Shown: positions 1 through 63,042, counted from the first letter of the stretch. The stretch is 63,042 bases of DNA from an uncultured Candidatus Saccharibacteria bacterium (GCA_964644965.1 CAZXYN010000006.1:1-63042), one strand, 5' to 3'. The notes: generated from the sequence alone by a model not told the origin. Program-made: numbers and translations.

Positions 1-44
<44 letters not shown>

Positions 45-116
45 AAAAAATGAAGATTGTATAGCTTATTTAGCTTCTGAACAGGCGGCGTTACGCCGAC
101 CTGTCTGACCAGAAGA

Positions 117-151
117 TTCATCCTAAACCAGGGACAAACTCTCCAAAAAAA
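117..151 (-). repeat. Degenerate direct copy of the 16S 5' end inside the rRNA leader
   Basis: TTCATCCTaaaCCAGGgaCAAACTCTCCAAAAAAA at 117-151 matches TTCATCCTgagCCAGGatCAAACTCTCCAAAAAAA at 16-50. About 30 of 35 positions agree, at a 101-nt offset in the same orientation. Confidence 0.7.
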
Positions 152-390
152 GAATTTGCTCTCTTAGCATCAGTCGAAACTGACTTGAAGCTACCCAAGG
201 TAAACCTTGGATGCCTCTATAAAAAACAATTCAAAAAAACTGACGTTGATGGTTCATATTTAGCCACGGCCGGAGCCAGTGGTTTCAAAATGAACCTTTG
301 ATAACCGAAGTTACCAAATTGCACTATCCTAGTTTTTAAGGGGCTTTTTCGAGGACATCTAAACTAAAGACCTCAAAAAGTGCTCGTCTG

Positions 391-419
391 AATATACCTG
401 TAATTTCTCTCTACGTCAA
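391..419 (-). promoter_or_regulatory. Sigma70-type promoter candidate for the rRNA operon leader
   Basis: The minus strand reads TTGACG (419-414), a 17-nt spacer, then TATATT (396-391). It lies about 340 nt upstream of the 16S 5' end and immediately downstream of the gyrA stop. Confidence 0.5.
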
Positions 420-476
420 GGGTATTCTTAGGAATTAACGTTGTAGGAAAGTCTACTTTTCTAATCTGTTAAACGG

Positions 477-2990
477 TTATGCTTTTGGAGTTTCTTCTGA
501 ATCTTCAGGCTCATCCGTTTTGAGCATTTCGTCGACAAGCGCAAGGGATGCAACTGTGTCCTTATCATTCATGCGCATAATTCGTACACCTTGAGTTGCG
601 CGGCCAAGCTCCGGAATGTCCTTGAGACCAAGTCTAATTGTCTGACCCTGGGTAGAGATAATGATTACTTCATTAGCCTTCTCTGTTAGTGCTTTAACGC
701 TTACCAAGTTACCCGTCTTCTTGTTAACTATCGCGGAACGAATACCTACACCACCACGAGCATGTGCCGTGAACTGAGAAATCTTGGTGCGCTTACCATA
801 GCCAAACTCACTAATCACGAAGATACTGGTAGTTTCCTCGACTATATCCATGCCGATAACTTGGTCACCAGCACGCAGACGAATACCGCGCACACCGCGG
901 GAGGTGCGGCCCATAGGACGGACATCCTTCTCGTGGAAGCGAATTGCCTGACCCTGTTGGGTAGAGATGACTACTTCGTTATCACCAGTGGTAGTTCGGA
1001 TCCACTTGAGCTCATCCCCATCATCCAGATTAATCGTGATTAGACCAGAACTTCTGACATTTTTGTACTGCTCTATAGGTGTCTTCTTGACGACACCGCG
1101 CATAGTACACATCATCAGGTGTCCATGTTCGATATTCTTTCCGATGTTAATCACAGCGCTAACAACCTCTTCTGGTTGTAACTGTAGAAGGTTCACAATC
1201 GCTACGCCTTTGGCATTCAGGCCAACTGCTGGTACTTCGTAGGCCTTCAGGCGGAAGACACGGCCCTTGTTTGTGAAGAACAATAGGAAGTCATGCGTTG
1301 AAGTATTAACAACGTGTTCAATGACATCTTCTTCACGAGTAGCCATACCTCGGCGACCCTTTCCACCACGTCCCTGCTTCTTATAATCTGTGATTGAAGA
1401 CCGTTTAATGTAGTTGTTTGCTGTAAGAGTAACAACAACTTGCTCATCAGGAATTAGATCTTCGTCACCAAGCTTACCTAGTTCTTGCGGTATAACTTTT
1501 GTGCGGCGATCATCACCGAATTGTTTCTTCATTTCTAGTAGTTCTGTCTTGATAATCTTTAAGATTTCTTTCTCATCACCAAGAATACTCTCTAGTTGAG
1601 CAATGATTTTGAGGAGTTCAGCAAGTTCGTCCTCGATCTTCTTACGTTCTAGCCCAGCTAGCGTACGAAGTTGCATAGCAAGGATTGCTTTGGCTTGAAT
1701 CTCTGTCAGCTTGAACTTCTTTATCAAGTTAGCTTGAGCTTCTTCTGTTGTTTGAGAGGCGCGGATAGTAGCAATAACCTCGTCGATATGGTCTAGAGCA
1801 ATCTTGAGACCCTCTAGAATATGCGCGCGATCCTTTGCCTTGCGCAGCTCAAACTCGGTTCGACGTCGAACCACAACCTGCCGATGCTTGATATATTCAT
1901 TCAGTATGTCCTGTATCCCAAGTACTCTTGGTTGTATACCATCAATCAGCGCAAGCATGTTGTAGTGGAATGCTGTTTGAAGTGGCGTTAGCTTATAGAG
2001 TTGATTCAGAAGCTTCTTTGGGTAAGCGTCTTTCTTAAGGTCAATAACGACCCTAACGCTACCACGTGAGCTCTCGTCGCGAATATCAGATATACCGGCT
2101 ATTTTCTTGTCTCTAACAAGGTCGGCTATCTTTTCAACTAGACCAGCCTTGTTCACAGCATAAGGTATTTCGGTAATGACAATTCGTTGGCGACCTTTAG
2201 CCGTCTCTTCGATATCGGCAACACCTCGCACTACCACACCACCACGACCAGTTGCGAATGCCGAGCGGATCGACTCCTTGCCGTAGACGATACCGCCGGT
2301 TGGGAAGTCAGGACCCTTTACATGCTCCATAATTTCATCTAGAGAGATCTCGGGGTTTTCAATCTGGGCAATCGTTGCATCAACAATCTCACCTAGGTTG
2401 TGAGGTGGAATGCTTGTGGCCATACCGACAGCAATACCAACTTGGCCGTTCAGCAGCAGGTTTGGTAGTTTTGCTGGTAGAACCTCTGGTTCCTGAAGTG
2501 ATCCATCGAAGTTATCTCTGAAAGGAACGGTGTCTTTGTCGATGTCTTCAACCATAGCCTCGGATGCTTTGGTCATTCGTGCCTCTGTATAACGCATAGC
2601 AGCCGGCGGATCACCATCCATTGAACCAAAGTTACCTTGGCCGTCTACTAGTCGATAACGAGTTGAGAACGGCTGTGCAAGACGCACCATAGAATCATAG
2701 ATAGCCGAATCACCATGAGGGTGGTATTTACCCATAACATCACCAACAACCGTGGCGCTCTTGGTGTGTTTGCCGCCAGCACGAATACCGTTCTTGTCCA
2801 TAACATAGAGTATTCTTCGGTGGACTGGTTTCATACCGTCACGAACATCAGGTAGCGCACGAGCAACAATGACTGACATCGAATACTGTAGGTAGCTTGT
2901 TTCCATCTCTTCTTCGACAGAGCGAAGCACCATCGTTTTAGAGTGATTTAGCGGATCAATTGGCTTGATGCGTTTTTCTTCTTCGTTCAT
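477..2990 (-). CDS. gyrA: DNA gyrase subunit A
   Basis: 837-aa ORF. It has the catalytic Tyr motif [10 protein letters not shown], a GKYHPHGD motif and C-terminal beta-pinwheel repeats. It sits directly downstream of gyrB. Confidence 0.95.
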
Positions 2991-2991
2991 T

Positions 2992-4974
<1,983 letters not shown>

Positions 4975-5139
4975 CTATAAACCCTCGCTTCTTGGTGTTA
5001 ACCTCTTTCGGTGAATGCATTTAGTATAACGCATATTTTGCCTCTTTCGCAAACGGCTTGCCAATACGTACAAATCTATGATTCAATAAGCATGAGCGAT
5101 TATAAAAAGTAAAACAAATACGAAAAAGAAGGCTCACCG

Positions 5140-6777
5140 ATGTTTCGCAAACTCGTCAGCAATCTACCATTCAACCCCAGTCTGCTGGGTACCCTATCTT
5201 TTTATGCAAGACGCGTAAAACAAGAAGAAGGTCTTCGCCGTGTTGGCTTTGGTTTCATAGCTCTAGCTATGTTTATTCAGATGTTCGCTGTTATTGCACC
5301 TCCCGAACCTACCCTGGCAGAATCAGCCAACGATATCATTCGTGGTGGTTTCTCGAAACAAAGTGACGCAGTACTAATGTGTCTTGATCCAACCCGCGAC
5401 TTTTCAACGATCCTGAATAACTTCGGCATCACCTGTACCGACATAGAAAGAGCAAAAACCCGAACTCTCACCTCTACTGAGCACGGTGGCCAACTCTATT
5501 CAATGGGTCGTATCGCCAGAGGCCCGATTGGTAGGAGTAACAAACAGACTGATGAACGCTCGGTCGCAATAGCTGGGAACACATACTACATGCGTAAGCT
5601 AGCATCGCTCGATACTTGGGCAAGCTCGGCCTACAAAGCTCTCGAAGGGCGAACCTCCAGTGGCAAAGTATTCTTTATTTTGTATGACTGCGGAAACCTA
5701 GTCATCGTAGGACCACCTACTGCACCGCCGCCGCCAAAAGTGACTGACGACGGTGCCTGTGAAGTGATATCGAACATAGGCTCACTGCTACCTGGTCAGC
5801 GCTTTAATGCAAGTATTAGAGTTCGTAACACCGGTAACACGGTCTGGGACCCGGGTAACAATTACAGACTTGGCTCAGAGAACCCTCGCGACAATATCAA
5901 CTGGGGAACAAATCGAGTCTACCTACCAAACGCGATAGGCCCAGGAGCAACCCAAGATATTGCCGGAACGTTTACAGCACCGCAGACGAGTGGTACTTAT
6001 CAGTTTTCTTGGCGGATGCTCCAAGAAGGGGTTCGTTGGTTTGGTGCTACCTGCAGCAGTCCAATTACAATTAGTTCACCTGCCCCTCCAAAACCAACAC
6101 CACAGCCAGATGTCTGTCCAGAATTACCAGGAACACAGACCAACGCATCGGAGTGTGTGCCTTGTGACGATTCAAATGACGAGAACGACATCGCCAGTTG
6201 TCTACAGATAGCCAAACAAGCTACAAACGACACTCAGCACATCCCTGACGCTAACGGCACTACCGCTGCAGCAGGAGATGAGATTACCTATACTCTATCT
6301 GTAACTAATAGTAGTAACAGAGAGCTCAAAGACTTTGTATTCGAAGAAATACTTGTTGATGTGCTTGAATATTCCGATCTCAAAGAAATTGGCGGAGCGT
6401 CGTTCAACGAAGAGACCAAGACTCTTCGCTGGCCAGCGACTACAATTGGCGCCGGCACCACCGAACAAAGACAATTCACTATTGCCGTAAAATCAGAAAT
6501 TCCGCAGACCCCTGTCTCAGCATCTGATGCGGGTTCGTTTGATCTGACAATGAGCAACGTGTTCTACGGTGTTACTATTAATATTCATCTGCCTCCAGGG
6601 ATTGCTAAGACTACCGAACAAGTCGTCACAACCCTACCGAACACTGGCCCAGGCACAAGTCTACTGATAGGGTTTGTAGCGACAACTATTATCGCCTACT
6701 TCTTTGCACGAAGTCGACTACTCTCAAAAGAACTAGATATGATACGAACTGACTTCGCCCAAACAGGAGGACTATAG
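5140..6777 (+). CDS. Cell-wall-anchored surface protein (N-terminal TM, NBR1-like Ig domain, DUF11-like repeat, LPXTG sorting signal)
   Basis: There is a hydrophobic segment near residue 40. An Ig-like segment runs RVRNTGNTVWDPGNNYRLGS...GTYQFSWRMLQEGVRWFG. ITYTLSVTNSS resembles DUF11. The C-terminus carries LPNTG, a hydrophobic stretch, then ARSR. Confidence 0.7.
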   Translation: MFRKLVSNLPFNPSLLGTLSFYARRVKQEEGLRRVGFGFIALAMFIQMFAVIAPPEPTLAESANDIIRGGFSKQSDAVLMCLDPTRDFSTILNNFGITCTDIERAKTRTLTSTEHGGQLYSMGRIARGPIGRSNKQTDERSVAIAGNTYYMRKLASLDTWASSAYKALEGRTSSGKVFFILYDCGNLVIVGPPTAPPPPKVTDDGACEVISNIGSLLPGQRFNASIRVRNTGNTVWDPGNNYRLGSENPRDNINWGTNRVYLPNAIGPGATQDIAGTFTAPQTSGTYQFSWRMLQEGVRWFGATCSSPITISSPAPPKPTPQPDVCPELPGTQTNASECVPCDDSNDENDIASCLQIAKQATNDTQHIPDANGTTAAAGDEITYTLSVTNSSNRELKDFVFEEILVDVLEYSDLKEIGGASFNEETKTLRWPATTIGAGTTEQRQFTIAVKSEIPQTPVSASDAGSFDLTMSNVFYGVTINIHLPPGIAKTTEQVVTTLPNTGPGTSLLIGFVATTIIAYFFARSRLLSKELDMIRTDFAQTGGL

Positions 6778-6779
6778 CT

Positions 6780-7346
6780 ATGAGTGAACAATTACGTCAC
6801 CACGGTGAAAAGCATGAGAATCTAAACCATGACAATCATGAACAGCAAGAAGCAATTCGCAAATCCGTCGAAAGCAAGGCCGAAAAGTCCAAGAACGAAC
6901 ACGCTGAGAACCTTGGCGAGATCCGTTCCAAGATTGAAACCGAAGCCAAAAGCAAAAAAGAGAAATCCGAGCATCACAAGGACAAGCACGAATCTGACAA
7001 GCCTGTCTTCGTAAACAAGGAGCTCAAGAATCTAGCCTACCAGCGTACACTCCGTCGTACCCAGAGCAAGCTCAGTGCACCTTCCAGGGCCTTTAGCAAG
7101 GTTATTCACCAGCCAACCGTAGAAAATGTCAGTGAATTCGCCGGCAAAACTATCGCACGCCCTTCGGGTATCTTGATGGGGGGCATTTCGGCTTTCATTG
7201 GTAGCAGTATATTCCTATGGGCAGCCCGCTATTATGGTTATGAATACAATTTTTTGCTATTCGCCCTCTTCTTCGTAGGCGGGTTCTTTATTGGACTCTT
7301 CGTTGAGCTAGGCTTGCATCTAGCAAACCGTAAGACAAAACAATAG
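6780..7346 (+). CDS. Hypothetical membrane protein (His/Lys/Glu-rich N-terminus, two C-terminal TM helices)
   Basis: 188-aa ORF starting 3 nt after the upstream stop. The charged N-terminal half is followed by a hydrophobic C-terminus. No recognisable family. Confidence 0.5.
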   Translation: MSEQLRHHGEKHENLNHDNHEQQEAIRKSVESKAEKSKNEHAENLGEIRSKIETEAKSKKEKSEHHKDKHESDKPVFVNKELKNLAYQRTLRRTQSKLSAPSRAFSKVIHQPTVENVSEFAGKTIARPSGILMGGISAFIGSSIFLWAARYYGYEYNFLLFALFFVGGFFIGLFVELGLHLANRKTKQ

Positions 7347-7347
7347 T

Positions 7348-10308
7348 CTACTCCTGAGGTTTTTGTTCTTCATTACGGTGTAGCGTACCGTCGTTATCAA
7401 TAACAATGGTGTCGTGTTCTATTTCGGCTGATTGCGCGCCCCTAACCTGCAAGGAACCTTCCGTCTTTGGCTGACTAGCTTCTTTAGCACTCATCTCTTG
7501 CTTGAGTTTCTCGGCTATCTTGAGTGCCTCTTGTTGATCAACTTCGCTGCTTGAGATGTTCTTAGGTGCTGAGGAGCTATAATCTACGCTTTTGCCAGCA
7601 TTTGGATCGAAGATCTTTCTGGTTTCAATAACTGGCTTTGGTGCCGGAGTGACTGGAGCGGCTGGTTGCGAGACTGGATTAACAGTCTGTGGTGCTGGTG
7701 GTTTATTCCAAGGATTTTTAGGTGGTACGATCGGAGCTTCTCGTTTCTTGAGCCATTCGTCTAGAAACGAGCCGCTTGAGGCCTTTTGAGGCGCGCTAGC
7801 TGGGCTTGGACGCTGAGACTGTGTACTGAATGGACTTTGCCCAAAAGCTGGCTTAGCGGGCTCCTGTGTCTTTAGGCGCTCAAAGATTGCAGCTTCAACC
7901 TGGGCGCGAGGACGACCAAACTTGGCTGCAGACAGCTGTTTCAGCGCTGTTGCTAGCTGGATATTTGGTTTACCCAGTGGTGGCAGAGTTGCCATGCTGA
8001 AAGGCTGAGTTGGCACGCCACCGATGAGCATACGGGTTACGGAGTTGTAGTTAGGAACACGTTGCAAATCATGAATATCAAACACCGGCGAGAAGTACTT
8101 CGCCAAAAACTCTGCATCGTTAGTACCAACACGGAATGAAATGATCGTACCGATGTTACCGAAGACAGCATCACGAATCTCCTCTGACAACTGAGTCGTG
8201 AATTGGTTAGCTACGATTACGTTGAGGCGGTATTTTCTAGCCTCACTGAGGATTGAGGCGAATGAATCTGTTGAGAAGTTTTGGAACTCATCCACATATA
8301 AGCTAAAATCCTGGCGCTCGCTCTCTGGTATAGAAGCACGTGACATCGCTGCCGCCTGGAACTTCATGACAAAGATCATACCGAGCAGTTTCGAGTTAAG
8401 CTCTCCTGTTCGGCCTTTGCTAAGGTTCACGAGCAATATCTTCTTGTTGTCCATGATATCGCGCAGGTTAAACGAACTCTTGGTCTGACCAATGATATTG
8501 CGCATCATCTGGTTACTTAAGAAGGCGCCAAACTTACTTACAAACCAGCTCTTAACCTCGCCAAACTCGTTAGACCTCTCAGAACCAGGCATCTCCTTCT
8601 GCCAGAAATCTAATACTGTCTGGTCTGTTACATGCTTTAGCTTCTGTTGCACAAAGGCTTTGTCATTGAATAACTTTGGTATATCTACAAACGTGCCGCC
8701 CTCTGGCCCAGCCATAACTGTTAATGCTGCATTACGAAATAGGTGCTCATAACGCGGACCGATGATACCTTGCCTCTGTGGATCATACAGCTTGTATAGC
8801 ATGTTGATTGTCTCTTGGATCAAGAAGTCTTTCTGGTCGGGATCATCAAACTCGAACATATTGAGCCCAAGCGGGTATTCCATATCAGAAGGGTTGAAGT
8901 AGATAACGTCTTCGGTTCTCTCCTTAGGTACCATAGCCATTATGTTTTCTACAACGTCACCATGAGGGTCAATAAATGCAAAGCCATTACCGTTCAGCAT
9001 GTCCTGGAGCGCCATGTTCTCGAGGAACGTAGACTTACCAGTACCGGTCTGTCCTACTGCGTATATGTGACGGCGACGATCCTCGGGATCAAGATTAATG
9101 CGCTTCTTAGCACCTCTGAATATATTGTACCCAAGCATCAAGCCATGCTCAGAAACATTTCGTGGACCGTCGACCTGCTTGCTCGATTGCCGCTCTAGCT
9201 GTGATGTGGGTATATTATTTTGGTCAGGAAAATGGAATATCGTTGCAAGTTCTACAGCGTTTAATATGTTAGAGTTGGTCTCTGGAGGGAATAACCTCAT
9301 GATGTAAGCTGTTGTAAAACTTTCAATATCTTTAGCTGGTGTAAATTTGAACCCATTCTTTCCAGGTGAATCAAACAATGCAAAGCTAGCAACGATATTA
9401 TTCTGAATACTCTGTGCACGTTGCGATATATTAGAGCTAGCTATCACCCGAATAAGCACCTCAAAACCAGGCGATCTAGTCTTCTCCTCTATAGCTTCAA
9501 CTATCGCCTGCTCTGTTGAAGACAGTTCTTTCTTTTCTTCGGGTTGGCCAGGAGTCTTTTCCTCTGGTGGTTTCATCGGTGCAGACAACATATCCCTAGA
9601 GAAATCTAGTATAGCTGCACCAGCTTTCTTTTGTTCTTTGCCCTTTTTCTTCTTGCTGGCGACTTCAGAGGCCTTCTTCTGCCAGCCTGGGTTAGCGGGT
9701 CTAATAAGTATCTGTATGCCAGCACCGTCTTCTTTTTCTAGTGTCGACAGAGAGTTTAGGACACTCTGCAGGGCATCACGCTTCAAATCTTGGTAGGTTG
9801 CAATTGGATAAGCATAGTTTTCCTTAAGAGTCAGCTCACCACCCATAGTTCCGCTAATACGGCCTACTGGGCTAAAGATGTTATGTTCGGACACCTCCTC
9901 TAGTCGGGCTGATGGATAGGCGCTAATTACAGCCTGCTGCACGACATCAATCATAGACATAGGCACCGACGCATAGAAATAAACAAACCCCTTAGATGCA
10001 ACTATTTCGAAGCTAAAATGACGCTGTCCATAGAATTTTGTTTTGAAACCCTTTTGGAGCGTACTGGCTATGATGTTGTAAACAATCTGGGCCTTGCTGA
10101 TAGTTTCATCGGTCACATCACGTACATCACGCGATCCGGAATCGATATCATCGCTTGGTGGTGGTAGATGAATAAGCAAAGGTACCATCTTGAGACTTCG
10201 CTCATAATTCTTCTGTTCACGCCACAACTTTCTAGAGTGCAGGTAGAAGACACCGCCAACACCAGCTAGAGCCAGCAGCATGATAAAAAGCGCAATCAAA
10301 AAGCTCAT
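7348..10308 (-). CDS. Membrane-anchored TraD/VirD4/TraG-like (FtsK-HerA superfamily) coupling-type ATPase with Pro/Gln-rich C-terminal tail
   Basis: N-terminal TM (MSFLIALFIMLLALAGVGGVF). Walker A is GQTGTGKST and the Walker B-like motif is LYVDEFQNF. ARKYRLNVIVANQ is typical of type IV coupling proteins. The last ~200 aa are low complexity. Confidence 0.7.
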   Translation of the reverse strand: MSFLIALFIMLLALAGVGGVFYLHSRKLWREQKNYERSLKMVPLLIHLPPPSDDIDSGSRDVRDVTDETISKAQIVYNIIASTLQKGFKTKFYGQRHFSFEIVASKGFVYFYASVPMSMIDVVQQAVISAYPSARLEEVSEHNIFSPVGRISGTMGGELTLKENYAYPIATYQDLKRDALQSVLNSLSTLEKEDGAGIQILIRPANPGWQKKASEVASKKKKGKEQKKAGAAILDFSRDMLSAPMKPPEEKTPGQPEEKKELSSTEQAIVEAIEEKTRSPGFEVLIRVIASSNISQRAQSIQNNIVASFALFDSPGKNGFKFTPAKDIESFTTAYIMRLFPPETNSNILNAVELATIFHFPDQNNIPTSQLERQSSKQVDGPRNVSEHGLMLGYNIFRGAKKRINLDPEDRRRHIYAVGQTGTGKSTFLENMALQDMLNGNGFAFIDPHGDVVENIMAMVPKERTEDVIYFNPSDMEYPLGLNMFEFDDPDQKDFLIQETINMLYKLYDPQRQGIIGPRYEHLFRNAALTVMAGPEGGTFVDIPKLFNDKAFVQQKLKHVTDQTVLDFWQKEMPGSERSNEFGEVKSWFVSKFGAFLSNQMMRNIIGQTKSSFNLRDIMDNKKILLVNLSKGRTGELNSKLLGMIFVMKFQAAAMSRASIPESERQDFSLYVDEFQNFSTDSFASILSEARKYRLNVIVANQFTTQLSEEIRDAVFGNIGTIISFRVGTNDAEFLAKYFSPVFDIHDLQRVPNYNSVTRMLIGGVPTQPFSMATLPPLGKPNIQLATALKQLSAAKFGRPRAQVEAAIFERLKTQEPAKPAFGQSPFSTQSQRPSPASAPQKASSGSFLDEWLKKREAPIVPPKNPWNKPPAPQTVNPVSQPAAPVTPAPKPVIETRKIFDPNAGKSVDYSSSAPKNISSSEVDQQEALKIAEKLKQEMSAKEASQPKTEGSLQVRGAQSAEIEHDTIVIDNDGTLHRNEEQKPQE

Positions 10309-10320
10309 AGTGGTCTTTGC

Positions 10321-10719
10321 CTATGATTCCTCTATCTTTAGGTCTTTGTTGTAGCGTTTTTTGAGATAGTCTGCCTTAAACTTATTAATCTCGCGGTTTT
10401 GCACATAAGGATCATCCTTGGTAGCGGCAACTATTTGTTTGGCCTTGAGCACCCATTCTTTTTCGATGAGATCATTATCGTCAGCAATCTGTGGAGTTGC
10501 AGAAATTGGCTGCATAGGCTGACCCGTAGGAGTGTTGGTAGGGCTTGAGCTTGCTTGGGGTATAGACTGTGGCGGCATCATTGGCACAGCTGGTCCGGAT
10601 GGCTGGCTGAGTCGTTCCGGTGCTGCTGGATTCTGTTCAGGTGCTGAACCAGACGAAGGAACACCTTCATTGGGCAAAGAAGGCAGTTCAAAGCTAGGCT
10701 GTGGTCCGTTTTGGTTCAT
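10321..10719 (-). CDS. Hypothetical Pro/Ser-rich protein, co-oriented with the TraD-like ATPase
   Basis: 132-aa ORF, 13 nt upstream of the ATPase start. The N-terminal half is proline-rich and disordered; the C-terminal half is a charged helix. Confidence 0.5.
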   Translation of the reverse strand: MNQNGPQPSFELPSLPNEGVPSSGSAPEQNPAAPERLSQPSGPAVPMMPPQSIPQASSSPTNTPTGQPMQPISATPQIADDNDLIEKEWVLKAKQIVAATKDDPYVQNREINKFKADYLKKRYNKDLKIEES

Positions 10720-10795
10720 AAGTTACCTCTAGTAAGAGTATAACAAATAACATGCTGTGACGGGCATCAATCTACTCTCTGTAATTCACAAGTAT

Positions 10796-11164
10796 TTAAG
10801 CACCGCTGTCTTGAGACAGGTTTTTCAAAAAGTAAAAGGCACTACCTGCTACTAACAAGAGGGCTAGAACAAAATCCTGTATACCCAGCTGTTTAAGCGA
10901 ACCAAGCACGACTACTAATAGCGCACCGCCCGCAAAACTTAAACTCAATATCTTTAGCTGACGATCATTAACATCGAAGAATACTCTTAAGAGGAGTCTG
11001 GTGGTAACGAATGCTCCGGCGGCGAATAGGAGTGGCAAAAGCAAAACAAACAGAATAGGCATCGACTGGGGATTAGTTATAAAAACAAAAGATAGGATTC
11101 CCAGTATGCTTAAGCTGCTTAGTAGAACGTCCTTTTTTATAAAATATTGCTTTTGCTTTTGCAT
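10796..11164 (-). CDS. Hypothetical small integral membrane protein
   Basis: 122-aa ORF with four hydrophobic segments. It is the first gene of the apparent three-gene minus-strand unit. Confidence 0.5.
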   Translation of the reverse strand: MQKQKQYFIKKDVLLSSLSILGILSFVFITNPQSMPILFVLLLPLLFAAGAFVTTRLLLRVFFDVNDRQLKILSLSFAGGALLVVVLGSLKQLGIQDFVLALLLVAGSAFYFLKNLSQDSGA

Positions 11165-12207
11165 GTTCGTTTTTTCGATGAATTATTAATTTACAAATAA
11201 ATGGGCCTTAGGACGGCAAATGCGCTCATTAAAAATTACTTTATAGCGCTTACCGTCCAAAAAGGCTGTGACTGACCGCTCATCACCCGTTTAGCGAGTT
11301 TTGAGCGTTGTTCATATTTTATGTATATGAATGCTGTAATGGTTTTTTGCTATTTTTGTGTCTTTTCATTACGTGTTGATAATAACTCAAGCACTTTGCT
11401 AAGTCAAGTACTATTGATGTGTATAAAACAATGTTAATCTGTAAATTTATAAAAAATATTGTTGTCATATTAACAATTTAAGATTTTTGCGACCTTTTGC
11501 TGTCATTTTTGGCAGTCCTTTATATAGACTGCTAATGCTTATTCTTGGACTTTAATACGCTGAGTAGATAAATCCTGTGTAAGACATAAAGTATCTCTTC
11601 AAATAGAGCTACACGCAATTCGAATCTGGATCGAACTAACTGTGATAGAGCCGTAAGCGTATAGCTTATTACTATCGAAGCTCTCTGCCCTAACCGAACA
11701 ATATATATACTAATACAGTACACTAACTAATCAGCCTATTTTGAGTAATTTGAACTTTTCATTAAAGTCCTGCCATAAACAGTGCTGTAAGGTTTTTGTC
11801 ATTCCTACTGTAATACCGAGCTAGATGTCCCTTACCTTCACTTACCATAATTTATCTGGTTCTTGGCCTATATATGTTGAGATTAAGAAATGGCTTACTT
11901 AGGCTGCTCTTGTGCTCTCATGATAGAAATTGCCATTTGGAACTTTGCGGGTACGAGTACGAGCAGAAGCAGAAGCTTTACAGGACTTTTAGGGAGCCTT
12001 TAGCTAGCAAAGTAAGCTCTGTCTGATCGGACCAAAATGGTTATTTAGGTCTTAGCATCCTGGCTGCCAAAACACAGCCTACAAGCTATCTGGTTCATAG
12101 GAAATCTCTCATCAGCTAGCCAATGTAGATAGCCATTCTTAAGCCAAATGGCAAGCTTTCACTGACCATAATGTAAGTTATACACAGATTTTCTTAACAT
12201 AATCATG

Positions 12208-12236
12208 TTGACACTATTTAAGGGGCGTAATAAGAT
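12208..12236 (+). promoter_or_regulatory. Sigma70-type promoter candidate
   Basis: TTGACA (12208-12213), an exact 17-nt spacer, then TAAGAT (12231-12236). Confidence 0.5.
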
Positions 12237-12242
12237 AGGTTC

Positions 12243-12408
12243 AGCACTGAATAAAAAAAGTGCTCAAAAACAAAAAGAACTTCGGTGACAATGGACTCTC
12301 GCAAGCCATTGTCACCACCAAAACTAGATAAAAAGCAAAAGACCAAAACACAACAAATTACCCACAAAATAAGCCGCCTCATACATAGAAGAGACGGCTT
12401 ATTTTTAT
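12243..12408 (+). ncRNA. Candidate small RNA of unknown family (~165 nt), delimited by promoter and intrinsic terminator
   Basis: Downstream of the TTGACA-17-TAAGAT promoter there are four elements. First, hairpin AGCACT-loop-AGTGCT (12243-12264). Second, a perfect 11-bp hairpin GGTGACAATGG/CCATTGTCACC (12284-12316). Third, a C/A-rich unstructured stretch. Fourth, a terminator hairpin plus T-run. The only ORF through it (12285-12494) runs across both hairpins and the terminator. Confidence 0.35.
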
Positions 12409-12410
12409 TT
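12370..12410 (+). terminator. Rho-independent terminator
   Basis: AAGCCG..CTC-loop-GAG..CGGCTT stem followed by ATTTTTATTT. Confidence 0.6.
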
Positions 12411-12456
12411 ACTGGACTTGCTCATGCTTGCAAATATCTAGCTGAGTCATACAATC

Positions 12457-13983
12457 ATGCCTACCATGGGAGCCTCAATACATACACTAATTGATCAAGG
12501 ACTTACTGGCACAATCATTGACGTAGAGTGCCACCTTTCTAATAGCCTGCCTAATATAGTGATCGTGGGTGTGGCCAGCAAATCAGTTGATGAAGCCAAG
12601 GAACGTTTGCGTGGTGCCTACACAACAAGCAAACTTGAAATGCCTCGTAAGCGCATCACTCTGAACCTCGCGCCAGCTGATATCCCTAAAGAAGGTAGCA
12701 GTTTTGACCTAGCAATGGCGACTTCTATATTGCTAGCTACCAAACAGATACGGCCGTCCTCAAGATTAGAGAGTTCACTGGTATTCGGCGAGCTTGGCCT
12801 AGATGGATCTGTTAGACCTGTTAGGGGTATCATAGGCAAACTACTGGCAGCACGAAAACAGGGCTACCGCACATTCATTATCCCTGAGAAGAATCTGGCT
12901 CAAGCAAACCTCATACCTAATATCGACTTGCTTGCCGTTGGGAGTCTAGCGGAGCTTACAAAGCTACTGTCAGAAGAAACAGAACCGTCATTCACCCCAA
13001 GCAATGGAAAGCTTGGCTCGCAAATAACATCCTATGACACCGACTTCTCAGACATCATCGGTCAAGCTAGTGCTAAACGAGCACTAGAAATCGCCGCTGC
13101 AGGTCAGCACAATGTGTTGCTATCTGGGGCACCAGGTACTGGAAAAAGTATGCTTGCCAAGGCTTTGCCCACCATTATGCCGCAGCTGACCCGAAGTGAG
13201 ATGCTAGCTGTTACCCACATTCATAGCCTAGCCAGTCAGCATTTTGAGCGAATAATAACTACTAGGCCTTTCCGTAGTCCTCACCACAGTGCTAGCAGTG
13301 TTGCGATAATCGGTGGAGGCGCCAAGCCGCGTCCTGGTGAGATTAGCCTAGCTCACTGTGGAGTATTGTTTCTGGATGAGATTCCTGAATTTCAACGATC
13401 CACCATAGAAACTCTTAGACAACCCCTAGAAGATAAGCAAATCAGCATATCTAGAGCTCGAGATAGTCTGGAATTTCCGGCTGATTTTATACTAGTGGCT
13501 ACCAAGAATCCTTGCCCTTGTGGCTACTACGGCACTGATCACACATGCATATGTACGCCTCAGCAGATACTTCAGTACTCTAAGAAACTTTCTGGCCCAA
13601 TCATGGATCGTATTGACCTATACGTTGATGTCGATGCGGTCGACCATACATCACTCCTACAGCAAAAGACTAAAGAAGTTAATAGCGAACAAATAGCAAA
13701 AACTGTTGAGCAAGCTCGTGAACGACAATACGATCGAATACAGAACAAAAAGAAACTCAATGGATCATTATCTACTCGAGCAATCAAGCAAGCGGCTCAG
13801 CTAACACCAGAGGCTAAACGCCTGATTGATACCGCAAGCCCCCAGCTTCAACTATCTGCCCGAGCTTACATGCGCGCTATCAAGGTAGCTCGCACCATCG
13901 CCGACCTAGAAGGATCAGAGTCTGTAGACGAAGCACACATAGCTGAAGCCCTGCAATATCGACCGAAAACTGTCAGTCTTTAG
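12457..13983 (+). CDS. comM: YifB/ComM family Mg-chelatase-like AAA+ ATPase
   Basis: 508 aa. N-terminal Lon-protease-like ChlI domain. Walker A is GAPGTGKSM and Walker B is VLFLDE. The C-terminal Mg_chelatase_C-like region contains SARAYMRAIKVARTIADLEG. Confidence 0.9.
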   Translation: MPTMGASIHTLIDQGLTGTIIDVECHLSNSLPNIVIVGVASKSVDEAKERLRGAYTTSKLEMPRKRITLNLAPADIPKEGSSFDLAMATSILLATKQIRPSSRLESSLVFGELGLDGSVRPVRGIIGKLLAARKQGYRTFIIPEKNLAQANLIPNIDLLAVGSLAELTKLLSEETEPSFTPSNGKLGSQITSYDTDFSDIIGQASAKRALEIAAAGQHNVLLSGAPGTGKSMLAKALPTIMPQLTRSEMLAVTHIHSLASQHFERIITTRPFRSPHHSASSVAIIGGGAKPRPGEISLAHCGVLFLDEIPEFQRSTIETLRQPLEDKQISISRARDSLEFPADFILVATKNPCPCGYYGTDHTCICTPQQILQYSKKLSGPIMDRIDLYVDVDAVDHTSLLQQKTKEVNSEQIAKTVEQARERQYDRIQNKKKLNGSLSTRAIKQAAQLTPEAKRLIDTASPQLQLSARAYMRAIKVARTIADLEGSESVDEAHIAEALQYRPKTVSL

Positions 13984-13995
13984 CCAATACCCTGG

Positions 13996-14024
13996 TTGAC
14001 CTCTGGTATCATATCTGTTACAAT
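13996..14024 (+). promoter_or_regulatory. Promoter of infC-rpmI-rplT operon (extended -10)
   Basis: TTGACC (13996-14001), a 17-nt spacer, then TACAAT (14019-14024) preceded by TGT, giving TGTTACAAT. Confidence 0.6.
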
Positions 14025-14059
14025 GAGCTGCAAACTACAACCGTAAGGAGAAGCAGTTT

Positions 14060-14590
14060 ATCAACAAGCACACTCGCCTGAATGAATCGATTCGGGCATC
14101 TGAGCTGAGAGTCATCGGTGCAGACGGTCAGCAGCTAGGCGTTATGTCACGTACAGAAGCCCTGCAAGCAGCCGAAGCAGCAGAATTGGATCTCGTAGAA
14201 ATATCGCCTGAAGCAAGCCCACCTGTCGCCAAGATTGTGGACTGGGGCAAATACAACTACCAAAGAACCAAGCAGCTGCAAAAGAACAAGCGCAACACCA
14301 AGAACCTCGAAGTTAAACAGATGCGTTTCGGACTCAAAATCAGCGACCACGATCTAGGCGTAAAGGTACGCAAGATCACCGACTTTCTCCAGGAAGGTCA
14401 CAAAGTCAAGATAGCGATTGTCTATCGCGGCCGTGAAAACGCTCACCGTGACATCGGCTTCAAACTAGCCGAACGTGTCATCGAAAGTTTTCAGGACAGT
14501 ATAATTGTTGATCAACAGCCGCAACTCAACGGAAAACAGCTAATATTTGTTATAAGGAGTAATACTAATGCCCAAGCTAAAAACTCATAG
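14060..14590 (+). CDS. infC: Translation initiation factor IF-3, probably starting at a non-AUG ATC codon
   Basis: The frame is open from 14027. The conserved IF-3 N-terminus (INKHTRLNESIRASELRVIGADGQQLGVMS) lies upstream of the first ATG at 14144. AAGGAG (14045-14050) sits 9 nt before ATC at 14060. The track ORF 14144-14590 is the truncated version. Confidence 0.8.
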   Translation: MNKHTRLNESIRASELRVIGADGQQLGVMSRTEALQAAEAAELDLVEISPEASPPVAKIVDWGKYNYQRTKQLQKNKRNTKNLEVKQMRFGLKISDHDLGVKVRKITDFLQEGHKVKIAIVYRGRENAHRDIGFKLAERVIESFQDSIIVDQQPQLNGKQLIFVIRSNTNAQAKNS

Positions 14591-14762
14591 CGGCACCAAG
14601 AAGCGTGTAAAAGTCACCAAGAACGGTAAAGTTCTGCTACGCGGAGCTGGTGCAAATCACCTTCTACAGAAGAAAAGTGCAAGCCGCAAACGAACTTACG
14701 CAGGTCTTCGCCAAATGACTGGCAAATCTGCAAAGAATATTAAACTGAAACTAGGAGTCTAA
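14568..14762 (+). CDS. rpmI: 50S ribosomal protein L35
   Basis: 64 aa, MPKLKTHSGTKKRVKVTKNGKV...; it has the canonical position between infC and rplT. Confidence 0.95.
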   Translation: MPKLKTHSGTKKRVKVTKNGKVLLRGAGANHLLQKKSASRKRTYAGLRQMTGKSAKNIKLKLGV

Positions 14763-14766
14763 AGGA

Positions 14767-15111
14767 ATGCGAGTAAAAAGAGGAGTCACCAGCCACAAAA
14801 GGCACCAGAAGATTCGCCACGCTACTAGAGGCATGTCGCATTCAAATCACTCTAGTGTCAAGCGTGGTCGCCAAGCCGTTGTAAAGGGCTTGCAGAACGC
14901 TTACAGGGACCGCCGCAACAAGAAGCGCACATTCCGTAACCTATGGAATGCCCGTATTAATGCAGCTGCACGTCTAAACAACACTACTTACAGCAAGCTT
15001 ATCGCTTCACTGAAGTCAGCGAACATCCAACTCGACCGCAAGGTACTGAGTGAAATCGCCGTCAATGAGCCAAAAGCTTTTGAGGCAATCGTAAAAACAG
15101 CTCAAAAATAA
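14767..15111 (+). CDS. rplT: 50S ribosomal protein L20
   Basis: 114 aa, MRVKRGVTSHKRHQKI... with RDRRNKKRTFRNLWNARINAA. Confidence 0.95.
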   Translation: MRVKRGVTSHKRHQKIRHATRGMSHSNHSSVKRGRQAVVKGLQNAYRDRRNKKRTFRNLWNARINAAARLNNTTYSKLIASLKSANIQLDRKVLSEIAVNEPKAFEAIVKTAQK

Positions 15112-15122
15112 GTCTGTTTAAC

Positions 15123-15156
15123 AAAAAAACCGCTCCGTTAAGGGGCGGTTTTTTAT
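15123..15156. terminator. Bidirectional rho-independent terminator after rplT
   Basis: AAAAAAACCGCTCC-GTTAA-GGGGCGGTTTTTT: a GC stem flanked by an A-run and a T-run. Confidence 0.8.
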
Positions 15157-15159
15157 ATT

Positions 15160-15651
15160 GTCAGATAATCCATAAGCCGGGTTTTGTTTTAGCCAATCAT
15201 CTATCTAGTTACGCAATTGCTCACGTAATCGAGCGGATCTTATGGCGAAGTCCTGGCGGGAAACCTTATGTAGAACATCGCCTCCTTGCAGCAGACAGGG
15301 TTTACCTCCTCTGTACGTCACCGCACAGAGCTGTGGGCTCTTACCCCACTCGTTTCACCCTCACCCCGCACCTGAAATGGTTCAATCTTACGATTGATCC
15401 TGTGCTTTCTACTGACCCAGGACGGATTACTGGATCGTATGTTCACACGTCGCCAGTGTGCAAGCACTAACCATTTCAGGTGCGGAGCAGTTTCGTTTCT
15501 GTGGCACTTTCCCTAGGGTCTCCCCCGGTTGCCGTTAGCAACTGTCCTTCCCTACGCTGCCCGGACTTTCCTCCCCGCACCTGAAACCACATGCTCGCTT
15601 GTAAACAATGCATCCGAGCTCAGGTGCGGGGCGATTAGCCGAAAATCTGAC
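15160..15651 (-). ncRNA. rnpB: RNase P RNA (bacterial type A), relatively long
   Basis: The minus strand carries GGGGAGGAAAGTCCGGGCAG (P4 5' strand, around 15555-15578). It also carries ACAAAACCCGGCTTATGG (P4 3' strand, around 15168-15185), a P3 hairpin, and GGGTGAAACGAGTGGGGTAAGAGCCCACAGC (P10-P12 region). P1 pairs GTCAGAT (5') with ATCTGAC (3'). End coordinates are approximate, within about 10 nt. Confidence 0.85.
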
Positions 15652-15672
15652 TATCTTATCTTATCACAAGCG

Positions 15673-16356
15673 CTACTGTTGCTTGCGGGCATCAAGAGTT
15701 TGGTTGACCATAGCATCTGCTAGTTTGTTAAACTCACGCGGAACATGAGCAAAGGTCACTTCTTCAAACTGGGCTACAAGCTGCTTAATTGCGTCATGGA
15801 TCGGCCATAGGTCGCGATTTTTTACCTTAAAAATGCCTTTCATCTGATTGATAACAAGCAGACTGTCCATATAGACATGGACGGTTCGGGCACCCATACG
15901 CAGGCAGGCTTCCAGTCCGCCCTTGAGCGAATGATATTCGGCTTGATTATTAGTGGTAATACCTAGATATTTGCCACTCTCGTGCATAATTTGATCATCC
16001 ATATCAAGCACCACAAATCCACCGGCCGATGGTCCAGGGTTGCCTCGAGATCCACCGTCAGAGTACATTTTTACTTCTTTCAACTTGATTGTCGGGGCTG
16101 GTTCATTCGCCTTTTGTTTCTGGTGATTTTTGTAAAGCTCGTCGATGTCCTTAGCTAGAGCTTCGTCCTTTTCAGTAATCTCGCCCGCACTGTGCGTGTA
16201 GAGCCAGATTTGGACTTTGTTCCATTCATTTAGCCAGCGAGGATGGTGTTTTCTATCCTCGGCAAGTTTGGCGACTTGCTCCATGAAGCTGAACGCCTCC
16301 GCGAAATCTTTGAACTTATATTCTTTATAAAGTTGGTTGTTTTGTTTTTGCCACAT
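15673..16356 (-). CDS. Fusion protein: pterin-4a-carbinolamine dehydratase (PCD/DCoH)-like domain + RNase H (RNase HI/RVT_3-type) domain
   Basis: The N-terminal ~80 aa (FKDFAEAFSFMEQVAKLAEDRKHHPRWLNEWNKVQIWLYTHSAGEITEKD) match the PCD fold signature. The C-terminal ~130 aa (YSDGGSRGNPGPSAGGFV...NNQAEYHSLKGGLE...YMDSLLVINQ...NKLADAM) carry the RNase H acidic catalytic residues (DEDD-like). Confidence 0.7.
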   Translation of the reverse strand: MWQKQNNQLYKEYKFKDFAEAFSFMEQVAKLAEDRKHHPRWLNEWNKVQIWLYTHSAGEITEKDEALAKDIDELYKNHQKQKANEPAPTIKLKEVKMYSDGGSRGNPGPSAGGFVVLDMDDQIMHESGKYLGITTNNQAEYHSLKGGLEACLRMGARTVHVYMDSLLVINQMKGIFKVKNRDLWPIHDAIKQLVAQFEEVTFAHVPREFNKLADAMVNQTLDARKQQ

Positions 16357-16584
16357 ATGTCTATATTAACAGATTTAATCCTAAATACCCCTAGAGACCA
16401 TATCATAAACGGCTCAATAGAGCCGGCTTGATTAAACCTGAGGCTAATCAAGGTGGGACTCCTCATGACCACAGCACGCCGCGGTCGAATATTGAAACCC
16501 CTAAATATGAGTATTCAGATAATCATATTGCCGGAAACTCTATGAGCCGCCCCCATTATCTCACAACGAAGCACCCGAAATCTA

Positions 16585-17217
16585 CTAACCAATCCCCAGC
16601 AGGAACAATGTTATATCTTGGTTCAGATTCAAGACAACCGGGCCAATAAACTGCCAACCGACAAATATTAGTAAGAAGATCGCCCCTAGCCCCAATGTCT
16701 CTATGGAGCGTAGTACTCTCTGCAGAGGCTCTGGCGAGAACGCATAGAGTAACCTAGACCCATCCAGTGGTGGGAAAGGAATCATATTGAACACAAACAG
16801 CGCCACGTTAACTAGTGTAAAGATAACGACAAAGTCCGACCAAAAATTGGTAGTAACAAAACCTAGTTGATATATAAGTCCGCTGACACAGGCCAACGCA
16901 AGGTTCGTCAGAGGCCCGGCTATTCCTATGAGCGCAGCGCCAAATTCTTCGTACTTAACTCTGGTTGGATTGAAAGGCACTGGCTTGGCAGCAAAAATCG
17001 GTGGTAATCCTAACAGAATCATTACCATAGGCAACAAGGCTGTCGTGAAAATATCAATGTGCTTTAGGGGATTAAGCGTCAGACGACCCTCTTGTGCAGC
17101 CGTATCATCACCCAACCAATTACCAACAAATGCATGCATCGCCTCATGGAAGCTCATACCAATCAGCATCGTTACAAGCAAAAATATAAGCTGTTGGCCA
17201 CTAAAATCTTGAAACAT
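16585..17217 (-). CDS. Site-2 protease family (peptidase M50) membrane metalloprotease
   Basis: HEAMHAF (HExxH) lies in the first TM region and there are multiple TM helices. I chose the start at MFQDFSG (ATG at 17217) because the longer track ORF (to 17349) overlaps the rpmB promoter and start. Confidence 0.75.
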   Translation of the reverse strand: MFQDFSGQQLIFLLVTMLIGMSFHEAMHAFVGNWLGDDTAAQEGRLTLNPLKHIDIFTTALLPMVMILLGLPPIFAAKPVPFNPTRVKYEEFGAALIGIAGPLTNLALACVSGLIYQLGFVTTNFWSDFVVIFTLVNVALFVFNMIPFPPLDGSRLLYAFSPEPLQRVLRSIETLGLGAIFLLIFVGWQFIGPVVLNLNQDITLFLLGIG

Positions 17218-17246
17218 CTGCTGTCTAGTATAGCAGCACTTACCCC

Positions 17247-17275
17247 TTGACCAAATTGCCAAAAACAGATACAAT
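17247..17275 (+). promoter_or_regulatory. Promoter of rpmB
   Basis: TTGACC (17247-17252), a 17-nt spacer, then TACAAT (17270-17275). AAAGGAA precedes the ATG at 17303. Confidence 0.6.
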
Positions 17276-17302
17276 ACATGACTGAATCTAAAGGAAATAA
17301 CT

Positions 17303-17494
17303 ATGCAACGCTGCGATCTAACCGGTAAGGGCAAACAGTACGGCCACAATGTGAGCTTTTCTCAGCGCCACACCCAAAAAATCTGGAAGCCTAACCTTCA
17401 GACCAAGACATTTGTCGTAGATGGCAAAAAGGTCACTATGAAACTCAGCACCCAGGCTATCCGTACGCTCAAGAAAAAAGGCATTATAGCCTAA
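17303..17494 (+). CDS. rpmB: 50S ribosomal protein L28
   Basis: 63 aa, MQRCDLTGKGKQYGHNVSFSQRHTQKIWKPNLQ... Confidence 0.9.
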   Translation: MQRCDLTGKGKQYGHNVSFSQRHTQKIWKPNLQTKTFVVDGKKVTMKLSTQAIRTLKKKGIIA

Positions 17495-17511
17495 ACATCT
17501 TCGGTACAAAC

Positions 17512-17546
17512 AAAAACTGCCACTTGTCTAGGTGGCAGTTTTTGTT
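17512..17546. terminator. Bidirectional rho-independent terminator between rpmB and the giant gene
   Basis: AAAAACTGCCAC-TTGTCTAG-GTGGCAGTTTTTGTTT. Confidence 0.8.
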
Positions 17547-17552
17547 TATTCC

Positions 17553-20500
17553 CTACTGGATTATCTGATAGTCGAATGAGTAAACCACGTTTGGACTTGG
17601 TGCATCTACGAAGTGGATTCTGAATTCGGTTGCTGTCCGCTCAACATAGTAGTTCACAGCGGCCGCGTTCTGGTTGGTAGGGGTTAGCGTGACCCGAGGC
17701 TGTGCCGAGTACGGACTACCGAACACTAGGCGAACCTGTTGGCCTGCCGTAGGTGTTGCACCAGATGTGTAGGTAACTGTTCCGGCTGTATCGTTACCAC
17801 TGATAGATGCATTTGCGCCTACTGGAGTTGACGCTGTTGGCACTGAACCGCCAGAGACAATCTTGCCGTTTACCTTGATGCCTAGCACCTCGGCTTGACC
17901 TGCGACTGTAAGGTTACCGCCGATTGAAACATTGCCAATTACGGTCAGTTTAGCCAGCGTGGCTGGGCCACTTACATTCAGCTGAGTAAACATACCACTG
18001 TTAAGACGACTCTCTACATTGCCAAGTCGAGCATCATTCTGCTGCACCTGCACATCAAGCTGCTGCACAGCCCGGGTAAGTACCGCTGTCAGCTCTCGGT
18101 ATTTAAAGCTAACCAGAGTTCCATCCTCTTGATATTCACCAAGTAGCGGATTGACTGCCACACCTTCTTCGGCTATAAATCCAAAGTCGTGATTACCACT
18201 CTCTCTCCAGTTGAATTCACGAGGTATTAACTGACGAATAGTATCCAGACCCATTGATATGTTGGTAATGTCTTTCTTTTTTGCGGCTGTTGATGCACAG
18301 CGCCCAAAGACAGTTGGCAGGCCGTATATAGAAGCATCACCCCAGCAGGCGGTACCACTTCCCTGGGTACCTGTTTGGGCTGAAGCTAGCCAGCCGTTCG
18401 CCAACACACCTCCACTGACAGCTAAGTACTGTCCACTGCTATAATCACTCAGAACCGGACCTGCGGCGCCACCAATCCGCATGGCACCAGCCGAGTCAAT
18501 CAGAATACGTTGGCTTCCATTGTAAGTAAAACCAATGCCTGTATTACTTATCGTACCAAGCGCCCACGGGTTGGTGGCGGTATCGTTATCGAGGAAAACG
18601 ATATGAGAATCATTGGCATTTATTTGTAATCCTAGGGTAGGACCTGCAAAAATTCTAAGTTTTTCATAGCCGTCACTACTAAATGCAATCTCATCTTGTG
18701 ATGATGAATACATACCGGTATTACCGTTAACACCGCTCCAGGTGAAGGCTGGTGCAGAAGCGGAGCCCACGGTTGATGCGATAAACTGCCCACTAGTAGT
18801 TGTGCTGGTGCCATTATTTATATTGCCGAAGTTAGAGGTAATGGAACCCGCATCTAGTGCACCTGTACCGAGAATATTTGCGTACGAACCGCTAGCAAGT
18901 GAGTTATTCGCTATTGTTCCAAAGCCAAGTGTCGTGCCATTTAGCCGTAGTACATGCCCATCAGATCCAGCTATAATGTCGTCAACAACCCCTGATGTGC
19001 CGGCGCTACGACCTAGTACTGAGTTTGCAGCTGAGTCAACTAGTTTTGCCTTAGAGATAGTTCCTGAGCCAACGGTAAGCACACCAGTACTAGATATTGA
19101 CCCGTCACCGCTGAGTGCACGTGTAACCCACTGTGTGCCATCGCCAATCAGTAGATTTGCCGCTGTAGCTGTTGTTGAGCCAAGCTGTGCGCCATTTATC
19201 CGAGCCACTGTTGGGTCAGGATAGGTACCAGAAAGATCACCACCCGCCGCGCCGCCAGGGGACGCACCAGAGCCAGCGATACTACAATCAGACCAAGTTG
19301 GCGCATTACCCGTATTGCCCACCAGACAGTCGCCGCTACCACCCACACCTGTTACACCAAACGTGCCTGTGCCATTTCCAAAGAGAAGGCCGTATTGGGT
19401 GAATGTCCCTGCTCCGGTACCGCCATATGCTACCGCAAGCGTACCTGTGGAAACATTGCTTGCATTCAAGTTCGTAAGTGAAGCACCAGATCCAGAGAAC
19501 AGAGTGGCCGTGACCGTTCCAGTCACCTGGAGAGCTGTGCTTGGTGATGTATTACCAATACCAACTCTGTTCGTAGAAGCATCGACAAATAAGGTATCGG
19601 TATCGACACTGAGGTTAATGCTAGAAGCAACATCAACAGATGTACTACTTACGGAAAGCTTATTCGCGCCATCTGCAAAGAGCTGCAATACACCGCCAGT
19701 TGTATAGACAACACGACCCTGGCCGCCGTTTGCGGCACCAAGCCTTACCTCAGAGTCAAATGATCCATCTGTAGTAACAGCCAGTGGACCGTTATGCACA
19801 TGTAGCCGGGTTCCGGCTGCTGGCGAGGCGGTTCCTACACCAACTCGATTCCCAGTAGCGTCCACAAAGAAAGTATCTGTATCAACCGTAAGATTATCTA
19901 CTACTGTGAGACTACCATTAAATGTAGCCGCCATGGTACTAAGATCACCTTGCAACATCACATTACTGCCACTACCAATGCGCAGTTGGTTACTGACGTT
20001 GTTGGCAGAGGCATCAATGTTGTAGCCGATGATGACATTACTTGAGCCGGTTGTAAGATTATCCCCCGCCTGATAGCCGAGTAGGAGGTTGTTTGAGCCA
20101 GTAGACAGGGCAACGCCTGCATCCGTGCCAATAAGGGTGTTGTTAGAGCGGGAGGCACCAGAGCCAGAGCCAGCGTTAGTACCAATCGCGACATTGTTTT
20201 GTCCAGCGGTATTTCCCTGGAGAGCCCATGACCCGATAGCAATGTTGCCATTAGTACCCCCTTGCTGGCTGAAAGCAGCAGCATAACCGATAGCAATACT
20301 ATCGTTAGGGTTTGTGGCCGTAGTCAAGGCATCGTGCCCAATGGCCACATTACGTGCACCGGTAGTGATACTATCACCAGCATTACTACCCATGGCAATA
20401 TTGCTGGTTCCGGACGACAGTGCATTGAGCGAGTTAACACCCAGGCCAACATTATTACTAGCATTGGCGGTTATACGAGCAATCTCGGTACCAGCACTGT

Positions 20501-23500
20501 TCTGCAGCAAAATCAGTGGATTACTGCTGGACTGCGTGCCATTAGCCCGGATTAGCAATTGCGTTTGGTTGGCGGAGCCAACGACTGCTAGTTTGGCGTT
20601 GAGGTTGGAGGTAGTGCCAATACCAACTTGGTTGTTGGTAGCATCAACGTGGAGGGTGTTAGTGTCAACTGTCAGGTTACTGACAACCGTAAGTGTGCCA
20701 TTAAACTGTGCTGCCAGGGTGCTGGTGCTGCCCTGTAGGATGCCACCTATACGAAGTTCATTAGATACGGTTGCACTTGAGGCATTGAGATCGTGTCCTA
20801 TTATTATGTTGTTGTCACCTGTGGTGATATTGTCACCAGCCTGGTAACCAATCAAGATATTATTGTCTGCGGTTGTCAGTAGCGCACCAGCGTTACGACC
20901 CAATATAACACTATTATTTATTTGCGGATTAACCCCGCCGTTTGCTGCACCGCTACCGATGGCAACGTTTCCGCTACCGTCAAGATTATTTGACAGTGCA
21001 CCGCTACCGATGGCAACGTTTGCACTTGCAGACTGCTGGTACCGACTAGCCTGATAGCCAATGGCGACGTTATCGACATCATTAGTGGCAGTTGTAAGTG
21101 ATTCATAGCCGAGTGCTACGTTTCTACCGCCAGTGTTTAAAGCATCACCGGCATTATGACCCATTACGGTGTTATCGAAGCCCGTTGATATGGCATTAAG
21201 TGTATTTGCACCAAGTCCTATATTACCGTTACCGACTGTCAGTCTACCGATCTCCGTACCACTACTGTTTTGGAACAAGATCAGTGGGTTTGTATAAGAC
21301 TGTGTGCCATTAGCTCTAATCAGTAGCTGTGGTTGGTTTGCTGAGCCAACGACTGCCAGTTTAGCACCGAGGTTGGATGTTGTGCCGATACCAACTTGGT
21401 TGTTGGCGGCATCAACGTGGAGGGTGTCTGTATCAACCGTCAGGTTACCATTAACCGTCATAGCCCCAGCCAGGTAACTAGCATCAGTGCTTTCACTGTA
21501 GATAGCCCAGTCACCGGACGGCTGGGTGTAGATGTCGGTGGCCAGCCAGAGACCAATCTGGTTGGTGGTGCGGGCTGAGTTTTGGTTGGCGATAGCTACG
21601 CCGACCGAGTTGGTGATGACACCACCGGAGCTGACGGTTGGGGCTTCGGCCAGAACGCTGAAGTAGCGGCCAACTGTTGATGAGGCACTAATGAAGCCAG
21701 TGGATTGTAAGCCAGCCGCAATATTGAGGTTGCTGGTGCCGGTGTAGGATACCTCGCCCCGAGCACCAACCAGCCAGGCACTACCTAGGTTGGCACTGGC
21801 TGAGCCAACATGGCTTCTAGAACCAAAGTACTGGGCAGTTGAAGCACTGCCAGGGCTAGGTGTGACCGATGAGTTCAGGCCGTAGATAGCACCAGTGGTA
21901 GCAGTTGACGTAGTGGTAACCGCTAGGGTCTGGCCACTGGCGTTGACAGCTGAGCTGACCGAAAGGGTACCTGAGTAGGTACCAGCCCCGGTGCTACTGA
22001 TACTTAGACGGGTGGTGCCACCTGTCTCTAGGTTCAGGTCGTAGGCGTCGTTGGTGCCGATGGTCATGGCAGACGTGAAGCTGTTGCCGCCTTGGAGGAT
22101 GTCGCCGCCTGATGCGGTAATACAGTTTTTCCAGCTGCCGCCTTCATAGCAGCGGAACTTACCAGCGTTGGAGTTGTAGTACATGCCACCGTTGCTGCCG
22201 GTTGGGTCACCGCTGTTGGTTTTGGTGTCGAGGACGAGCAGACTGCCGGTAGTGTCGGAGGTGCCGATACTAAGATTGCGGTTTATGTGGACTCCTGTCC
22301 AGTCAATATCCAGAATACCGCCATTAGCAGTCAACTGGATGCTTGATTCATCATTGTCAAAGAGTAGGGACATGTTACCACCTGATTCAATGGTTGCTTG
22401 ACTGGAGCTGCCAGCGCCTAGAGCCATGTGGACATTACCGGTGCTGTTACCTACCTGAAAGTGGATGAAGGGGTCGATGAAGGTAGTGGTGTTGATGCCG
22501 ACACGGTTGTTTACCGCATCAACAAACAAGGTATCACTGTTTACAGTTAAGTTGCCGTTGGCGGCTAGGGTCATGCGGTTTGTATTGTTAGTCATGAAAT
22601 TAAATGCGCCATTGTTGATGGTACCTAAGGTCATGGCGGTGGTGCCACCCAGGTTGTTGCCACCTTGGAGGATGTCACCGCCAGCTGGACAGTTGTTGGC
22701 AGTGGTACAGATAGTATAAGTCCCGGCAGAAGCATTAGGCAGTTCATAGGTGACGTTTGCTCCGAGGCTGTTAGGTGCCCGCAGAGTGGCGATGTTACTG
22801 CTCGTTGAGGAGGCAAAGCTAAGCTGACCTTGGAATGAGTTGCTAAAGCCAAGCCTAGTGACACCAGTGTTGGTATTGACACTGAAGACCGGTAGGGTGT
22901 TGCCAGCAGTAACCTGGAAAGTACTATCTGACCAACCCTGGGCAGTTACAGTAATGTTTTGGGTATCGGCGTTGAAGAGGGTGTTACCGTTAGATCGATT
23001 AATGAAGAAGGCATCAGTGTTGTTATTGGTGTTTTGGAAGGTGGCTGTGTTTCCAGAGTAAGTGAGACCACCAGAGCTGGCAAGGCTGAGGCGGGTGATG
23101 TTATTGGTCATTAGGTTTAGGGCGCCATTGTTGATGGTACCTAAGGTCATGGCGGTGGTGCCACCGAGGTTGTTACCGCCTTGGAGGATGTCGCCAAATC
23201 CAGTAACTGCCCCATTGAGCTGATTCAATGTGACGAACTCATTATTATTTACTGCGTCTGCACCGGACACCGTACCGGTAAATGTGCCTGTTCCAGTTAC
23301 GCTCAGATTACCGCCAGATAAGATGAGGTTGGTACTAGCGTCTAGTGTTAGTGTGCCGGCTCCTTGGAGCAGATATGAATCGGTAATGTTCTTTGCAGCA
23401 TCAAATACAGCGAGCCTGTTGGCGGTGCCTGTGCCAGTAATATCACCAACGCCGCCGACGCCAGGAGTAGCTATACAGTCTTTCCAAGCACCACCCTCAT

Positions 23501-26500
23501 AACACCTGATCTTGCCGGCGTTAGAGTTGTAGTACATACCACCGTTCTGGCCGGCTGGATCACCAGTGTCGGTTTTGGTGTCGAGGACCAGGAGGGTGCC
23601 GGTGGTGTCGGATTCACCAACTACTACTAGGTTGTTCGAAGTATCTATACTAAATAAATTAACGTTTGTTGAATTCTGGAACCGTAGAGCGTTCGTACTG
23701 TTTGTGGTAGTACGGAAAAGTGCTTCACCGCCATCTGCAATGTTGAATAATGATACAGCGCCAGAGTCTGATACATTTAATGCGTTGTTAGCGTTGTTGC
23801 TAGTTAGACCAAGTACACTTAGACGAGCAACTGAGCTGGCACCAACGCTTAGGCCATCCTCTACTTCTAAATTGCCGTCTATATTAATGACACCACTTGT
23901 CTGGGTAATAAGTGAATCACCAATTATGTTGCCCGCACCAAAGACAGCTAGTTTCCCAGAGGTGCTTTGACCTGTCCAGGATATTTCTATATAGCCATTA
24001 CCAACATTACCGTCCACATATGTTCCACCCGTTGGAATGAGCGATGAACCGCCGCCACCACTACCGCCACCGGTGAGAGACCCAGCGCCACCGCCGCCGC
24101 CACCATATATACCGCCGCCACCACCGCCACCACGATCACCAGCACTACTGCCGCCATTGCCTCCCTGTCCAAGAGATCCAGCTGTCGAGCTACCGCCACT
24201 GCCTGCCGCACCACCTGCTATAGTCGTAGCACCAAAACCAGGCCTAGCAGTAGTAGCACTGCTTCCGTCGGGATTACCACCGTTACCTGCAGCACCTGAT
24301 GTCGTAGTACCTCTACCACCGCCACCACCAGCAACAACAACCCTATCTGCTAACGCATTGCCACCCCGTCTAATGTCACTAGCGCCACCGCCACCGCGTG
24401 TAGTAGCAGAGTTACCATTACCACCACCATTCCAACCACCAGTGTTGGTTGCTGTGGTTCCACCGACATATATATAAAGTGTTTCGCCAGGCGTCACAGG
24501 TATAGACGACTCTATGTTTGCTCCAGTACCTCCAGAACTACCCGTTGAGCCACCAGAGGCACCTGCTGCCCTAATATTTAGCTCTGTAATACCAGCTGGC
24601 ACTACAAACGTCTGCTGAGAGCCTGTGTAGTTAAAGTTCTGACTGCCACCAGTAGCCGTACCAGCCGTTAGAACCACGGCACCACTTGAGTCGGGTAACT
24701 CATATGTCCTGTTGGCTGTGAGGCTTGTAGCCTGCAGACTTGCAACAAATGAATTCGTACCGTTCAGGATTCTTAGAACGCCGTCAGTGCTAGATGAGCT
24801 GCCGACAGAAACTCCATCGACAAATGTCTTTGCACCAGCAAAAGTCTGTGTACCTACGCTTACAAGTCCTGGGTATGCCTGGTCTGCTGTCTGCAGGATA
24901 ATCTCTGAACCGTTAATAACCGCACCGTTGGCGCTCTTTGTTAACGAGTCAATCGTACCAATAGTACTAATACCACTGCCCCCACCTGCGTCATCACTAC
25001 CACACACAAGATCGCCATTAGCATCAGTTTCTAGCGCCGTACAGCTGATAAAATCTTCAAATCTAAGCGACCCATCTACATGGAAGGTTGCTTGTGGACT
25101 AACGGTTCCTATACCGACAGCATTTGCAGATGCATCGGCGAACAAAAGATTGGTGGCTACAATAAGATCAGCACCATTGACTACACTCAATGCGCTCCAA
25201 TCTAGTCGTAGTCTTGCGGCTCCAGACGTATAGAAGTCTAGTCTATTCGCGTCAATGTCATACTGAACCCTGCCATTACCGCCACCGGCACCAAAATATA
25301 TCGCGCCACTATGGCCGGAGGCAATATTCAGTTCAATGTTCGAACCACTCGACACACCGTCACCTATACTAAGGTCAACATTTGGTGATGAGTTATTGAT
25401 GCCAATCCGTCCATTCTGTGCATCTACAAATAGTGTGTTGGTATTGAACGCAACATCACCATCGGCTTGAACAGTTATTCGGCTTACTCCGCTGGTCTCA
25501 AGATTAAGATCAAAAGCATCATTTGTACCGATGGTCATAGCAGCTGTGAAGCTATTACCATTCTGCAGGATATCGCCCATACCACTGACACCGGCACAGT
25601 TGCCGGAGGTGGTACAGACATCGTTGCCGCCCTGCTGGAGTGCGCCGGTGAAGTTGGCAGTGGCTGCATTATATAGAGCAACGTTAACACTCAGGCGAGC
25701 GTCGGCAACAGTGCCGCTAGTGATTTGTTCACCCGCAATTGCAATGTTTGTATTACTGCTAGCAGTCAGTCTACCCTTTGCATCGACCGTAAATGTTGCA
25801 ACCTGCGAGGCCGAGCCATAGGTCCCAGCACTGACACTAGTGTCATCAAGTGTGAGCGTAATTGTGTTGGTCCCATTGTCTGTTATGCCTACTTGTCCCG
25901 CCGTGCCTTGTAGTGTGAGTGCACCACTAAGTGTATTAAGCGAATCCACGCCTCCAAGACCGCCTATTGCACCGTCAAGCTGGCTGAGTGTCACGAATTC
26001 ATCGTTGTTTATAGCATCCGCACCAGAGACTGTGCCGGTGAACGAACCACTACCCGTAACGCTCAAATTTCCACCGGCTAAGATGAGATCGGTGCTAGCA
26101 TCGAGAGTCAGAGTTCCTGTGCCCTGCAGTAATGTAGAGTTGACTATATTCTTAGCTGCATCGAAGACAGCCAGGCGGTTTGCGGTACCAGTACCGCTCA
26201 TGTCGCCGCCGACTGGACAGTTGCCAGCAGTGGTACAGACATCGTTGCCGCCCTGCTGGAGTGCACCGGTGAAGTTGGCAGCGGCATTGAGCAGCGCAAC
26301 GTTTGCAGTAAGCCGTGCGTCAGCAATCGTACCAGATGATATGTTTGATCCATTCAAATTAGTAAGTAGCGCACCGCTTACTGCTGGCAGTTGTGAGCTG
26401 GCATTGAGCTGCACAAGTTGGCTGGCGCCGTTAAAGGTGTTGCCCTGCAGCGTAACACCACTATGCAGGCTGAGGGTAATGGTGTCAGAGCCATTATCCG

Positions 26501-29500
26501 TTATGGTTATCTGATTAGCAGTTCCTTGAACCGTTAGCGCCCCATCTAGGCTATTTAGACTCACTACACCTGGGTCGATAGCACCATTGAGCTGGCTGAG
26601 TGTCACAAACTCGTTACTGTTAACCGCATCCGCACCGGAGACTGTGCCGGTGAATGAACCTGCTCCGGCAACACTAAGATCACCGCCTGCCAGAATCAGG
26701 TCTGTGCCACTATCGAGCGTGAGTGTTCCTGTGCCCTGAAGAAGAGTTGAGTTGACGATATTTCTTGCAGCGTCAAACATAGCAAGTCTGCTGGCAGTAC
26801 CTGTCCCGGTGATGTCACCACCAGAAGCACAGTTGCCAGCAGTGGTACAGACATCGTTGCCGCCCTGCTGAAGTGCGCCGGTGAAGTTGGCAGTGGCTGC
26901 ATTATATAGAGCAACATTGGCGCTGAGGCGGGCATCGTTAACCGTACCGGAAGCGAGGTTAGTCGCATTGAGATTGGTCAGATTAACACCAGAAAGAACC
27001 GGTAATTCGCCGCTGCCATTCAATTGAACCAACTGGTTAGCACCATTAAAGGTGTTGCCCTGAAGAGTGACACTGCTGTCGAGGCTAAGAGTGATAGTAT
27101 TAGTGCCGTTATCTGCGACTGTAATCTGACTAGCCGTTCCCTGGATGGCTAACGCGCCGTCCAAGCTGTTCAGACTGATCACGCCAGCGCCACCACCACC
27201 GCCAGTGTCGGCACTGTCGGCACACATAAGATTGCCGCTGCCGTCTGTGGTCAGCAACCCGCCATTAGCAAAAGTCGTACAGTTAAGCCCGTGGAGCCTT
27301 ATGGTACCTGTATTAGATATACTGAACCGAGTCGTGCCGTCAGTCCTGAGGTTGAGCGCAAAAGCGTCATTGGTACCAATATCCATAGCAACCCCGAAGC
27401 TGTTGCCGCCTTGGATAATATCGCCAACACCACCTACACCAGCACAGTTGCCAGAAGTACGACAAACAGTTGCATCCACAGCAATGCTACTGGCATCCAC
27501 CGTGATACCATCGCCTTGGCCAACATTCAGGCTAATGGTACCGCCAAGCGCAACAGAGCCACCGTCAATAAGACCGTTACCGGCAGTTACCGTCAGAGCA
27601 CCGTTGTTCGTAAGTCGAGCGTTGTCCAACGTACCGGAAGTAATTTGGTTTGCATCTAAGGCAATGTTTACCGTACTAGCGGCCGTCAGCCGTCCTTGGG
27701 CATCAACCGTAAATGTAGCAACCTGCGAGGCCGAACCATAGCTGTTTGCTGCCACTCCGGAGTTTGGCAAGCTGAGAGTAATTTGGTTCGTACCGTTATC
27801 AGCAACCGTAAGATGACCAGCTGTTGCTGCCAGCGTCAACGCGCCATCAAGCGTGTTGAGCGAGCTTACACCTCCGATACCGGCGATTGCATCATTCAGC
27901 TGGCTGAGTGTCACAAACTCGTTATTGTTGGCTGCATCTGCACCAGACACCCGCCCAGTGAATGAGCCTGCTCCAGTAACGCTTAAGTCACCGCCCGCTA
28001 GAACTAAACTGGTACCGCCGTCGATTGTAAGCGTCCCTGTTCCCTGGAGTAGTACTGAGTTGACAATATTCTTGGCTGCGTCAAATACAGCCAGGCGGTT
28101 TGCGGTGCCTGTGCCGGTGATGTCACCAACACCACCAACGCCGGCACAGTTGCCAGCAGTGGTACAGACGGTGTTATCAATAGCCACAGTTATGCTACCG
28201 GCACCGTTTGTAATATTTATACCCGTACCGCCCGTGAGTGTTGCGGCAGTTGGTGCGCCAGAGCCATCGCCAATGAGTAGCTGCCCATTAGAAAGCACGC
28301 CGCTGGCAGTGATAGCACCAGTGCCATTACCAAACAAAATACCGCCTGCTGTCAGTGTGTTGGCTCCGGTACCACCACTGCTCACGCTCAGCGCACCGGT
28401 TAATGTAAGTCCTGCGAATGTAGGTGATGAGGTCGCTGAAATATTCTGAATAGTATTGACCGTGCCAAGGTTGACAGAGAAGTTTGTGCTATTGAACTGC
28501 GCGATACCCTTCTGTGAAGTCGATGCATCGTCGATAGTAATCACTCCGCCGGCTCCTGTCGCGTTGTTCATAGTCACCACACCAGTCTGACCGTCAATTG
28601 AAGCTACGCCACCACTGCCAGGACAGGCAGCAAAAATCGGCGCACCGGCTGTAGACACAAGACACTGCCCAGCCACACCAGATGATACTTGTTGAGGTGT
28701 TGCTGCACCATTTCCAACCAAAACCGCATTTGCAGTAAGTGAACTGGCACCAAGTCCACCCGAACCTACACTAAGCGGAGCGCTCAATATCAGACCAGCG
28801 AATGTAGGTGTAGCAGTAACACTGATCCCTTGAGATGTATTAACAACACCAGAGGCAACTGAGAAGTTGGTTGCATTGAATTGAGCGATACCCTTTGCAA
28901 CTGTAGAGGCATCATTAATCGTAATCGTGGAGCCAAGACCAGTGGCGTTTGCAAGTGTTAGATTACCGTTAAGCCCGTTAAGCGTATCAACCGCGGCCGT
29001 ACCCGCACAGTTGCCAGCACTTGTACAAACAGAGTAGCTTCCAGCGCTCAGCGCCGGGAAGTTTATGGTTGTATTTGCTGTCGGTGAGGCAAAGCCAATG
29101 ACCGTAGAGTTTGGTCCACTAGTACGATTCAGTGTATTAACGTTTAAAATACCACCCACGGTAGTGTCACCGTTAGCAGCAACAACAAAACGGTTTATAC
29201 CGCCAGCCTGTAGTTGTATTAGGTTGCCACCGCCAGTATCGTTGATAAAAATCGATGCATCGGCAGTGTTATCCGTCTGAGCTGAACCCGGCGCGAGCTG
29301 AACTGATTGTCCACCACCTGCAACACAAGTAATTCCTGTGGTACAGATTGTCTGGGTGGCCGGGCCAGAGGTAGGTAGCTGAAAACTTCTGCCATTTACG
29401 GTAAAGATGATGTCATCACTACCAGCATCTATGTTGACATCCTGGCCAGGTGCAACCTGTCTTACTCTGTTCGTGTAGATAATACCGATGTTATCAAGAA

Positions 29501-30131
29501 CTACATCGCCGTTTATAGATAAACCAGAGAAGCTTGGTGCGGACGTAGGTGCAATCGACTGCGGCAAACTTAGGCTAGCGATTCCGTTGGCTGTCGTGAC
29601 GCTTATGTCACCAGGAACTCCGTTTACACCAAGCAGACCACTGTTTGAGATAGTCGTACCGTTAATACTGATACCGCCGCCCGGAACTAGAGTAATTGCC
29701 CCTGTCTGTCCCTGGAGACTTGTTACACCGCCAGTCTGAGGTACGGCTACATTTTGTTGTTGAGACCTTGCAAGCGATACAAACTCCGTACCGTTAAAGT
29801 ACTGGAGCGTTGACGAGGCACTATCGAAGACAAGCGTACCTGCACTAGCGTTCTCTGGGAGTTCTGATGGTGCTAGGTAAAATTGACCGTTTACCTGTAA
29901 CTGAGCATTTACAGTTAGCTTTTGGTTCTTTCCAAGTCCAATAACTTTTTCGCTATCACCCGTCTCTGGCAGAGTAGCTGATGATGGGATTGTAGTAGCG
30001 TTATCGTTTCGACCCGCCGCGAGATAGACAAGTCCTACCCCTGTTGCGATGAATAGCGATATCAGCAAAACAAACAGCAAAAAATTACGACTAGAGCCGA
30101 GGATTTTTTTGACTATTTGTGAGTTGTTCAT
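17553..30131 (-). CDS. Giant (4192 aa) N-terminally membrane-anchored repetitive surface fibre/adhesin protein
   Basis: One uninterrupted 12.6 kb ORF with an N-terminal signal-anchor (FLLFVLLISLFIATGVGLVYLAA).
- At least six copies of a ~100-aa module: CTTAGNCAG..GDITGTGTANRLAVFDAAKNIVNS.LLQGTGTLT...LAGG.LSVTG.GSFTG.VSGADA.N..EFVTLSQL.
- A glycine-rich domain: FNYTGSQQTFVVPAGITELNIRAAGASGG...GGGGGGIYGGGGGGAG.
- Two YYNSNAGK.RCYEGG.WK.C motifs.
- Two tandem ~245-aa modules with YadA-head-like NVAIG repeats.
- A peptidase-S74-like chaperone segment near the C-terminus. Confidence 0.9.
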   Translation of the reverse strand: MNNSQIVKKILGSSRNFLLFVLLISLFIATGVGLVYLAAGRNDNATTIPSSATLPETGDSEKVIGLGKNQKLTVNAQLQVNGQFYLAPSELPENASAGTLVFDSASSTLQYFNGTEFVSLARSQQQNVAVPQTGGVTSLQGQTGAITLVPGGGISINGTTISNSGLLGVNGVPGDISVTTANGIASLSLPQSIAPTSAPSFSGLSINGDVVLDNIGIIYTNRVRQVAPGQDVNIDAGSDDIIFTVNGRSFQLPTSGPATQTICTTGITCVAGGGQSVQLAPGSAQTDNTADASIFINDTGGGNLIQLQAGGINRFVVAANGDTTVGGILNVNTLNRTSGPNSTVIGFASPTANTTINFPALSAGSYSVCTSAGNCAGTAAVDTLNGLNGNLTLANATGLGSTITINDASTVAKGIAQFNATNFSVASGVVNTSQGISVTATPTFAGLILSAPLSVGSGGLGASSLTANAVLVGNGAATPQQVSSGVAGQCLVSTAGAPIFAACPGSGGVASIDGQTGVVTMNNATGAGGVITIDDASTSQKGIAQFNSTNFSVNLGTVNTIQNISATSSPTFAGLTLTGALSVSSGGTGANTLTAGGILFGNGTGAITASGVLSNGQLLIGDGSGAPTAATLTGGTGINITNGAGSITVAIDNTVCTTAGNCAGVGGVGDITGTGTANRLAVFDAAKNIVNSVLLQGTGTLTIDGGTSLVLAGGDLSVTGAGSFTGRVSGADAANNNEFVTLSQLNDAIAGIGGVSSLNTLDGALTLAATAGHLTVADNGTNQITLSLPNSGVAANSYGSASQVATFTVDAQGRLTAASTVNIALDANQITSGTLDNARLTNNGALTVTAGNGLIDGGSVALGGTISLNVGQGDGITVDASSIAVDATVCRTSGNCAGVGGVGDIIQGGNSFGVAMDIGTNDAFALNLRTDGTTRFSISNTGTIRLHGLNCTTFANGGLLTTDGSGNLMCADSADTGGGGGAGVISLNSLDGALAIQGTASQITVADNGTNTITLSLDSSVTLQGNTFNGANQLVQLNGSGELPVLSGVNLTNLNATNLASGTVNDARLSANVALYNAATANFTGALQQGGNDVCTTAGNCASGGDITGTGTASRLAMFDAARNIVNSTLLQGTGTLTLDSGTDLILAGGDLSVAGAGSFTGTVSGADAVNSNEFVTLSQLNGAIDPGVVSLNSLDGALTVQGTANQITITDNGSDTITLSLHSGVTLQGNTFNGASQLVQLNASSQLPAVSGALLTNLNGSNISSGTIADARLTANVALLNAAANFTGALQQGGNDVCTTAGNCPVGGDMSGTGTANRLAVFDAAKNIVNSTLLQGTGTLTLDASTDLILAGGNLSVTGSGSFTGTVSGADAINNDEFVTLSQLDGAIGGLGGVDSLNTLSGALTLQGTAGQVGITDNGTNTITLTLDDTSVSAGTYGSASQVATFTVDAKGRLTASSNTNIAIAGEQITSGTVADARLSVNVALYNAATANFTGALQQGGNDVCTTSGNCAGVSGMGDILQNGNSFTAAMTIGTNDAFDLNLETSGVSRITVQADGDVAFNTNTLFVDAQNGRIGINNSSPNVDLSIGDGVSSGSNIELNIASGHSGAIYFGAGGGNGRVQYDIDANRLDFYTSGAARLRLDWSALSVVNGADLIVATNLLFADASANAVGIGTVSPQATFHVDGSLRFEDFISCTALETDANGDLVCGSDDAGGGSGISTIGTIDSLTKSANGAVINGSEIILQTADQAYPGLVSVGTQTFAGAKTFVDGVSVGSSSSTDGVLRILNGTNSFVASLQATSLTANRTYELPDSSGAVVLTAGTATGGSQNFNYTGSQQTFVVPAGITELNIRAAGASGGSTGSSGGTGANIESSIPVTPGETLYIYVGGTTATNTGGWNGGGNGNSATTRGGGGASDIRRGGNALADRVVVAGGGGGRGTTTSGAAGNGGNPDGSSATTARPGFGATTIAGGAAGSGGSSTAGSLGQGGNGGSSAGDRGGGGGGGIYGGGGGGAGSLTGGGSGGGGSSLIPTGGTYVDGNVGNGYIEISWTGQSTSGKLAVFGAGNIIGDSLITQTSGVINIDGNLEVEDGLSVGASSVARLSVLGLTSNNANNALNVSDSGAVSLFNIADGGEALFRTTTNSTNALRFQNSTNVNLFSIDTSNNLVVVGESDTTGTLLVLDTKTDTGDPAGQNGGMYYNSNAGKIRCYEGGAWKDCIATPGVGGVGDITGTGTANRLAVFDAAKNITDSYLLQGAGTLTLDASTNLILSGGNLSVTGTGTFTGTVSGADAVNNNEFVTLNQLNGAVTGFGDILQGGNNLGGTTAMTLGTINNGALNLMTNNITRLSLASSGGLTYSGNTATFQNTNNNTDAFFINRSNGNTLFNADTQNITVTAQGWSDSTFQVTAGNTLPVFSVNTNTGVTRLGFSNSFQGQLSFASSTSSNIATLRAPNSLGANVTYELPNASAGTYTICTTANNCPAGGDILQGGNNLGGTTAMTLGTINNGAFNFMTNNTNRMTLAANGNLTVNSDTLFVDAVNNRVGINTTTFIDPFIHFQVGNSTGNVHMALGAGSSSQATIESGGNMSLLFDNDESSIQLTANGGILDIDWTGVHINRNLSIGTSDTTGSLLVLDTKTNSGDPTGSNGGMYYNSNAGKFRCYEGGSWKNCITASGGDILQGGNSFTSAMTIGTNDAYDLNLETGGTTRLSISSTGAGTYSGTLSVSSAVNASGQTLAVTTTSTATTGAIYGLNSSVTPSPGSASTAQYFGSRSHVGSASANLGSAWLVGARGEVSYTGTSNLNIAAGLQSTGFISASSTVGRYFSVLAEAPTVSSGGVITNSVGVAIANQNSARTTNQIGLWLATDIYTQPSGDWAIYSESTDASYLAGAMTVNGNLTVDTDTLHVDAANNQVGIGTTSNLGAKLAVVGSANQPQLLIRANGTQSYTNPLILFQNSSGTEIGRLTVGNGNIGLGANTLNAISTGFDNTVMGHNAGDALNTGGRNVALGYESLTTATNDVDNVAIGYQASRYQQSASANVAIGSGALSNNLDGSGNVAIGSGAANGGVNPQINNSVILGRNAGALLTTADNNILIGYQAGDNITTGDNNIIIGHDLNASSATVSNELRIGGILQGSTSTLAAQFNGTLTVVSNLTVDTNTLHVDATNNQVGIGTTSNLNAKLAVVGSANQTQLLIRANGTQSSSNPLILLQNSAGTEIARITANASNNVGLGVNSLNALSSGTSNIAMGSNAGDSITTGARNVAIGHDALTTATNPNDSIAIGYAAAFSQQGGTNGNIAIGSWALQGNTAGQNNVAIGTNAGSGSGASRSNNTLIGTDAGVALSTGSNNLLLGYQAGDNLTTGSSNVIIGYNIDASANNVSNQLRIGSGSNVMLQGDLSTMAATFNGSLTVVDNLTVDTDTFFVDATGNRVGVGTASPAAGTRLHVHNGPLAVTTDGSFDSEVRLGAANGGQGRVVYTTGGVLQLFADGANKLSVSSTSVDVASSINLSVDTDTLFVDASTNRVGIGNTSPSTALQVTGTVTATLFSGSGASLTNLNASNVSTGTLAVAYGGTGAGTFTQYGLLFGNGTGTFGVTGVGGSGDCLVGNTGNAPTWSDCSIAGSGASPGGAAGGDLSGTYPDPTVARINGAQLGSTTATAANLLIGDGTQWVTRALSGDGSISSTGVLTVGSGTISKAKLVDSAANSVLGRSAGTSGVVDDIIAGSDGHVLRLNGTTLGFGTIANNSLASGSYANILGTGALDAGSITSNFGNINNGTSTTTSGQFIASTVGSASAPAFTWSGVNGNTGMYSSSQDEIAFSSDGYEKLRIFAGPTLGLQINANDSHIVFLDNDTATNPWALGTISNTGIGFTYNGSQRILIDSAGAMRIGGAAGPVLSDYSSGQYLAVSGGVLANGWLASAQTGTQGSGTACWGDASIYGLPTVFGRCASTAAKKKDITNISMGLDTIRQLIPREFNWRESGNHDFGFIAEEGVAVNPLLGEYQEDGTLVSFKYRELTAVLTRAVQQLDVQVQQNDARLGNVESRLNSGMFTQLNVSGPATLAKLTVIGNVSIGGNLTVAGQAEVLGIKVNGKIVSGGSVPTASTPVGANASISGNDTAGTVTYTSGATPTAGQQVRLVFGSPYSAQPRVTLTPTNQNAAAVNYYVERTATEFRIHFVDAPSPNVVYSFDYQIIQ
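19950..21450 (-). repeat. Intragenic tandem duplication (~750 bp period) encoding the two YadA-head-like modules
   Basis: For example, 20560-20700 and 21310-21450 align with roughly 85% identity by eye: ...GAGCCAACGACTGC.AGTTT.GC...GAGGTTGGA.GT.GTGCC.ATACCAACTTGGTTGTTGG...CATCAACGTGGAGGGTGT... Confidence 0.7.
25590..28150 (-). repeat. Intragenic repeat modules (~620 bp period) with near-identical ~85-bp cores
   Basis: ACAGTTGCC.G..GTGGTACAGACATCGTTGCCGCCCTGCTG.AGTGC.CCGGTGAAGTTGGCAG recurs at about 25597, 26218 and 26829. Longer CTGGCTGAGTGTCAC.AA.TC... blocks recur at about 23215, 25975, 26590 and 27897. Confidence 0.75.
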
Positions 30132-30320
30132 CTGTTTTGTTTTAGTATTTTTGTTGTTCAGAAAACTGATTTTTTGTTTTCTAAGGTGTTTTACTAGAGT
30201 TAATTATACCTAAGCTCGCATACTATATACAAGCAAAATACCCTAATTGCGAGCACAAAAATGAAATACTTATACACAGATAGCTAGCCGTATAGTACTA
30301 GCGCTTATGCTTTACCCCTG

Positions 30321-30944
30321 TTAACTACGCTCAAGTACTATAAGCTGTAAGCTCTCGCTGTAGTCAGCTGGTTTTGGCTTGTATTTTGCTAGCGTTTCTT
30401 TTGCTTCTAGGTTAAATACCTTGGTTGCCTCATTGAGTGGCTGCTGTGGCACTGGGTACGAGGTTTTTGAGTCTTCGTAGTGTGTAGGAATAACTATCTT
30501 AGGCTCAATTTTCTTAATAACAGAGTTAGCGCCTATAGCATCAAGTGTGTAGCCGTTGCCACCAACAGGCACAAACAGGATATCTACCGCTCCAAGTTCT
30601 TCTAGATACTCTTCGCTGATGTCTGGATGAATATGTCCAGCGATAGCAACCCTGGTATCACCAAACTGAATCTTGAATATTGTAGCTGTTTCCTGCCCCT
30701 TTTCATCGGTATGTGCGCGAGCGGCAACTCCAAAGATAGAAATCTCAGAAGCTTCGTACTCACCTGGGTCGGTAAAAACCAGCTTAGCCTTGGGCTCAGA
30801 CTTTGGAACAGTAGTGAATAACGCTATATCATCAGGCTTAGTGATTGATTTAAGGCCTAATTCATTAAGATTATCGTCTACGACAATCCTACTATTTTTT
30901 GTTGCGATACTAATGCAGTTTCCACCATGATATTGAAATTCCAT
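30321..30944 (-). CDS. MBL-fold (metallo-beta-lactamase-like) hydrolase family protein, degenerate metal motif
   Basis: 207 aa with a UPF0173-like pattern (YHGGNC in place of HxHxDH; ...AGHIHPD...VPVGGNGYTLD...PTHYE). Confidence 0.55.
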   Translation of the reverse strand: MEFQYHGGNCISIATKNSRIVVDDNLNELGLKSITKPDDIALFTTVPKSEPKAKLVFTDPGEYEASEISIFGVAARAHTDEKGQETATIFKIQFGDTRVAIAGHIHPDISEEYLEELGAVDILFVPVGGNGYTLDAIGANSVIKKIEPKIVIPTHYEDSKTSYPVPQQPLNEATKVFNLEAKETLAKYKPKPADYSESLQLIVLERS

Positions 30945-30965
30945 TACACACCTCCTTTCGGAGCT

Positions 30966-31066
30966 GTAATTTTCATTTCATAATTTTCAATTTTCAATGA
31001 TGGCAGCCCTGCACCTGCTCGCGAGTGCTGGACGTTGTTTGATAGATTGGTAATTGGTAATTGCAT
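30966..31066. repeat. CAATTNN heptad-array intergenic element, copy A
   Basis: The left arm is TTCAATTTTCAATTTTCAATGA, followed by a GC-rich core GGCAGCCCTGCACCTGCTCGCGAGTGCTGGACG. The right arm is TGTTTGATAGATTGGTAATTGGTAATTG. It fills the gap between the wHTH gene stop and the MBL gene start. Confidence 0.75.
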
Positions 31067-31068
31067 GT

Positions 31069-31692
31069 CTACTCCTCTTCTGTTATCTGTTTTTTGTCTA
31101 TCAGCACCTGCTTTTTAGAAGATAAAACAGTTATTATAAACCGATCTTTAACTTGTTTTCGGTACTCAAAATCACGTGAGCTGAGCAGGACATACCTGAT
31201 TTCCTTTTTCTCTTTGTCCTCAAGCTCTTTCATAAACTTCTGAAGCTTGGTTTGGTTTACATCACCGACAATCAGAATATCAATACCGCTTGCTTCGTCT
31301 CTTGTGAACTGTCCTGTGTAGATTGCCAGGTCAATATTGCCAAGTGCAGCCAGGTTAACCACTTCTGGGTCTATCTTTTTGACTGGTGTCACCACAGTAA
31401 CAACTTCTTCGCCGTCTACTTGTGTCGTAGCTTCACTTGCACCACCAAATATTGTGGCGAGTGGTTTATAGAACTCGTATTCTTGATTCACCTCATAATA
31501 TAAGCGATTGTTGGTTGTATCTGAAGATATTATGCCAATACTGAGTAGATTAGACAGTTCGCGTCGCACAGAGTTAATCTGCTCGTCAATTTTGCGCGTA
31601 ATTTCGCGCACGTAAAAAGAGCGGTTCGGATTGCTATAAAACAACCTGAGTAGTTTAACCCTGGTTTTGCTCCCAAAAAGTTGTTCGACCAT
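31069..31692 (-). CDS. Winged-helix (ArsR/MarR-like) DNA-binding protein with uncharacterised C-terminal domain
   Basis: N-terminal FGSKTRVKLLRLFYSNPNRSFYVREITRKIDEQINSVRRELSNLLSIGII fits a wHTH. The remaining ~130 aa have no motif I recognise. Confidence 0.55.
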   Translation of the reverse strand: MVEQLFGSKTRVKLLRLFYSNPNRSFYVREITRKIDEQINSVRRELSNLLSIGIISSDTTNNRLYYEVNQEYEFYKPLATIFGGASEATTQVDGEEVVTVVTPVKKIDPEVVNLAALGNIDLAIYTGQFTRDEASGIDILIVGDVNQTKLQKFMKELEDKEKKEIRYVLLSSRDFEYRKQVKDRFIITVLSSKKQVLIDKKQITEEE

Positions 31693-31742
31693 AACACTAG
31701 CTTACCACGAAGTTGTACGGTATAGGGGTAAAATAGTAAAAA

Positions 31743-32615
31743 TTACAGACTTTTTTGAAGAAAACTTTGTACAAGCTCGTCAGCTTCAATAACATTTTTT
31801 ACCCACACGATATGTGGGTTGCGTTTAAACCAAGTCCGCTGCTTTTTTGCATAGCGAAGCGTGTTTTTCACAATCTCTTCACGCATATCACTAGCTCCGT
31901 CTTGCCACTCTCGGTAGCCGACCGCCTGAAGCCCTGGGCTATTCCACCCGTACTGTTTAGCTAGGCTGGCTACTTCTGCCTGTAGACCAGAGGCAATCAT
32001 AGCGTCAACCCGTTGGGTTATTGAACGAGTTAACTCTTCTTTTGAGCGGTCAATGCCAATTACAAGGGTATTATCTCGTATGCCTTTTTTGATAGCCACC
32101 TTGCCGTTTGTCTCTAGTGTACGAATCAGATGCCGCGGGTTTTTACTGTTTTCAGGCAGCGGAATACCTTGGTCATTGAGTTTTTGATGCAGCTGATCCA
32201 CACTCAATGCCTGTAATTGCTCTCGCTCCTCTTGTGAACCAGGCGGCAAGAACGCAAAATCAAACAACACTGAATCAACATACAACCCGGTCCCACCAAC
32301 AATTATTGGTACTCTACCTCTAATAGAAATGTCGTCAATCCAAATCTGTGCCCGGCGTTTGAACTCGGCAGCCGAAAAGGCTTGGTCAGGCTTTATGATA
32401 TCAAGCAATCTGTGCGGAATCTCTGCCCGGTCATCACTGGTAGGCTTAGCAGTTCCGATATCCATACCCTCATATATTGTCCTGGAATCGGCAGCAATAA
32501 TCTCACCACCAACCTTGCGGGCAATCTCCATAGCCATAGAGCTCTTGCCGCTTGCGGTTGGACCCACGATTACTACAAGTGGTTGAATATTCAATTTACG
32601 GCTTTCAATTTTCAT
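31743..32615 (-). CDS. miaA: tRNA dimethylallyltransferase
   Basis: 290 aa. The P-loop is VIVGPTASGKSSMA, followed by ADSRTIYEGMDIGTAKP and RQRTWFKR. Confidence 0.9.
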   Translation of the reverse strand: MKIESRKLNIQPLVVIVGPTASGKSSMAMEIARKVGGEIIAADSRTIYEGMDIGTAKPTSDDRAEIPHRLLDIIKPDQAFSAAEFKRRAQIWIDDISIRGRVPIIVGGTGLYVDSVLFDFAFLPPGSQEEREQLQALSVDQLHQKLNDQGIPLPENSKNPRHLIRTLETNGKVAIKKGIRDNTLVIGIDRSKEELTRSITQRVDAMIASGLQAEVASLAKQYGWNSPGLQAVGYREWQDGASDMREEIVKNTLRYAKKQRTWFKRNPHIVWVKNVIEADELVQSFLQKSL

Positions 32616-32642
32616 CCAATTACCAATTTACAATTTTCAAAC
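32585..32642. repeat. CAATTNN heptad-array element, copy C (overlaps the miaA start)
   Basis: The sequence is GAATATTCAATTTACGGCTTTCAATTTTCATCCAATTACCAATTTACAATTTTCAAAC. It shares AATATTCAATTTAC with copy B. The miaA start codon and first ~10 codons lie inside it. Confidence 0.6.
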
Positions 32643-32962
32643 TAAGGTTGCCACAGTAACTTACTGACATCTACGCGGTAGTTACCTTCCGAGCCAAGAA
32701 CTTCTACACCTTCTGCCTCTAGGTGTTGCCTGTGCGCAACCCGGCCACCGGGGTAGCCGCTAGCTAGTCCACCTTGTTTATTAACAACCCGCTGCCACGG
32801 TAATTCGGGGTCACCAAAATGAGCAATCCCACCGACAATTCGGGCAGCCCCGGCATTGCCAGCAAGCGCTGCAAGCTGACCATACGTCATAACCCTACCC
32901 TTTGGAATAGTTTTTACAAGCATCTCGACCCGCTGAGTGAAGTTGGTGTCAGTCTCCTGCAT
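32642..32962 (-). CDS. Alkyltransferase-like (ATL) protein, MGMT DNA-binding domain lacking the acceptor Cys
   Basis: 106 aa. VPKGRVMTYGQLA...HFGDPELPWQRVVN has Trp in the position of the PCHR cysteine, as in ATL proteins. Confidence 0.7.
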   Translation of the reverse strand: MQETDTNFTQRVEMLVKTIPKGRVMTYGQLAALAGNAGAARIVGGIAHFGDPELPWQRVVNKQGGLASGYPGGRVAHRQHLEAEGVEVLGSEGNYRVDVSKLLWQP

Positions 32963-32965
32963 AGT

Positions 32966-34798
32966 CTACAGGCTAGATTTGCCTACTCGCGAGCGTGCTT
33001 CGTTAGATACGGACTTCAAAAAGTTCTCGATCGGCATAGCAGTTGGTGGTTGGACTTCGATATTCTTTCTAATCCGTGGGGTAACCTGACCAGAAGATAT
33101 CTCTTTTTCGCCAATGACAATTGTGTACGGTACTTTCCAGACTTCGGCTTCGCGGATTTTTTTGCCAACAGATTCGCTTGAATTGTCGAACTTAACACGC
33201 AGACCAAGTTTTTCGGCATCTTCAACAACTTGCTGAGCAAACTGCACGGTTGGATCTTCTTGATTTACACTGATAATTCGTATCTGTTCTGGTGCAAGCC
33301 AGACTGGGAACTTACCAGCCGTATGTTCAATGTAAATACTAAGAAATCTCTCTATTGAGCCGAGTAGTGCGCAGTGGATCATAACTGGGCGCTTTTTGGA
33401 GCCATCGTCAGTCGTGTACTCTAGATCAAATCGGTCTGGCTGAGAGTAATCAAGCTGCACTGTCGCCAGCTGAGTTTTGCGCCCCAGGGCATCGGTAGCC
33501 ATGAAATCCATTTTTGGACCATAAATAGCCGCTTCGCCTATCCCTACCTCATATTCGAGGCCAAATTGTTTGGCTAGCTTTTCTAGGGAACTTTCAGCTT
33601 TTTTCCATAACTCAGGATCTCCTAGATATGAATCACTATCATCACGGAACGAAAGCCGTAGCGATAGCACCAAATCCAACTGCGAGTACATAGCACGAGC
33701 ATCCTCAATTAGCTCAGAGAACACTTGTTCCACCTGTTCGTCGCTACAAAACACATGGCTGTCATCCTGAGTAATAGCCCTAACTCTTGATAGCCCACCC
33801 AGCTCACCACTCTTTTCGTCCCTATATACAGTGGTGGTTTCTAGATATTTGACCGGCAAATCGCGGTAACTACGAGGCCTAGAGGCATAAATCTGGGTAT
33901 GATGCGGGCAATTTACTGGCTTTAGCGCCAGCTCGTCACCCGACTCTGTAGATGTAAACTTAAGTAGTTCTGGAAACTTCTCATAGTGGCCAGAAGTTTT
34001 GTAGGTATCAATCTTGGCAATGTGCGGGATCCAAACTCGCTCGTAGCCCCGATTCTTCCTAAAAGACTGAGTAAAGGCGTCTAGCTCATCTCGCAGAATA
34101 GTCCCTCTTGGGGTGAATAGTGGTAGCCCAGAACCAATCAATGGAGAAGTAACAAACAGATCAAGTTCTTGTCCAAGCTTGCGGTGATCGCGCTTCTTAG
34201 CTTCCTCTATCATGTTCAGGTGCTGGCGAAGCTCCTTATCGGTTGCGAAGGCAACTCCGTAGATACGTTGCATCTGGGGATTGTCTTCTTTGCCGCGCCA
34301 GTATGCTCCAGCGACGCGCATTAGCTTGAAGGCACCGACTTTGCCTGTACTTTCTACATGAGGGCCCCGACAGAGGTCAGTAAAGTCACCATTGGTATAA
34401 AAAGATACTTCGTCGACTTGAGCATCGCCTTCGGCAATTGTACCCAGCTCATCAGAGCTTAAGTCCTTAGCAACAGTGGTACCAGCGCGCTTTAGGTCAT
34501 TCAGTAGCTCTTCCTTATACGGCTGACCAGATTCTTTTGACCAAGTTATTGCCTCGTCAATAGGTTTAGTAGATCGGGTAAATACCTGGTTCTCAGATAT
34601 AATCTTACGCATTTCTTCTTCTAACTTTGTAAAATCGTCTTCTGAGATAGTTGTATCGCCCAGATCAATATCGTAATAAAAGCCGTTTTCTACGACAGGT
34701 CCAACTCCAAATTTTGCTTGCGAACGCACGCGCTGAATAGCTGAAGCCATGATATGCGCCAAAGAGTGCCTCATCGCATGCAAATTATCTTCGTTCAT
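32966..34798 (-). CDS. thrS: Threonyl-tRNA synthetase (no N-terminal TGS domain)
   Basis: The class II core and anticodon-binding domain are readable. The editing-domain HxxxH is present (MRHSLAHIMA). I chose the start at MNEDNLH (ATG 34798) because GAGGAG lies 8 nt upstream; the track ORF extends to 34879. Confidence 0.9.
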   Translation of the reverse strand: MNEDNLHAMRHSLAHIMASAIQRVRSQAKFGVGPVVENGFYYDIDLGDTTISEDDFTKLEEEMRKIISENQVFTRSTKPIDEAITWSKESGQPYKEELLNDLKRAGTTVAKDLSSDELGTIAEGDAQVDEVSFYTNGDFTDLCRGPHVESTGKVGAFKLMRVAGAYWRGKEDNPQMQRIYGVAFATDKELRQHLNMIEEAKKRDHRKLGQELDLFVTSPLIGSGLPLFTPRGTILRDELDAFTQSFRKNRGYERVWIPHIAKIDTYKTSGHYEKFPELLKFTSTESGDELALKPVNCPHHTQIYASRPRSYRDLPVKYLETTTVYRDEKSGELGGLSRVRAITQDDSHVFCSDEQVEQVFSELIEDARAMYSQLDLVLSLRLSFRDDSDSYLGDPELWKKAESSLEKLAKQFGLEYEVGIGEAAIYGPKMDFMATDALGRKTQLATVQLDYSQPDRFDLEYTTDDGSKKRPVMIHCALLGSIERFLSIYIEHTAGKFPVWLAPEQIRIISVNQEDPTVQFAQQVVEDAEKLGLRVKFDNSSESVGKKIREAEVWKVPYTIVIGEKEISSGQVTPRIRKNIEVQPPTAMPIENFLKSVSNEARSRVGKSSL

Positions 34799-34870
34799 AG
34801 TTACTCCTCGTCTTAACATTGTACTACTTAGGATCGAAAGTTTAGAGGGATGTGTGCCAGGCAGAAGCCC

Positions 34871-35174
34871 CAAAAACAAAAAAGACGCGCCTACCCTGCA
34901 AGTACAGGGAGTAGATATTTGAATGCTCTCGCAAATACACTCAAATCTACTTATTAGCGCGTCTCGGGACCTTTACCCTTATACCATCTGACGATAAGGT
35001 GCAACATCGTAAAGATGTATGAGTGACCTAGATAGTAAAAAGATAAAGGACGGTTCCACCGGACTTCTCCGCCTCCTGGCGGACTTATGACCTGCACGTT
35101 ACGTACGTTTGGCCTGCCCACGGAGCTCGGTGGTTGGTGAAGCCACTTCTTCGCTCGGTATGCGTATTGTAGCA
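34871..35174 (-). promoter_or_regulatory. Putative T-box leader of thrS (extended -10 promoter, short Stem I with ACC in the apical loop, T-box core, terminator)
   Basis: On the minus strand:
- TGCTACAAT promoter (rc of 35166-35174).
- Hairpin GAGC..GTGG-CUUCACCAA-CCAC..GCUC.
- AAGUCCGGUGGAACCGUC, about 15 of 18 matches to the T-box consensus AANNNGGGUGGNACCGCG.
- Long hairpin GAGACGCGC...GCGCGUC followed by UUUUUUGUUUUU (rc of 34871-34976). Confidence 0.45.
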
Positions 35175-35455
35175 CAAAACACATCCAAGAACCTCACCTG
35201 ACAGCTACTATACTCGTACCAGCAGCATAATGCTAGTACTTATTTGTAGAAAATCAGTTATTTTTGGCTCCGCCCTGTGGATAGTGTGGAAAGATCAAAT
35301 TTCTCATCTGATACCAAGCTTGATATATTTCATACGAAGTTAGTGATCCGATGCAAAATCAAAATTGCGACGGTTTGTTCGCTTTTCCATATTACCCCTG
35401 TTGGGTTCGAATCTGGGCACCAAAAGAAAAACCGACCTTGTGGTCGGCGCTTCTT

Positions 35456-35469
35456 TTGGTGGGCGATAT
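35456..35469. repeat. Direct duplicate of the 3' end of tRNA-Val
   Basis: TTGGTGGGCGATAT at 35456-35469 repeats 35529-35542, which is the CCA end plus acceptor/T-stem of tRNA-Val on the minus strand. The copies are 73 bp apart. Confidence 0.8.
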
Positions 35470-35529
35470 CACTTTGTGGAATCGGCCTGCTTCACCAAGT
35501 AAAAAAGCTGCCGAAGCAGCTCCTTTACT

Positions 35530-35606
35530 TGGTGGGCGATATAGGATTCGAACCTATCACCTCCACAACGTCAATGTGGCGCTCTAGCCAAATGAGCTAA
35601 TCGCCC
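35530..35606 (-). tRNA. tRNA-Val (anticodon GAC), CCA encoded
   Basis: The reverse complement is GGGCGATTAGCTCATTTGGCTAGAGCGCCACATTGACGTTGTGGAGGTGATAGGTTCGAATCCTATATCGCCCACCA. It folds as a cloverleaf with anticodon loop TTGACGT. Confidence 0.9.
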
Positions 35607-35648
35607 TTCCTCTAACAGGTTAGATGATACCTTATTCACCCCTGATAA

Positions 35649-36770
35649 TCAAGTAGTACGATAGCCTTCGCATAGACGCATCATATGACGCAGGTTATGG
35701 ATACTGGCTAGGCTTCCACCCAAAGAATCGCCTGATTTAAACATTTGCCTCAGGAAAGCTTTGGAAAAGCCACTCTTACAGGTATAGCAGTCGCAGCCCT
35801 TTTCTATCACCGAAGGATCCTCTGTAAACCGTTCGTTTGTCAGATTGATGCGCTGGCTGTTCTCTGCCCATACTGCTCCATGTCTAGCATTGCGCGTAGG
35901 CAATACGCAATCTAGCATATCGATACCGTTTTCTACGGCGATTTTCAGATCTTCCGGCGTCCCCACGCCTAATAGAAACCGCGGTTTATCTGCCCTATAC
36001 AGTGGTGCGAGTGCCTCTAATATTGTGGTCATCTCCTCGCGTGTCTCGCCGACACTAAGACCACCAATCGCAATACCATCTGCTTCACTGTTCTGGATAA
36101 TATCTAGACTCTGTTTGCGCAGCTCTATATTAAGCCCACCTTGCACCACCCCGAATAACAGTGGTCGCTCGCCAGGCTTCATACCACCAGTAAGCCGTTG
36201 GAACTCTATAATGCATCGCTCTAGCCATCTATGAGTTCTGTCGAAAGCATCTTTCACATTATCATCTGTAACAGATTCATCAAGCCCTACAAGGTGGTCA
36301 AAGGCAACAATCATGTCAGCACCCAAGTCTAGTTGTATCTGTATGGACTTCTCGGGGGTGATAAAGTGCTTGTCACCGGTTCTTGGATCTGCGAATGTTA
36401 CACCCTCTTCGGTTACCTTAACGTGTTTACCTAACGAAAATACCTGGAAACCACCCGAATCCGTTAGCATTGGGCCCTTACGGTTAGCAAATGCATGAAT
36501 ACCGCCAAGCTTCTTTATGGTTTTCTCACCTGGGCTGAGATGCAAATGATAGGTGTTAGCAAGCACTATTTCTACCCCAGTATCAATAACCTGTTGTGGG
36601 CTTAGGCTCTTTACAGCACCCCTTGTACCGTCTGGCATAAAGGTAGGTAGACTCACCTTACCACGACGGGTATTAAGGGTTGCAGTCCGACTACCGTTGG
36701 CTTGTAGCTTCACCTCTGTTAGTAATGTGTTTTTTACATTCATAAACAGAGGTAAGTATACCATAACCAT
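35649..36770 (-). CDS. tgt: Queuine tRNA-ribosyltransferase
   Basis: Motifs PTFMPDGTRGAVK, TDSGGFQV and VQGG are present, with the Zn site CDCYTC...H. The true start may be the internal MNVKN (ATG 36743). Confidence 0.9.
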   Translation of the reverse strand: MVMVYLPLFMNVKNTLLTEVKLQANGSRTATLNTRRGKVSLPTFMPDGTRGAVKSLSPQQVIDTGVEIVLANTYHLHLSPGEKTIKKLGGIHAFANRKGPMLTDSGGFQVFSLGKHVKVTEEGVTFADPRTGDKHFITPEKSIQIQLDLGADMIVAFDHLVGLDESVTDDNVKDAFDRTHRWLERCIIEFQRLTGGMKPGERPLLFGVVQGGLNIELRKQSLDIIQNSEADGIAIGGLSVGETREEMTTILEALAPLYRADKPRFLLGVGTPEDLKIAVENGIDMLDCVLPTRNARHGAVWAENSQRINLTNERFTEDPSVIEKGCDCYTCKSGFSKAFLRQMFKSGDSLGGSLASIHNLRHMMRLCEGYRTT

Positions 36771-36822
36771 TGACTTTTTATAAGTTTTATGTTAACATAA
36801 GCGGGTTAATCGGGAGACTTGG

Positions 36823-36942
36823 GTGAGTAAATCTCAACCAGCAACGCTTGACGGCTTTAAGTTGTTCTATGAAGAACTTCGCAATATAGGGCCTGCCAAG
36901 CAGCGATTGCAACGACCTCGTGTCCGCGCAAACGCCAATTAA
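36823..36942 (+). CDS. Candidate small protein (39 aa, GTG start), unknown function
   Basis: Four signals line up. The promoter-like TTGACT-17-TAACAT lies at 36770-36798. GGGAGA sits 5 nt before GTG at 36823. The ORF is MSKSQPATLDGFKLFYEELRNIGPAKQRLQRPRVRANAN. A strong terminator follows at 36987-37022. It is too short for the ORF track. Confidence 0.3.
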   Translation: MSKSQPATLDGFKLFYEELRNIGPAKQRLQRPRVRANAN

Positions 36943-36986
36943 CGATCTAGATTCGAAAATGTGTCTAGTACAGAGGTGGAGAATGA

Positions 36987-37022
36987 ATTGCCCTTGGTTT
37001 TGCCAGGGGCAATTTTAGTTTT
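36987..37022 (+). terminator. Rho-independent terminator
   Basis: ATTGCCCTTGG-TTTTG-CCAGGGGCAAT followed by TTTAGTTTT. Confidence 0.65.
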
Positions 37023-37065
37023 CCCCGTTTTATTTTAGTTATCCACTTTATAATTTAACAGCGTT

Positions 37066-37083
37066 ATGACAATATATTGTCAT
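37066..37083. promoter_or_regulatory. NrdR-box-like perfect 18-bp palindrome overlapping the nrdR start codon
   Basis: ATGACAATATATTGTCAT has the core ACAATATATTGT, which resembles the published NrdR-box palindrome (acaCwAtATaTwgtgt). It lies about 12 nt downstream of a TATAAT at 37049-37054. Confidence 0.45.
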
Positions 37084-37507
37084 GGTCTGTATTTATTGTG
37101 GTCATGAAACAGAAGTCTACAACTCGCGCGAAAGAGCCCGCAACCCATCCGTGTGGCGGCGGCGGCGCTGCGGGGCGTGTGTCGCACAATTCAGCACCAA
37201 TGAGCTGCCTGATTATGAGACCAGCCTGGTTGTGACTGGGACTTCGGGTAAATTATACCCATTTAGTCGCGACAAACTGTTTTTAAGCCTGTATAGAGCA
37301 CTTGGACACCGAAATGACGCTCTAGACAGCGCTACGCAGCTGTCAGACACCGTAATTGGCAAACTACTACGTAATAACAAAGCCTCTGAAGGTATTGTCA
37401 CTATACAGAGACTAGCGCAAACAACTTATGAAATCCTAAAAAGATACGACCCGCTTGCTGCACATACATATAAGGCCTACCACCGCACGGCCTTAAAGAA
37501 ACTCTAG
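37082..37507 (+). CDS. nrdR: Transcriptional repressor NrdR (Zn ribbon + ATP-cone)
   Basis: 141 aa. The Zn ribbon is CIYCGHETEVYNSRE...RRRRCGACVAQFSTNE, followed by an ATP-cone-like region (LYPFSRDKLFLSL). Confidence 0.8.
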   Translation: MVCIYCGHETEVYNSRERARNPSVWRRRRCGACVAQFSTNELPDYETSLVVTGTSGKLYPFSRDKLFLSLYRALGHRNDALDSATQLSDTVIGKLLRNNKASEGIVTIQRLAQTTYEILKRYDPLAAHTYKAYHRTALKKL

Positions 37508-38118
37508 ATTAGCGTCGACCAGTAGTACCAAAATTCTACGAGTATCAGTAATACAATTGCCAGGTACCAAAACACTAGTATATTCGCGTGATTCTTTTGC
37601 AGAAAAGCCACGGTTTTATTCCAGTTTTTGGGCAGTTTTATGTTCTTTTCGCGCAGGTTATACAGAGTCGTGTATATAAAAATTGGTATCACTACCGCCC
37701 AGACCACCATGCACCACGGGCAAAGCGCCCCAATATTAAAGATACTCTGATACTGAAGCCAAGTAACGAAGCCTATGCCGAACACCGTGCCAGCTTGCAG
37801 ACCCAGCCAAAACCAGCGTTTGAACCTGGCACCCGCCAATATAGCCATACCTACAGTAGTAACTATGGCGAATCCAGCGATGCCTATGAACTGATTAGGA
37901 AAGCCAAAGGCCTCGGCCTGTGGCGTCACCATAACCGAACCACAACTCAAAATTGGGCTGATGTTACAGGTTGGCTGGTAGTCAGGATTCTTGAGTAATT
38001 CAACCTTTTCTATAGACAAATCTGCAGCAGCAAAAAATCCAATCAACCCAAGCACTACAAGTAATACACCGATGTTTTGAGGCAATGTCTGTTTCATGAA
38101 TGATTTGAGCTTGTTCAT
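37504..38118 (-). CDS. Vitamin K epoxide reductase (VKOR) family membrane protein
   Basis: 204 aa with 4-5 TM helices. The loop Cys pair is CNISPILSC and a CPWC redox motif lies in a TM helix. Confidence 0.7.
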   Translation of the reverse strand: MNKLKSFMKQTLPQNIGVLLVVLGLIGFFAAADLSIEKVELLKNPDYQPTCNISPILSCGSVMVTPQAEAFGFPNQFIGIAGFAIVTTVGMAILAGARFKRWFWLGLQAGTVFGIGFVTWLQYQSIFNIGALCPWCMVVWAVVIPIFIYTTLYNLREKNIKLPKNWNKTVAFLQKNHANILVFWYLAIVLLILVEFWYYWSTLI

Positions 38119-39704
38119 TTCTTTACAGCCTTTTCTGTTACATCAAACTTACCGATATATCTTCCTAGCATCAGCCTGGTCTGTGAATAAAGCGCTGCTG
38201 ATGTGTTGTAGCAAAGCGTCGTAATCGGCAATAATGCCCATTGTAGCACCATCCAGATATTCCGCCGCTTCTTGTAGCGCTCTGGGCGTGGTGGCAAGAA
38301 TTTTAAGCTCAGCATCAGACTGACAAAGAGCCCAGAGAGAGCGATTGTTTGAATCAAACTGGCTGTCCGCGGCAACTGATTAGCTACGAAATTCTCGGGC
38401 TGAATAACTACTGGTATAAGTGGTGCAACTAGTATCAGTAGCGCAGCCGTAGCCCAAGAAACATGGCTTTCTAGCAAGCGGGAGATCTTCATGATTAGAT
38501 CGGTCTTTGGGACTTTACTACCGCGGCGGAAACCCTTTGATGCTACGTAAGCAACATCACTGGCTCCCCATGCCCAACGGCGAATCTGTATAAATTGGGC
38601 CTTGAGCGTTCGGCGATAGCCATCAGCTAGTACAGCATCCTGGAAGATAGGCGTAAATATAGGGTAAACCTCATGCTTGCCGTCGTATCTGAAATAGGTT
38701 CGCCAGAACTGATGACCGTCCTCTACAATTGTTCGAACACTCCAAAAATCAGTATCAATAAGCGCTGCCATGCTTTGGGCATGCGAGCTGAAGTTTCGTA
38801 GCATGTGTGGTCGCAGACTTAACACTACGTTCCAAAATGAGTTACCGGTAGCAATAACACGCATTGGTGACGGAGCATCCCAGATGTTATTGAGAAACAA
38901 TGGAATTGGCTGGTACGAAACATACCGTGGATCCTCGGTACTACAGAACGTATATGTTAGCGCCGACAGATACCAGTGATGTGGTCGATTGTCGGCATCA
39001 AGTGTGGTAACAACCACATGTTCCGGATTGAGCTTTTCTTTCTCTAAGTATTTCTGGAGTTCGCGAGCAGCGTAGGTAATGTTACCGCCCTTTCCGATTA
39101 CTTCACCCTCTATGTCTTTAGGGTGCTTTATGGCTACGGCATGTTTGAATTTTGATCTGTATTCAGATATCAACTCTCCGGCCTGTTTTTCTACGTCCGG
39201 ACCACCGCGTTCTTCGTAAGCAAGCACTAGAACTACCTTCTTCATGTCGTAATTTGAATCAATTACTGATTGAATGGTCGGCTCTAGTGTGTCGCGACTT
39301 TCATTATACGTAGCAACGATAATCGCATGGTAGACCTCGCTCGGCTTGCAAAACACTGGGAATTCTTTGAGTCTGTCTAGATTACGAATATGCCACTTTG
39401 GATTCTTGCCGTGAGGATGCACCGACTCGCCTGCTTCTAGGTCATCGATTAGCAGCTGCCAGTTTAGAGCCTGTTGTCTATTAAGCATTTTGTAGCCCTG
39501 TATCGATCGGATGCTCATAACCACGCCTTTTATGAACCAAATGAGTAGATAGGCTAGTATAAACACTGCAAAAAGATTTGGGTTAAATACACTAAATACG
39601 AACGGCGCAAGTAGAATACTCCAGCTCAAGAATCCTGGGACTATCTCCCAAAATCGATAACGCCAACCCCTTTGATTCTCATAGGGGATTTCGATGTCTG
39701 TCAT
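38115..39704 (-). CDS. Membrane-embedded family 2 glycosyltransferase (processive, cellulose/chitin-synthase-like)
   Basis: 529 aa. The N-terminus has TM helices, followed by VATYNES, TLDADN (DxD) and QIRRWAWG (QxxRW), with C-terminal TM helices. Confidence 0.7.
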   Translation of the reverse strand: MTDIEIPYENQRGWRYRFWEIVPGFLSWSILLAPFVFSVFNPNLFAVFILAYLLIWFIKGVVMSIRSIQGYKMLNRQQALNWQLLIDDLEAGESVHPHGKNPKWHIRNLDRLKEFPVFCKPSEVYHAIIVATYNESRDTLEPTIQSVIDSNYDMKKVVLVLAYEERGGPDVEKQAGELISEYRSKFKHAVAIKHPKDIEGEVIGKGGNITYAARELQKYLEKEKLNPEHVVVTTLDADNRPHHWYLSALTYTFCSTEDPRYVSYQPIPLFLNNIWDAPSPMRVIATGNSFWNVVLSLRPHMLRNFSSHAQSMAALIDTDFWSVRTIVEDGHQFWRTYFRYDGKHEVYPIFTPIFQDAVLADGYRRTLKAQFIQIRRWAWGASDVAYVASKGFRRGSKVPKTDLIMKISRLLESHVSWATAALLILVAPLIPVVIQPENFVANQLPRTASLIQTIALSGLFVSLMLSLKFLPPRPERYKKRRNIWMVLQWALLPITTLCYNTSAALYSQTRLMLGRYIGKFDVTEKAVKK

Positions 39705-40057
39705 CTCAGCCTCATGAGTGCATCACTAACAATAATAGTCATAATGTTGAGAAGCGTACAAATTGCGAGCACCACCACGGCAATGTGTTTGCGAAGCGGA
39801 AAGGTACGGAGACTTATAAAAATACAGATGGCGAAGTTGATCAGCATGAAGAAAATAAAGCCCGCCACATCAAGTGCAAAGCCACGTTGGAATTCGCCAA
39901 TACCGTAGTTTGCTCGGTATTCGATGATGTAGTTCGTAGATGTTCCAGAGTCTAGCCGGAACAGAATCAGAATAGATCCAATTAGGACTAGCACGCTGTT
40001 AATAATCAGCAGCAAAAGTATCGAGCGATTATGAAAATATCTGCTTGGAATAGTCAT
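39701..40057 (-). CDS. Hypothetical small membrane protein (3 TM)
   Basis: 118-aa hydrophobic ORF whose stop overlaps the start of the GT2 gene. Confidence 0.5.
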   Translation of the reverse strand: MTIPSRYFHNRSILLLLIINSVLVLIGSILILFRLDSGTSTNYIIEYRANYGIGEFQRGFALDVAGFIFFMLINFAICIFISLRTFPLRKHIAVVVLAICTLLNIMTIIVSDALMRLR

Positions 40058-40146
40058 AGTGTGTTCCGTCCATTATACCCGATAAGCCACCTTGCCGCGA
40101 ATTCTGAGAGACAAAAAACCCCAAGGCTTGCCTGGGGCGTTTTGTT

Positions 40147-40223
40147 TGGCGCGCTCGACCGGATTCGAACCGGCGATCTCCTCCGTGACAGGGAGGCATG
40201 TTAGGCCTCTACACCACGAGCGC
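40147..40223 (-). tRNA. tRNA-Asp (anticodon GTC), CCA encoded
   Basis: The reverse complement is GCGCTCGTGGTGTAGAGGCCTAACATGCCTCCCTGTCACGGAGGAGATCGCCGGTTCGAATCCGGTCGAGCGCGCCA. Confidence 0.9.
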
Positions 40224-40324
40224 ATAACTGAGCTATTTTACCAGTTACATCTGTTATTTTCAAGATGCCATGCGAAACTACTTAAAGATGGGGCTCTAGG
40301 TTGCTATACTGTTTGATGTCATCC

Positions 40325-40400
40325 GCCGAAGTGGCTCAGTTGGTAGAGCAGCTCATTCGTAACGAGCAGGTCGTGGGTTCGAGTCCCATCTTCGGCTCCA
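40325..40400 (+). tRNA. tRNA-Thr (anticodon CGT), discriminator U, CCA encoded
   Basis: The sequence is GCCGAAGTGGCTCAGTTGGTAGAGCAGCTCATTCGTAACGAGCAGGTCGTGGGTTCGAGTCCCATCTTCGGCTCCA. The anticodon loop is TTCGTAA, with one A-C mismatch at the loop-closing pair. Confidence 0.85.
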
Positions 40401-40472
40401 AGTTGCTTTCCCTGGCTTCGTGAGAGGATTCGCGGAGCCAAATATCGAAGAGGGCTTGATGTGATATCTCAA

Positions 40473-40547
40473 GCGGGTATCGTATAACGGCTATTATGTA
40501 TCCTTCCCAAGGATGAAACGAGGGTTCGACTCCCTCTACCCGCACCA
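40473..40547 (+). tRNA. tRNA-Gly (anticodon CCC), CCA encoded
   Basis: The sequence is GCGGGTATCGTATAACGGCTATTATGTATCCTTCCCAAGGATGAAACGAGGGTTCGACTCCCTCTACCCGCACCA. Confidence 0.85.
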
Positions 40548-40555
40548 ATCAGAGA

Positions 40556-40578
40556 GCCGAGCTTGCCTCGGTTTTTTG
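40556..40578 (+). terminator. Rho-independent terminator after the tRNA-Thr/tRNA-Gly pair
   Basis: GCCGAG-CTTGC-CTCGG followed by TTTTTT. Confidence 0.5.
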
Positions 40579-40604
40579 ATTGGTGCGAATTATTGAAAAC
40601 TAGT

Positions 40605-41681
40605 CTATGGATTCAAAAAGCGATTCGGTGGGCTTGTTTCTTTGAGGCTCTCTATATATTCGTTAATATCTTTGATGTTAACTTGGATATGAGCTGCCCG
40701 TGCTTTGCCGTTTTCGATACTAAGTGTCTTCACAATCTCAAAGCTGTAACCAGTGTCAATAATATCAGATACCTGGCCTGGGTCCTGAGAGAATATTGCA
40801 TTAGTTACCCGAGCCGATATGTCCCTGTTTGACCTGTCAATGTCCACACCATAATCACCGCCAGCAGCCTTTGTAGCCTCATCCTCGGAGTATTTTTTTG
40901 CTACCTCACCAAAGTCTGTGCCATCTTCTAGCTCAGATAGAGCTGAGTTAATCTTGCCATTAGCTTCTGTATCGAGCCTTGCTGCAACCTTGCGAGCTAA
41001 TATCTGTTGGCGAAGCGATCTCTTAAAATCACTAACCGACCAACCCCAGAAATCACGTAGCACATCTTCGAACACTTCATTGCTTGTGCCAAGCCTGTTT
41101 TGTTCACGAACAATCGCTATTTCTTGCTCAACTTCTTCGGTACTGACGCTAACCCCATTTTCCTCTGCAAGATATTTGACATAGGCGTCGTCAATTACTT
41201 GATCCATGGCTTGTTTTTTAAACTCATTCAACTGTTCCTGGCCCTCTTCGGTTTCAAAGTTCAGTTTCTGCTGATTCTTGTAGTAATGCATATAGTGTCG
41301 CAGCTCAAACAGGTAGCTCTCGTATGACACGAATTTGCCTTCTGCCCGCGCAATCGGGAAAGGTACGATTTGAGTAATACGGTAGGTAAAAGTTGATGTG
41401 CTTTGGAAGCGATACAGGCTGAGTATAGAGTAAGCAACAAATATCACTAGTGTTGTTACAAATATAATCAGCGAAAGCCAAACAATACGACGCCTAGAGT
41501 GCTGCAACGGGTAAATGTACTTGCGTGCGCCAGCTAGTACCTCTTCACGATGCTCAGCGATTGATTCATTGGTAATATAAGGTACCTTAGCAGACTCTAC
41601 CGGATCAACTTCCTTGCGGCGCAGCTTATTGATTGGCTTTTTAGCCGATTCTTTAACCTTATTGAACTTATTCTTCATCAT
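40605..41681 (-). CDS. Membrane-anchored SurA-N/PpiC-type (parvulin) peptidyl-prolyl isomerase
   Basis: 358 aa with an N-terminal TM (VWLSLIIFVTTLVIFVAYSIL). A chaperone-like middle region is followed by a parvulin segment: ALSELEDGTDFGEVAKKYSEDEATKAAGGDYG. Confidence 0.7.
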   Translation of the reverse strand: MMKNKFNKVKESAKKPINKLRRKEVDPVESAKVPYITNESIAEHREEVLAGARKYIYPLQHSRRRIVWLSLIIFVTTLVIFVAYSILSLYRFQSTSTFTYRITQIVPFPIARAEGKFVSYESYLFELRHYMHYYKNQQKLNFETEEGQEQLNEFKKQAMDQVIDDAYVKYLAEENGVSVSTEEVEQEIAIVREQNRLGTSNEVFEDVLRDFWGWSVSDFKRSLRQQILARKVAARLDTEANGKINSALSELEDGTDFGEVAKKYSEDEATKAAGGDYGVDIDRSNRDISARVTNAIFSQDPGQVSDIIDTGYSFEIVKTLSIENGKARAAHIQVNIKDINEYIESLKETSPPNRFLNP

Positions 41682-42258
41682 TTTCCTCTAATTGTTGGTA
41701 GTCTGCCTGATTAACCTTCGTGAAACCTAAATCACGCAGTGTGTGTAATAGCTTTTTCTGGATTTTTGCAGGGTGATGCACATCATGAATCGTTAGGCTC
41801 CCCACAAAAGTTTGTAACACTATTGTACCAAACCCTAGGACCGTTTCTGTAAAACCATTCACTTCGTAATTAACCATCTGAACCTGGTCTAGCCCGAGTG
41901 CAACCATACTGCGCTTGAACATCCCCTTCTGAGTAATCTGGATGAGGCGTTGATCGGTCACAATGTACACGCTGTAGTTCCAGCTAATCCAAGACGGCAA
42001 CATCAGGAAGAAAGCAAACACAAAGCCAAGCGCCAGACTAAAATAAAAGGCATTCACGGTCGGCAAACGCTCTGGATTGTTGGCAAAGATATAAGTCATT
42101 GCCAGGATGACCAACATCGGTATGAGCAGACCAATACAGGCCATAATCAGACCTTTTCGCATCACAATCGGGTGTTTTCTAAACACCATCAGAACTTCTT
42201 CGTCGTCGAATTGTTCCTTAAAATAGCGAATCGGATTATCGCTACTAGTTTTTACCAT
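41668..42258 (-). CDS. Bacterial PH-domain (bPH_2/YdbT-like) membrane protein
   Basis: 196 aa. Two TM helices are followed by YIVTDQRLIQITQKGMFKRS...GTIVLQTF, typical of bPH domains. Confidence 0.55.
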   Translation of the reverse strand: MVKTSSDNPIRYFKEQFDDEEVLMVFRKHPIVMRKGLIMACIGLLIPMLVILAMTYIFANNPERLPTVNAFYFSLALGFVFAFFLMLPSWISWNYSVYIVTDQRLIQITQKGMFKRSMVALGLDQVQMVNYEVNGFTETVLGFGTIVLQTFVGSLTIHDVHHPAKIQKKLLHTLRDLGFTKVNQADYQQLEENDEE

Positions 42259-42338
42259 AAGAGTATTGTATCAGTTCTTATCTGAAAAAGAGGTAAGAAA
42301 CTCTACATCAAACAGACAGGGATTATCCCTCTGATGCT

Positions 42339-42449
42339 GGATAACCCCGCACCTTGGTACCCCGGATAGGAATCGAACCTATATCATCTCCTTAGGACGG
42401 AGCTACTCTATCCGTTGAGCTACCAGGGCATCAAGGTGCGGGGTTATCC
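42339..42449. repeat. Perfect 17-bp inverted repeat enclosing tRNA-Arg
   Basis: GGATAACCCCGCACCTT (42339-42355) and AAGGTGCGGGGTTATCC (42433-42449). The arms abut both ends of the tRNA gene. Confidence 0.9.
42355..42429 (-). tRNA. tRNA-Arg (anticodon CCT), CCA encoded
   Basis: The reverse complement is GCCCTGGTAGCTCAACGGATAGAGTAGCTCCGTCCTAAGGAGATGATATAGGTTCGATTCCTATCCGGGGTACCA. The acceptor stem has two G-U pairs and the anticodon loop is GTCCTAA. Confidence 0.75.
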
Positions 42450-42497
42450 ATTGAACTACAGGGGCGCATTAGGCTCGCAAGCGAGCCTAAACTTTAG

Positions 42498-43025
42498 CTA
42501 CTTGGTAGCTTTCTTGTCAATTATCTTACCGCGAACAACTGGGCCTTGGGCTGTTTCGTAGTCACCGTAGATTTCGTCTTCGCTGAACCATAGTACAATT
42601 TCCTTTTCGGCTTCCTCTGAGTTACCAGAGGCATGCAGGATGTTCGGCAGAGTCGCACCAATTGGGTTGGTGTAGGCACGGGTAATATGCGTGTAATCGC
42701 CACGAATGGTGCCTGGTGCCGAATCTTTGGGGTCAGTTGTACCGACCATTTTACGAACGTGCTCTACAGATTCAATTCCCTCTAGTACAAAGGCGATCAC
42801 TGGTGTCTCTGTCATTTGCTTGAGTGTGACGTTGTAGATATCTTCGCCCCAGCGGCTTATCAGATTACTGATGCCTTCGTAATGCTTGTGAAAATGCAGC
42901 TCATCAGGTGCAACCATCTTCATAGCAACCACTTTAAGCCCTGCTCTCTCAAACCTGGTGATAATCTCGCCGATTATTCCGCGTTGGATGGTGTCTGGCT
43001 TTAGGATGATTAGCGTTCGTTCCAT
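42498..43025 (-). CDS. ndk: Nucleoside diphosphate kinase (long form)
   Basis: 175 aa. MERTLIILKPDTIQRGIIGEIITRFERAGLKVVAMK is followed by the active-site segment NILHASGNSEEAEKEI. Confidence 0.9.
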   Translation of the reverse strand: MERTLIILKPDTIQRGIIGEIITRFERAGLKVVAMKMVAPDELHFHKHYEGISNLISRWGEDIYNVTLKQMTETPVIAFVLEGIESVEHVRKMVGTTDPKDSAPGTIRGDYTHITRAYTNPIGATLPNILHASGNSEEAEKEIVLWFSEDEIYGDYETAQGPVVRGKIIDKKATK

Positions 43026-43149
43026 GAATTGTTCCTGTTTACTTTTCTACAGTATAGCAGATTTGTATCTGTTGTTCATCTGTTAGTTGTAGTCATCTTT
43101 GTTCACAATTTGTGTTCATATTTACCCCTGTTAGTCATGTTTGTCGCCG

Positions 43150-43158
43150 TGTTACAAT
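43150..43158 (+). promoter_or_regulatory. Extended -10 promoter element positioned for a leaderless recombinase mRNA
   Basis: TGTTACAAT ends 6 nt before the ATG at 43165. No Shine-Dalgarno sequence lies between them. Confidence 0.45.
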
Positions 43159-43164
43159 GTGCCT

Positions 43165-44085
43165 ATGCTTGTAGCAAAACTAAAGACTGACTTCCTGGAG
43201 TACCTAGAGATTGAGCAAAACCGCTCGCAAAAAACTATTCAGAACTACGATCATTACCTGACCCGTCTACTAGATTTTGCCGGCGAAGATTTGAAGGTGT
43301 CTGATATAGATAATGAACTAATACGCAAATGGCGACTATGGCTCAACCGCTTAGGCACAAACGTTTCTGACGAGCTAAAGAAGAACACTCAGAACTATCA
43401 CTTGATTGCCCTACGAAGTTTCCTAAAATACTGTGCCAAGCGCGATATTGTAGCCTTGCCTGCTGACAAGATAGAGCTCGCCAAGACAGTTCGAAAGCAA
43501 GTCACTTTCCTGGCTCCAGAGGAGTTAGAGCGACTATTTGCACAACCTGATATCACCACACTTGCCGGCCTACGAGATCGTTCAATATTGGAACTACTGT
43601 TTTCTAGCGGGCTGCGTGTCTCTGAGCTTGTAGGTCTAGATACTGACCACGTCAATTTGAAGCGCCGGGAGTTTATGGTTCGTGGTAAAGGTCAAAAAGA
43701 CCGACCAATTTTTATCAGTGAGGTAGCCGCCACCTGGCTGCAAGCCTACATGGATAAGCGTAGCGACAACCTTAAGCCACTGTTTATTCGCATCGGCAGG
43801 ACGTCGCAGCCAGCCACGACCGATGGCAATTACTTCCGCCTGACGACTCGGTCTGTGCAGCGGCTTGTCAAGCAATATGCGCTGCTAGCCGGTATCACCA
43901 AAAATGTAAGCCCACACACCCTCAGACACAGTTTTGCGACCGATTTACTTATGAATGGTGCTGATCTGCGTTCTGTCCAAGCCATGCTTGGCCACAGCAA
44001 TATCTCTACTACTCAGATTTATACGCATGTCACTGACCCTCACCTCAAATCAGTCCACGAAAAATTTCACGGTAAGGAGCACTAA
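43165..44085 (+). CDS. Tyrosine site-specific recombinase, XerC/XerD family
   Basis: There is an N-terminal SAM-like domain (FLEYLEIEQNRSQKTIQNYDHYL). The catalytic region reads RDRSILELLFSSGLRVSEL...HTLRHSFATDLLMNGADLRSVQAMLGHSNISTTQIYTHV. The track ORF starts at a TTG at 43141. Confidence 0.9.
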   Translation: MLVAKLKTDFLEYLEIEQNRSQKTIQNYDHYLTRLLDFAGEDLKVSDIDNELIRKWRLWLNRLGTNVSDELKKNTQNYHLIALRSFLKYCAKRDIVALPADKIELAKTVRKQVTFLAPEELERLFAQPDITTLAGLRDRSILELLFSSGLRVSELVGLDTDHVNLKRREFMVRGKGQKDRPIFISEVAATWLQAYMDKRSDNLKPLFIRIGRTSQPATTDGNYFRLTTRSVQRLVKQYALLAGITKNVSPHTLRHSFATDLLMNGADLRSVQAMLGHSNISTTQIYTHVTDPHLKSVHEKFHGKEH

Positions 44086-44211
44086 CCTCGGGAAGAGCAG
44101 CCGGAGCATGCGGATTCATTCCGCTGCCCCGCGCGATGAGAAACCCGCGATGCGAGGTGTCTCATGGTGAATACTTTCACGGTAAGGAGCACTAACCTCG
44201 GGAAGAGCAGC
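44065..44211 (+). repeat. Small structured insertion element (copy 1) flanked by a perfect 37-bp direct repeat that includes the recombinase gene 3' end
   Basis: TTTCACGGTAAGGAGCACTAACCTCGGGAAGAGCAGC occurs at 44065-44101 and at 44175-44211. The 73 bp between the copies hold a conserved module (see 54744-54789) and the hairpin ATGAGA...TCTCAT. Confidence 0.9.
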
Positions 44212-45263
44212 TAGTTAATGTTACAAGATGGGTCTGATACACCGCCAGGCAAGTCTACTGCTGTGTTGCCAGGTATACCTATGTAGCGTTTACAGATGGA
44301 GTCGCCGCTAAATATCGCGAACGGTGGATGAAAGCCTTCGTTAGAAGACAGTGGAATCCTGACCTGTATGCGACGATAAACGTCATTCGCCTGGCCTGTT
44401 GAATCAACAATTGCTTGTCCGTTTGTAAGCGTCACCTCATTGCCCGACCCATCCACTGCAGCAACTCGAGCCCGTACTGGGTTGTAATAGCTTTGCAATC
44501 GGACATAGTAGCTAGAACTGCCACTACCCGACAAACTCACGTTGGCGCTACACCTATACCCATTCGTGGAGTTACATCGTGTTACAAGCGTTACGCCCTG
44601 ACCAGCTAGTCCTGGAGACGCTGGGATGCTAGTTCCACCAGTGATACTTGGGTACAAGTAAACCGTATAGGCAGAATTTGCAACATCTTGCCGGTTAGCC
44701 GGGCTCTCCCCTGCTGGCACTAGATCCAATCGTACGACACCCACACCGTCTCCCCAGGGTAAGGTTGGCAAGAATTGCGGGTTACCGCTTTGTAGCGGCC
44801 GGTCTTCGATAGAGCCGTCATCTTCCTCTGGCGAGTCCCAGTCAATCCGCAGATTGCTAATATCGTCACCGCTGAGAGTTTCCAGCCTACTCGTGACTGG
44901 CTCGCCAGTGCCAACAACTGGCACATTACCGAATTCCAGGTTGGGCGGATTGCCGTTAATTAGCAAGCAGCTCACCTTGATGTTGTTTTCGTTGTTTATA
45001 TCGTAATCAAACGACCCTGGCGCACAGTCGTTTTTCTGGCTTACATTCTCTCCGTCAGCAAGTGCCGAGGCAGCCATACTGACACCGCTCTCGGCAGCGT
45101 AGAATGCTTGGCTATTGAGGTGTTCATTAAGTGTCCTACTCTGCGCCTGACGAACAACAGTAGAAAAACCAATCGTGATTAACGTCAGAATACCCATGAT
45201 TATGAGTACAGAGAATATAGCTACGAAACCTTGCTGATTTGATTGTTTGATAGACATACTCAT
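44211..45263 (-). CDS. PilX-like pilus-associated protein (N-terminal pilin-like hydrophobic helix, large beta-rich domain)
   Basis: 350 aa, QQGFVAIFSVLIIMGILTLITIGFSTVVRQAQ... It is the last gene of the pseudopilin block and its start overlaps the upstream stop. Confidence 0.5.
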   Translation of the reverse strand: MSMSIKQSNQQGFVAIFSVLIIMGILTLITIGFSTVVRQAQSRTLNEHLNSQAFYAAESGVSMAASALADGENVSQKNDCAPGSFDYDINNENNIKVSCLLINGNPPNLEFGNVPVVGTGEPVTSRLETLSGDDISNLRIDWDSPEEDDGSIEDRPLQSGNPQFLPTLPWGDGVGVVRLDLVPAGESPANRQDVANSAYTVYLYPSITGGTSIPASPGLAGQGVTLVTRCNSTNGYRCSANVSLSGSGSSSYYVRLQSYYNPVRARVAAVDGSGNEVTLTNGQAIVDSTGQANDVYRRIQVRIPLSSNEGFHPPFAIFSGDSICKRYIGIPGNTAVDLPGGVSDPSCNIN

Positions 45264-45922
45264 TACTGTAACCTCTTTGCTACGGTTGTATTAAATTCCG
45301 ACACAGCACAGAATTGCCCGCTGGCATTTACACCCTTACAAATACTATACTTCGGATTATTCTCATCTTCGTTGTTTTCGAACAGTTCATCATCTGCTCC
45401 ATAAGCTATTCTAACTGTTATGTCCCAAGTATCGCCATTCGGGTTAACTGTCAGCTCTGGTACGCGCATATTCTCACTTAGTAACTCCGTACCTTCGTCA
45501 CTTGGTTCAGAATCCGATATATCAAGCGGCGTACAGTCGCCACCCACGGGTATACGATCTTTCCAGAGCACATGAGTTGTTTGATCAGACCCCGTGCCTA
45601 GTGAGCGCTCTTCCGTAAAGCTATAACGCACACTCCCCAGACAAAGTGCCCGAACCGTACCGGCGTTTGCAGACGTGTCTTCGCCTTCGCGCCAAAATAT
45701 TTCATCAGCCCCAGCTGCCCCGAACTGGATTGAGCGGGAAATATCGTCGACGATCTTCCGCGATACGTCTTGGGTACGATTTGTAATTATACCCTTGTAG
45801 TACAGCTTGCCGACATGAATGATGGCAAACGAGCACAGCAGCAAAACCATAGAGAATATAGTGGTAGCAATCATCAGCTCAACAATCGTGAAGCCCTTTT
45901 GGTTCGGTTTTGTCTTCATCAT
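45263..45922 (-). CDS. Type IV minor pilin (prepilin-type N-terminal cleavage/methylation domain)
   Basis: KPNQKG|FTIVELMIATTIFSMVLL class III signal. Confidence 0.75.
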   Translation of the reverse strand: MMKTKPNQKGFTIVELMIATTIFSMVLLLCSFAIIHVGKLYYKGIITNRTQDVSRKIVDDISRSIQFGAAGADEIFWREGEDTSANAGTVRALCLGSVRYSFTEERSLGTGSDQTTHVLWKDRIPVGGDCTPLDISDSEPSDEGTELLSENMRVPELTVNPNGDTWDITVRIAYGADDELFENNEDENNPKYSICKGVNASGQFCAVSEFNTTVAKRLQ

Positions 45923-46392
45923 TGCAATTTATACCCCATAATCACTTCACTTCTTCCATGGCTAATACTATCCCAGCGAACCCTGACGAGATAGCTCTCC
46001 AGCCCATTGTCATAGGTGATTGCCGTATGATAGAAGCTCTCTACGCAGCCGGCAGGATAATTAGCAAAGTTATCGCTATTGATATCAGCATGTGGTGCTC
46101 CACCGCTGAAACCATCTGTCTCGCCCGCTGTAGACATACAAAACGTGTGATTGTTACCTATACCTGGAAATGAAGCGGGGTCAGCTGTCTGCCAAGCTTT
46201 TTTTAGTCGTTCCAGGTGCGATTGAGCGATTTTAGATGCCTCGGTGCGCTCTTGGTTGTTACGCAGGATCAAAATATTCTCGTTCATAATCGAATATGTT
46301 ATTGCCAGCACACTACTCACTACAGCAACAGCTATCAGTACCTCAATGATGGTATCGCCGCTCTCGCGCCGTGATCGTATTTTATTCAGCAC
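45919..46392 (-). CDS. Type IV minor pilin-like protein (atypical prepilin signal), GTG start
   Basis: RRESG|DTIIEVLIAVAVVSSVL. GGAGG lies 4 nt before the GTG at 46392. The longer track ORF (to 46488) overlaps the upstream gene by more than 100 nt. Confidence 0.6.
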   Translation of the reverse strand: MLNKIRSRRESGDTIIEVLIAVAVVSSVLAITYSIMNENILILRNNQERTEASKIAQSHLERLKKAWQTADPASFPGIGNNHTFCMSTAGETDGFSGGAPHADINSDNFANYPAGCVESFYHTAITYDNGLESYLVRVRWDSISHGRSEVIMGYKLQ

Positions 46393-47194
46393 AGCGACCT
46401 CCTGCTTGAGTATCAAGAATACTGTTAATGGTGCTCTGGCTGCCACCTGCGCCAATTTCCACCTCTGCACGCTGTCCATTCTGACCAAGCAAACAGAACA
46501 ACACCCCGTCTGACATCCGTGGCAAACTTGCTGGGTCTACAATATTGCTGGCATTAGCAAGTGGCGCTGGCGACAATCCGTAGAGCTGTATCAGCCCATT
46601 GCCGTCCGAATCACTGGGTAGACCAGATTGAGACAGCGGATTTATGAAGCCAACTCCATAGATACGCGAGGAGTTATCCAGATTGAATATCCGCCTGATT
46701 TCTAGCTGGAACGAGTGATTATAGGTCTCGTTGATGCCTGGAATAACCACTGGCTGAGCCTCTGCAATTGTCTCAACATCCCGACCATTTACTGCCCTAC
46801 GTCCAACAAGAGTCGATATCGTACTACTGATAGCCGGGTCGTTTGGAGTAATAACTTTACCTAGGAAAATACAGCCACTATTTGTACCTGTTACAGAGGG
46901 TTGGGAGTTACTAATATTTGGAGGCCCAGTAGCACCCACTGTGCAGGCAAAATCCGATTGATAGTAGCCGGTCGAGACGTCATTCATAATATTCTGTAGT
47001 TCAGCTTCAAAGGCTCTGACTGCCTGATTAAACTCTATTCGTGCTTGGCGGCCAGAAAACAGCAGAGCGATAGCTACAAACATCGCCGAAGATACAGCGA
47101 GCACTATCATCACCTCTGTAATCGTGTAGCCTGCCCCCGGCTCCCCTTTGCCGCCAGCCCGAGCAAGCCGACTAGAAATTAGCCAGCGCTTCAT
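46382..47194 (-). CDS. Type IV minor pilin (prepilin-type N-terminal domain)
   Basis: GEPGAG|YTITEVMIVLAVSSAMFVAIALLF. Confidence 0.7.
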   Translation of the reverse strand: MKRWLISSRLARAGGKGEPGAGYTITEVMIVLAVSSAMFVAIALLFSGRQARIEFNQAVRAFEAELQNIMNDVSTGYYQSDFACTVGATGPPNISNSQPSVTGTNSGCIFLGKVITPNDPAISSTISTLVGRRAVNGRDVETIAEAQPVVIPGINETYNHSFQLEIRRIFNLDNSSRIYGVGFINPLSQSGLPSDSDGNGLIQLYGLSPAPLANASNIVDPASLPRMSDGVLFCLLGQNGQRAEVEIGAGGSQSTINSILDTQAGGRCAE

Positions 47195-47331
47195 GTGATT
47201 TAGTATATTACTTCACGCCACGTAAGTCTATTACTCTTATGGTTGGACTTTCTTGGGTTCAGTATATAATCCTTCCTAATCGGTCGGATTATAGCATAAG
47301 CAACATTAGACAACAGAGGCAAATGACTATT

Positions 47332-47372
47332 CTAAAAAACACGATACCATGACTACATATTGTCATGGTATC
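47332..47372 (-). terminator. Rho-independent terminator/attenuator after pilD
   Basis: The minus strand reads GATACCATGAC-AATATGTA-GTCATGGTATC followed by GTGTTTTTT. Confidence 0.65.
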
Positions 47373-47389
47373 AGGGGTAGCTTAGTTGG

Positions 47390-48214
47390 CTAGAAACCAA
47401 GTACTGAGCGTTTATACCACTCAATCAGTGATTCACCGACCAAATAGACAAATATTGTCGCGATAATTAGAAACGGGCCAAATGGTATACGACTTTTGGT
47501 AGTAATCTTCTTGAGCATTAGTCCAGGTAGGATTACTACCGTACCTATACAAGACGCTAATAGTAGCACCAGGAACGCCTGTAGTGGGTTCTGGAGCAGT
47601 AATCCGATTATTACACCTAGATTCACATCGCCGCCGCCAATCCAGCGGCCACCAGACAGCTGAAACAGCAGGAAGAAAATGCCGCCAGCAATTATTACAC
47701 TATAAATAGTCGCTAGCAGCAGAGACCAGCCGCCACCAAATATAATATTCACGCTTGCCAGCACTCCTGCCACCACAATCAATGGGTAGACAATACGGTT
47801 TGGTAGCAGCATCCAGCGGAAATCATAAATAATGAGTGCCAAGAAACCCGTCAGGATGACGAGCCATGCCGCAAATTGAAAACCAGTCAGTAGATCAGAT
47901 TGGGTTGTATCTGGTATCAAAAGGTACGAAACTGCAAATAACACCGCTAGTGTTAGCTCTACCACTGGGTATTGCCAGCCAATCGGTTTGCGACAGTAAC
48001 GACATTTGCCAGCAAGACTAAGCCAGCTAAATAGCGGTATTAGGTCATACCATGCCAGCTGATGCTTGCAGTGTGTACACATACTGCGACCGTTGACTAT
48101 AGAAAGCTCTGGATGCTTCTTTTTTTTGCCAGATTGTTCGTGTACCCGCCAGACAAGCGCATTAACAAAACTACCAAAGAAAAGCCCCAGCAAAAACCAG
48201 ATTAAGATAAGCAT
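47390..48214 (-). CDS. pilD: Prepilin peptidase / N-methyltransferase (peptidase A24)
   Basis: 274 aa, polytopic. The N-terminal Cys pairs are CTHCKHQL...CRYCRKPI and the conserved GGGDVNLG motif is present. Confidence 0.9.
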   Translation of the reverse strand: MLILIWFLLGLFFGSFVNALVWRVHEQSGKKKKHPELSIVNGRSMCTHCKHQLAWYDLIPLFSWLSLAGKCRYCRKPIGWQYPVVELTLAVLFAVSYLLIPDTTQSDLLTGFQFAAWLVILTGFLALIIYDFRWMLLPNRIVYPLIVVAGVLASVNIIFGGGWSLLLATIYSVIIAGGIFFLLFQLSGGRWIGGGDVNLGVIIGLLLQNPLQAFLVLLLASCIGTVVILPGLMLKKITTKSRIPFGPFLIIATIFVYLVGESLIEWYKRSVLGF

Positions 48215-48232
48215 GAGCCTATACTACCATAC

Positions 48233-48268
48233 AAATAAAAACAGCCCCGTAGACGAGGGCTGTTTTTA
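48233..48268 (-). terminator. Rho-independent terminator after the major pilin gene
   Basis: The minus strand reads AAAAACAGCCC-TCGTCTACG-GGGCTGTTTTTATTT. Confidence 0.75.
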
Positions 48269-48283
48269 TAATTCAGCATTTGC

Positions 48284-48736
48284 TTAATTAGATTGTGAAC
48301 CAATACAACGTGTAACACTTGGTTCAAGCACATATAGAACAACAAAGTCTCTTGATGTTGGTGAACCACTAGTATTTATTCCGGCACCTTCGTCATTGCA
48401 GACCGCATTAAAACGGTAGTTAGCTCCGGTTGTACTACCTGTTGCTGTTGTGCTGTAGGCAAGCGTTTCAAGCTGCGAAGTCTCACCGACAATAACATTG
48501 TTTACGTTCCCACAACCATTTGTTGTGTGCGTTGAGCCATTGCGGTTAGCCAAACACTCACTGATAGCAGCCGACATACGGGATGCATCATTGTTACGTG
48601 CGTTGTTACGCTGGTTTCGTTGCAAGGCTGGAATAGCCAAGAACACAATCAACATGATTAGACCCGCGATAGCGAGCACAATCAAGACTTCGATGATCGT
48701 GAAACCCTTTTGATCTTTTTGTAATTTACTTAACAT
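48284..48736 (-). CDS. pilA: Major type IV pilin
   Basis: 150 aa with QKDQKG|FTIIEVLIVLAIAGLIMLIVFLAIP. It lies between pilC and pilD and has its own strong terminator. Confidence 0.8.
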   Translation of the reverse strand: MLSKLQKDQKGFTIIEVLIVLAIAGLIMLIVFLAIPALQRNQRNNARNNDASRMSAAISECLANRNGSTHTTNGCGNVNNVIVGETSQLETLAYSTTATGSTTGANYRFNAVCNDEGAGINTSGSPTSRDFVVLYVLEPSVTRCIGSQSN

Positions 48737-48842
48737 AGCGCAAATGCCCCCTTTGACTAATGCATGTTAATTCTATGTATGACCTGATGATACAGTCCTC
48801 TCTATTAAAACACAAGCATTTTAGAGAGGAAACCTCTACTAC

Positions 48843-50066
48843 TTATCCACCTAGACCAGACTGCCCAGCCAATCCGTAGATTGGTAATAGGATTGCAGCA
48901 ACCATAATAAAGGCCACTATACCTAGAGCAATCATCATGACAGGCTCGATGATTGTAGAGATAGTTTTAATCTGTTGATCGACTTCTTTTTCGTAATAAT
49001 CGGCAATCTTTTCGAGCATCTGTTCTATCTGTCCGGATTCTTCACCAATCTTGAGCATCTTTGGCACTAATTCTAGGAAGTTGGGGTCGTTTTCGAGCGC
49101 AAATGACAGTGATTTACCACCACGTACCTTGTCCATAGCTTTGTTTATGGATCTCTCAACATGGACGTTGTTGATAGACCTAGCCACAATATCAAGCACT
49201 TGCAGCAGTGGCACACCACTTGCTACTAGGGTTGCAGCTGTACGGGCAAATCGAGCCATGTAGAGCTTCATAAACAGTTCACCAATTGGCCAGGCCCGCA
49301 TTTTTGCCTTGTCTATTACTTCTTTACCCGGGCCTGTCCGTGCCCATTTGGTAGTAACAAAGCCGAGTACAACCGTGATAATAATAACCAGCCACCAGAA
49401 ATTAATTACAAAATCCGAGACTGCCAGCAACATACGTGTAGTAATAGGTAAACTCGCACCCGCCATACCCTCATAAATGTTCTTGACCTGCGGCAAAACG
49501 CTAACCACCATGAAGCCCATGACACCACCCATGACTAGCAGAACGATACCAGGGTAAGCCATAGCACCACGCACCTTGGACATAATTTCGGCGTCTTTCT
49601 CTTGCTGGAATGCAATACGCTCTAGCGCCTTGTCGAGTGTACCCGACGTCTCACCGGCGGCAACTAGATTGACGAAAATCTGATTAAAGACTTTTGGATG
49701 CCTGGCTAGTGCATCAGAGAATGTACTACCTGCCTCGATATCGGCAATTACATGAGATATTACTACCTTGAGTGGCTTGCTCTGGGTCTGATCTAGAACA
49801 CTACGCAGACTCTGTACCAGAGGTAAGCCTGCGTTAATGAGCGTTGACAGCTGACGTGCAAACAGAATTCTGTCTTTGGCTTTTACGCGGTTCTTGAACT
49901 TCGAGAGTGGATTGTCTCCGCCAGACTCTTTGAGCACGATATCTATAGGTGCCAGGCCGGATTCACGCACTAATTTAGCGGCAGCTTGTTCGCTGTCTGC
50001 TTGGACTTCGGCCTTTACCTTCTCGCCGGTCTTGCTGTCGCGAGCGGTGTACTTAAAAGTTAACAT
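48843..50066 (-). CDS. pilC: Type IV pilus platform protein (GspF/PilC family)
   Basis: 407 aa. Two T2SS-F repeats (FARQLSTLINAGLPL..., FARTAATLVASGVPLL) and three TM segments. Confidence 0.9.
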   Translation of the reverse strand: MLTFKYTARDSKTGEKVKAEVQADSEQAAAKLVRESGLAPIDIVLKESGGDNPLSKFKNRVKAKDRILFARQLSTLINAGLPLVQSLRSVLDQTQSKPLKVVISHVIADIEAGSTFSDALARHPKVFNQIFVNLVAAGETSGTLDKALERIAFQQEKDAEIMSKVRGAMAYPGIVLLVMGGVMGFMVVSVLPQVKNIYEGMAGASLPITTRMLLAVSDFVINFWWLVIIITVVLGFVTTKWARTGPGKEVIDKAKMRAWPIGELFMKLYMARFARTAATLVASGVPLLQVLDIVARSINNVHVERSINKAMDKVRGGKSLSFALENDPNFLELVPKMLKIGEESGQIEQMLEKIADYYEKEVDQQIKTISTIIEPVMMIALGIVAFIMVAAILLPIYGLAGQSGLGG

Positions 50067-50083
50067 GAGCTAGCTCCTGTTAA

Positions 50084-50171
50084 CTCAATATTCAATTTAC
50101 AATTTACAATTTTCAATAAACGCATCGAACCCGTGCTGTTTGATAATTGATAATTGATAATTGATAATTGG
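50084..50171. repeat. CAATTNN heptad-array intergenic element, copy B
   Basis: The left arm is CTCAATATTCAATTTACAATTTACAATTTTCAATAAA and the core is CGCATCGAACCCGTG. The right arm is CTGTTTGATAATTGATAATTGATAATTGATAATTGG. It lies between the pilT stop and the pilC start. Confidence 0.8.
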
Positions 50172-50181
50172 AGCACCGCGA

Positions 50182-51255
50182 TTATCCTCTCATTAGCCTA
50201 TCTAATTCATCAATATCAACCGCAAAGTTACGAGCCTCTTCGTAGCTAATTGTGCCAGCATGGATGAGGTTCACCAGCGTCTTGTCCATGCTCTGCATAC
50301 CAAACTCAGCGCCCGTCTGAATAACTGCGTCTAGTTGGTGACTCTTGCCTTCGCGGATAATATTTCGGACTGCAGGTGTGCCTATCAGGACTTCTGCAGC
50401 AACCACACGGCCACCGCCAATAGATGGAATTAGGCGCTGCGAACAGATAGCCATCAAGATATTACTAAGCTGCGAACGGATTTGTGGCTGCTGGTGCGGC
50501 GGAAAAACATCAATCATGCGATCAATACTCTGAGCCGCCGAGTTGGTGTGCAGTGTTGCAAATACAAGGTGACCTGTCTCTGCGATTGTAATCGCCGCGG
50601 CGATTGTTTCTAGGTCACGCATCTCACCAATTAGCACTACGTCAGGATCTTGACGCAAGCTACTGCGAAGAGCGGCACTAAAGCTAAATGTATCGTAGTG
50701 AACTTCTCGCTGTACAACCACAGATTTGTTCGATTTGTGCGTAAATTCGATTGGGTCTTCGATGGTCACGATGTGGCTGGCGCGTTCGGCATTGATTTTG
50801 TGAATCAGCGAAGCCAGTGTCGTAGATTTACCAGAACCAGTAGGTCCGGTCACAAGCACCAGTCCACGCGGGTATTCTGTGAATTTAGTCATAATTGGCG
50901 GCAAGCCAAGCTGCTCTACGGTCACAATTTCGTTTGGAATTAGACGCAGGGCTGCAGCCAAATTTCCGCGCTCATGGAAGGCATTAACACGGAATCGTCC
51001 CAGATCGCCAAAGGCAAAACTAAAGTCGAATTCCTTGTCTTTGAGCAAAATCTGCTTCTGATCCTCGTCTAGAATTGCGAATATAAGTGTCTCGACCGCT
51101 TCTTCGCTAAGTGCTTCGGCCGATGCTACAGGCACTAGCGAACCATCGACACGTAATGTCGGCGGCAAGCCAACTTGCAAGTGCAAGTCGGATGCCTTTT
51201 TTTTGATAACTTCTTCAAGTAATACTTCGATGCGTGGTTGCGCTGAGGCCGCCAT
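50182..51255 (-). CDS. pilT: Twitching-motility retraction ATPase
   Basis: 357 aa. Walker A is GPTGSGKSTT. AHLVFATLHTN-type motifs GHLVFATLHTNSAAQSIDR are present. Confidence 0.9.
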   Translation of the reverse strand: MAASAQPRIEVLLEEVIKKKASDLHLQVGLPPTLRVDGSLVPVASAEALSEEAVETLIFAILDEDQKQILLKDKEFDFSFAFGDLGRFRVNAFHERGNLAAALRLIPNEIVTVEQLGLPPIMTKFTEYPRGLVLVTGPTGSGKSTTLASLIHKINAERASHIVTIEDPIEFTHKSNKSVVVQREVHYDTFSFSAALRSSLRQDPDVVLIGEMRDLETIAAAITIAETGHLVFATLHTNSAAQSIDRMIDVFPPHQQPQIRSQLSNILMAICSQRLIPSIGGGRVVAAEVLIGTPAVRNIIREGKSHQLDAVIQTGAEFGMQSMDKTLVNLIHAGTISYEEARNFAVDIDELDRLMRG

Positions 51256-51302
51256 GTTAGGTGTCCTTTCCTCTTTGTGTTTTCATAGTCCCTCCCCCTT
51301 CT

Positions 51303-53072
51303 TTAGGCTGCATCATCTGATGCAACGCGTGAAATTTCAGCCATTGTTGTCCTACCTGCCAGAGCTTTGAAATAACCATCTTGCTGCATAGTTACCATAC
51401 CCTCGGCCTGGGCAGCTTTCTGGATTTCTGAGCTGGTTGATCGCTTCATGATGAGATCCTGGATCGATTCCGTAACCTCAAAGACTTCATATAGACCAAC
51501 TCTACCCTTGTAGCCACCAGGGGCATCGGTAGTATCTTTGCCCTTGTACAAAGTATAAGCGTTTTGGTCACGAAGTGGCAAGGTCTCATACCCCAAATCT
51601 TTGGCAGCGGCTGCCATGTCAGCTTCTTTTTCTGGCAAAAGTTCGCCTAGGTGCTGCTTTATTATCGATGTTTCATTCTTGTCTGATTCGTATTTTTCAG
51701 GGGTAGCTAGCCGACGCACAAGTCGCTGACCAATAACTGCGCGCACTGTACTGGCAATAAGAAACGGCTCGATACCCATATCAAGCAAACGCGGCAAAAT
51801 ACCGGCGGCAGAGTTGGTATGCAAGGTGCTAAACACAAGGTGACCTGTCAGCGCAGCCTGGACAGCCAGGTTGGCCGTCTCGGCATCACGAATCTCACCA
51901 ACCATTACTACATCTGGGTCTTGTCGCAGCACCGAACGAAGCCCGGCAGCAAATGTCAGGCCAACATCGGCATTTATTTGAATCTGATTAATACCGTTCA
52001 TCTTATACTCGACTGGGTCTTCAAGTGTAACGATGTTAATAGAGTCGTCCTTAATTTCCTGAATCAATGCGTACAAGCTGGTACTCTTACCAGAACCAGT
52101 AGGACCAGAGGTCAAAATCATACCATTAGGGTTAGCTATACCCTTTCTGATCGTCCTGAGCGCCCGACCTGTATAACCCATGTCTTCTAGTTTGAGGCTA
52201 GTTCCGGACTTGTCGAGCAAACGAATTACCACCTGCTCACCCCAGACAACTGGCGAGATTGCGATACGTAGATCAATTTCTTTGGCGTCTACCTTAATCG
52301 TAAATTGTCCGTCCTGCGGAATGCGGTGCTCGTCAATCTTAAGATTGCTCAGAATCTTGATACGGCTTACTAGCGGTGCTTCGGTGCTCTTTGGTAGCTT
52401 CATGATTTCACGCAAAACTCCGTCGATTCGGGCACGAATTTTGAGCTCGTTCTCTAGTGGCTCGATATGAATATCACTGGCGCGATTCTTAGCTGCGTAC
52501 TCCAGAATTGTGCTCAGCGCCTTGCTGATTGGCGAATCTTGCACAATGGTGCGGATTGATTTGTCTTTGCTTTGGTTTATAGAATTTTCTTGAGTTTCTT
52601 CGGCAGCATCAGTAAACGAATTATCGAGTTTGGCCTTGTACTGCATCAGCGCCGAACGAATACCTTGCTCTGAGGCAGTGTATACCTTGAGAGGACGACC
52701 AATTTTGTTGCTCAGGAAATCAACTGCCTGGACATTGTCGGCATCTAGCATAGCCACAACCAACCTATGCTGCATTTCGCCAAGAGGAATCGCCATATAA
52801 CGCTCTGCTATGTCTTGCGGCAATAGCTCGAGCGTGGCTGGATCAATTGGTGCGTTAGACAAATTTACATACGGAATCTTAGTGACTTGGGAGGTAACTT
52901 TGGTAAGATCTTCTGCGTCAACGCCGCCTTCTGATACAAGCAAGCCAAACAGTGCCGTTTTTTCTTTTTCGGCCTTACCGCGCAGACTATCAAGTCTGCC
53001 TTGATCAATCAGACCCTCTTTTACTAACTGTTCCTCTACCTGCTTTTGGGTGGCAGCTGATAAGACACTCAC
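51303..53072 (-). CDS. pilB: Type IV pilus assembly ATPase (GspE/PilB family)
   Basis: 589 aa with an N-terminal GSPII_E_N-like domain. Walker A is GPTGSGKSTS, followed by GHLVFSTLHTNSAAG. Confidence 0.9.
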   Translation of the reverse strand: MSVLSAATQKQVEEQLVKEGLIDQGRLDSLRGKAEKEKTALFGLLVSEGGVDAEDLTKVTSQVTKIPYVNLSNAPIDPATLELLPQDIAERYMAIPLGEMQHRLVVAMLDADNVQAVDFLSNKIGRPLKVYTASEQGIRSALMQYKAKLDNSFTDAAEETQENSINQSKDKSIRTIVQDSPISKALSTILEYAAKNRASDIHIEPLENELKIRARIDGVLREIMKLPKSTEAPLVSRIKILSNLKIDEHRIPQDGQFTIKVDAKEIDLRIAISPVVWGEQVVIRLLDKSGTSLKLEDMGYTGRALRTIRKGIANPNGMILTSGPTGSGKSTSLYALIQEIKDDSINIVTLEDPVEYKMNGINQIQINADVGLTFAAGLRSVLRQDPDVVMVGEIRDAETANLAVQAALTGHLVFSTLHTNSAAGILPRLLDMGIEPFLIASTVRAVIGQRLVRRLATPEKYESDKNETSIIKQHLGELLPEKEADMAAAAKDLGYETLPLRDQNAYTLYKGKDTTDAPGGYKGRVGLYEVFEVTESIQDLIMKRSTSSEIQKAAQAEGMVTMQQDGYFKALAGRTTMAEISRVASDDAA

Positions 53073-53093
53073 GAGGCATCTCCCCTTTCGTGC

Positions 53094-53333
53094 TTAATCA
53101 GCAAACGGTTGATTATTACTATTTGGCGCAATTTCAATCCGTACCGTTGGGTTAATCGCGTTGGTATTGAAGACTTCGTTACTCGGCAGCGGAAAATCAG
53201 CTGTGATTGGCGTAACGACCTGTGCCGTTTCTTTTTGATCACTAGGTGTAATAAATTTGCTAGAGATAATAAACGAGAAAACTCCAGCGAAGACCACGAT
53301 TGCAATCAGAGCGGCTATGTCTTGTTGTTTCAT
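53094..53333 (-). CDS. Small membrane-anchored protein in the pilus operon (possible PilP-like accessory)
   Basis: 79 aa with an N-terminal TM (IAALIAIVVFAGVFSFII). It sits between the pilO-like gene and pilB. I prefer it over the overlapping alternative frame 53069-53305. Confidence 0.45.
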   Translation of the reverse strand: MKQQDIAALIAIVVFAGVFSFIISSKFITPSDQKETAQVVTPITADFPLPSNEVFNTNAINPTVRIEIAPNSNNQPFAD

Positions 53334-53364
53334 CTGGCTTCCTTTCGCTGCTTGGTTATATTCA

Positions 53365-54051
53365 TTAGTTTACAACCTCCGAGGTAATTTTCATGCCCGT
53401 ATCCGGTTGGTAGTAGGTCTTGCCATTCACTCCCACTTCGAGTAATGAGTTTGTACCATCTAGCTCTATGCGTACGAGGTTAAATGGTCGGATTGACAGG
53501 TCAAAGGTCTTGAGCAAATCTTTAAAGCCTGTGTAACTTGTTGTCACATCGAACGAGAAAGGTATTTCCACTGGGCTGCCTTCGGCTGCTTCTTGTTGGG
53601 CAACAACATCGTCACTACCACCGATGCCTTCTATTGAATAACCAAACAATAGTTTTTCGATACTTGACGTAAGCGCTGGGAAGTCATATGTATTTGGCAA
53701 TGCGTCCAGAATCAATGTGCTGTTCGAACCATCTCGTGGACCAGTGCCCTCTGGTGTTCCACCAAGCAAGTTTGGATTCTGAGTATCAAATTTTTCGTAC
53801 GACTCCTCTAGAGCTGCTACTGCAATTTTGTTTTCTTCGAGCTGCTGTACGGCGATCTCTTTCTTGTCTGCAACTTTACCCAGATAGGCAGACTGGCTCC
53901 ATAGACCCTTGCTGACCATCAGAGCACCTACTGTAATAACCGAAGCTACCGCAACCAGCGCAAAGATGGTCGTTTGATTCTTGTCGACTGCAGCTCTTTT
54001 TGAGCTCTTTTGATTATTCTGCATCTTCGCCTCCTGCAGCAGAGCCATCAA
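53365..54051 (-). CDS. PilO-like pilus assembly protein (TM + coiled coil + C-terminal domain)
   Basis: 228 aa. It has a single TM (TIFALVAVASVITVGALMV) followed by a coiled-coil region, and it occupies the position after pilN. Confidence 0.45.
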   Translation of the reverse strand: MMALLQEAKMQNNQKSSKRAAVDKNQTTIFALVAVASVITVGALMVSKGLWSQSAYLGKVADKKEIAVQQLEENKIAVAALEESYEKFDTQNPNLLGGTPEGTGPRDGSNSTLILDALPNTYDFPALTSSIEKLLFGYSIEGIGGSDDVVAQQEAAEGSPVEIPFSFDVTTSYTGFKDLLKTFDLSIRPFNLVRIELDGTNSLLEVGVNGKTYYQPDTGMKITSEVVN

Positions 54052-54694
54052 ATAAATCTGATGGGGTTGCCTGCGCTCTAGTGGTTACGGTACTTGGGAC
54101 AATAAGTTCAACATCCAGGGTTGCGTCAAAAATTCTCGGATCAAAGGTCAGTGATATTGTGAAGCTAGCTTCTTTGTCATCACGGCCAAACTGAGTCAAT
54201 ACAACATTTGTGAATGCCGCTACAGGTTCAGCGCCTTCTTCTGGTACAAAGGTCGTGAACTTTAGAGTATCGACGTATGCATTAACTTGCTCGAGACTGG
54301 TTGCGGTACCAGACATTTCTATAGTGCTGGTTGAAAAATCTAGTGATAAGCGGCCTAGCCCAACGTCTACAGGTGTAGTCTGGTCAAGATATGTTGTCAG
54401 CCTATCAGCAGCTGGGCGACCGTCATATAAAGCCGGCAGACTATTTAGCTGGTTTTGTACACTCAATATCTTGTTTAATTCTTCGTTTGTCTGTAGTTCC
54501 GCAGTTAGCGCGGCGATGTCAGCATCTAGGTTCTTGATGTGCTGTTTTTGCACGGCAGAATACGAGAACATTATTATCAATATACCTATAGATACACCGA
54601 CCGATATAAAGGAAACTAGCGTTACCGTCCGCTTCATCTTCTGCGATTTGATGTGCTGAACTTTTACATCTGGGAGTAGGTTAAACTGAATCAT
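54014..54694 (-). CDS. pilN: PilN-like pilus assembly protein
   Basis: MIQFNLLPDVKVQHIK (the INLLP-type motif) is followed by a TM and a coiled coil. I chose the start at ATG 54694 (RBS GGAGAGGG); the track ORF extends into the inserted element. Confidence 0.65.
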   Translation of the reverse strand: MIQFNLLPDVKVQHIKSQKMKRTVTLVSFISVGVSIGILIIMFSYSAVQKQHIKNLDADIAALTAELQTNEELNKILSVQNQLNSLPALYDGRPAADRLTTYLDQTTPVDVGLGRLSLDFSTSTIEMSGTATSLEQVNAYVDTLKFTTFVPEEGAEPVAAFTNVVLTQFGRDDKEASFTISLTFDPRIFDATLDVELIVPSTVTTRAQATPSDLFDGSAAGGEDAE

Positions 54695-54833
54695 TATTCT
54701 GCCCTCTCCGCTAGGATTTTGAGAGGGGCGCATCCCCTCTCAACGCGCGGTGCAACGGAATAAATCCGTATGCTCCGGCTGCTCTCCCCTGCTAAAAATC
54801 GGTTGCTCAATACAATCATTCTGCTCTCTCCGC
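54689..54833 (-). repeat. Small structured insertion element (copy 2) between pilM and pilN, flanked by an imperfect ~22-bp duplication of the pilM-stop/pilN-start junction
   Basis: On the minus strand, GCGGAGAGAGCAGAATGATT (DR1) and GCGGAGAGGGCAGAATAATGATT (DR2) flank the element. Inside are a module 54744-54789, about 85% identical to 44090-44135, and a 10-bp hairpin TTGAGAGGGG/CCCCTCTCAA (54719-54743). Confidence 0.85.
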
Positions 54834-55856
54834 GAGTCCAGCAGCGACACCAAAGTGGTTAGACACACCCAGTAGCTCATTCTGACGCTCGGCCGGGAAT
54901 GCGATGTTCCGCCATGCATTACCTATCTCTACATTGATACCGAACTTATTAGCAAGATACAGTGGAAATTCTGGTAGCACCGATGCGCCACCTGTTACGA
55001 TGATTCGCTCTAGTTTGACACTTGGGTAGCGGCCTAGGAAGAATTTGATCGACTTATCGACGTCGTTTACTAGCAAATCAACTGTACCTAGGATCGCATT
55101 GTAGATTTGGCCCTCTAGTTTATCCTTGCCCATACCAAATTTGAACACAAATTGTTGAGCCTGCTTGTCATCAATATTCAGGTTCTGTGAAGCCGAGCGT
55201 ACGATTGCGTCAGTACCTGTTGGCAATGAGCGAATCAGGCGCGGTGCGTTGCCCATAGCTATAACAATATCTGTGGTCTTGCTACCTACATCTATCACCA
55301 TGACTGGTGCCGCGTTATCGGGTGGTGTTAGTGCGCGGGCTAGGCCTAGGCTGTCTGGCTCAAATGCGATTACATTTAGGCCAATTGACTCGAGCATATC
55401 TAGACGTGACTCAATAAACTCATTGGGTACACTGCTGAGCAGTACTTCTACTTTGTCCTTCTCTTTTGGAGAATCTCCCAGTAATGCCCAGTCTAATTTA
55501 CTCTCTGACACTGGCATTGGTATTAGCGAGTCTGCTTGATACATCAGTGTCTTTTGCAGTTCCGATGGCTGCAAGCGTTCCATGTCTACTACCGTAGTGA
55601 ACACACGGTTAGAGGGCAGGCCTACGGCAACGTCTTTGGTGGTAATCTTGGCCTGATCTAGCAAATCACGGATTACAGCCAGGACTTTCTGCTGGTCTGC
55701 CTTGGCGTCAGACATGCCGATATTACCCTCTAGCGGTGCATAGCCGTAGCGAACCAACGCTTTGGTTGGACCACTGCCTCTCAGCTGCACAACGCGAACT
55801 GCCGTTGTACCGATGTCGAGTCCGAAGAAACTTGATACCCCACTCAGTATGCTCAT
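54816..55856 (-). CDS. pilM: Type IV pilus assembly protein PilM (actin-like ATPase fold)
   Basis: 346 aa with GLDIGTTAVRVVQL, IDVGSKTTDIVI and VTGGASVLPEF. Confidence 0.85.
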   Translation of the reverse strand: MSILSGVSSFFGLDIGTTAVRVVQLRGSGPTKALVRYGYAPLEGNIGMSDAKADQQKVLAVIRDLLDQAKITTKDVAVGLPSNRVFTTVVDMERLQPSELQKTLMYQADSLIPMPVSESKLDWALLGDSPKEKDKVEVLLSSVPNEFIESRLDMLESIGLNVIAFEPDSLGLARALTPPDNAAPVMVIDVGSKTTDIVIAMGNAPRLIRSLPTGTDAIVRSASQNLNIDDKQAQQFVFKFGMGKDKLEGQIYNAILGTVDLLVNDVDKSIKFFLGRYPSVKLERIIVTGGASVLPEFPLYLANKFGINVEIGNAWRNIAFPAERQNELLGVSNHFGVAAGLAERAE

Positions 55857-56007
55857 CCTGTTAGAGCTCCGTTCCCTTTGTTGTTTGTATCTTGATTAGC
55901 TGCTTCATTGCCCACCTTATTCATTGTCCCTGTAACCATCTAGAGATTCTAACGGGACTCATAATTATCTAAAGTATAGCATAAGGGTTATGAAATCTAG
56001 TGTTTTC

Positions 56008-58416
56008 TTAGTAAATTGGCGGCAATGATTTTATAGATTGATAGGCACCAACCGCATTTGGATTGATTGCCCCTGATCCTGCAGAGCTGGCTGGCCGGCG
56101 CAGCGGGCTTGGTGCTAGGTACATTTCTGGCGTGTAGTTGATGATTTCGGCGATGTTACCGCCATTGGCAATACTCTCGCCAACTACAGCATCACGCAGT
56201 GTTCCGTTCATACGCAGGAATCGAATATCATTTGATACCAGTCCACCATTTACAACTAGCTGGTTTCGACAGTTGTCGAATACGTTACTAGCATCATACA
56301 GATTTCCTGGGCTCTGGGCACAGGTGTAAATTGTTCCACCTTGCGAAATATAAAGCCCGTCAAGACGAGTAACATTACCAGCAATTCGTATGTCGCCCTG
56401 TGCGATTATGACAAGGTACGGACTCTGTGCCCATGAACCAGCTGCCGAGTAGACGATATTGTTTCTTACCATGACATCACCTTCTACATAGATTGCGGCT
56501 TGTGATCCTACTGGTACAGTCAAGCCATTGATGTTTGTCGTACCACCGCTAGCAAAATATTGGCCTCTCCCGGCACTGATTGAACCCGTCCAGTTTCCTC
56601 TGTTGATAGATGCATCGCGTGTATCGTTGTAATAGTCAGTCAAACAGCGCCCATCGCCTCTTGCGCCGCCATACGTAGCCGACCCGGTGTTGGCTATTGT
56701 TAGGCCTTTTGGCTGATTGGCGGGTCTATTTGATGCCGAATAGAATTCGTTGATTGTCAGCAGTGAACTTACTGTCAGTTGTGCCGACGCACCAACATAA
56801 TCAGACCCACGTTGTCCTGTCCAAGCATGAATTCCACCCCTGCCCGAGTCCGGAGTACAGCTGCCGCTACCAACCGCTCCTCCGGTCATAACTTCCCCAC
56901 CAAAGGTTTTTAGATACGACTTTAAACCAATTGAGACAGGTGTGCTACAAGGGGGTGGGTCGGACGGTATTTGCAACTTTGCCTGTATATTATATACACC
57001 AGGTGTGTTGGAATATACCCCTGTAATCGTAATGAGTTGATCATCACTTGGAGCGACTGGACCATAGGCAAGATTCATCCCAGGTGGCGGAGAAATGCCA
57101 CTTAGTCCCGGCGTAGAGCTAATAACTAATTGTCCATCTGAGCTGCTAATACTAGGGCTACCTGATGGACTAGTGTTACGCACCGAAACTTGCACATCAA
57201 AAGTTTCCCCTACCTCAAATGATCCGGGCGGGACAATACTACACGTCGCAGTAGCTGCGGGGGCAGCAACGATGATATTGCTACCACATCTCGGCCCAAA
57301 CCAGCCAAATGGTCCGTCTTGCATAATGCGCCATTCGTATGGATATGATCCTGGTGCAGCCGGTGCTGTGCGAGTAAAACTAAACGTCACAGTAGCACCT
57401 GGCGGTACCGAGCTAACTAGGGGTGAAGTGCTACTTAGATATATGCGATCCTCTGGAGTATCTGGAGGACCGTTTGTCAGATAGTTATTCGTAGAATGAT
57501 GAGCGCTACCAAGCCTAAAATTACTGTCCCATGTAACACCGCCGGTATTTTGAACTCTCACTTGATACGTAAACGGTTGTCCGGCAACTATAGCACCGAC
57601 AGGAGATGCACTGATACACTGGGCAACAGCTGCAGGTGGTGGCGGATAACGAAAAGTCATTATAAAGTTTACACCGTAACCACTAGGCCAGGTATTCCAA
57701 ATCTGCAACCTGATAGGAGTGGTTGTAAGCCCTTGTGCGTTTGGACTAAATAGAGCTGTGTAGTTTTGTGTACCGTAATTCATAAAACCGGCACCTCTCC
57801 AAGCATTAGAGCTTCGAGTTACAGCAGGGTTACTAATTGTTCCTGGTGCATTTCCAACTCCATTAGTGTAAATGTCTGGAGGGCAGAATCCCAAGAATGA
57901 AACCCCACTGCAATGAGCGAAGAAGTTATGGTTTGGGAAGATGACGAGACTCGCATCATCTTGCGCCACCGAATGAGAACCATCTGGAGCAGTACAGTTA
58001 GTTACATTTACCATACCGCCGACTATAGGAGCCCCACAAATTTGCGACCATGGTGGTGCACGGTACCCCGAACCATCACCTGCGGCATGCCCCAACCACG
58101 CCTGGTTCGCTGTGCGACCGTTATAGGATAGTGAATTCCCTGCATCGAACTGACAGTCAGCGACTGCATTGTAACCCGTAACATTACCCTCTGGATAAGT
58201 AGCATTAACATTTATCGTCCTATAGGTAGTGCCATCCGGCATTGTCTGGATGCCTTTCTCGCCATAGCTACAACCTATAACAAACTGTGCTTGAGCTCTA
58301 CCTATAAAGATTGCCAGTCCTGCAATAACGGGAATAATCAACAAAACACCTGAAAATAACAGTGTATGCTTGCGTGAAATCAATACAGACCCTTTAATTG
58401 TCAGCCTCCTGTTCAA
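56008..58416 (-). CDS. Large secreted/membrane-anchored protein with NBR1-like Ig domain(s), upstream of the pilus operon
   Basis: 802 aa with an N-terminal TM (LLFSGVLLIIPVIAGLAIFI). The segment VRVQNTGGVTWDSNFRLGS...GSYPYEWRIMQDGPFGWFG parallels the domain in the 5140-6777 product. The C-terminal region looks beta-helix-like. Confidence 0.6.
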   Translation of the reverse strand: MNRRLTIKGSVLISRKHTLLFSGVLLIIPVIAGLAIFIGRAQAQFVIGCSYGEKGIQTMPDGTTYRTINVNATYPEGNVTGYNAVADCQFDAGNSLSYNGRTANQAWLGHAAGDGSGYRAPPWSQICGAPIVGGMVNVTNCTAPDGSHSVAQDDASLVIFPNHNFFAHCSGVSFLGFCPPDIYTNGVGNAPGTISNPAVTRSSNAWRGAGFMNYGTQNYTALFSPNAQGLTTTPIRLQIWNTWPSGYGVNFIMTFRYPPPPAAVAQCISASPVGAIVAGQPFTYQVRVQNTGGVTWDSNFRLGSAHHSTNNYLTNGPPDTPEDRIYLSSTSPLVSSVPPGATVTFSFTRTAPAAPGSYPYEWRIMQDGPFGWFGPRCGSNIIVAAPAATATCSIVPPGSFEVGETFDVQVSVRNTSPSGSPSISSSDGQLVISSTPGLSGISPPPGMNLAYGPVAPSDDQLITITGVYSNTPGVYNIQAKLQIPSDPPPCSTPVSIGLKSYLKTFGGEVMTGGAVGSGSCTPDSGRGGIHAWTGQRGSDYVGASAQLTVSSLLTINEFYSASNRPANQPKGLTIANTGSATYGGARGDGRCLTDYYNDTRDASINRGNWTGSISAGRGQYFASGGTTNINGLTVPVGSQAAIYVEGDVMVRNNIVYSAAGSWAQSPYLVIIAQGDIRIAGNVTRLDGLYISQGGTIYTCAQSPGNLYDASNVFDNCRNQLVVNGGLVSNDIRFLRMNGTLRDAVVGESIANGGNIAEIINYTPEMYLAPSPLRRPASSAGSGAINPNAVGAYQSIKSLPPIY

Positions 58417-58975
58417 GGTCCGAAACTATAGACTCGATGAATGCAATTTGGTCACTATTGTCAGATGATGTATCAAGTCGCATGAATTCTATCGACTTCT
58501 TGTAATACTCTATTGATCCATCAACATCGCCCTCTGCGTAATAAAGTTGTGCCAGGACGGTAAAATCATTAGTGCCAAAGTAGTCGACAGATGCACCCTC
58601 CGCTGCTATTTTTTTCTCTATTATATCTATAGCTTCGCGATTTGTCTGAGGGTTAGGTTCTGTATCATCTTGGTCCTGTGCCTCGCTTATATAGTTAGGT
58701 ACTTTGTACTCTTCACCCTCAAATACTACTGTTTCATAACCAAGCCCTAGGTCAGGCTCAGAATCGGAAATGTATTCTTTCCAGGCAAAATATGCTCCGC
58801 CAGCCAGTACGGCTACTAATAGGATTGCGATAAGTACAAAAAACCATTTTTTTGGCAGGCCAAGAATCTTCTTATCGAAGCTACCCACTGTCATATTTTT
58901 CTTTTCATCACTCATTGTGACTAATACCTTTGTCCACGCATGTTGCTTATGTCTACCATTGTAGTCATCAAACAC
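58394..58975 (-). CDS. Membrane-anchored protein with TPR-like C-terminus
   Basis: One TM (WFFVLIAILLVAVLAGGAYFAW) and AQLYYAEGDVDGSIEYYKKSIEF. An alternative start is ATG 58915. Confidence 0.45.
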   Translation of the reverse strand: MFDDYNGRHKQHAWTKVLVTMSDEKKNMTVGSFDKKILGLPKKWFFVLIAILLVAVLAGGAYFAWKEYISDSEPDLGLGYETVVFEGEEYKVPNYISEAQDQDDTEPNPQTNREAIDIIEKKIAAEGASVDYFGTNDFTVLAQLYYAEGDVDGSIEYYKKSIEFMRLDTSSDNSDQIAFIESIVSDLEQEADN

Positions 58976-59235
58976 ATCTAGCGCAACTGTTGCCTATATT
59001 TTGAAACCTTAGTCAATTTTCTAGTATTTAGAATATCTCAAATGTTTCAAAAGGGGGTGTTTGCGACATATTCAGACTGGGGCTATCCGTGAGGATAACG
59101 ATCGCAAAAGGAGGTGGTGGGGTTGGGAGCTGTTTTCGTACCTGGTTGGCACGCGAACATTTGCAGAGACAGTGCTGTCTCGCTCCCTTCCTCACCTCTT
59201 ACCAATCAGGCAAAACTTCTACCTGGTCGGTGGTA

Positions 59236-61803
59236 CTACTGGGTGATGATGCCGTTGTGACGACGCCTGCCGAAGAAGACACCGGCGAAACCGAGAGCGA
59301 GGAGGCCGAGGCCAAGGCGCAATGGTCCATCAGTGTCGCTACCGGTGTTGGGAAGTGACGACTCAGATGGCGGGCTGCTGGTTGGAACGTAGCAGTTGCC
59401 ATTTTCATCGATCTTCTGTCCATCCGGGAGCACAGGCTGGTCACCAGTGACGTTCGGACAGACATCCACCGGCGGTGGCGGTGGTGGCACGGGGCACGGG
59501 GTCTGCTCCTCGGCGGTCAAGTCGCGTGTGCGCGTCTCGGTCACCGTGGTGGCGTTGTCCGTGTCCTCGACCCACTCGCCGTCGACCCAGATGTACGGGG
59601 TTGTGGTGCGGGTTGTGGTCTGCGTGACGGTGGTGTCGTCACACTTCCACTCGCCGTCGGTCCACTCGCCGTACTCCACCTTCGGGTCCGGCCTGGGAGT
59701 CTCCTCGCAGTCGTTGTAGACCTTGAGGCTGCTGCCCTTGCGGCCGCCCTGCGGGGTGAGCTGGGTGGCCGGAGCCTCCGTGGTCACCTCACAAGACCAA
59801 CCGTCCGGCACGTTGTACTCCTCGGTGACGTCGATGATGCTGACGCCGATGGGGAGGACGAACTCGGACGGACCGTCGACGATGTCGCCGTCAGCATTGA
59901 AGGTCACCGTCACCGGCTCCCTGTCATCGCTGAAGCTGTACGTCAACTCGGCCGTCGAAACCCCAGGCACCTCGTTCACCCAGATCTTCTTCGGGTGGAC
60001 GACGTACGTGTTGGGCTGGCAGTCGTTGACCACCGTCACCGTGACAACACCGTTGTTGTCTGCCGGCGAGTAGAGGTAGTCCGCAACCTCACAGGTGAAA
60101 CCCTCGGCGCTGTAGGTCTCCGTGATGACGAGCTGATCCCCCTCAACGAGGAAGAAAGGCTCATCCGTGTCACGGTTACCGTCAGCGTCGATGCTGTACG
60201 TCTTGGAGCCGCTGTTCTCGCCCGAGAGGGTGATCGAAGTGGATCCCTCGACGTCCTGCAGCCAGGTCTTGGCCGGGATGTACGGTGTACCGCACGGAAC
60301 GATCTGGGCTCCCGTGATGGGATCGAAGACAGTCAGCAGGTTGCCCTGCAAGTCCTCTGCCCAGGGGCTGACGGTCGCACCCGCTGGAACACCCACCGGA
60401 ACACCGGGTTCGGCAACGACAGCCGTCGGCACGCCCTCCACGAGGAGTGGGTACTTGACGACAACGCCATTGACAGCAACCGCTGTGAAGGTGGTCGCAT
60501 ACTGAGTGCCGTTCGGGAGAGTCCCGAGAATCCCGCACTCAGCGTTGGTGACGATCGGCGGAACCGGATCGTCATGGCAGTCCACGGTGAGCACGCCATT
60601 GCCACCCTCGGTACCTCCGTACACAGCCCACGTCGGGTTGGGACCCGTTGAGTGCTGATGGAGGAACTCCGGCTCGAACGGGTTGTCCGGGCCGATGAGA
60701 GTCTGCGGAAGCGTGTCGTGGCCGATGTAGATGTCCACTTGCTCACACATGCGATCGCCGGGGGCGATGTACTCTACAGCGTTGGCCTGTCCGGTCGTGG
60801 TGACCGAGTAGAGGTTCGTGCCGATGAGGGTCTGAGGCCAGATGGACTCGTTCTCCTCGTCGTTCACGAAATCCCAGCCAGTCGCCTGGAACAGCACCGG
60901 ATCACACGGATCGAGCTCGTCACTCAACCAGACCTTGCCCGAGCCGGTGGCCGGATCGAAGGTATGGCTGAGAGTCGGGTTGCTCTCACACGTGGTCTCC
61001 GGTGGGATGCAGTCCGGTGTGATCGTGATCTCGTCGAGCAGCGTCCCACCACCAGTCGCGGCGGTGATGACACTGTCGGCCTCGATCAGTCGGGCAACAA
61101 CGGTGATGCCCTCCATGGAGGACGTACCACCGGGCATCTCGTAGCGCTCAACTGCACCGGGGGCATTACCCTCGATACCGAAGGTGTTGAGGAACGGACC
61201 ACCGTTGAAGCTCCGAAAGAGGTACACGTTCGTGAACTCAGGGTCGGCGACCTCGTTCGGACCGATCGGATCCCGCGTGTAGTCGAATCCGAACAAGTCG
61301 GGTTCGCACGTGGAGAAGATCGATCCGCTCTGCCCTGGTGTCACCGTGGTGGTCTGGGTTTCGACCTTGCCCTTGCAGACGATCCAGTGCGACACGTTGG
61401 CGGGCTGGCCACCAGCGTTGTTCGGCGCCGCGTAGGGCGTACCGGCCACGGGCTTAGGGTACACGTTGTTCCCCGGTCCGTTGCCCAGATCGACGTTGCC
61501 GCCCTTGACGACGAGCAGCGAGTAGTGGTCACCGAACCAGCTCTGGTTGAACGGGTTCAGCGTCACCGTGTTGCCGCTGCTGCTGCCATGGGCATTGGTG
61601 CTGCCGCCGGCCTGGTTGGCCTGGTGATCGAAGCACTGGTTGGCCTCGGATCCACCGGGAAGCGTTGTCTCCCAGTAGTCCGGGCTGTTGTAGTTGGGGC
61701 CGGGATCCGCCTCCGCGAAGGAGCCGGGTACGACCATCGTCACCGAAGCGATGATGGTCGCCACGAGTGCAACGAGCAGAGCTCGTCGCCTCTTGGTTTG
61801 CAT
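59236..61803 (-). CDS. High-GC LPXTG cell-wall-anchored surface protein (actinobacterial-type adhesin architecture)
   Basis: 855 aa. AGGAGG lies 4 nt before the ATG. The signal peptide is MQTKRRRALLVALVATIIASVTMVVPGSFAEA. Repeated Cys-containing Ig/Cna-B-like modules are followed by a Thr-rich and PPPPPP stalk. The C-terminus carries LPNTG, a hydrophobic stretch, then RRRH. Third codon positions are strongly G/C-biased, unlike all neighbouring genes. Confidence 0.85.
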   Translation of the reverse strand: MQTKRRRALLVALVATIIASVTMVVPGSFAEADPGPNYNSPDYWETTLPGGSEANQCFDHQANQAGGSTNAHGSSSGNTVTLNPFNQSWFGDHYSLLVVKGGNVDLGNGPGNNVYPKPVAGTPYAAPNNAGGQPANVSHWIVCKGKVETQTTTVTPGQSGSIFSTCEPDLFGFDYTRDPIGPNEVADPEFTNVYLFRSFNGGPFLNTFGIEGNAPGAVERYEMPGGTSSMEGITVVARLIEADSVITAATGGGTLLDEITITPDCIPPETTCESNPTLSHTFDPATGSGKVWLSDELDPCDPVLFQATGWDFVNDEENESIWPQTLIGTNLYSVTTTGQANAVEYIAPGDRMCEQVDIYIGHDTLPQTLIGPDNPFEPEFLHQHSTGPNPTWAVYGGTEGGNGVLTVDCHDDPVPPIVTNAECGILGTLPNGTQYATTFTAVAVNGVVVKYPLLVEGVPTAVVAEPGVPVGVPAGATVSPWAEDLQGNLLTVFDPITGAQIVPCGTPYIPAKTWLQDVEGSTSITLSGENSGSKTYSIDADGNRDTDEPFFLVEGDQLVITETYSAEGFTCEVADYLYSPADNNGVVTVTVVNDCQPNTYVVHPKKIWVNEVPGVSTAELTYSFSDDREPVTVTFNADGDIVDGPSEFVLPIGVSIIDVTEEYNVPDGWSCEVTTEAPATQLTPQGGRKGSSLKVYNDCEETPRPDPKVEYGEWTDGEWKCDDTTVTQTTTRTTTPYIWVDGEWVEDTDNATTVTETRTRDLTAEEQTPCPVPPPPPPVDVCPNVTGDQPVLPDGQKIDENGNCYVPTSSPPSESSLPNTGSDTDGPLRLGLGLLALGFAGVFFGRRRHNGIITQ

Positions 61804-61942
61804 GTGTCCTCCTAGGGGGACTCGGGAATGTTACTGGTTTACTGCGCGGTACTGCACTACTTACACGTGTAGGTACTACAGGTACTACAAGATGATCGAA
61901 GAACAATCCGAAAAAAGTTCCCTACTTGCCCGTTTTCCATCA

Positions 61943-61997
61943 TTCAGAAAGCGGACGATAATGCTCTAGTCCTAGAGCACATGGTCCGCTTTCTGAA
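61943..61997. repeat. Two-tier perfect hairpin inside the cassette, upstream of the LPXTG gene
   Basis: The outer arms are TTCAGAAAGCGGAC (61943-61956) and GTCCGCTTTCTGAA (61984-61997). The inner arms are TGCTCTAG and CTAGAGCA. Confidence 0.8.
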
Positions 61998-62178
61998 ATA
62001 ACAGTAGTATGTTAGCAATTATTTTCAGTCTGAATATGTCAATGAGCTCTTATGACGCGTACTTGGCTAACTCGATAGCAAAGCCATCCGTCCTTACCGT
62101 TCCAAAACGTCAAAGATAACTACTATTTTAGTCTATTTTACTATTTTTGTCAATATTTCCTCCACCCCACAACCCATT

Positions 62179-62197
62179 TTAAGGGTCTCACCCTTAA
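62179..62197. repeat. REP-like hairpin, left of the Y1 transposase gene
   Basis: TTAAGGGT-CTC-ACCCTTAA. Confidence 0.7.
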
Positions 62198-62219
62198 CAG
62201 AGATATATTACTGCAAATA

Positions 62220-62228
62220 TGTTACAAT
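62220..62228 (+). promoter_or_regulatory. Extended -10 promoter element positioned for a leaderless transposase mRNA
   Basis: TGTTACAAT ends exactly 6 nt before the ATG at 62235, the same geometry as at 43150-43165. Confidence 0.45.
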
Positions 62229-62234
62229 CCCTCC

Positions 62235-62846
62235 ATGCCAGCCAAAAACGTAGTCAAACAGCTTCTGCCACATCACTATTATCACGTCTATAACCGTGGT
62301 GTAGCGAAGCAGAAAATATTCCTAGAGCAAGCTGATAAACGCTACTTTTTGAACCTTATCGACAGACACCTTAACCCTAATAATATTTCCACTATGAATA
62401 CTGGCCTACCCTACAAAAAATACCGGCTGAACCTAAACTGCTACTGCCTTATGGGCAATCATTTTCACTTTTTAGTACATACGCTAGAAGATCCGTCGAT
62501 GCTCACTGAATTTATGAGAAGTGTCGCGACTGCGTATACAATGTATTTTAACCTCAAGTACAAACGCGTAGGACCACTTTTTCAGGGTGCCTACAAAGCT
62601 TCCCAGATCACCAATGATTCTTATTTGCAGCATATTTCACGCTATATACATCTAAATCCAAGGAACTACAGCACGTACAAATACTCCAGCTACCAGGCGT
62701 TTTTAGGCTTAGATACCAAGCCATGGCTCAAACCACAAGATATATTGGACATCTTTGAAGGCAGCGATTACAAAAGTTTTGTAGAAAGTTACGAAGACCG
62801 CCAAGATATGTTAAGTCGGATTAAGCACGAGCTCGCCAATTATTAG
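62235..62846 (+). CDS. IS200/IS605-superfamily Y1 (HUH) transposase, REP-associated tyrosine transposase (RAYT)-like
   Basis: 203 aa. YHVYNRGVAKQKIF is followed by the HUH motif GNHFHFLV and the catalytic Tyr region SRYIHLNPRN. Confidence 0.8.
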   Translation: MPAKNVVKQLLPHHYYHVYNRGVAKQKIFLEQADKRYFLNLIDRHLNPNNISTMNTGLPYKKYRLNLNCYCLMGNHFHFLVHTLEDPSMLTEFMRSVATAYTMYFNLKYKRVGPLFQGAYKASQITNDSYLQHISRYIHLNPRNYSTYKYSSYQAFLGLDTKPWLKPQDILDIFEGSDYKSFVESYEDRQDMLSRIKHELANY

Positions 62847-62869
62847 TTTTTTGCAGTTTCTTTAACCTG

Positions 62870-62906
62870 TTAAGGGTGAGACCCTTAACTTCTGACCCTT
62901 AACTTC
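62870..62906. repeat. REP-like hairpin (inverted relative to the left copy) plus tandem half-site
   Basis: GTTAAGGGT-GAG-ACCCTTAAC is the exact reverse complement of the left hairpin core. It is followed by GACCCTTAACTTC twice, at 62880 and 62894. Confidence 0.7.
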
Positions 62907-62985
62907 TCCAAAGGGTTATGGTTTAGTTGTTCTGAGATTTTTGTGTTTTGATTTAATCAATCAATTATAGCACGCTTATGTTTAT

Positions 62986-63014
62986 TTGTCAATCTAGTTC
63001 ACCTCTGTTAGAAT
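62986..63014 (+). promoter_or_regulatory. Sigma70-type promoter for a gene that starts at the window edge
   Basis: TTGTCA, a 17-nt spacer, then TAGAAT. ATG codons at 63016 and 63022 open a frame (MSLSIGI...) that runs off the window. Confidence 0.45.
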
Positions 63015-63042
63015 GATGACTATGAGTTTATCTATTGGTATT

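What the first reader, a model, noticed from the sequence alone, without database searches (positions are those of the whole stretch)
17553..30131. 4192-aa mosaic surface fibre: N-terminal anchor, Cys-loop repeat modules, glycine-rich domain, YadA-head-like repeats and a tail-spike chaperone
One intact ORF takes up 20% of the window. It combines elements that normally belong to different systems.
- At least six ~100-aa modules are built around CTTAGNCAG...GDITGTGTANRLAVFDAAKNIVNS...EFVTLSQL.
- A glycine-rich domain (FNYTGSQQTFVVPAGITELNIRAAGASGG...) is of the kind seen in phage receptor-binding proteins.
- Two YYNSNAGK-RCYEGG-W motifs are present.
- Two tandem ~245-aa modules are full of NVAIG/NIAIG repeats like trimeric-autotransporter head domains.
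- A C-terminal phage-type trimerisation chaperone is present.

The only membrane anchor is an N-terminal signal-anchor helix, so the fibre would project C-terminus-out from a monoderm cell. In a putative obligate epibiont this is a prime candidate for a host-attachment or host-range determinant. Its domain mosaic is not a described adhesin class, as far as I can tell from sequence alone.
Basis: partly seen in the sequence, partly recalled or inferred. Interest (0 to 1): 0.7.

Follow-up and report, generated by a model that had tools for sequence, protein, structure and literature searches.

The report
Membrane-anchored phage-tail-fibre-like giant surface protein
A Saccharimonadales (TM7) bacterium encodes an intact 4192-residue, membrane-anchored surface protein built largely from phage tail-fibre parts, which makes it a good but untested candidate for how this probable epibiont grips its host cell.

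Summary
The ORF is real: 17553..30131 (-), 4192 aa, intact, 20% of the window. It sits among housekeeping genes of a Candidatus Saccharimonadales chromosome, and its GC3 matches theirs.

- one N-terminal hydrophobic helix;
- 15 cysteine pairs;
- a glycine-rich domain (Pfam PF12810);
- two YYNSNAGK-RCYEGG-W motifs;
- two ~256-aa NVAIG modules;
- a Peptidase_S74 chaperone domain.

Corrections:
- The GDITGTGTANRL...EFVTLSQL module occurs four times, not six.
- The NVAIG modules belong to a large phage tail-fibre family, not detectably to YadA heads.
- The S74 domain is not terminal. A conserved ~147-aa domain follows it. This domain ends 14 other large proteins of the family and looks weakly like an H-type lectin.

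The parts that can be identified therefore come from one toolkit, phage tail fibres, rather than from different systems. The protein belongs to a large family of modular giant proteins; all named relatives found are from Saccharimonadales or Patescibacteria MAGs.

Best reading (confidence about 0.55): an N-in/C-out signal-anchored, probably trimeric fibre whose distal end binds host-surface glycans. Function, oligomeric state and S74 self-cleavage are untested. I rate it a new variant of a known kind, interest about 0.55.

The parts
17553..30131 (-). Whole gene, 4192 codons plus stop
   Evidence: Intact ORF. GC3 is 0.447, against 0.40-0.47 for housekeeping genes of the window.
30015..30083 (-). 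N-terminal hydrophobic helix, aa 17-39 (FLLFVLLISLFIATGVGLVYLAA), preceded by K8, K9 and R15. Predicted signal anchor.
   Evidence: It is the only 19-residue window with Kyte-Doolittle above 1.6. It is conserved in P0001. Family members have long tails before the helix.
29010..30014 (-). Membrane-proximal region, aa 40-374, with Cys loops 263/269 and 369/375
   Evidence: 72% identical to P0001 from a related Saccharimonadales MAG.
28218..29009 (-). Tandem ~128-aa repeat, aa 375-509 and 503-638
   Evidence: Self-comparison gives 53-59% identity.
25452..28175 (-). Super-repeat region, aa 653-1560. It holds Cys loops (CTTAGNC), three GDITGTGTANRL...EFVTLSQL modules (aa 669, 1105, 1309), GDILQGGN modules (903, 1519), SLNSLDGALT modules and SYGSASQVATFTVDAQGRLT motifs.
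   Evidence: A short stretch is similar to annotated phage tail fibre proteins. 1990 protein clusters share these modules.
23964..24638 (-). Glycine-rich domain, aa 1832-2056
   Evidence: Pfam PF12810 ALK_LTK_GRD E 1.3e-11. phrog_7388 E 2.6e-22.
23466..23621 (-). First LLVLDTKT...MYYNSNAGKIRCYEGGAWKDC motif, aa 2171-2222, followed by the fourth GDITGT module (aa 2229-2305)
22098..22268 (-). Second MYYNSNAGKFRCYEGGSWKNC motif, aa 2622-2678
   Evidence: 72% identical to the first copy.
20730..21497 (-). NVAIG module 1, aa 2879-3134. Repeat period is 17 residues, N-x-A-I-G-x2-A-x4-T-x-G-x2.
   Evidence: phrog_6002 E 1.4e-32 and phrog_4636 tail spike E 5e-29. More than 397 homologues, many ending in PF13884. 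AF2 pLDDT is above 90 for residues 100-260 of the modelled aa 2871-3215 (aa ~2970-3130). BFVD gives 81 matches with E<1e-3.
19719..20729 (-). NVAIG module 2, aa 3135-3471
   Evidence: 52-69% identical to module 1. tblastn finds ~30% identity to cyanophage, pelagiphage and roseophage tail fibre or virion structural proteins.
18294..19718 (-). Region before the chaperone, aa 3472-3946, with DTDTLFVDA..NRVGIG motifs and Cys pairs 3602/3616 and 3929/3945
   Evidence: phrog_5906, phrog_5668 tail fiber (E 8e-9) and phrog_8215 hits. Homologous stretches occur in 17 of the 149 top-listed family representatives retrieved.
17997..18293 (-). Peptidase_S74 intramolecular chaperone domain with its coiled coil, aa 3947-4045. 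Putative dyad is Ser3947 (18291-18293) and Lys3952 (18276-18278).
   Evidence: Pfam PF13884. Ser and Lys are invariant in the 53-sequence alignment A2. AF2 pLDDT is above 90. Foldseek finds 3gw6 and 7dc3. The family profile hits 8jov, 7dc3, 6f45, 3gud and 3gw6.
17556..17996 (-). Conserved terminal domain ('Cext'), aa 4046-4192: a beta-rich linker, then GKIVSGG.VP, then a ~105-aa beta-sandwich ending ...YSFDYQIIQ
   Evidence: It is found at the extreme C-terminus of 14 other proteins. AF2 predicts a beta-sandwich with pLDDT 60-85. H_lectin PF09458 scores below threshold in 6 of 15 members. Foldseek gives 4q56 at E 0.2.

Best explanation
The gene encodes a resident (not prophage) cell-surface fibre of a Saccharimonadales bacterium, assembled from phage tail-fibre building blocks.

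Proposed mechanism, with the status of each step marked:
1. The N-terminal helix acts as an uncleaved signal anchor. The short N-terminus stays in the cytoplasm and about 4150 residues are exported. (Inferred from hydropathy and from the family-wide tails before the helix.)
2. The 15 cysteine pairs form local disulfide loops outside the cell. (Inferred.)
3. The last part to emerge, the S74 chaperone domain with its coiled coil, brings three chains into register and nucleates folding of the fibre from the C-terminus backwards, as in phage tail spikes. (Homology is shown. Trimerisation is inferred from the established function of S74 domains in endoNF, T5 pb1 and MyRF.)
4. The result is a long fibre. 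At the ~0.055 nm per residue of T4 and T5 fibres (my own knowledge) it would be about 200 nm, comparable to the cell's diameter.
5. The distal end and side domains bind surface glycans of the host or partner cell. Candidates are the terminal H-lectin-like domain, the region before the chaperone, the glycine-rich domain and the YYN-Cys domains. (Inferred.)

Whether the Ser3947/Lys3952 dyad still cuts is open. The four S74 domains that are followed by the terminal domain have all lost the otherwise near-universal Asp next to the serine. I therefore lean slightly to the view that the chaperone is retained and holds the terminal domain at the tip.
For: Context and origin:
- Flanking genes are housekeeping: IF3, L20, RNase P RNA, ThrRS, MiaA, gyrase, T4P.
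- GC3 equals that of the housekeeping genes.
- Homologues come from Saccharimonadales MAGs.

Topology:
- There is a single N-terminal hydrophobic helix.
- Family members have 20-80-aa segments before that helix.
- Cysteines are strictly paired, and almost all relatives have an even number.

Phage-fibre nature:
- PHROG tail spike, tail fibre and virion protein hits.
- tblastn matches to annotated phage tail fibres.
- More than 397 NVAIG homologues, mostly with a C-terminal PF13884.
- 81 significant fold matches in BFVD.

S74 domain:
- Pfam hit above the cut-off.
- Ser and Lys are invariant.
- Confident AF2 model that matches endoNF and MyRF chaperone structures.
- The family profile hits five solved S74 domains.
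- The Ser-Lys dyad is essential and cleavage depends on trimerisation, per PMC8326128.

Binding role:
- The terminal domain is always at the far end from the anchor.
- H-type lectin signals are recurrent but weak.
- Family member P0251 carries CBM_4_9 just before the same terminal domain.
- Polyglycine-rich domains serve host recognition in phage S16 (reference cited in PMC12143355).
- Surface adhesins are essential for epibiotic growth in a cultivated saccharibacterium (PMC10633639).
- Very large surface proteins have been proposed as host-recognition factors in other Patescibacteria (PMC13059738).
Against: - No experiment bears on localisation, oligomeric state, cleavage or ligand.
- The giant's own segment before the helix is short (16 aa), and L-A-A|G after the helix could be a signal-peptidase site. 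Release or a different anchorage is therefore not excluded.
- The lectin assignment is below threshold in every test (best E 0.0013, under the Pfam cut-off; Foldseek E 0.2).
- Both AF2 models are monomers. Only parts of each are confident, and about half of the protein (aa 40-1830, 2057-2878) has no fold assignment.
- S74 chaperones have only been characterised folding in a cytoplasm. Working outside the membrane after Sec export is unproven.
- The epibiotic lifestyle of this particular organism is assumed from its phylogeny.
Confidence: 0.55

Rival explanations
1. Reverse orientation. The N-terminal helix is a cleaved signal peptide, and the conserved terminal domain is a cell-envelope sorting or anchoring module, analogous in logic to SLH domains, LPXTG signals or T9SS C-terminal domains. 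The fibre would then project N-terminus-out.
For: The terminal domain sits invariably at the extreme C-terminus of 15 proteins whose upstream parts vary widely, which is a hallmark of sorting or anchoring domains. A possible L-A-A|G signal-peptidase site follows the helix.
Against: Family members have 20-80-aa tails before the helix, and the hydrophobic stretches are 20-23 residues long; both are typical of signal anchors, not signal peptides. S74 chaperones mark the distal, receptor-binding end in every characterised fibre. The weak similarities of the terminal domain are to lectin and phage fibre-tip domains, not to wall-binding domains. The N-terminal region is the better conserved end (72% against 31% with the related MAG), as at the attachment end of phage fibres.
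Confidence: 0.12
2. It is a surface fibre, but not a host adhesin. It could be a protective coat or spacer, a phage decoy, a means of self-aggregation or biofilm formation, or a carrier of polysaccharide-degrading activity like a tailspike depolymerase.
For: The architecture only shows that the protein is extracellular and fibrous. Relatives in L008 carry NosD/Beta_helix domains typical of depolymerases. No ligand is known.
Against: No enzymatic domain is detected in this protein by Pfam, NCBIfam or PHROGs. The module types are those used by phages for receptor binding. A family member has a carbohydrate-binding module.
Confidence: 0.2
3. It is a tail-fibre gene of a prophage, a tailocin or another phage-derived particle.
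For: There are many phage-type modules and an S74 domain.
Against: No phage genes flank it; the neighbours are IF3, L20, RNase P RNA, ThrRS and MiaA. It has an N-terminal membrane helix and a native GC3. There is no relative in IMG/VR. At 4192 aa it exceeds known fibre genes several-fold.
Confidence: 0.04
4. It is an assembly artefact: a repeat expansion or collapse, or a chimeric join, that creates a falsely long ORF.
For: The related MAG breaks its homologue across two contigs. CP065013 shows three contiguous same-strand ORFs that look like one frameshifted giant. This shows that such genes are hard to assemble.
Against: The DNA repeats here are only 61-86% identical. Mismatches are biased to third codon positions. 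GC3 is fairly even along the gene. There is no stop in 12.6 kb. Both ends and the middle have separate Saccharimonadales or Patescibacteria homologues.
Confidence: 0.04

Closest known systems
Phage tail fibres and tail spikes with a C-terminal intramolecular chaperone (Peptidase_S74): K1F endosialidase endoNF (3gw6), T5 pb1, Salmonella phage S16 gp37 (6f45), GA-1 neck appendage (3gud), and cyanophage/pelagiphage 'NVAIG + S74' fibres
   Same: The S74 domain has the Ser-Lys dyad, the GFIAEE motif and the trailing coiled coil. The NVAIG repeat modules are homologous to those in hundreds of 300-600-aa phage-type fibres. The DTDTLFVDA..NRVGIG and SYGSASQV...GRLT motifs are shared with annotated tail fibres.
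   Different: It is anchored by its own membrane helix instead of docking to a baseplate. It is encoded among housekeeping genes. It is 4-10 times longer. The S74 domain is not terminal and lacks the canonical Asp after the serine, and a further conserved domain follows it.
MyRF / MrfA (eukaryotic membrane-tethered transcription factors with an S74-type ICA domain; 7dc3)
   Same: These are cellular, membrane-anchored proteins that use a phage S74 domain to trimerise. It is the best structural match to the model here (prob 1.0, TM 0.54 over 116 columns). The family profile hits it at E 6.5e-15.
   Different: The MyRF anchor is C-terminal to the ICA domain, and cleavage releases a cytoplasmic transcription factor. 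Here the anchor is about 3900 residues upstream and everything is extracellular. MyRF keeps the D-x-R motif.
Trimeric autotransporter adhesins (YadA, BoaA 3s6l, EibD, SadA)
   Same: Both are long, repetitive, presumably trimeric surface fibres with short-period N-x-A-x-G coils. 3s6l is the top, though non-significant, PDB fold hit. Automatic pipelines label some relatives 'trimeric autotransporter adhesin' or 'YadA-like head'.
   Different: There is no YadA anchor, stalk or Hep_Hag hit. The repeat period is 17 residues; YadA heads have 14 (my own knowledge). There is no outer membrane to insert a barrel into. Anchorage is N-terminal, not C-terminal.
Giant surface proteins and fibrillar adhesins of Patescibacteria (Absconditicoccaceae proteins over 1500 aa; essential adhesins of Southlakia epibionticum)
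   Same: They are very large, membrane- or signal-targeted, repeat-rich proteins in episymbiotic ultrasmall bacteria, proposed to mediate host recognition (PMC13059738; PMC10633639).
   Different: The described proteins carry FN3, VCBS, dockerin, concanavalin-like or integrin-like domains. None of the papers found mentions S74, NVAIG fibre modules or the terminal domain seen here.
ALK/LTK glycine-rich domain (PF12810) and polyglycine-rich phage adhesins (S16 gp38)
   Same: The Pfam hit is above threshold. In phage S16 a polyglycine-rich domain performs host recognition (cited in PMC12143355).
   Different: Here it is an internal domain of a fibre, not a receptor ectodomain or a separate tip adhesin. 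The matching PHROG families have no assigned function.

Membership tests
Peptidase_S74 / C-terminal intramolecular chaperone domain proteins | Pfam PF13884 match above the gathering score | tested here: met
   25.7 bits for the whole protein and 29.3 bits for the tile, against a cut-off of 22, at aa 3949-3995.
Peptidase_S74 / C-terminal intramolecular chaperone domain proteins | Catalytic Ser-x4-Lys dyad | tested here: met
   S3947 and K3952 align with invariant columns of 53 sequences and of 73 domains. The dyad's role is taken from PMC8326128.
Peptidase_S74 / C-terminal intramolecular chaperone domain proteins | Canonical S-D-x-R-x-K motif | tested here: not met
   The giant has S-T-A-A-K-K. 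Asp is present in 64 of 66 terminal S74 domains and absent in all 4 domains that are followed by the terminal domain (Fisher p 1.6e-5).
Peptidase_S74 / C-terminal intramolecular chaperone domain proteins | The domain, with its coiled coil, ends the protein | tested here: not met
   151 residues follow the domain; 66 of 73 comparison domains have 40 or fewer.
Peptidase_S74 / C-terminal intramolecular chaperone domain proteins | Chaperone fold (alpha/beta core plus a long helix) | tested here: met
   AF2 pLDDT is above 90 for aa ~3950-4040. Foldseek gives 3gw6 at E 0.023 and 7dc3 at prob 1.0, TM 0.54.
Peptidase_S74 / C-terminal intramolecular chaperone domain proteins | Trimerisation-dependent self-cleavage | not testable with these tools
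   This needs expression and SDS-PAGE or mass spectrometry of wild type against S3947A and K3952A.
Phage tail fibre / tail spike (virion component) | Homology of fibre modules to virion fibre proteins | tested here: met
   phrog_6002, 4636 and 5668. tblastn to annotated tail fibres. 81 BFVD matches.
Phage tail fibre / tail spike (virion component) | Encoded in a phage or prophage genome next to tail or baseplate genes | tested here: not met
   The flanks are housekeeping genes. No IMG/VR relative was found. GC3 is native.
Trimeric autotransporter adhesins (YadA family) | C-terminal YadA membrane-anchor beta-barrel | tested here: not met
   No such Pfam hit on the whole protein or on tiles at E<=1. 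The C-terminus is S74 plus the terminal domain.
Trimeric autotransporter adhesins (YadA family) | YadA head / Hep_Hag and stalk repeats | tested here: not met
   No Pfam hit at E<=1. No TAA chain in the profile search of the PDB at E<=1.
Trimeric autotransporter adhesins (YadA family) | Left-handed parallel beta-roll head fold | tested here: inconclusive
   The AF2 coil has one short strand per 17 residues. The top PDB hit is 3s6l, but at E 0.43 and TM 0.22/0.41. Left-handed beta-helix acetyltransferases score similarly.
ALK_LTK_GRD glycine-rich domain (PF12810) | Pfam match above the gathering score | tested here: met
   45.4 bits against 24.5, E 1.3e-11, at aa ~1853-2035.
H-type lectin domain (PF09458) | Pfam match above the gathering score, or a significant fold match | tested here: inconclusive
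   The giant scores 14.1 bits (cut-off 24). 6 of 15 family members hit below threshold, best E 0.0013. Foldseek gives 4q56 at E 0.2. The PDB profile search shows no lectin.
Sortase-anchored (LPXTG) Gram-positive surface proteins | C-terminal LPXTG motif, hydrophobic tail and basic end | tested here: not met
   The C-terminus is ...YSFDYQIIQ. A genuine LPNTG protein lies elsewhere in the window, at 59236..61803.
Diversity-generating-retroelement target proteins | Template/variable repeat pair with adenine-specific mismatches, and a nearby reverse transcriptase | tested here: not met
   Repeat mismatches show no bias towards A. The only 'RVT_3' hit nearby is an RNase H-type protein.
Family of large modular surface proteins with an N-terminal anchor and the conserved terminal domain (defined here; named members are from Saccharimonadales) | N-terminal hydrophobic helix, shared repeat modules, and the terminal domain at the extreme C-terminus | tested here: met
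   15 proteins carry the terminal domain at the very end, and most have an N-terminal helix. 1990 clusters share the modules.

The most novel reading that the evidence does not exclude
An ultrasmall episymbiotic lineage has taken over the phage tail-fibre construction kit, including the S74 self-chaperone, to build cell-anchored fibres about 200 nm long. In effect the cell wears phage tail fibres. The S74 cleavage centre has been disabled (loss of the Asp), so the chaperone stays as a permanent trimeric neck that presents a new lectin-like tip domain. That tip, with the variable modules, sets which host cells the epibiont can attach to.
Probability: 0.25. Interest if true: 0.8.

Novelty: new variant of a known kind. 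Interest (0 to 1): 0.55.

Why it matters
How Saccharibacteria and other Patescibacteria recognise and hold their host cells is an open question. So far type IV pili and a few unrelated adhesins have been implicated by experiment.

This gene gives a concrete candidate with clearly separable parts:
- a signal anchor;
- swappable fibre modules;
- a chaperone whose cleavage can be assayed;
- a conserved terminal domain that can be expressed and tested for glycan binding.

If the model holds, host range in these bacteria would follow the same modular logic as phage host range. It would also show an S74 chaperone working outside the cytoplasm and possibly without cleavage. Finally, the terminal domain and the altered S74 motif are simple sequence markers for finding the whole family in metagenomes.

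Tried and rejected
- A full-length search of the 5.8-billion protein set timed out. Searches with pieces only list proteins under ~1200 aa, so full-length orthologues could not be retrieved that way.
- An exact look-up of the protein found nothing.
- phmmer of the whole protein and of three tiles against the PDB found nothing useful. Only family profiles reached solved S74 domains.
- NCBIfam gave no hit.
- tblastn of the glycine-rich domain against phage genomes found nothing, probably because of low-complexity masking.
- Genome, viral and metagenome contig scans gave only 4, 0 and 1 distant loci.
- Synteny is not conserved. The related MAG has IleRS/L21 upstream and ParA/ParB downstream.
- From memory, I suspected that P0235 and P0309 carry a Peptidase_G2-type chaperone before the terminal domain. 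Pfam did not confirm it, so I dropped the idea.
- A diversity-generating-retroelement explanation for the repeats was rejected.
- A prophage origin was rejected on context and GC3.
- No intrinsic terminator was found downstream of the gene. The upstream promoter was not resolved.
- One literature search was too unspecific to be useful.
Full report
**1. The observation**

The window contains one uninterrupted ORF on the minus strand, 17553..30131. It has 4192 codons and an ATG start, and the stop-to-stop frame extends only 24 codons further upstream. It covers 12,579 of 63,042 bases.

- Composition is Gly 15%, Thr 12%, Ala 11%, Ser 10%, Asn 9%.
- Only one segment is strongly hydrophobic: aa ~17-39, with a 19-residue Kyte-Doolittle maximum of 2.75. 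The rest of the protein never exceeds 1.6.
- All 30 cysteines lie in 15 local pairs. Eight are C-x5-C loops of the CTTAGNC type and seven are C-x8-18-C pairs.

Self-comparison confirms the repeat families:

- aa 375-509 / 503-638;
- four copies of the GDITGTGTANRLAVFD...EFVTLSQL module (aa 669, 1105, 1309, 2229; 78-80% identical);
- five copies of a different GDILQGGN module;
- four SLNSLDGALT modules;
- two MYYNSNAGK.RCYEGG.WK motifs (aa 2199, 2650);
- two large modules, aa 2879-3200 / 3135-3471, offset by 256 aa.

At the DNA level the copies are 61-86% identical. Their mismatches lie mostly at third codon positions and show no adenine bias. This speaks for a real gene under purifying selection. 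It speaks against repeat collapse and against a diversity-generating retroelement.

**2. Organism and context**

- The N-terminal 650 aa find 26 homologues. The named ones are all from Candidatus Saccharimonadales / Saccharibacteria MAGs, and the best (P0001) is 72% identical.
- The flanks are housekeeping genes. On one side lie a ComM-like ATPase, IF3, L20, RNase P RNA, an RNase H fusion and an M50-type peptidase. On the other lie an MBL-fold protein, MiaA, an Ogt-like protein and ThrRS. Gyrase, tRNAs and type IV pilus genes lie further out.
- GC3 of the giant gene is 0.447, within the 0.40-0.47 of those genes. Its higher overall GC comes from second codon positions, that is, from its amino-acid composition.
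- No relative exists in IMG/VR.

It is therefore a resident chromosomal gene, not a prophage gene.

**3. What the parts are**

*Profile searches on 500-aa tiles.*

- Pfam gives PF12810 ALK_LTK_GRD (E 1.3e-11) for the glycine-rich domain and PF13884 Peptidase_S74 (29 bits against a cut-off of 22) at aa 3949-3995. No YadA, Hep_Hag or anchor family appears even at E<=1.
- PHROGs gives hits across much of the protein: phrog_6002 virion structural protein (1.4e-32) and phrog_4636 tail spike (5e-29) for the NVAIG modules; phrog_5668 tail fibre (8e-9) for the C-terminal tile; phrog_31660 tail fibre for aa ~613-661; phrog_7388, 5811 and 1589 for the glycine-rich domain; and phrog_5906 repeatedly for the DTDTLFVDA..NRVGIG motif.
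- tblastn against 50,697 phage genomes matches the NVAIG modules at ~30% identity over 60-79% of 610 aa. The targets are annotated tail-fibre or virion structural proteins of cyanophages, pelagiphages and roseophages. The SYGSASQVATFTVDAQGRLT stretch matches 'phage-related tail fiber' proteins.

*The NVAIG modules.*

- One module has more than 397 homologues. They are typically 300-600 aa, and very many end in PF13884. One is annotated 'tail fiber domain-containing protein' from Saccharimonadales, and several are labelled 'trimeric autotransporter adhesin' by JGI.
- The family consensus is a 17-residue repeat, N-x-A-I-G-x2-A-x4-T-x-G-x2, followed by S-D-x-R-x-K...GFIAQE.
- An AF2 model built on that alignment is confident (pLDDT above 90) for residues 100-260 and shows one short strand per repeat.
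- Against the PDB its best match is the YadA-like head of BoaA (3s6l). The match is not significant (E 0.43), and left-handed beta-helix acetyltransferases score similarly.
- Against predicted viral structures there are 81 matches with E<1e-3 (best 7.5e-12). Many are named 'Peptidase S74 domain-containing' or 'intramolecular chaperone auto-processing domain' proteins. A few carry the automatic label 'YadA-like head domain-containing'.
- A profile of the family finds no trimeric autotransporter in the PDB.

By membership, however, these modules are phage-type fibre modules.

**4. The chaperone domain**

- In a 53-sequence alignment, Ser3947 and Lys3952 fall in the only invariant columns of the S74 region.
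- GFIAEE and the following coiled coil are also conserved.
- AF2 models aa ~3950-4040 at pLDDT above 90.
- The model's best PDB matches are the endoNF chaperone 3gw6 (E 0.023) and the MyRF ICA domain 7dc3 (probability 1.0, TM 0.54).
- The family profile hits solved S74 domains at E 3e-15 to 4.5e-5: 8jov, 7dc3, 6f45 and 3gud.

According to PMC8326128, the Ser-Lys dyad is indispensable, cleavage occurs just before the serine, it requires the trimer, and mutating the motif's Arg only partly impairs it. The giant therefore keeps what is known to be essential.

It differs in two linked ways.

- The Asp after the serine is Thr. Asp is present in 64 of 66 S74 domains that end their protein.
- The domain is followed by 151 more residues.

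All four S74 domains that precede the same downstream domain lack the Asp: the giant has ST, P0077 SL, P0245 SS and P0219 SN (Fisher p 1.6e-5). Whether this abolishes cleavage cannot be decided here.

**5.

Residues 4046-4192 form a beta-rich linker, a GKIVSGG.VP motif, and a ~105-aa domain ending ...YSFDYQIIQ. In every one it lies at the very C-terminus. Only four of them have an S74 domain in front of it. In the window only the giant has it.

- AF2 predicts a beta-sandwich with pLDDT 60-85.
- The only recurrent similarity is below threshold: Pfam H_lectin in 6 of 15 members (best E 0.0013), and Foldseek 4q56, the Helix agglutinin, at E 0.2.
- The PDB profile search is negative.

I treat 'lectin-like' as a lead, not a finding. 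Member P0251 has a CBM_4_9 carbohydrate-binding module shortly before the same terminal domain.

**6. The family**

- The super-repeat region (aa 640-1100) matches 1990 cluster representatives at E<=1e-3 and 104 at E<=1e-30. Many are 2000-4669 aa with 10-35 matched stretches.
- Proteins with the terminal domain mostly begin with a 20-80-aa low-complexity segment followed by one hydrophobic helix. Almost all have even numbers of cysteines. That is the pattern of type II signal anchors with a large disulfide-bonded ectodomain.
- Related loci hold a 5362-aa or longer ORF (L005). CP065013 has a run of three contiguous ORFs that looks like one frameshifted giant (L002). A 765-kb contig carries three consecutive giant genes, one of which has a helix, Beta_helix, S74 and the terminal domain (L008).
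- In the closest MAG, the 72%-identical N-terminal fragment (P0001) ends a contig. A C-terminal fragment with NVAIG repeats, S74 and the terminal domain (P0077; 31% identical over the chaperone and terminal domain) begins another. If both belong to one gene, the anchor end is much better conserved than the distal end, as in phage fibres. This is not proven.

**7. Mechanism**

The best-supported model is an N-in/C-out signal-anchored fibre.

- The C-terminal S74/coiled-coil segment emerges last from the translocon. It registers three chains and nucleates folding back towards the membrane.
- The distal end then presents the terminal domain, if the chaperone is retained, or a new tip at Ala3946, if it is cleaved.
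- The glycine-rich and Cys-loop domains serve as lateral binding or stiffening elements.

Homology, topology signals and family architecture are shown. Trimerisation, export route, disulfides, cleavage, length and ligand are inferred.

The literature in reach supports the general idea that large surface proteins and adhesins are central to patescibacterial episymbiosis. It contains no description of S74-bearing or NVAIG-type fibres in these bacteria.

**8. Verdict**

The finding is real and mostly well described. Its interpretation needs three corrections:

- the toolkit is phage-fibre, not a cross-system mosaic;
- it is not a YadA member;
- there is a conserved terminal domain behind a non-canonical S74.

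It is a new variant of known kinds (fibrillar surface adhesins; phage-type S74 fibres), and a member of a large family that, as far as the searchable literature shows, has not been characterised. Interest is moderate to high for specialists in episymbiosis and phage receptor-binding proteins. The function is untested.

Noticed in passing
window 59236..61803 (-): An 855-aa protein has a signal peptide and a C-terminal LPNTG sortase motif, hydrophobic tail and RRRH end. Its GC is 0.63 and its GC3 0.80, against 0.40-0.47 for the rest of the window. It looks like a recently acquired surface protein from a high-GC donor, possibly an actinobacterial host. No Pfam hit at 1e-5.
   Followed up: partly
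window 7348..10308 (-): A 986-aa protein has an N-terminal membrane helix and a Walker A motif (GQTGTGKST) but no Pfam hit at 1e-5. By eye it resembles a VirD4/TraG-type coupling ATPase of a type IV secretion system.
   Followed up: no
window 48843..53072 (-): Type IV pilus genes: PilC-like T2SSF (48843..50066) and PilB-like T2SSE with an MshEN domain (51303..53072). An unexamined ORF between them (50182..51255) could be a PilT-type ATPase by position only.
   Followed up: partly
window 5140..6777 (+) and 56008..58416 (-): Two further probable surface proteins (545 and 802 aa) carry N_BRCA1_IG / DUF11 Ig-like domains.
   Followed up: no
window 16585..17349 (-): An M50-type (site-2-protease-like) membrane peptidase lies directly downstream of the giant gene. 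A role in processing its membrane helix is conceivable. The pairing is not conserved next to the homologue in the related MAG.
   Followed up: partly
window 15673..16356 (-): An unusual fusion of pterin-4a-carbinolamine dehydratase with an RNase H / RVT_3 domain, next to the RNase P RNA gene at 15157..15650.
   Followed up: no
L008 1..22956 (JGI 3300076002, 765-kb contig): Three consecutive giant genes: one of 3295 aa or more with ALK_LTK_GRD, MAM and NosD/Beta_helix; one of 3651 aa with an N-terminal helix, Beta_helix, S74 and the same terminal domain; and one of 2736 aa or more. This suggests arrays of such fibres in some genomes.
   Followed up: partly
L002 9983..22600 (CP065013, complete Saccharibacteria genome): Three contiguous same-strand ORFs (872, 779 and 2568+ aa) overlap end to end. 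This is probably one giant homologue broken by frameshifts or sequencing errors.
   Followed up: no
P0198 and P0287 have other long tails but keep SD.
   Followed up: yes
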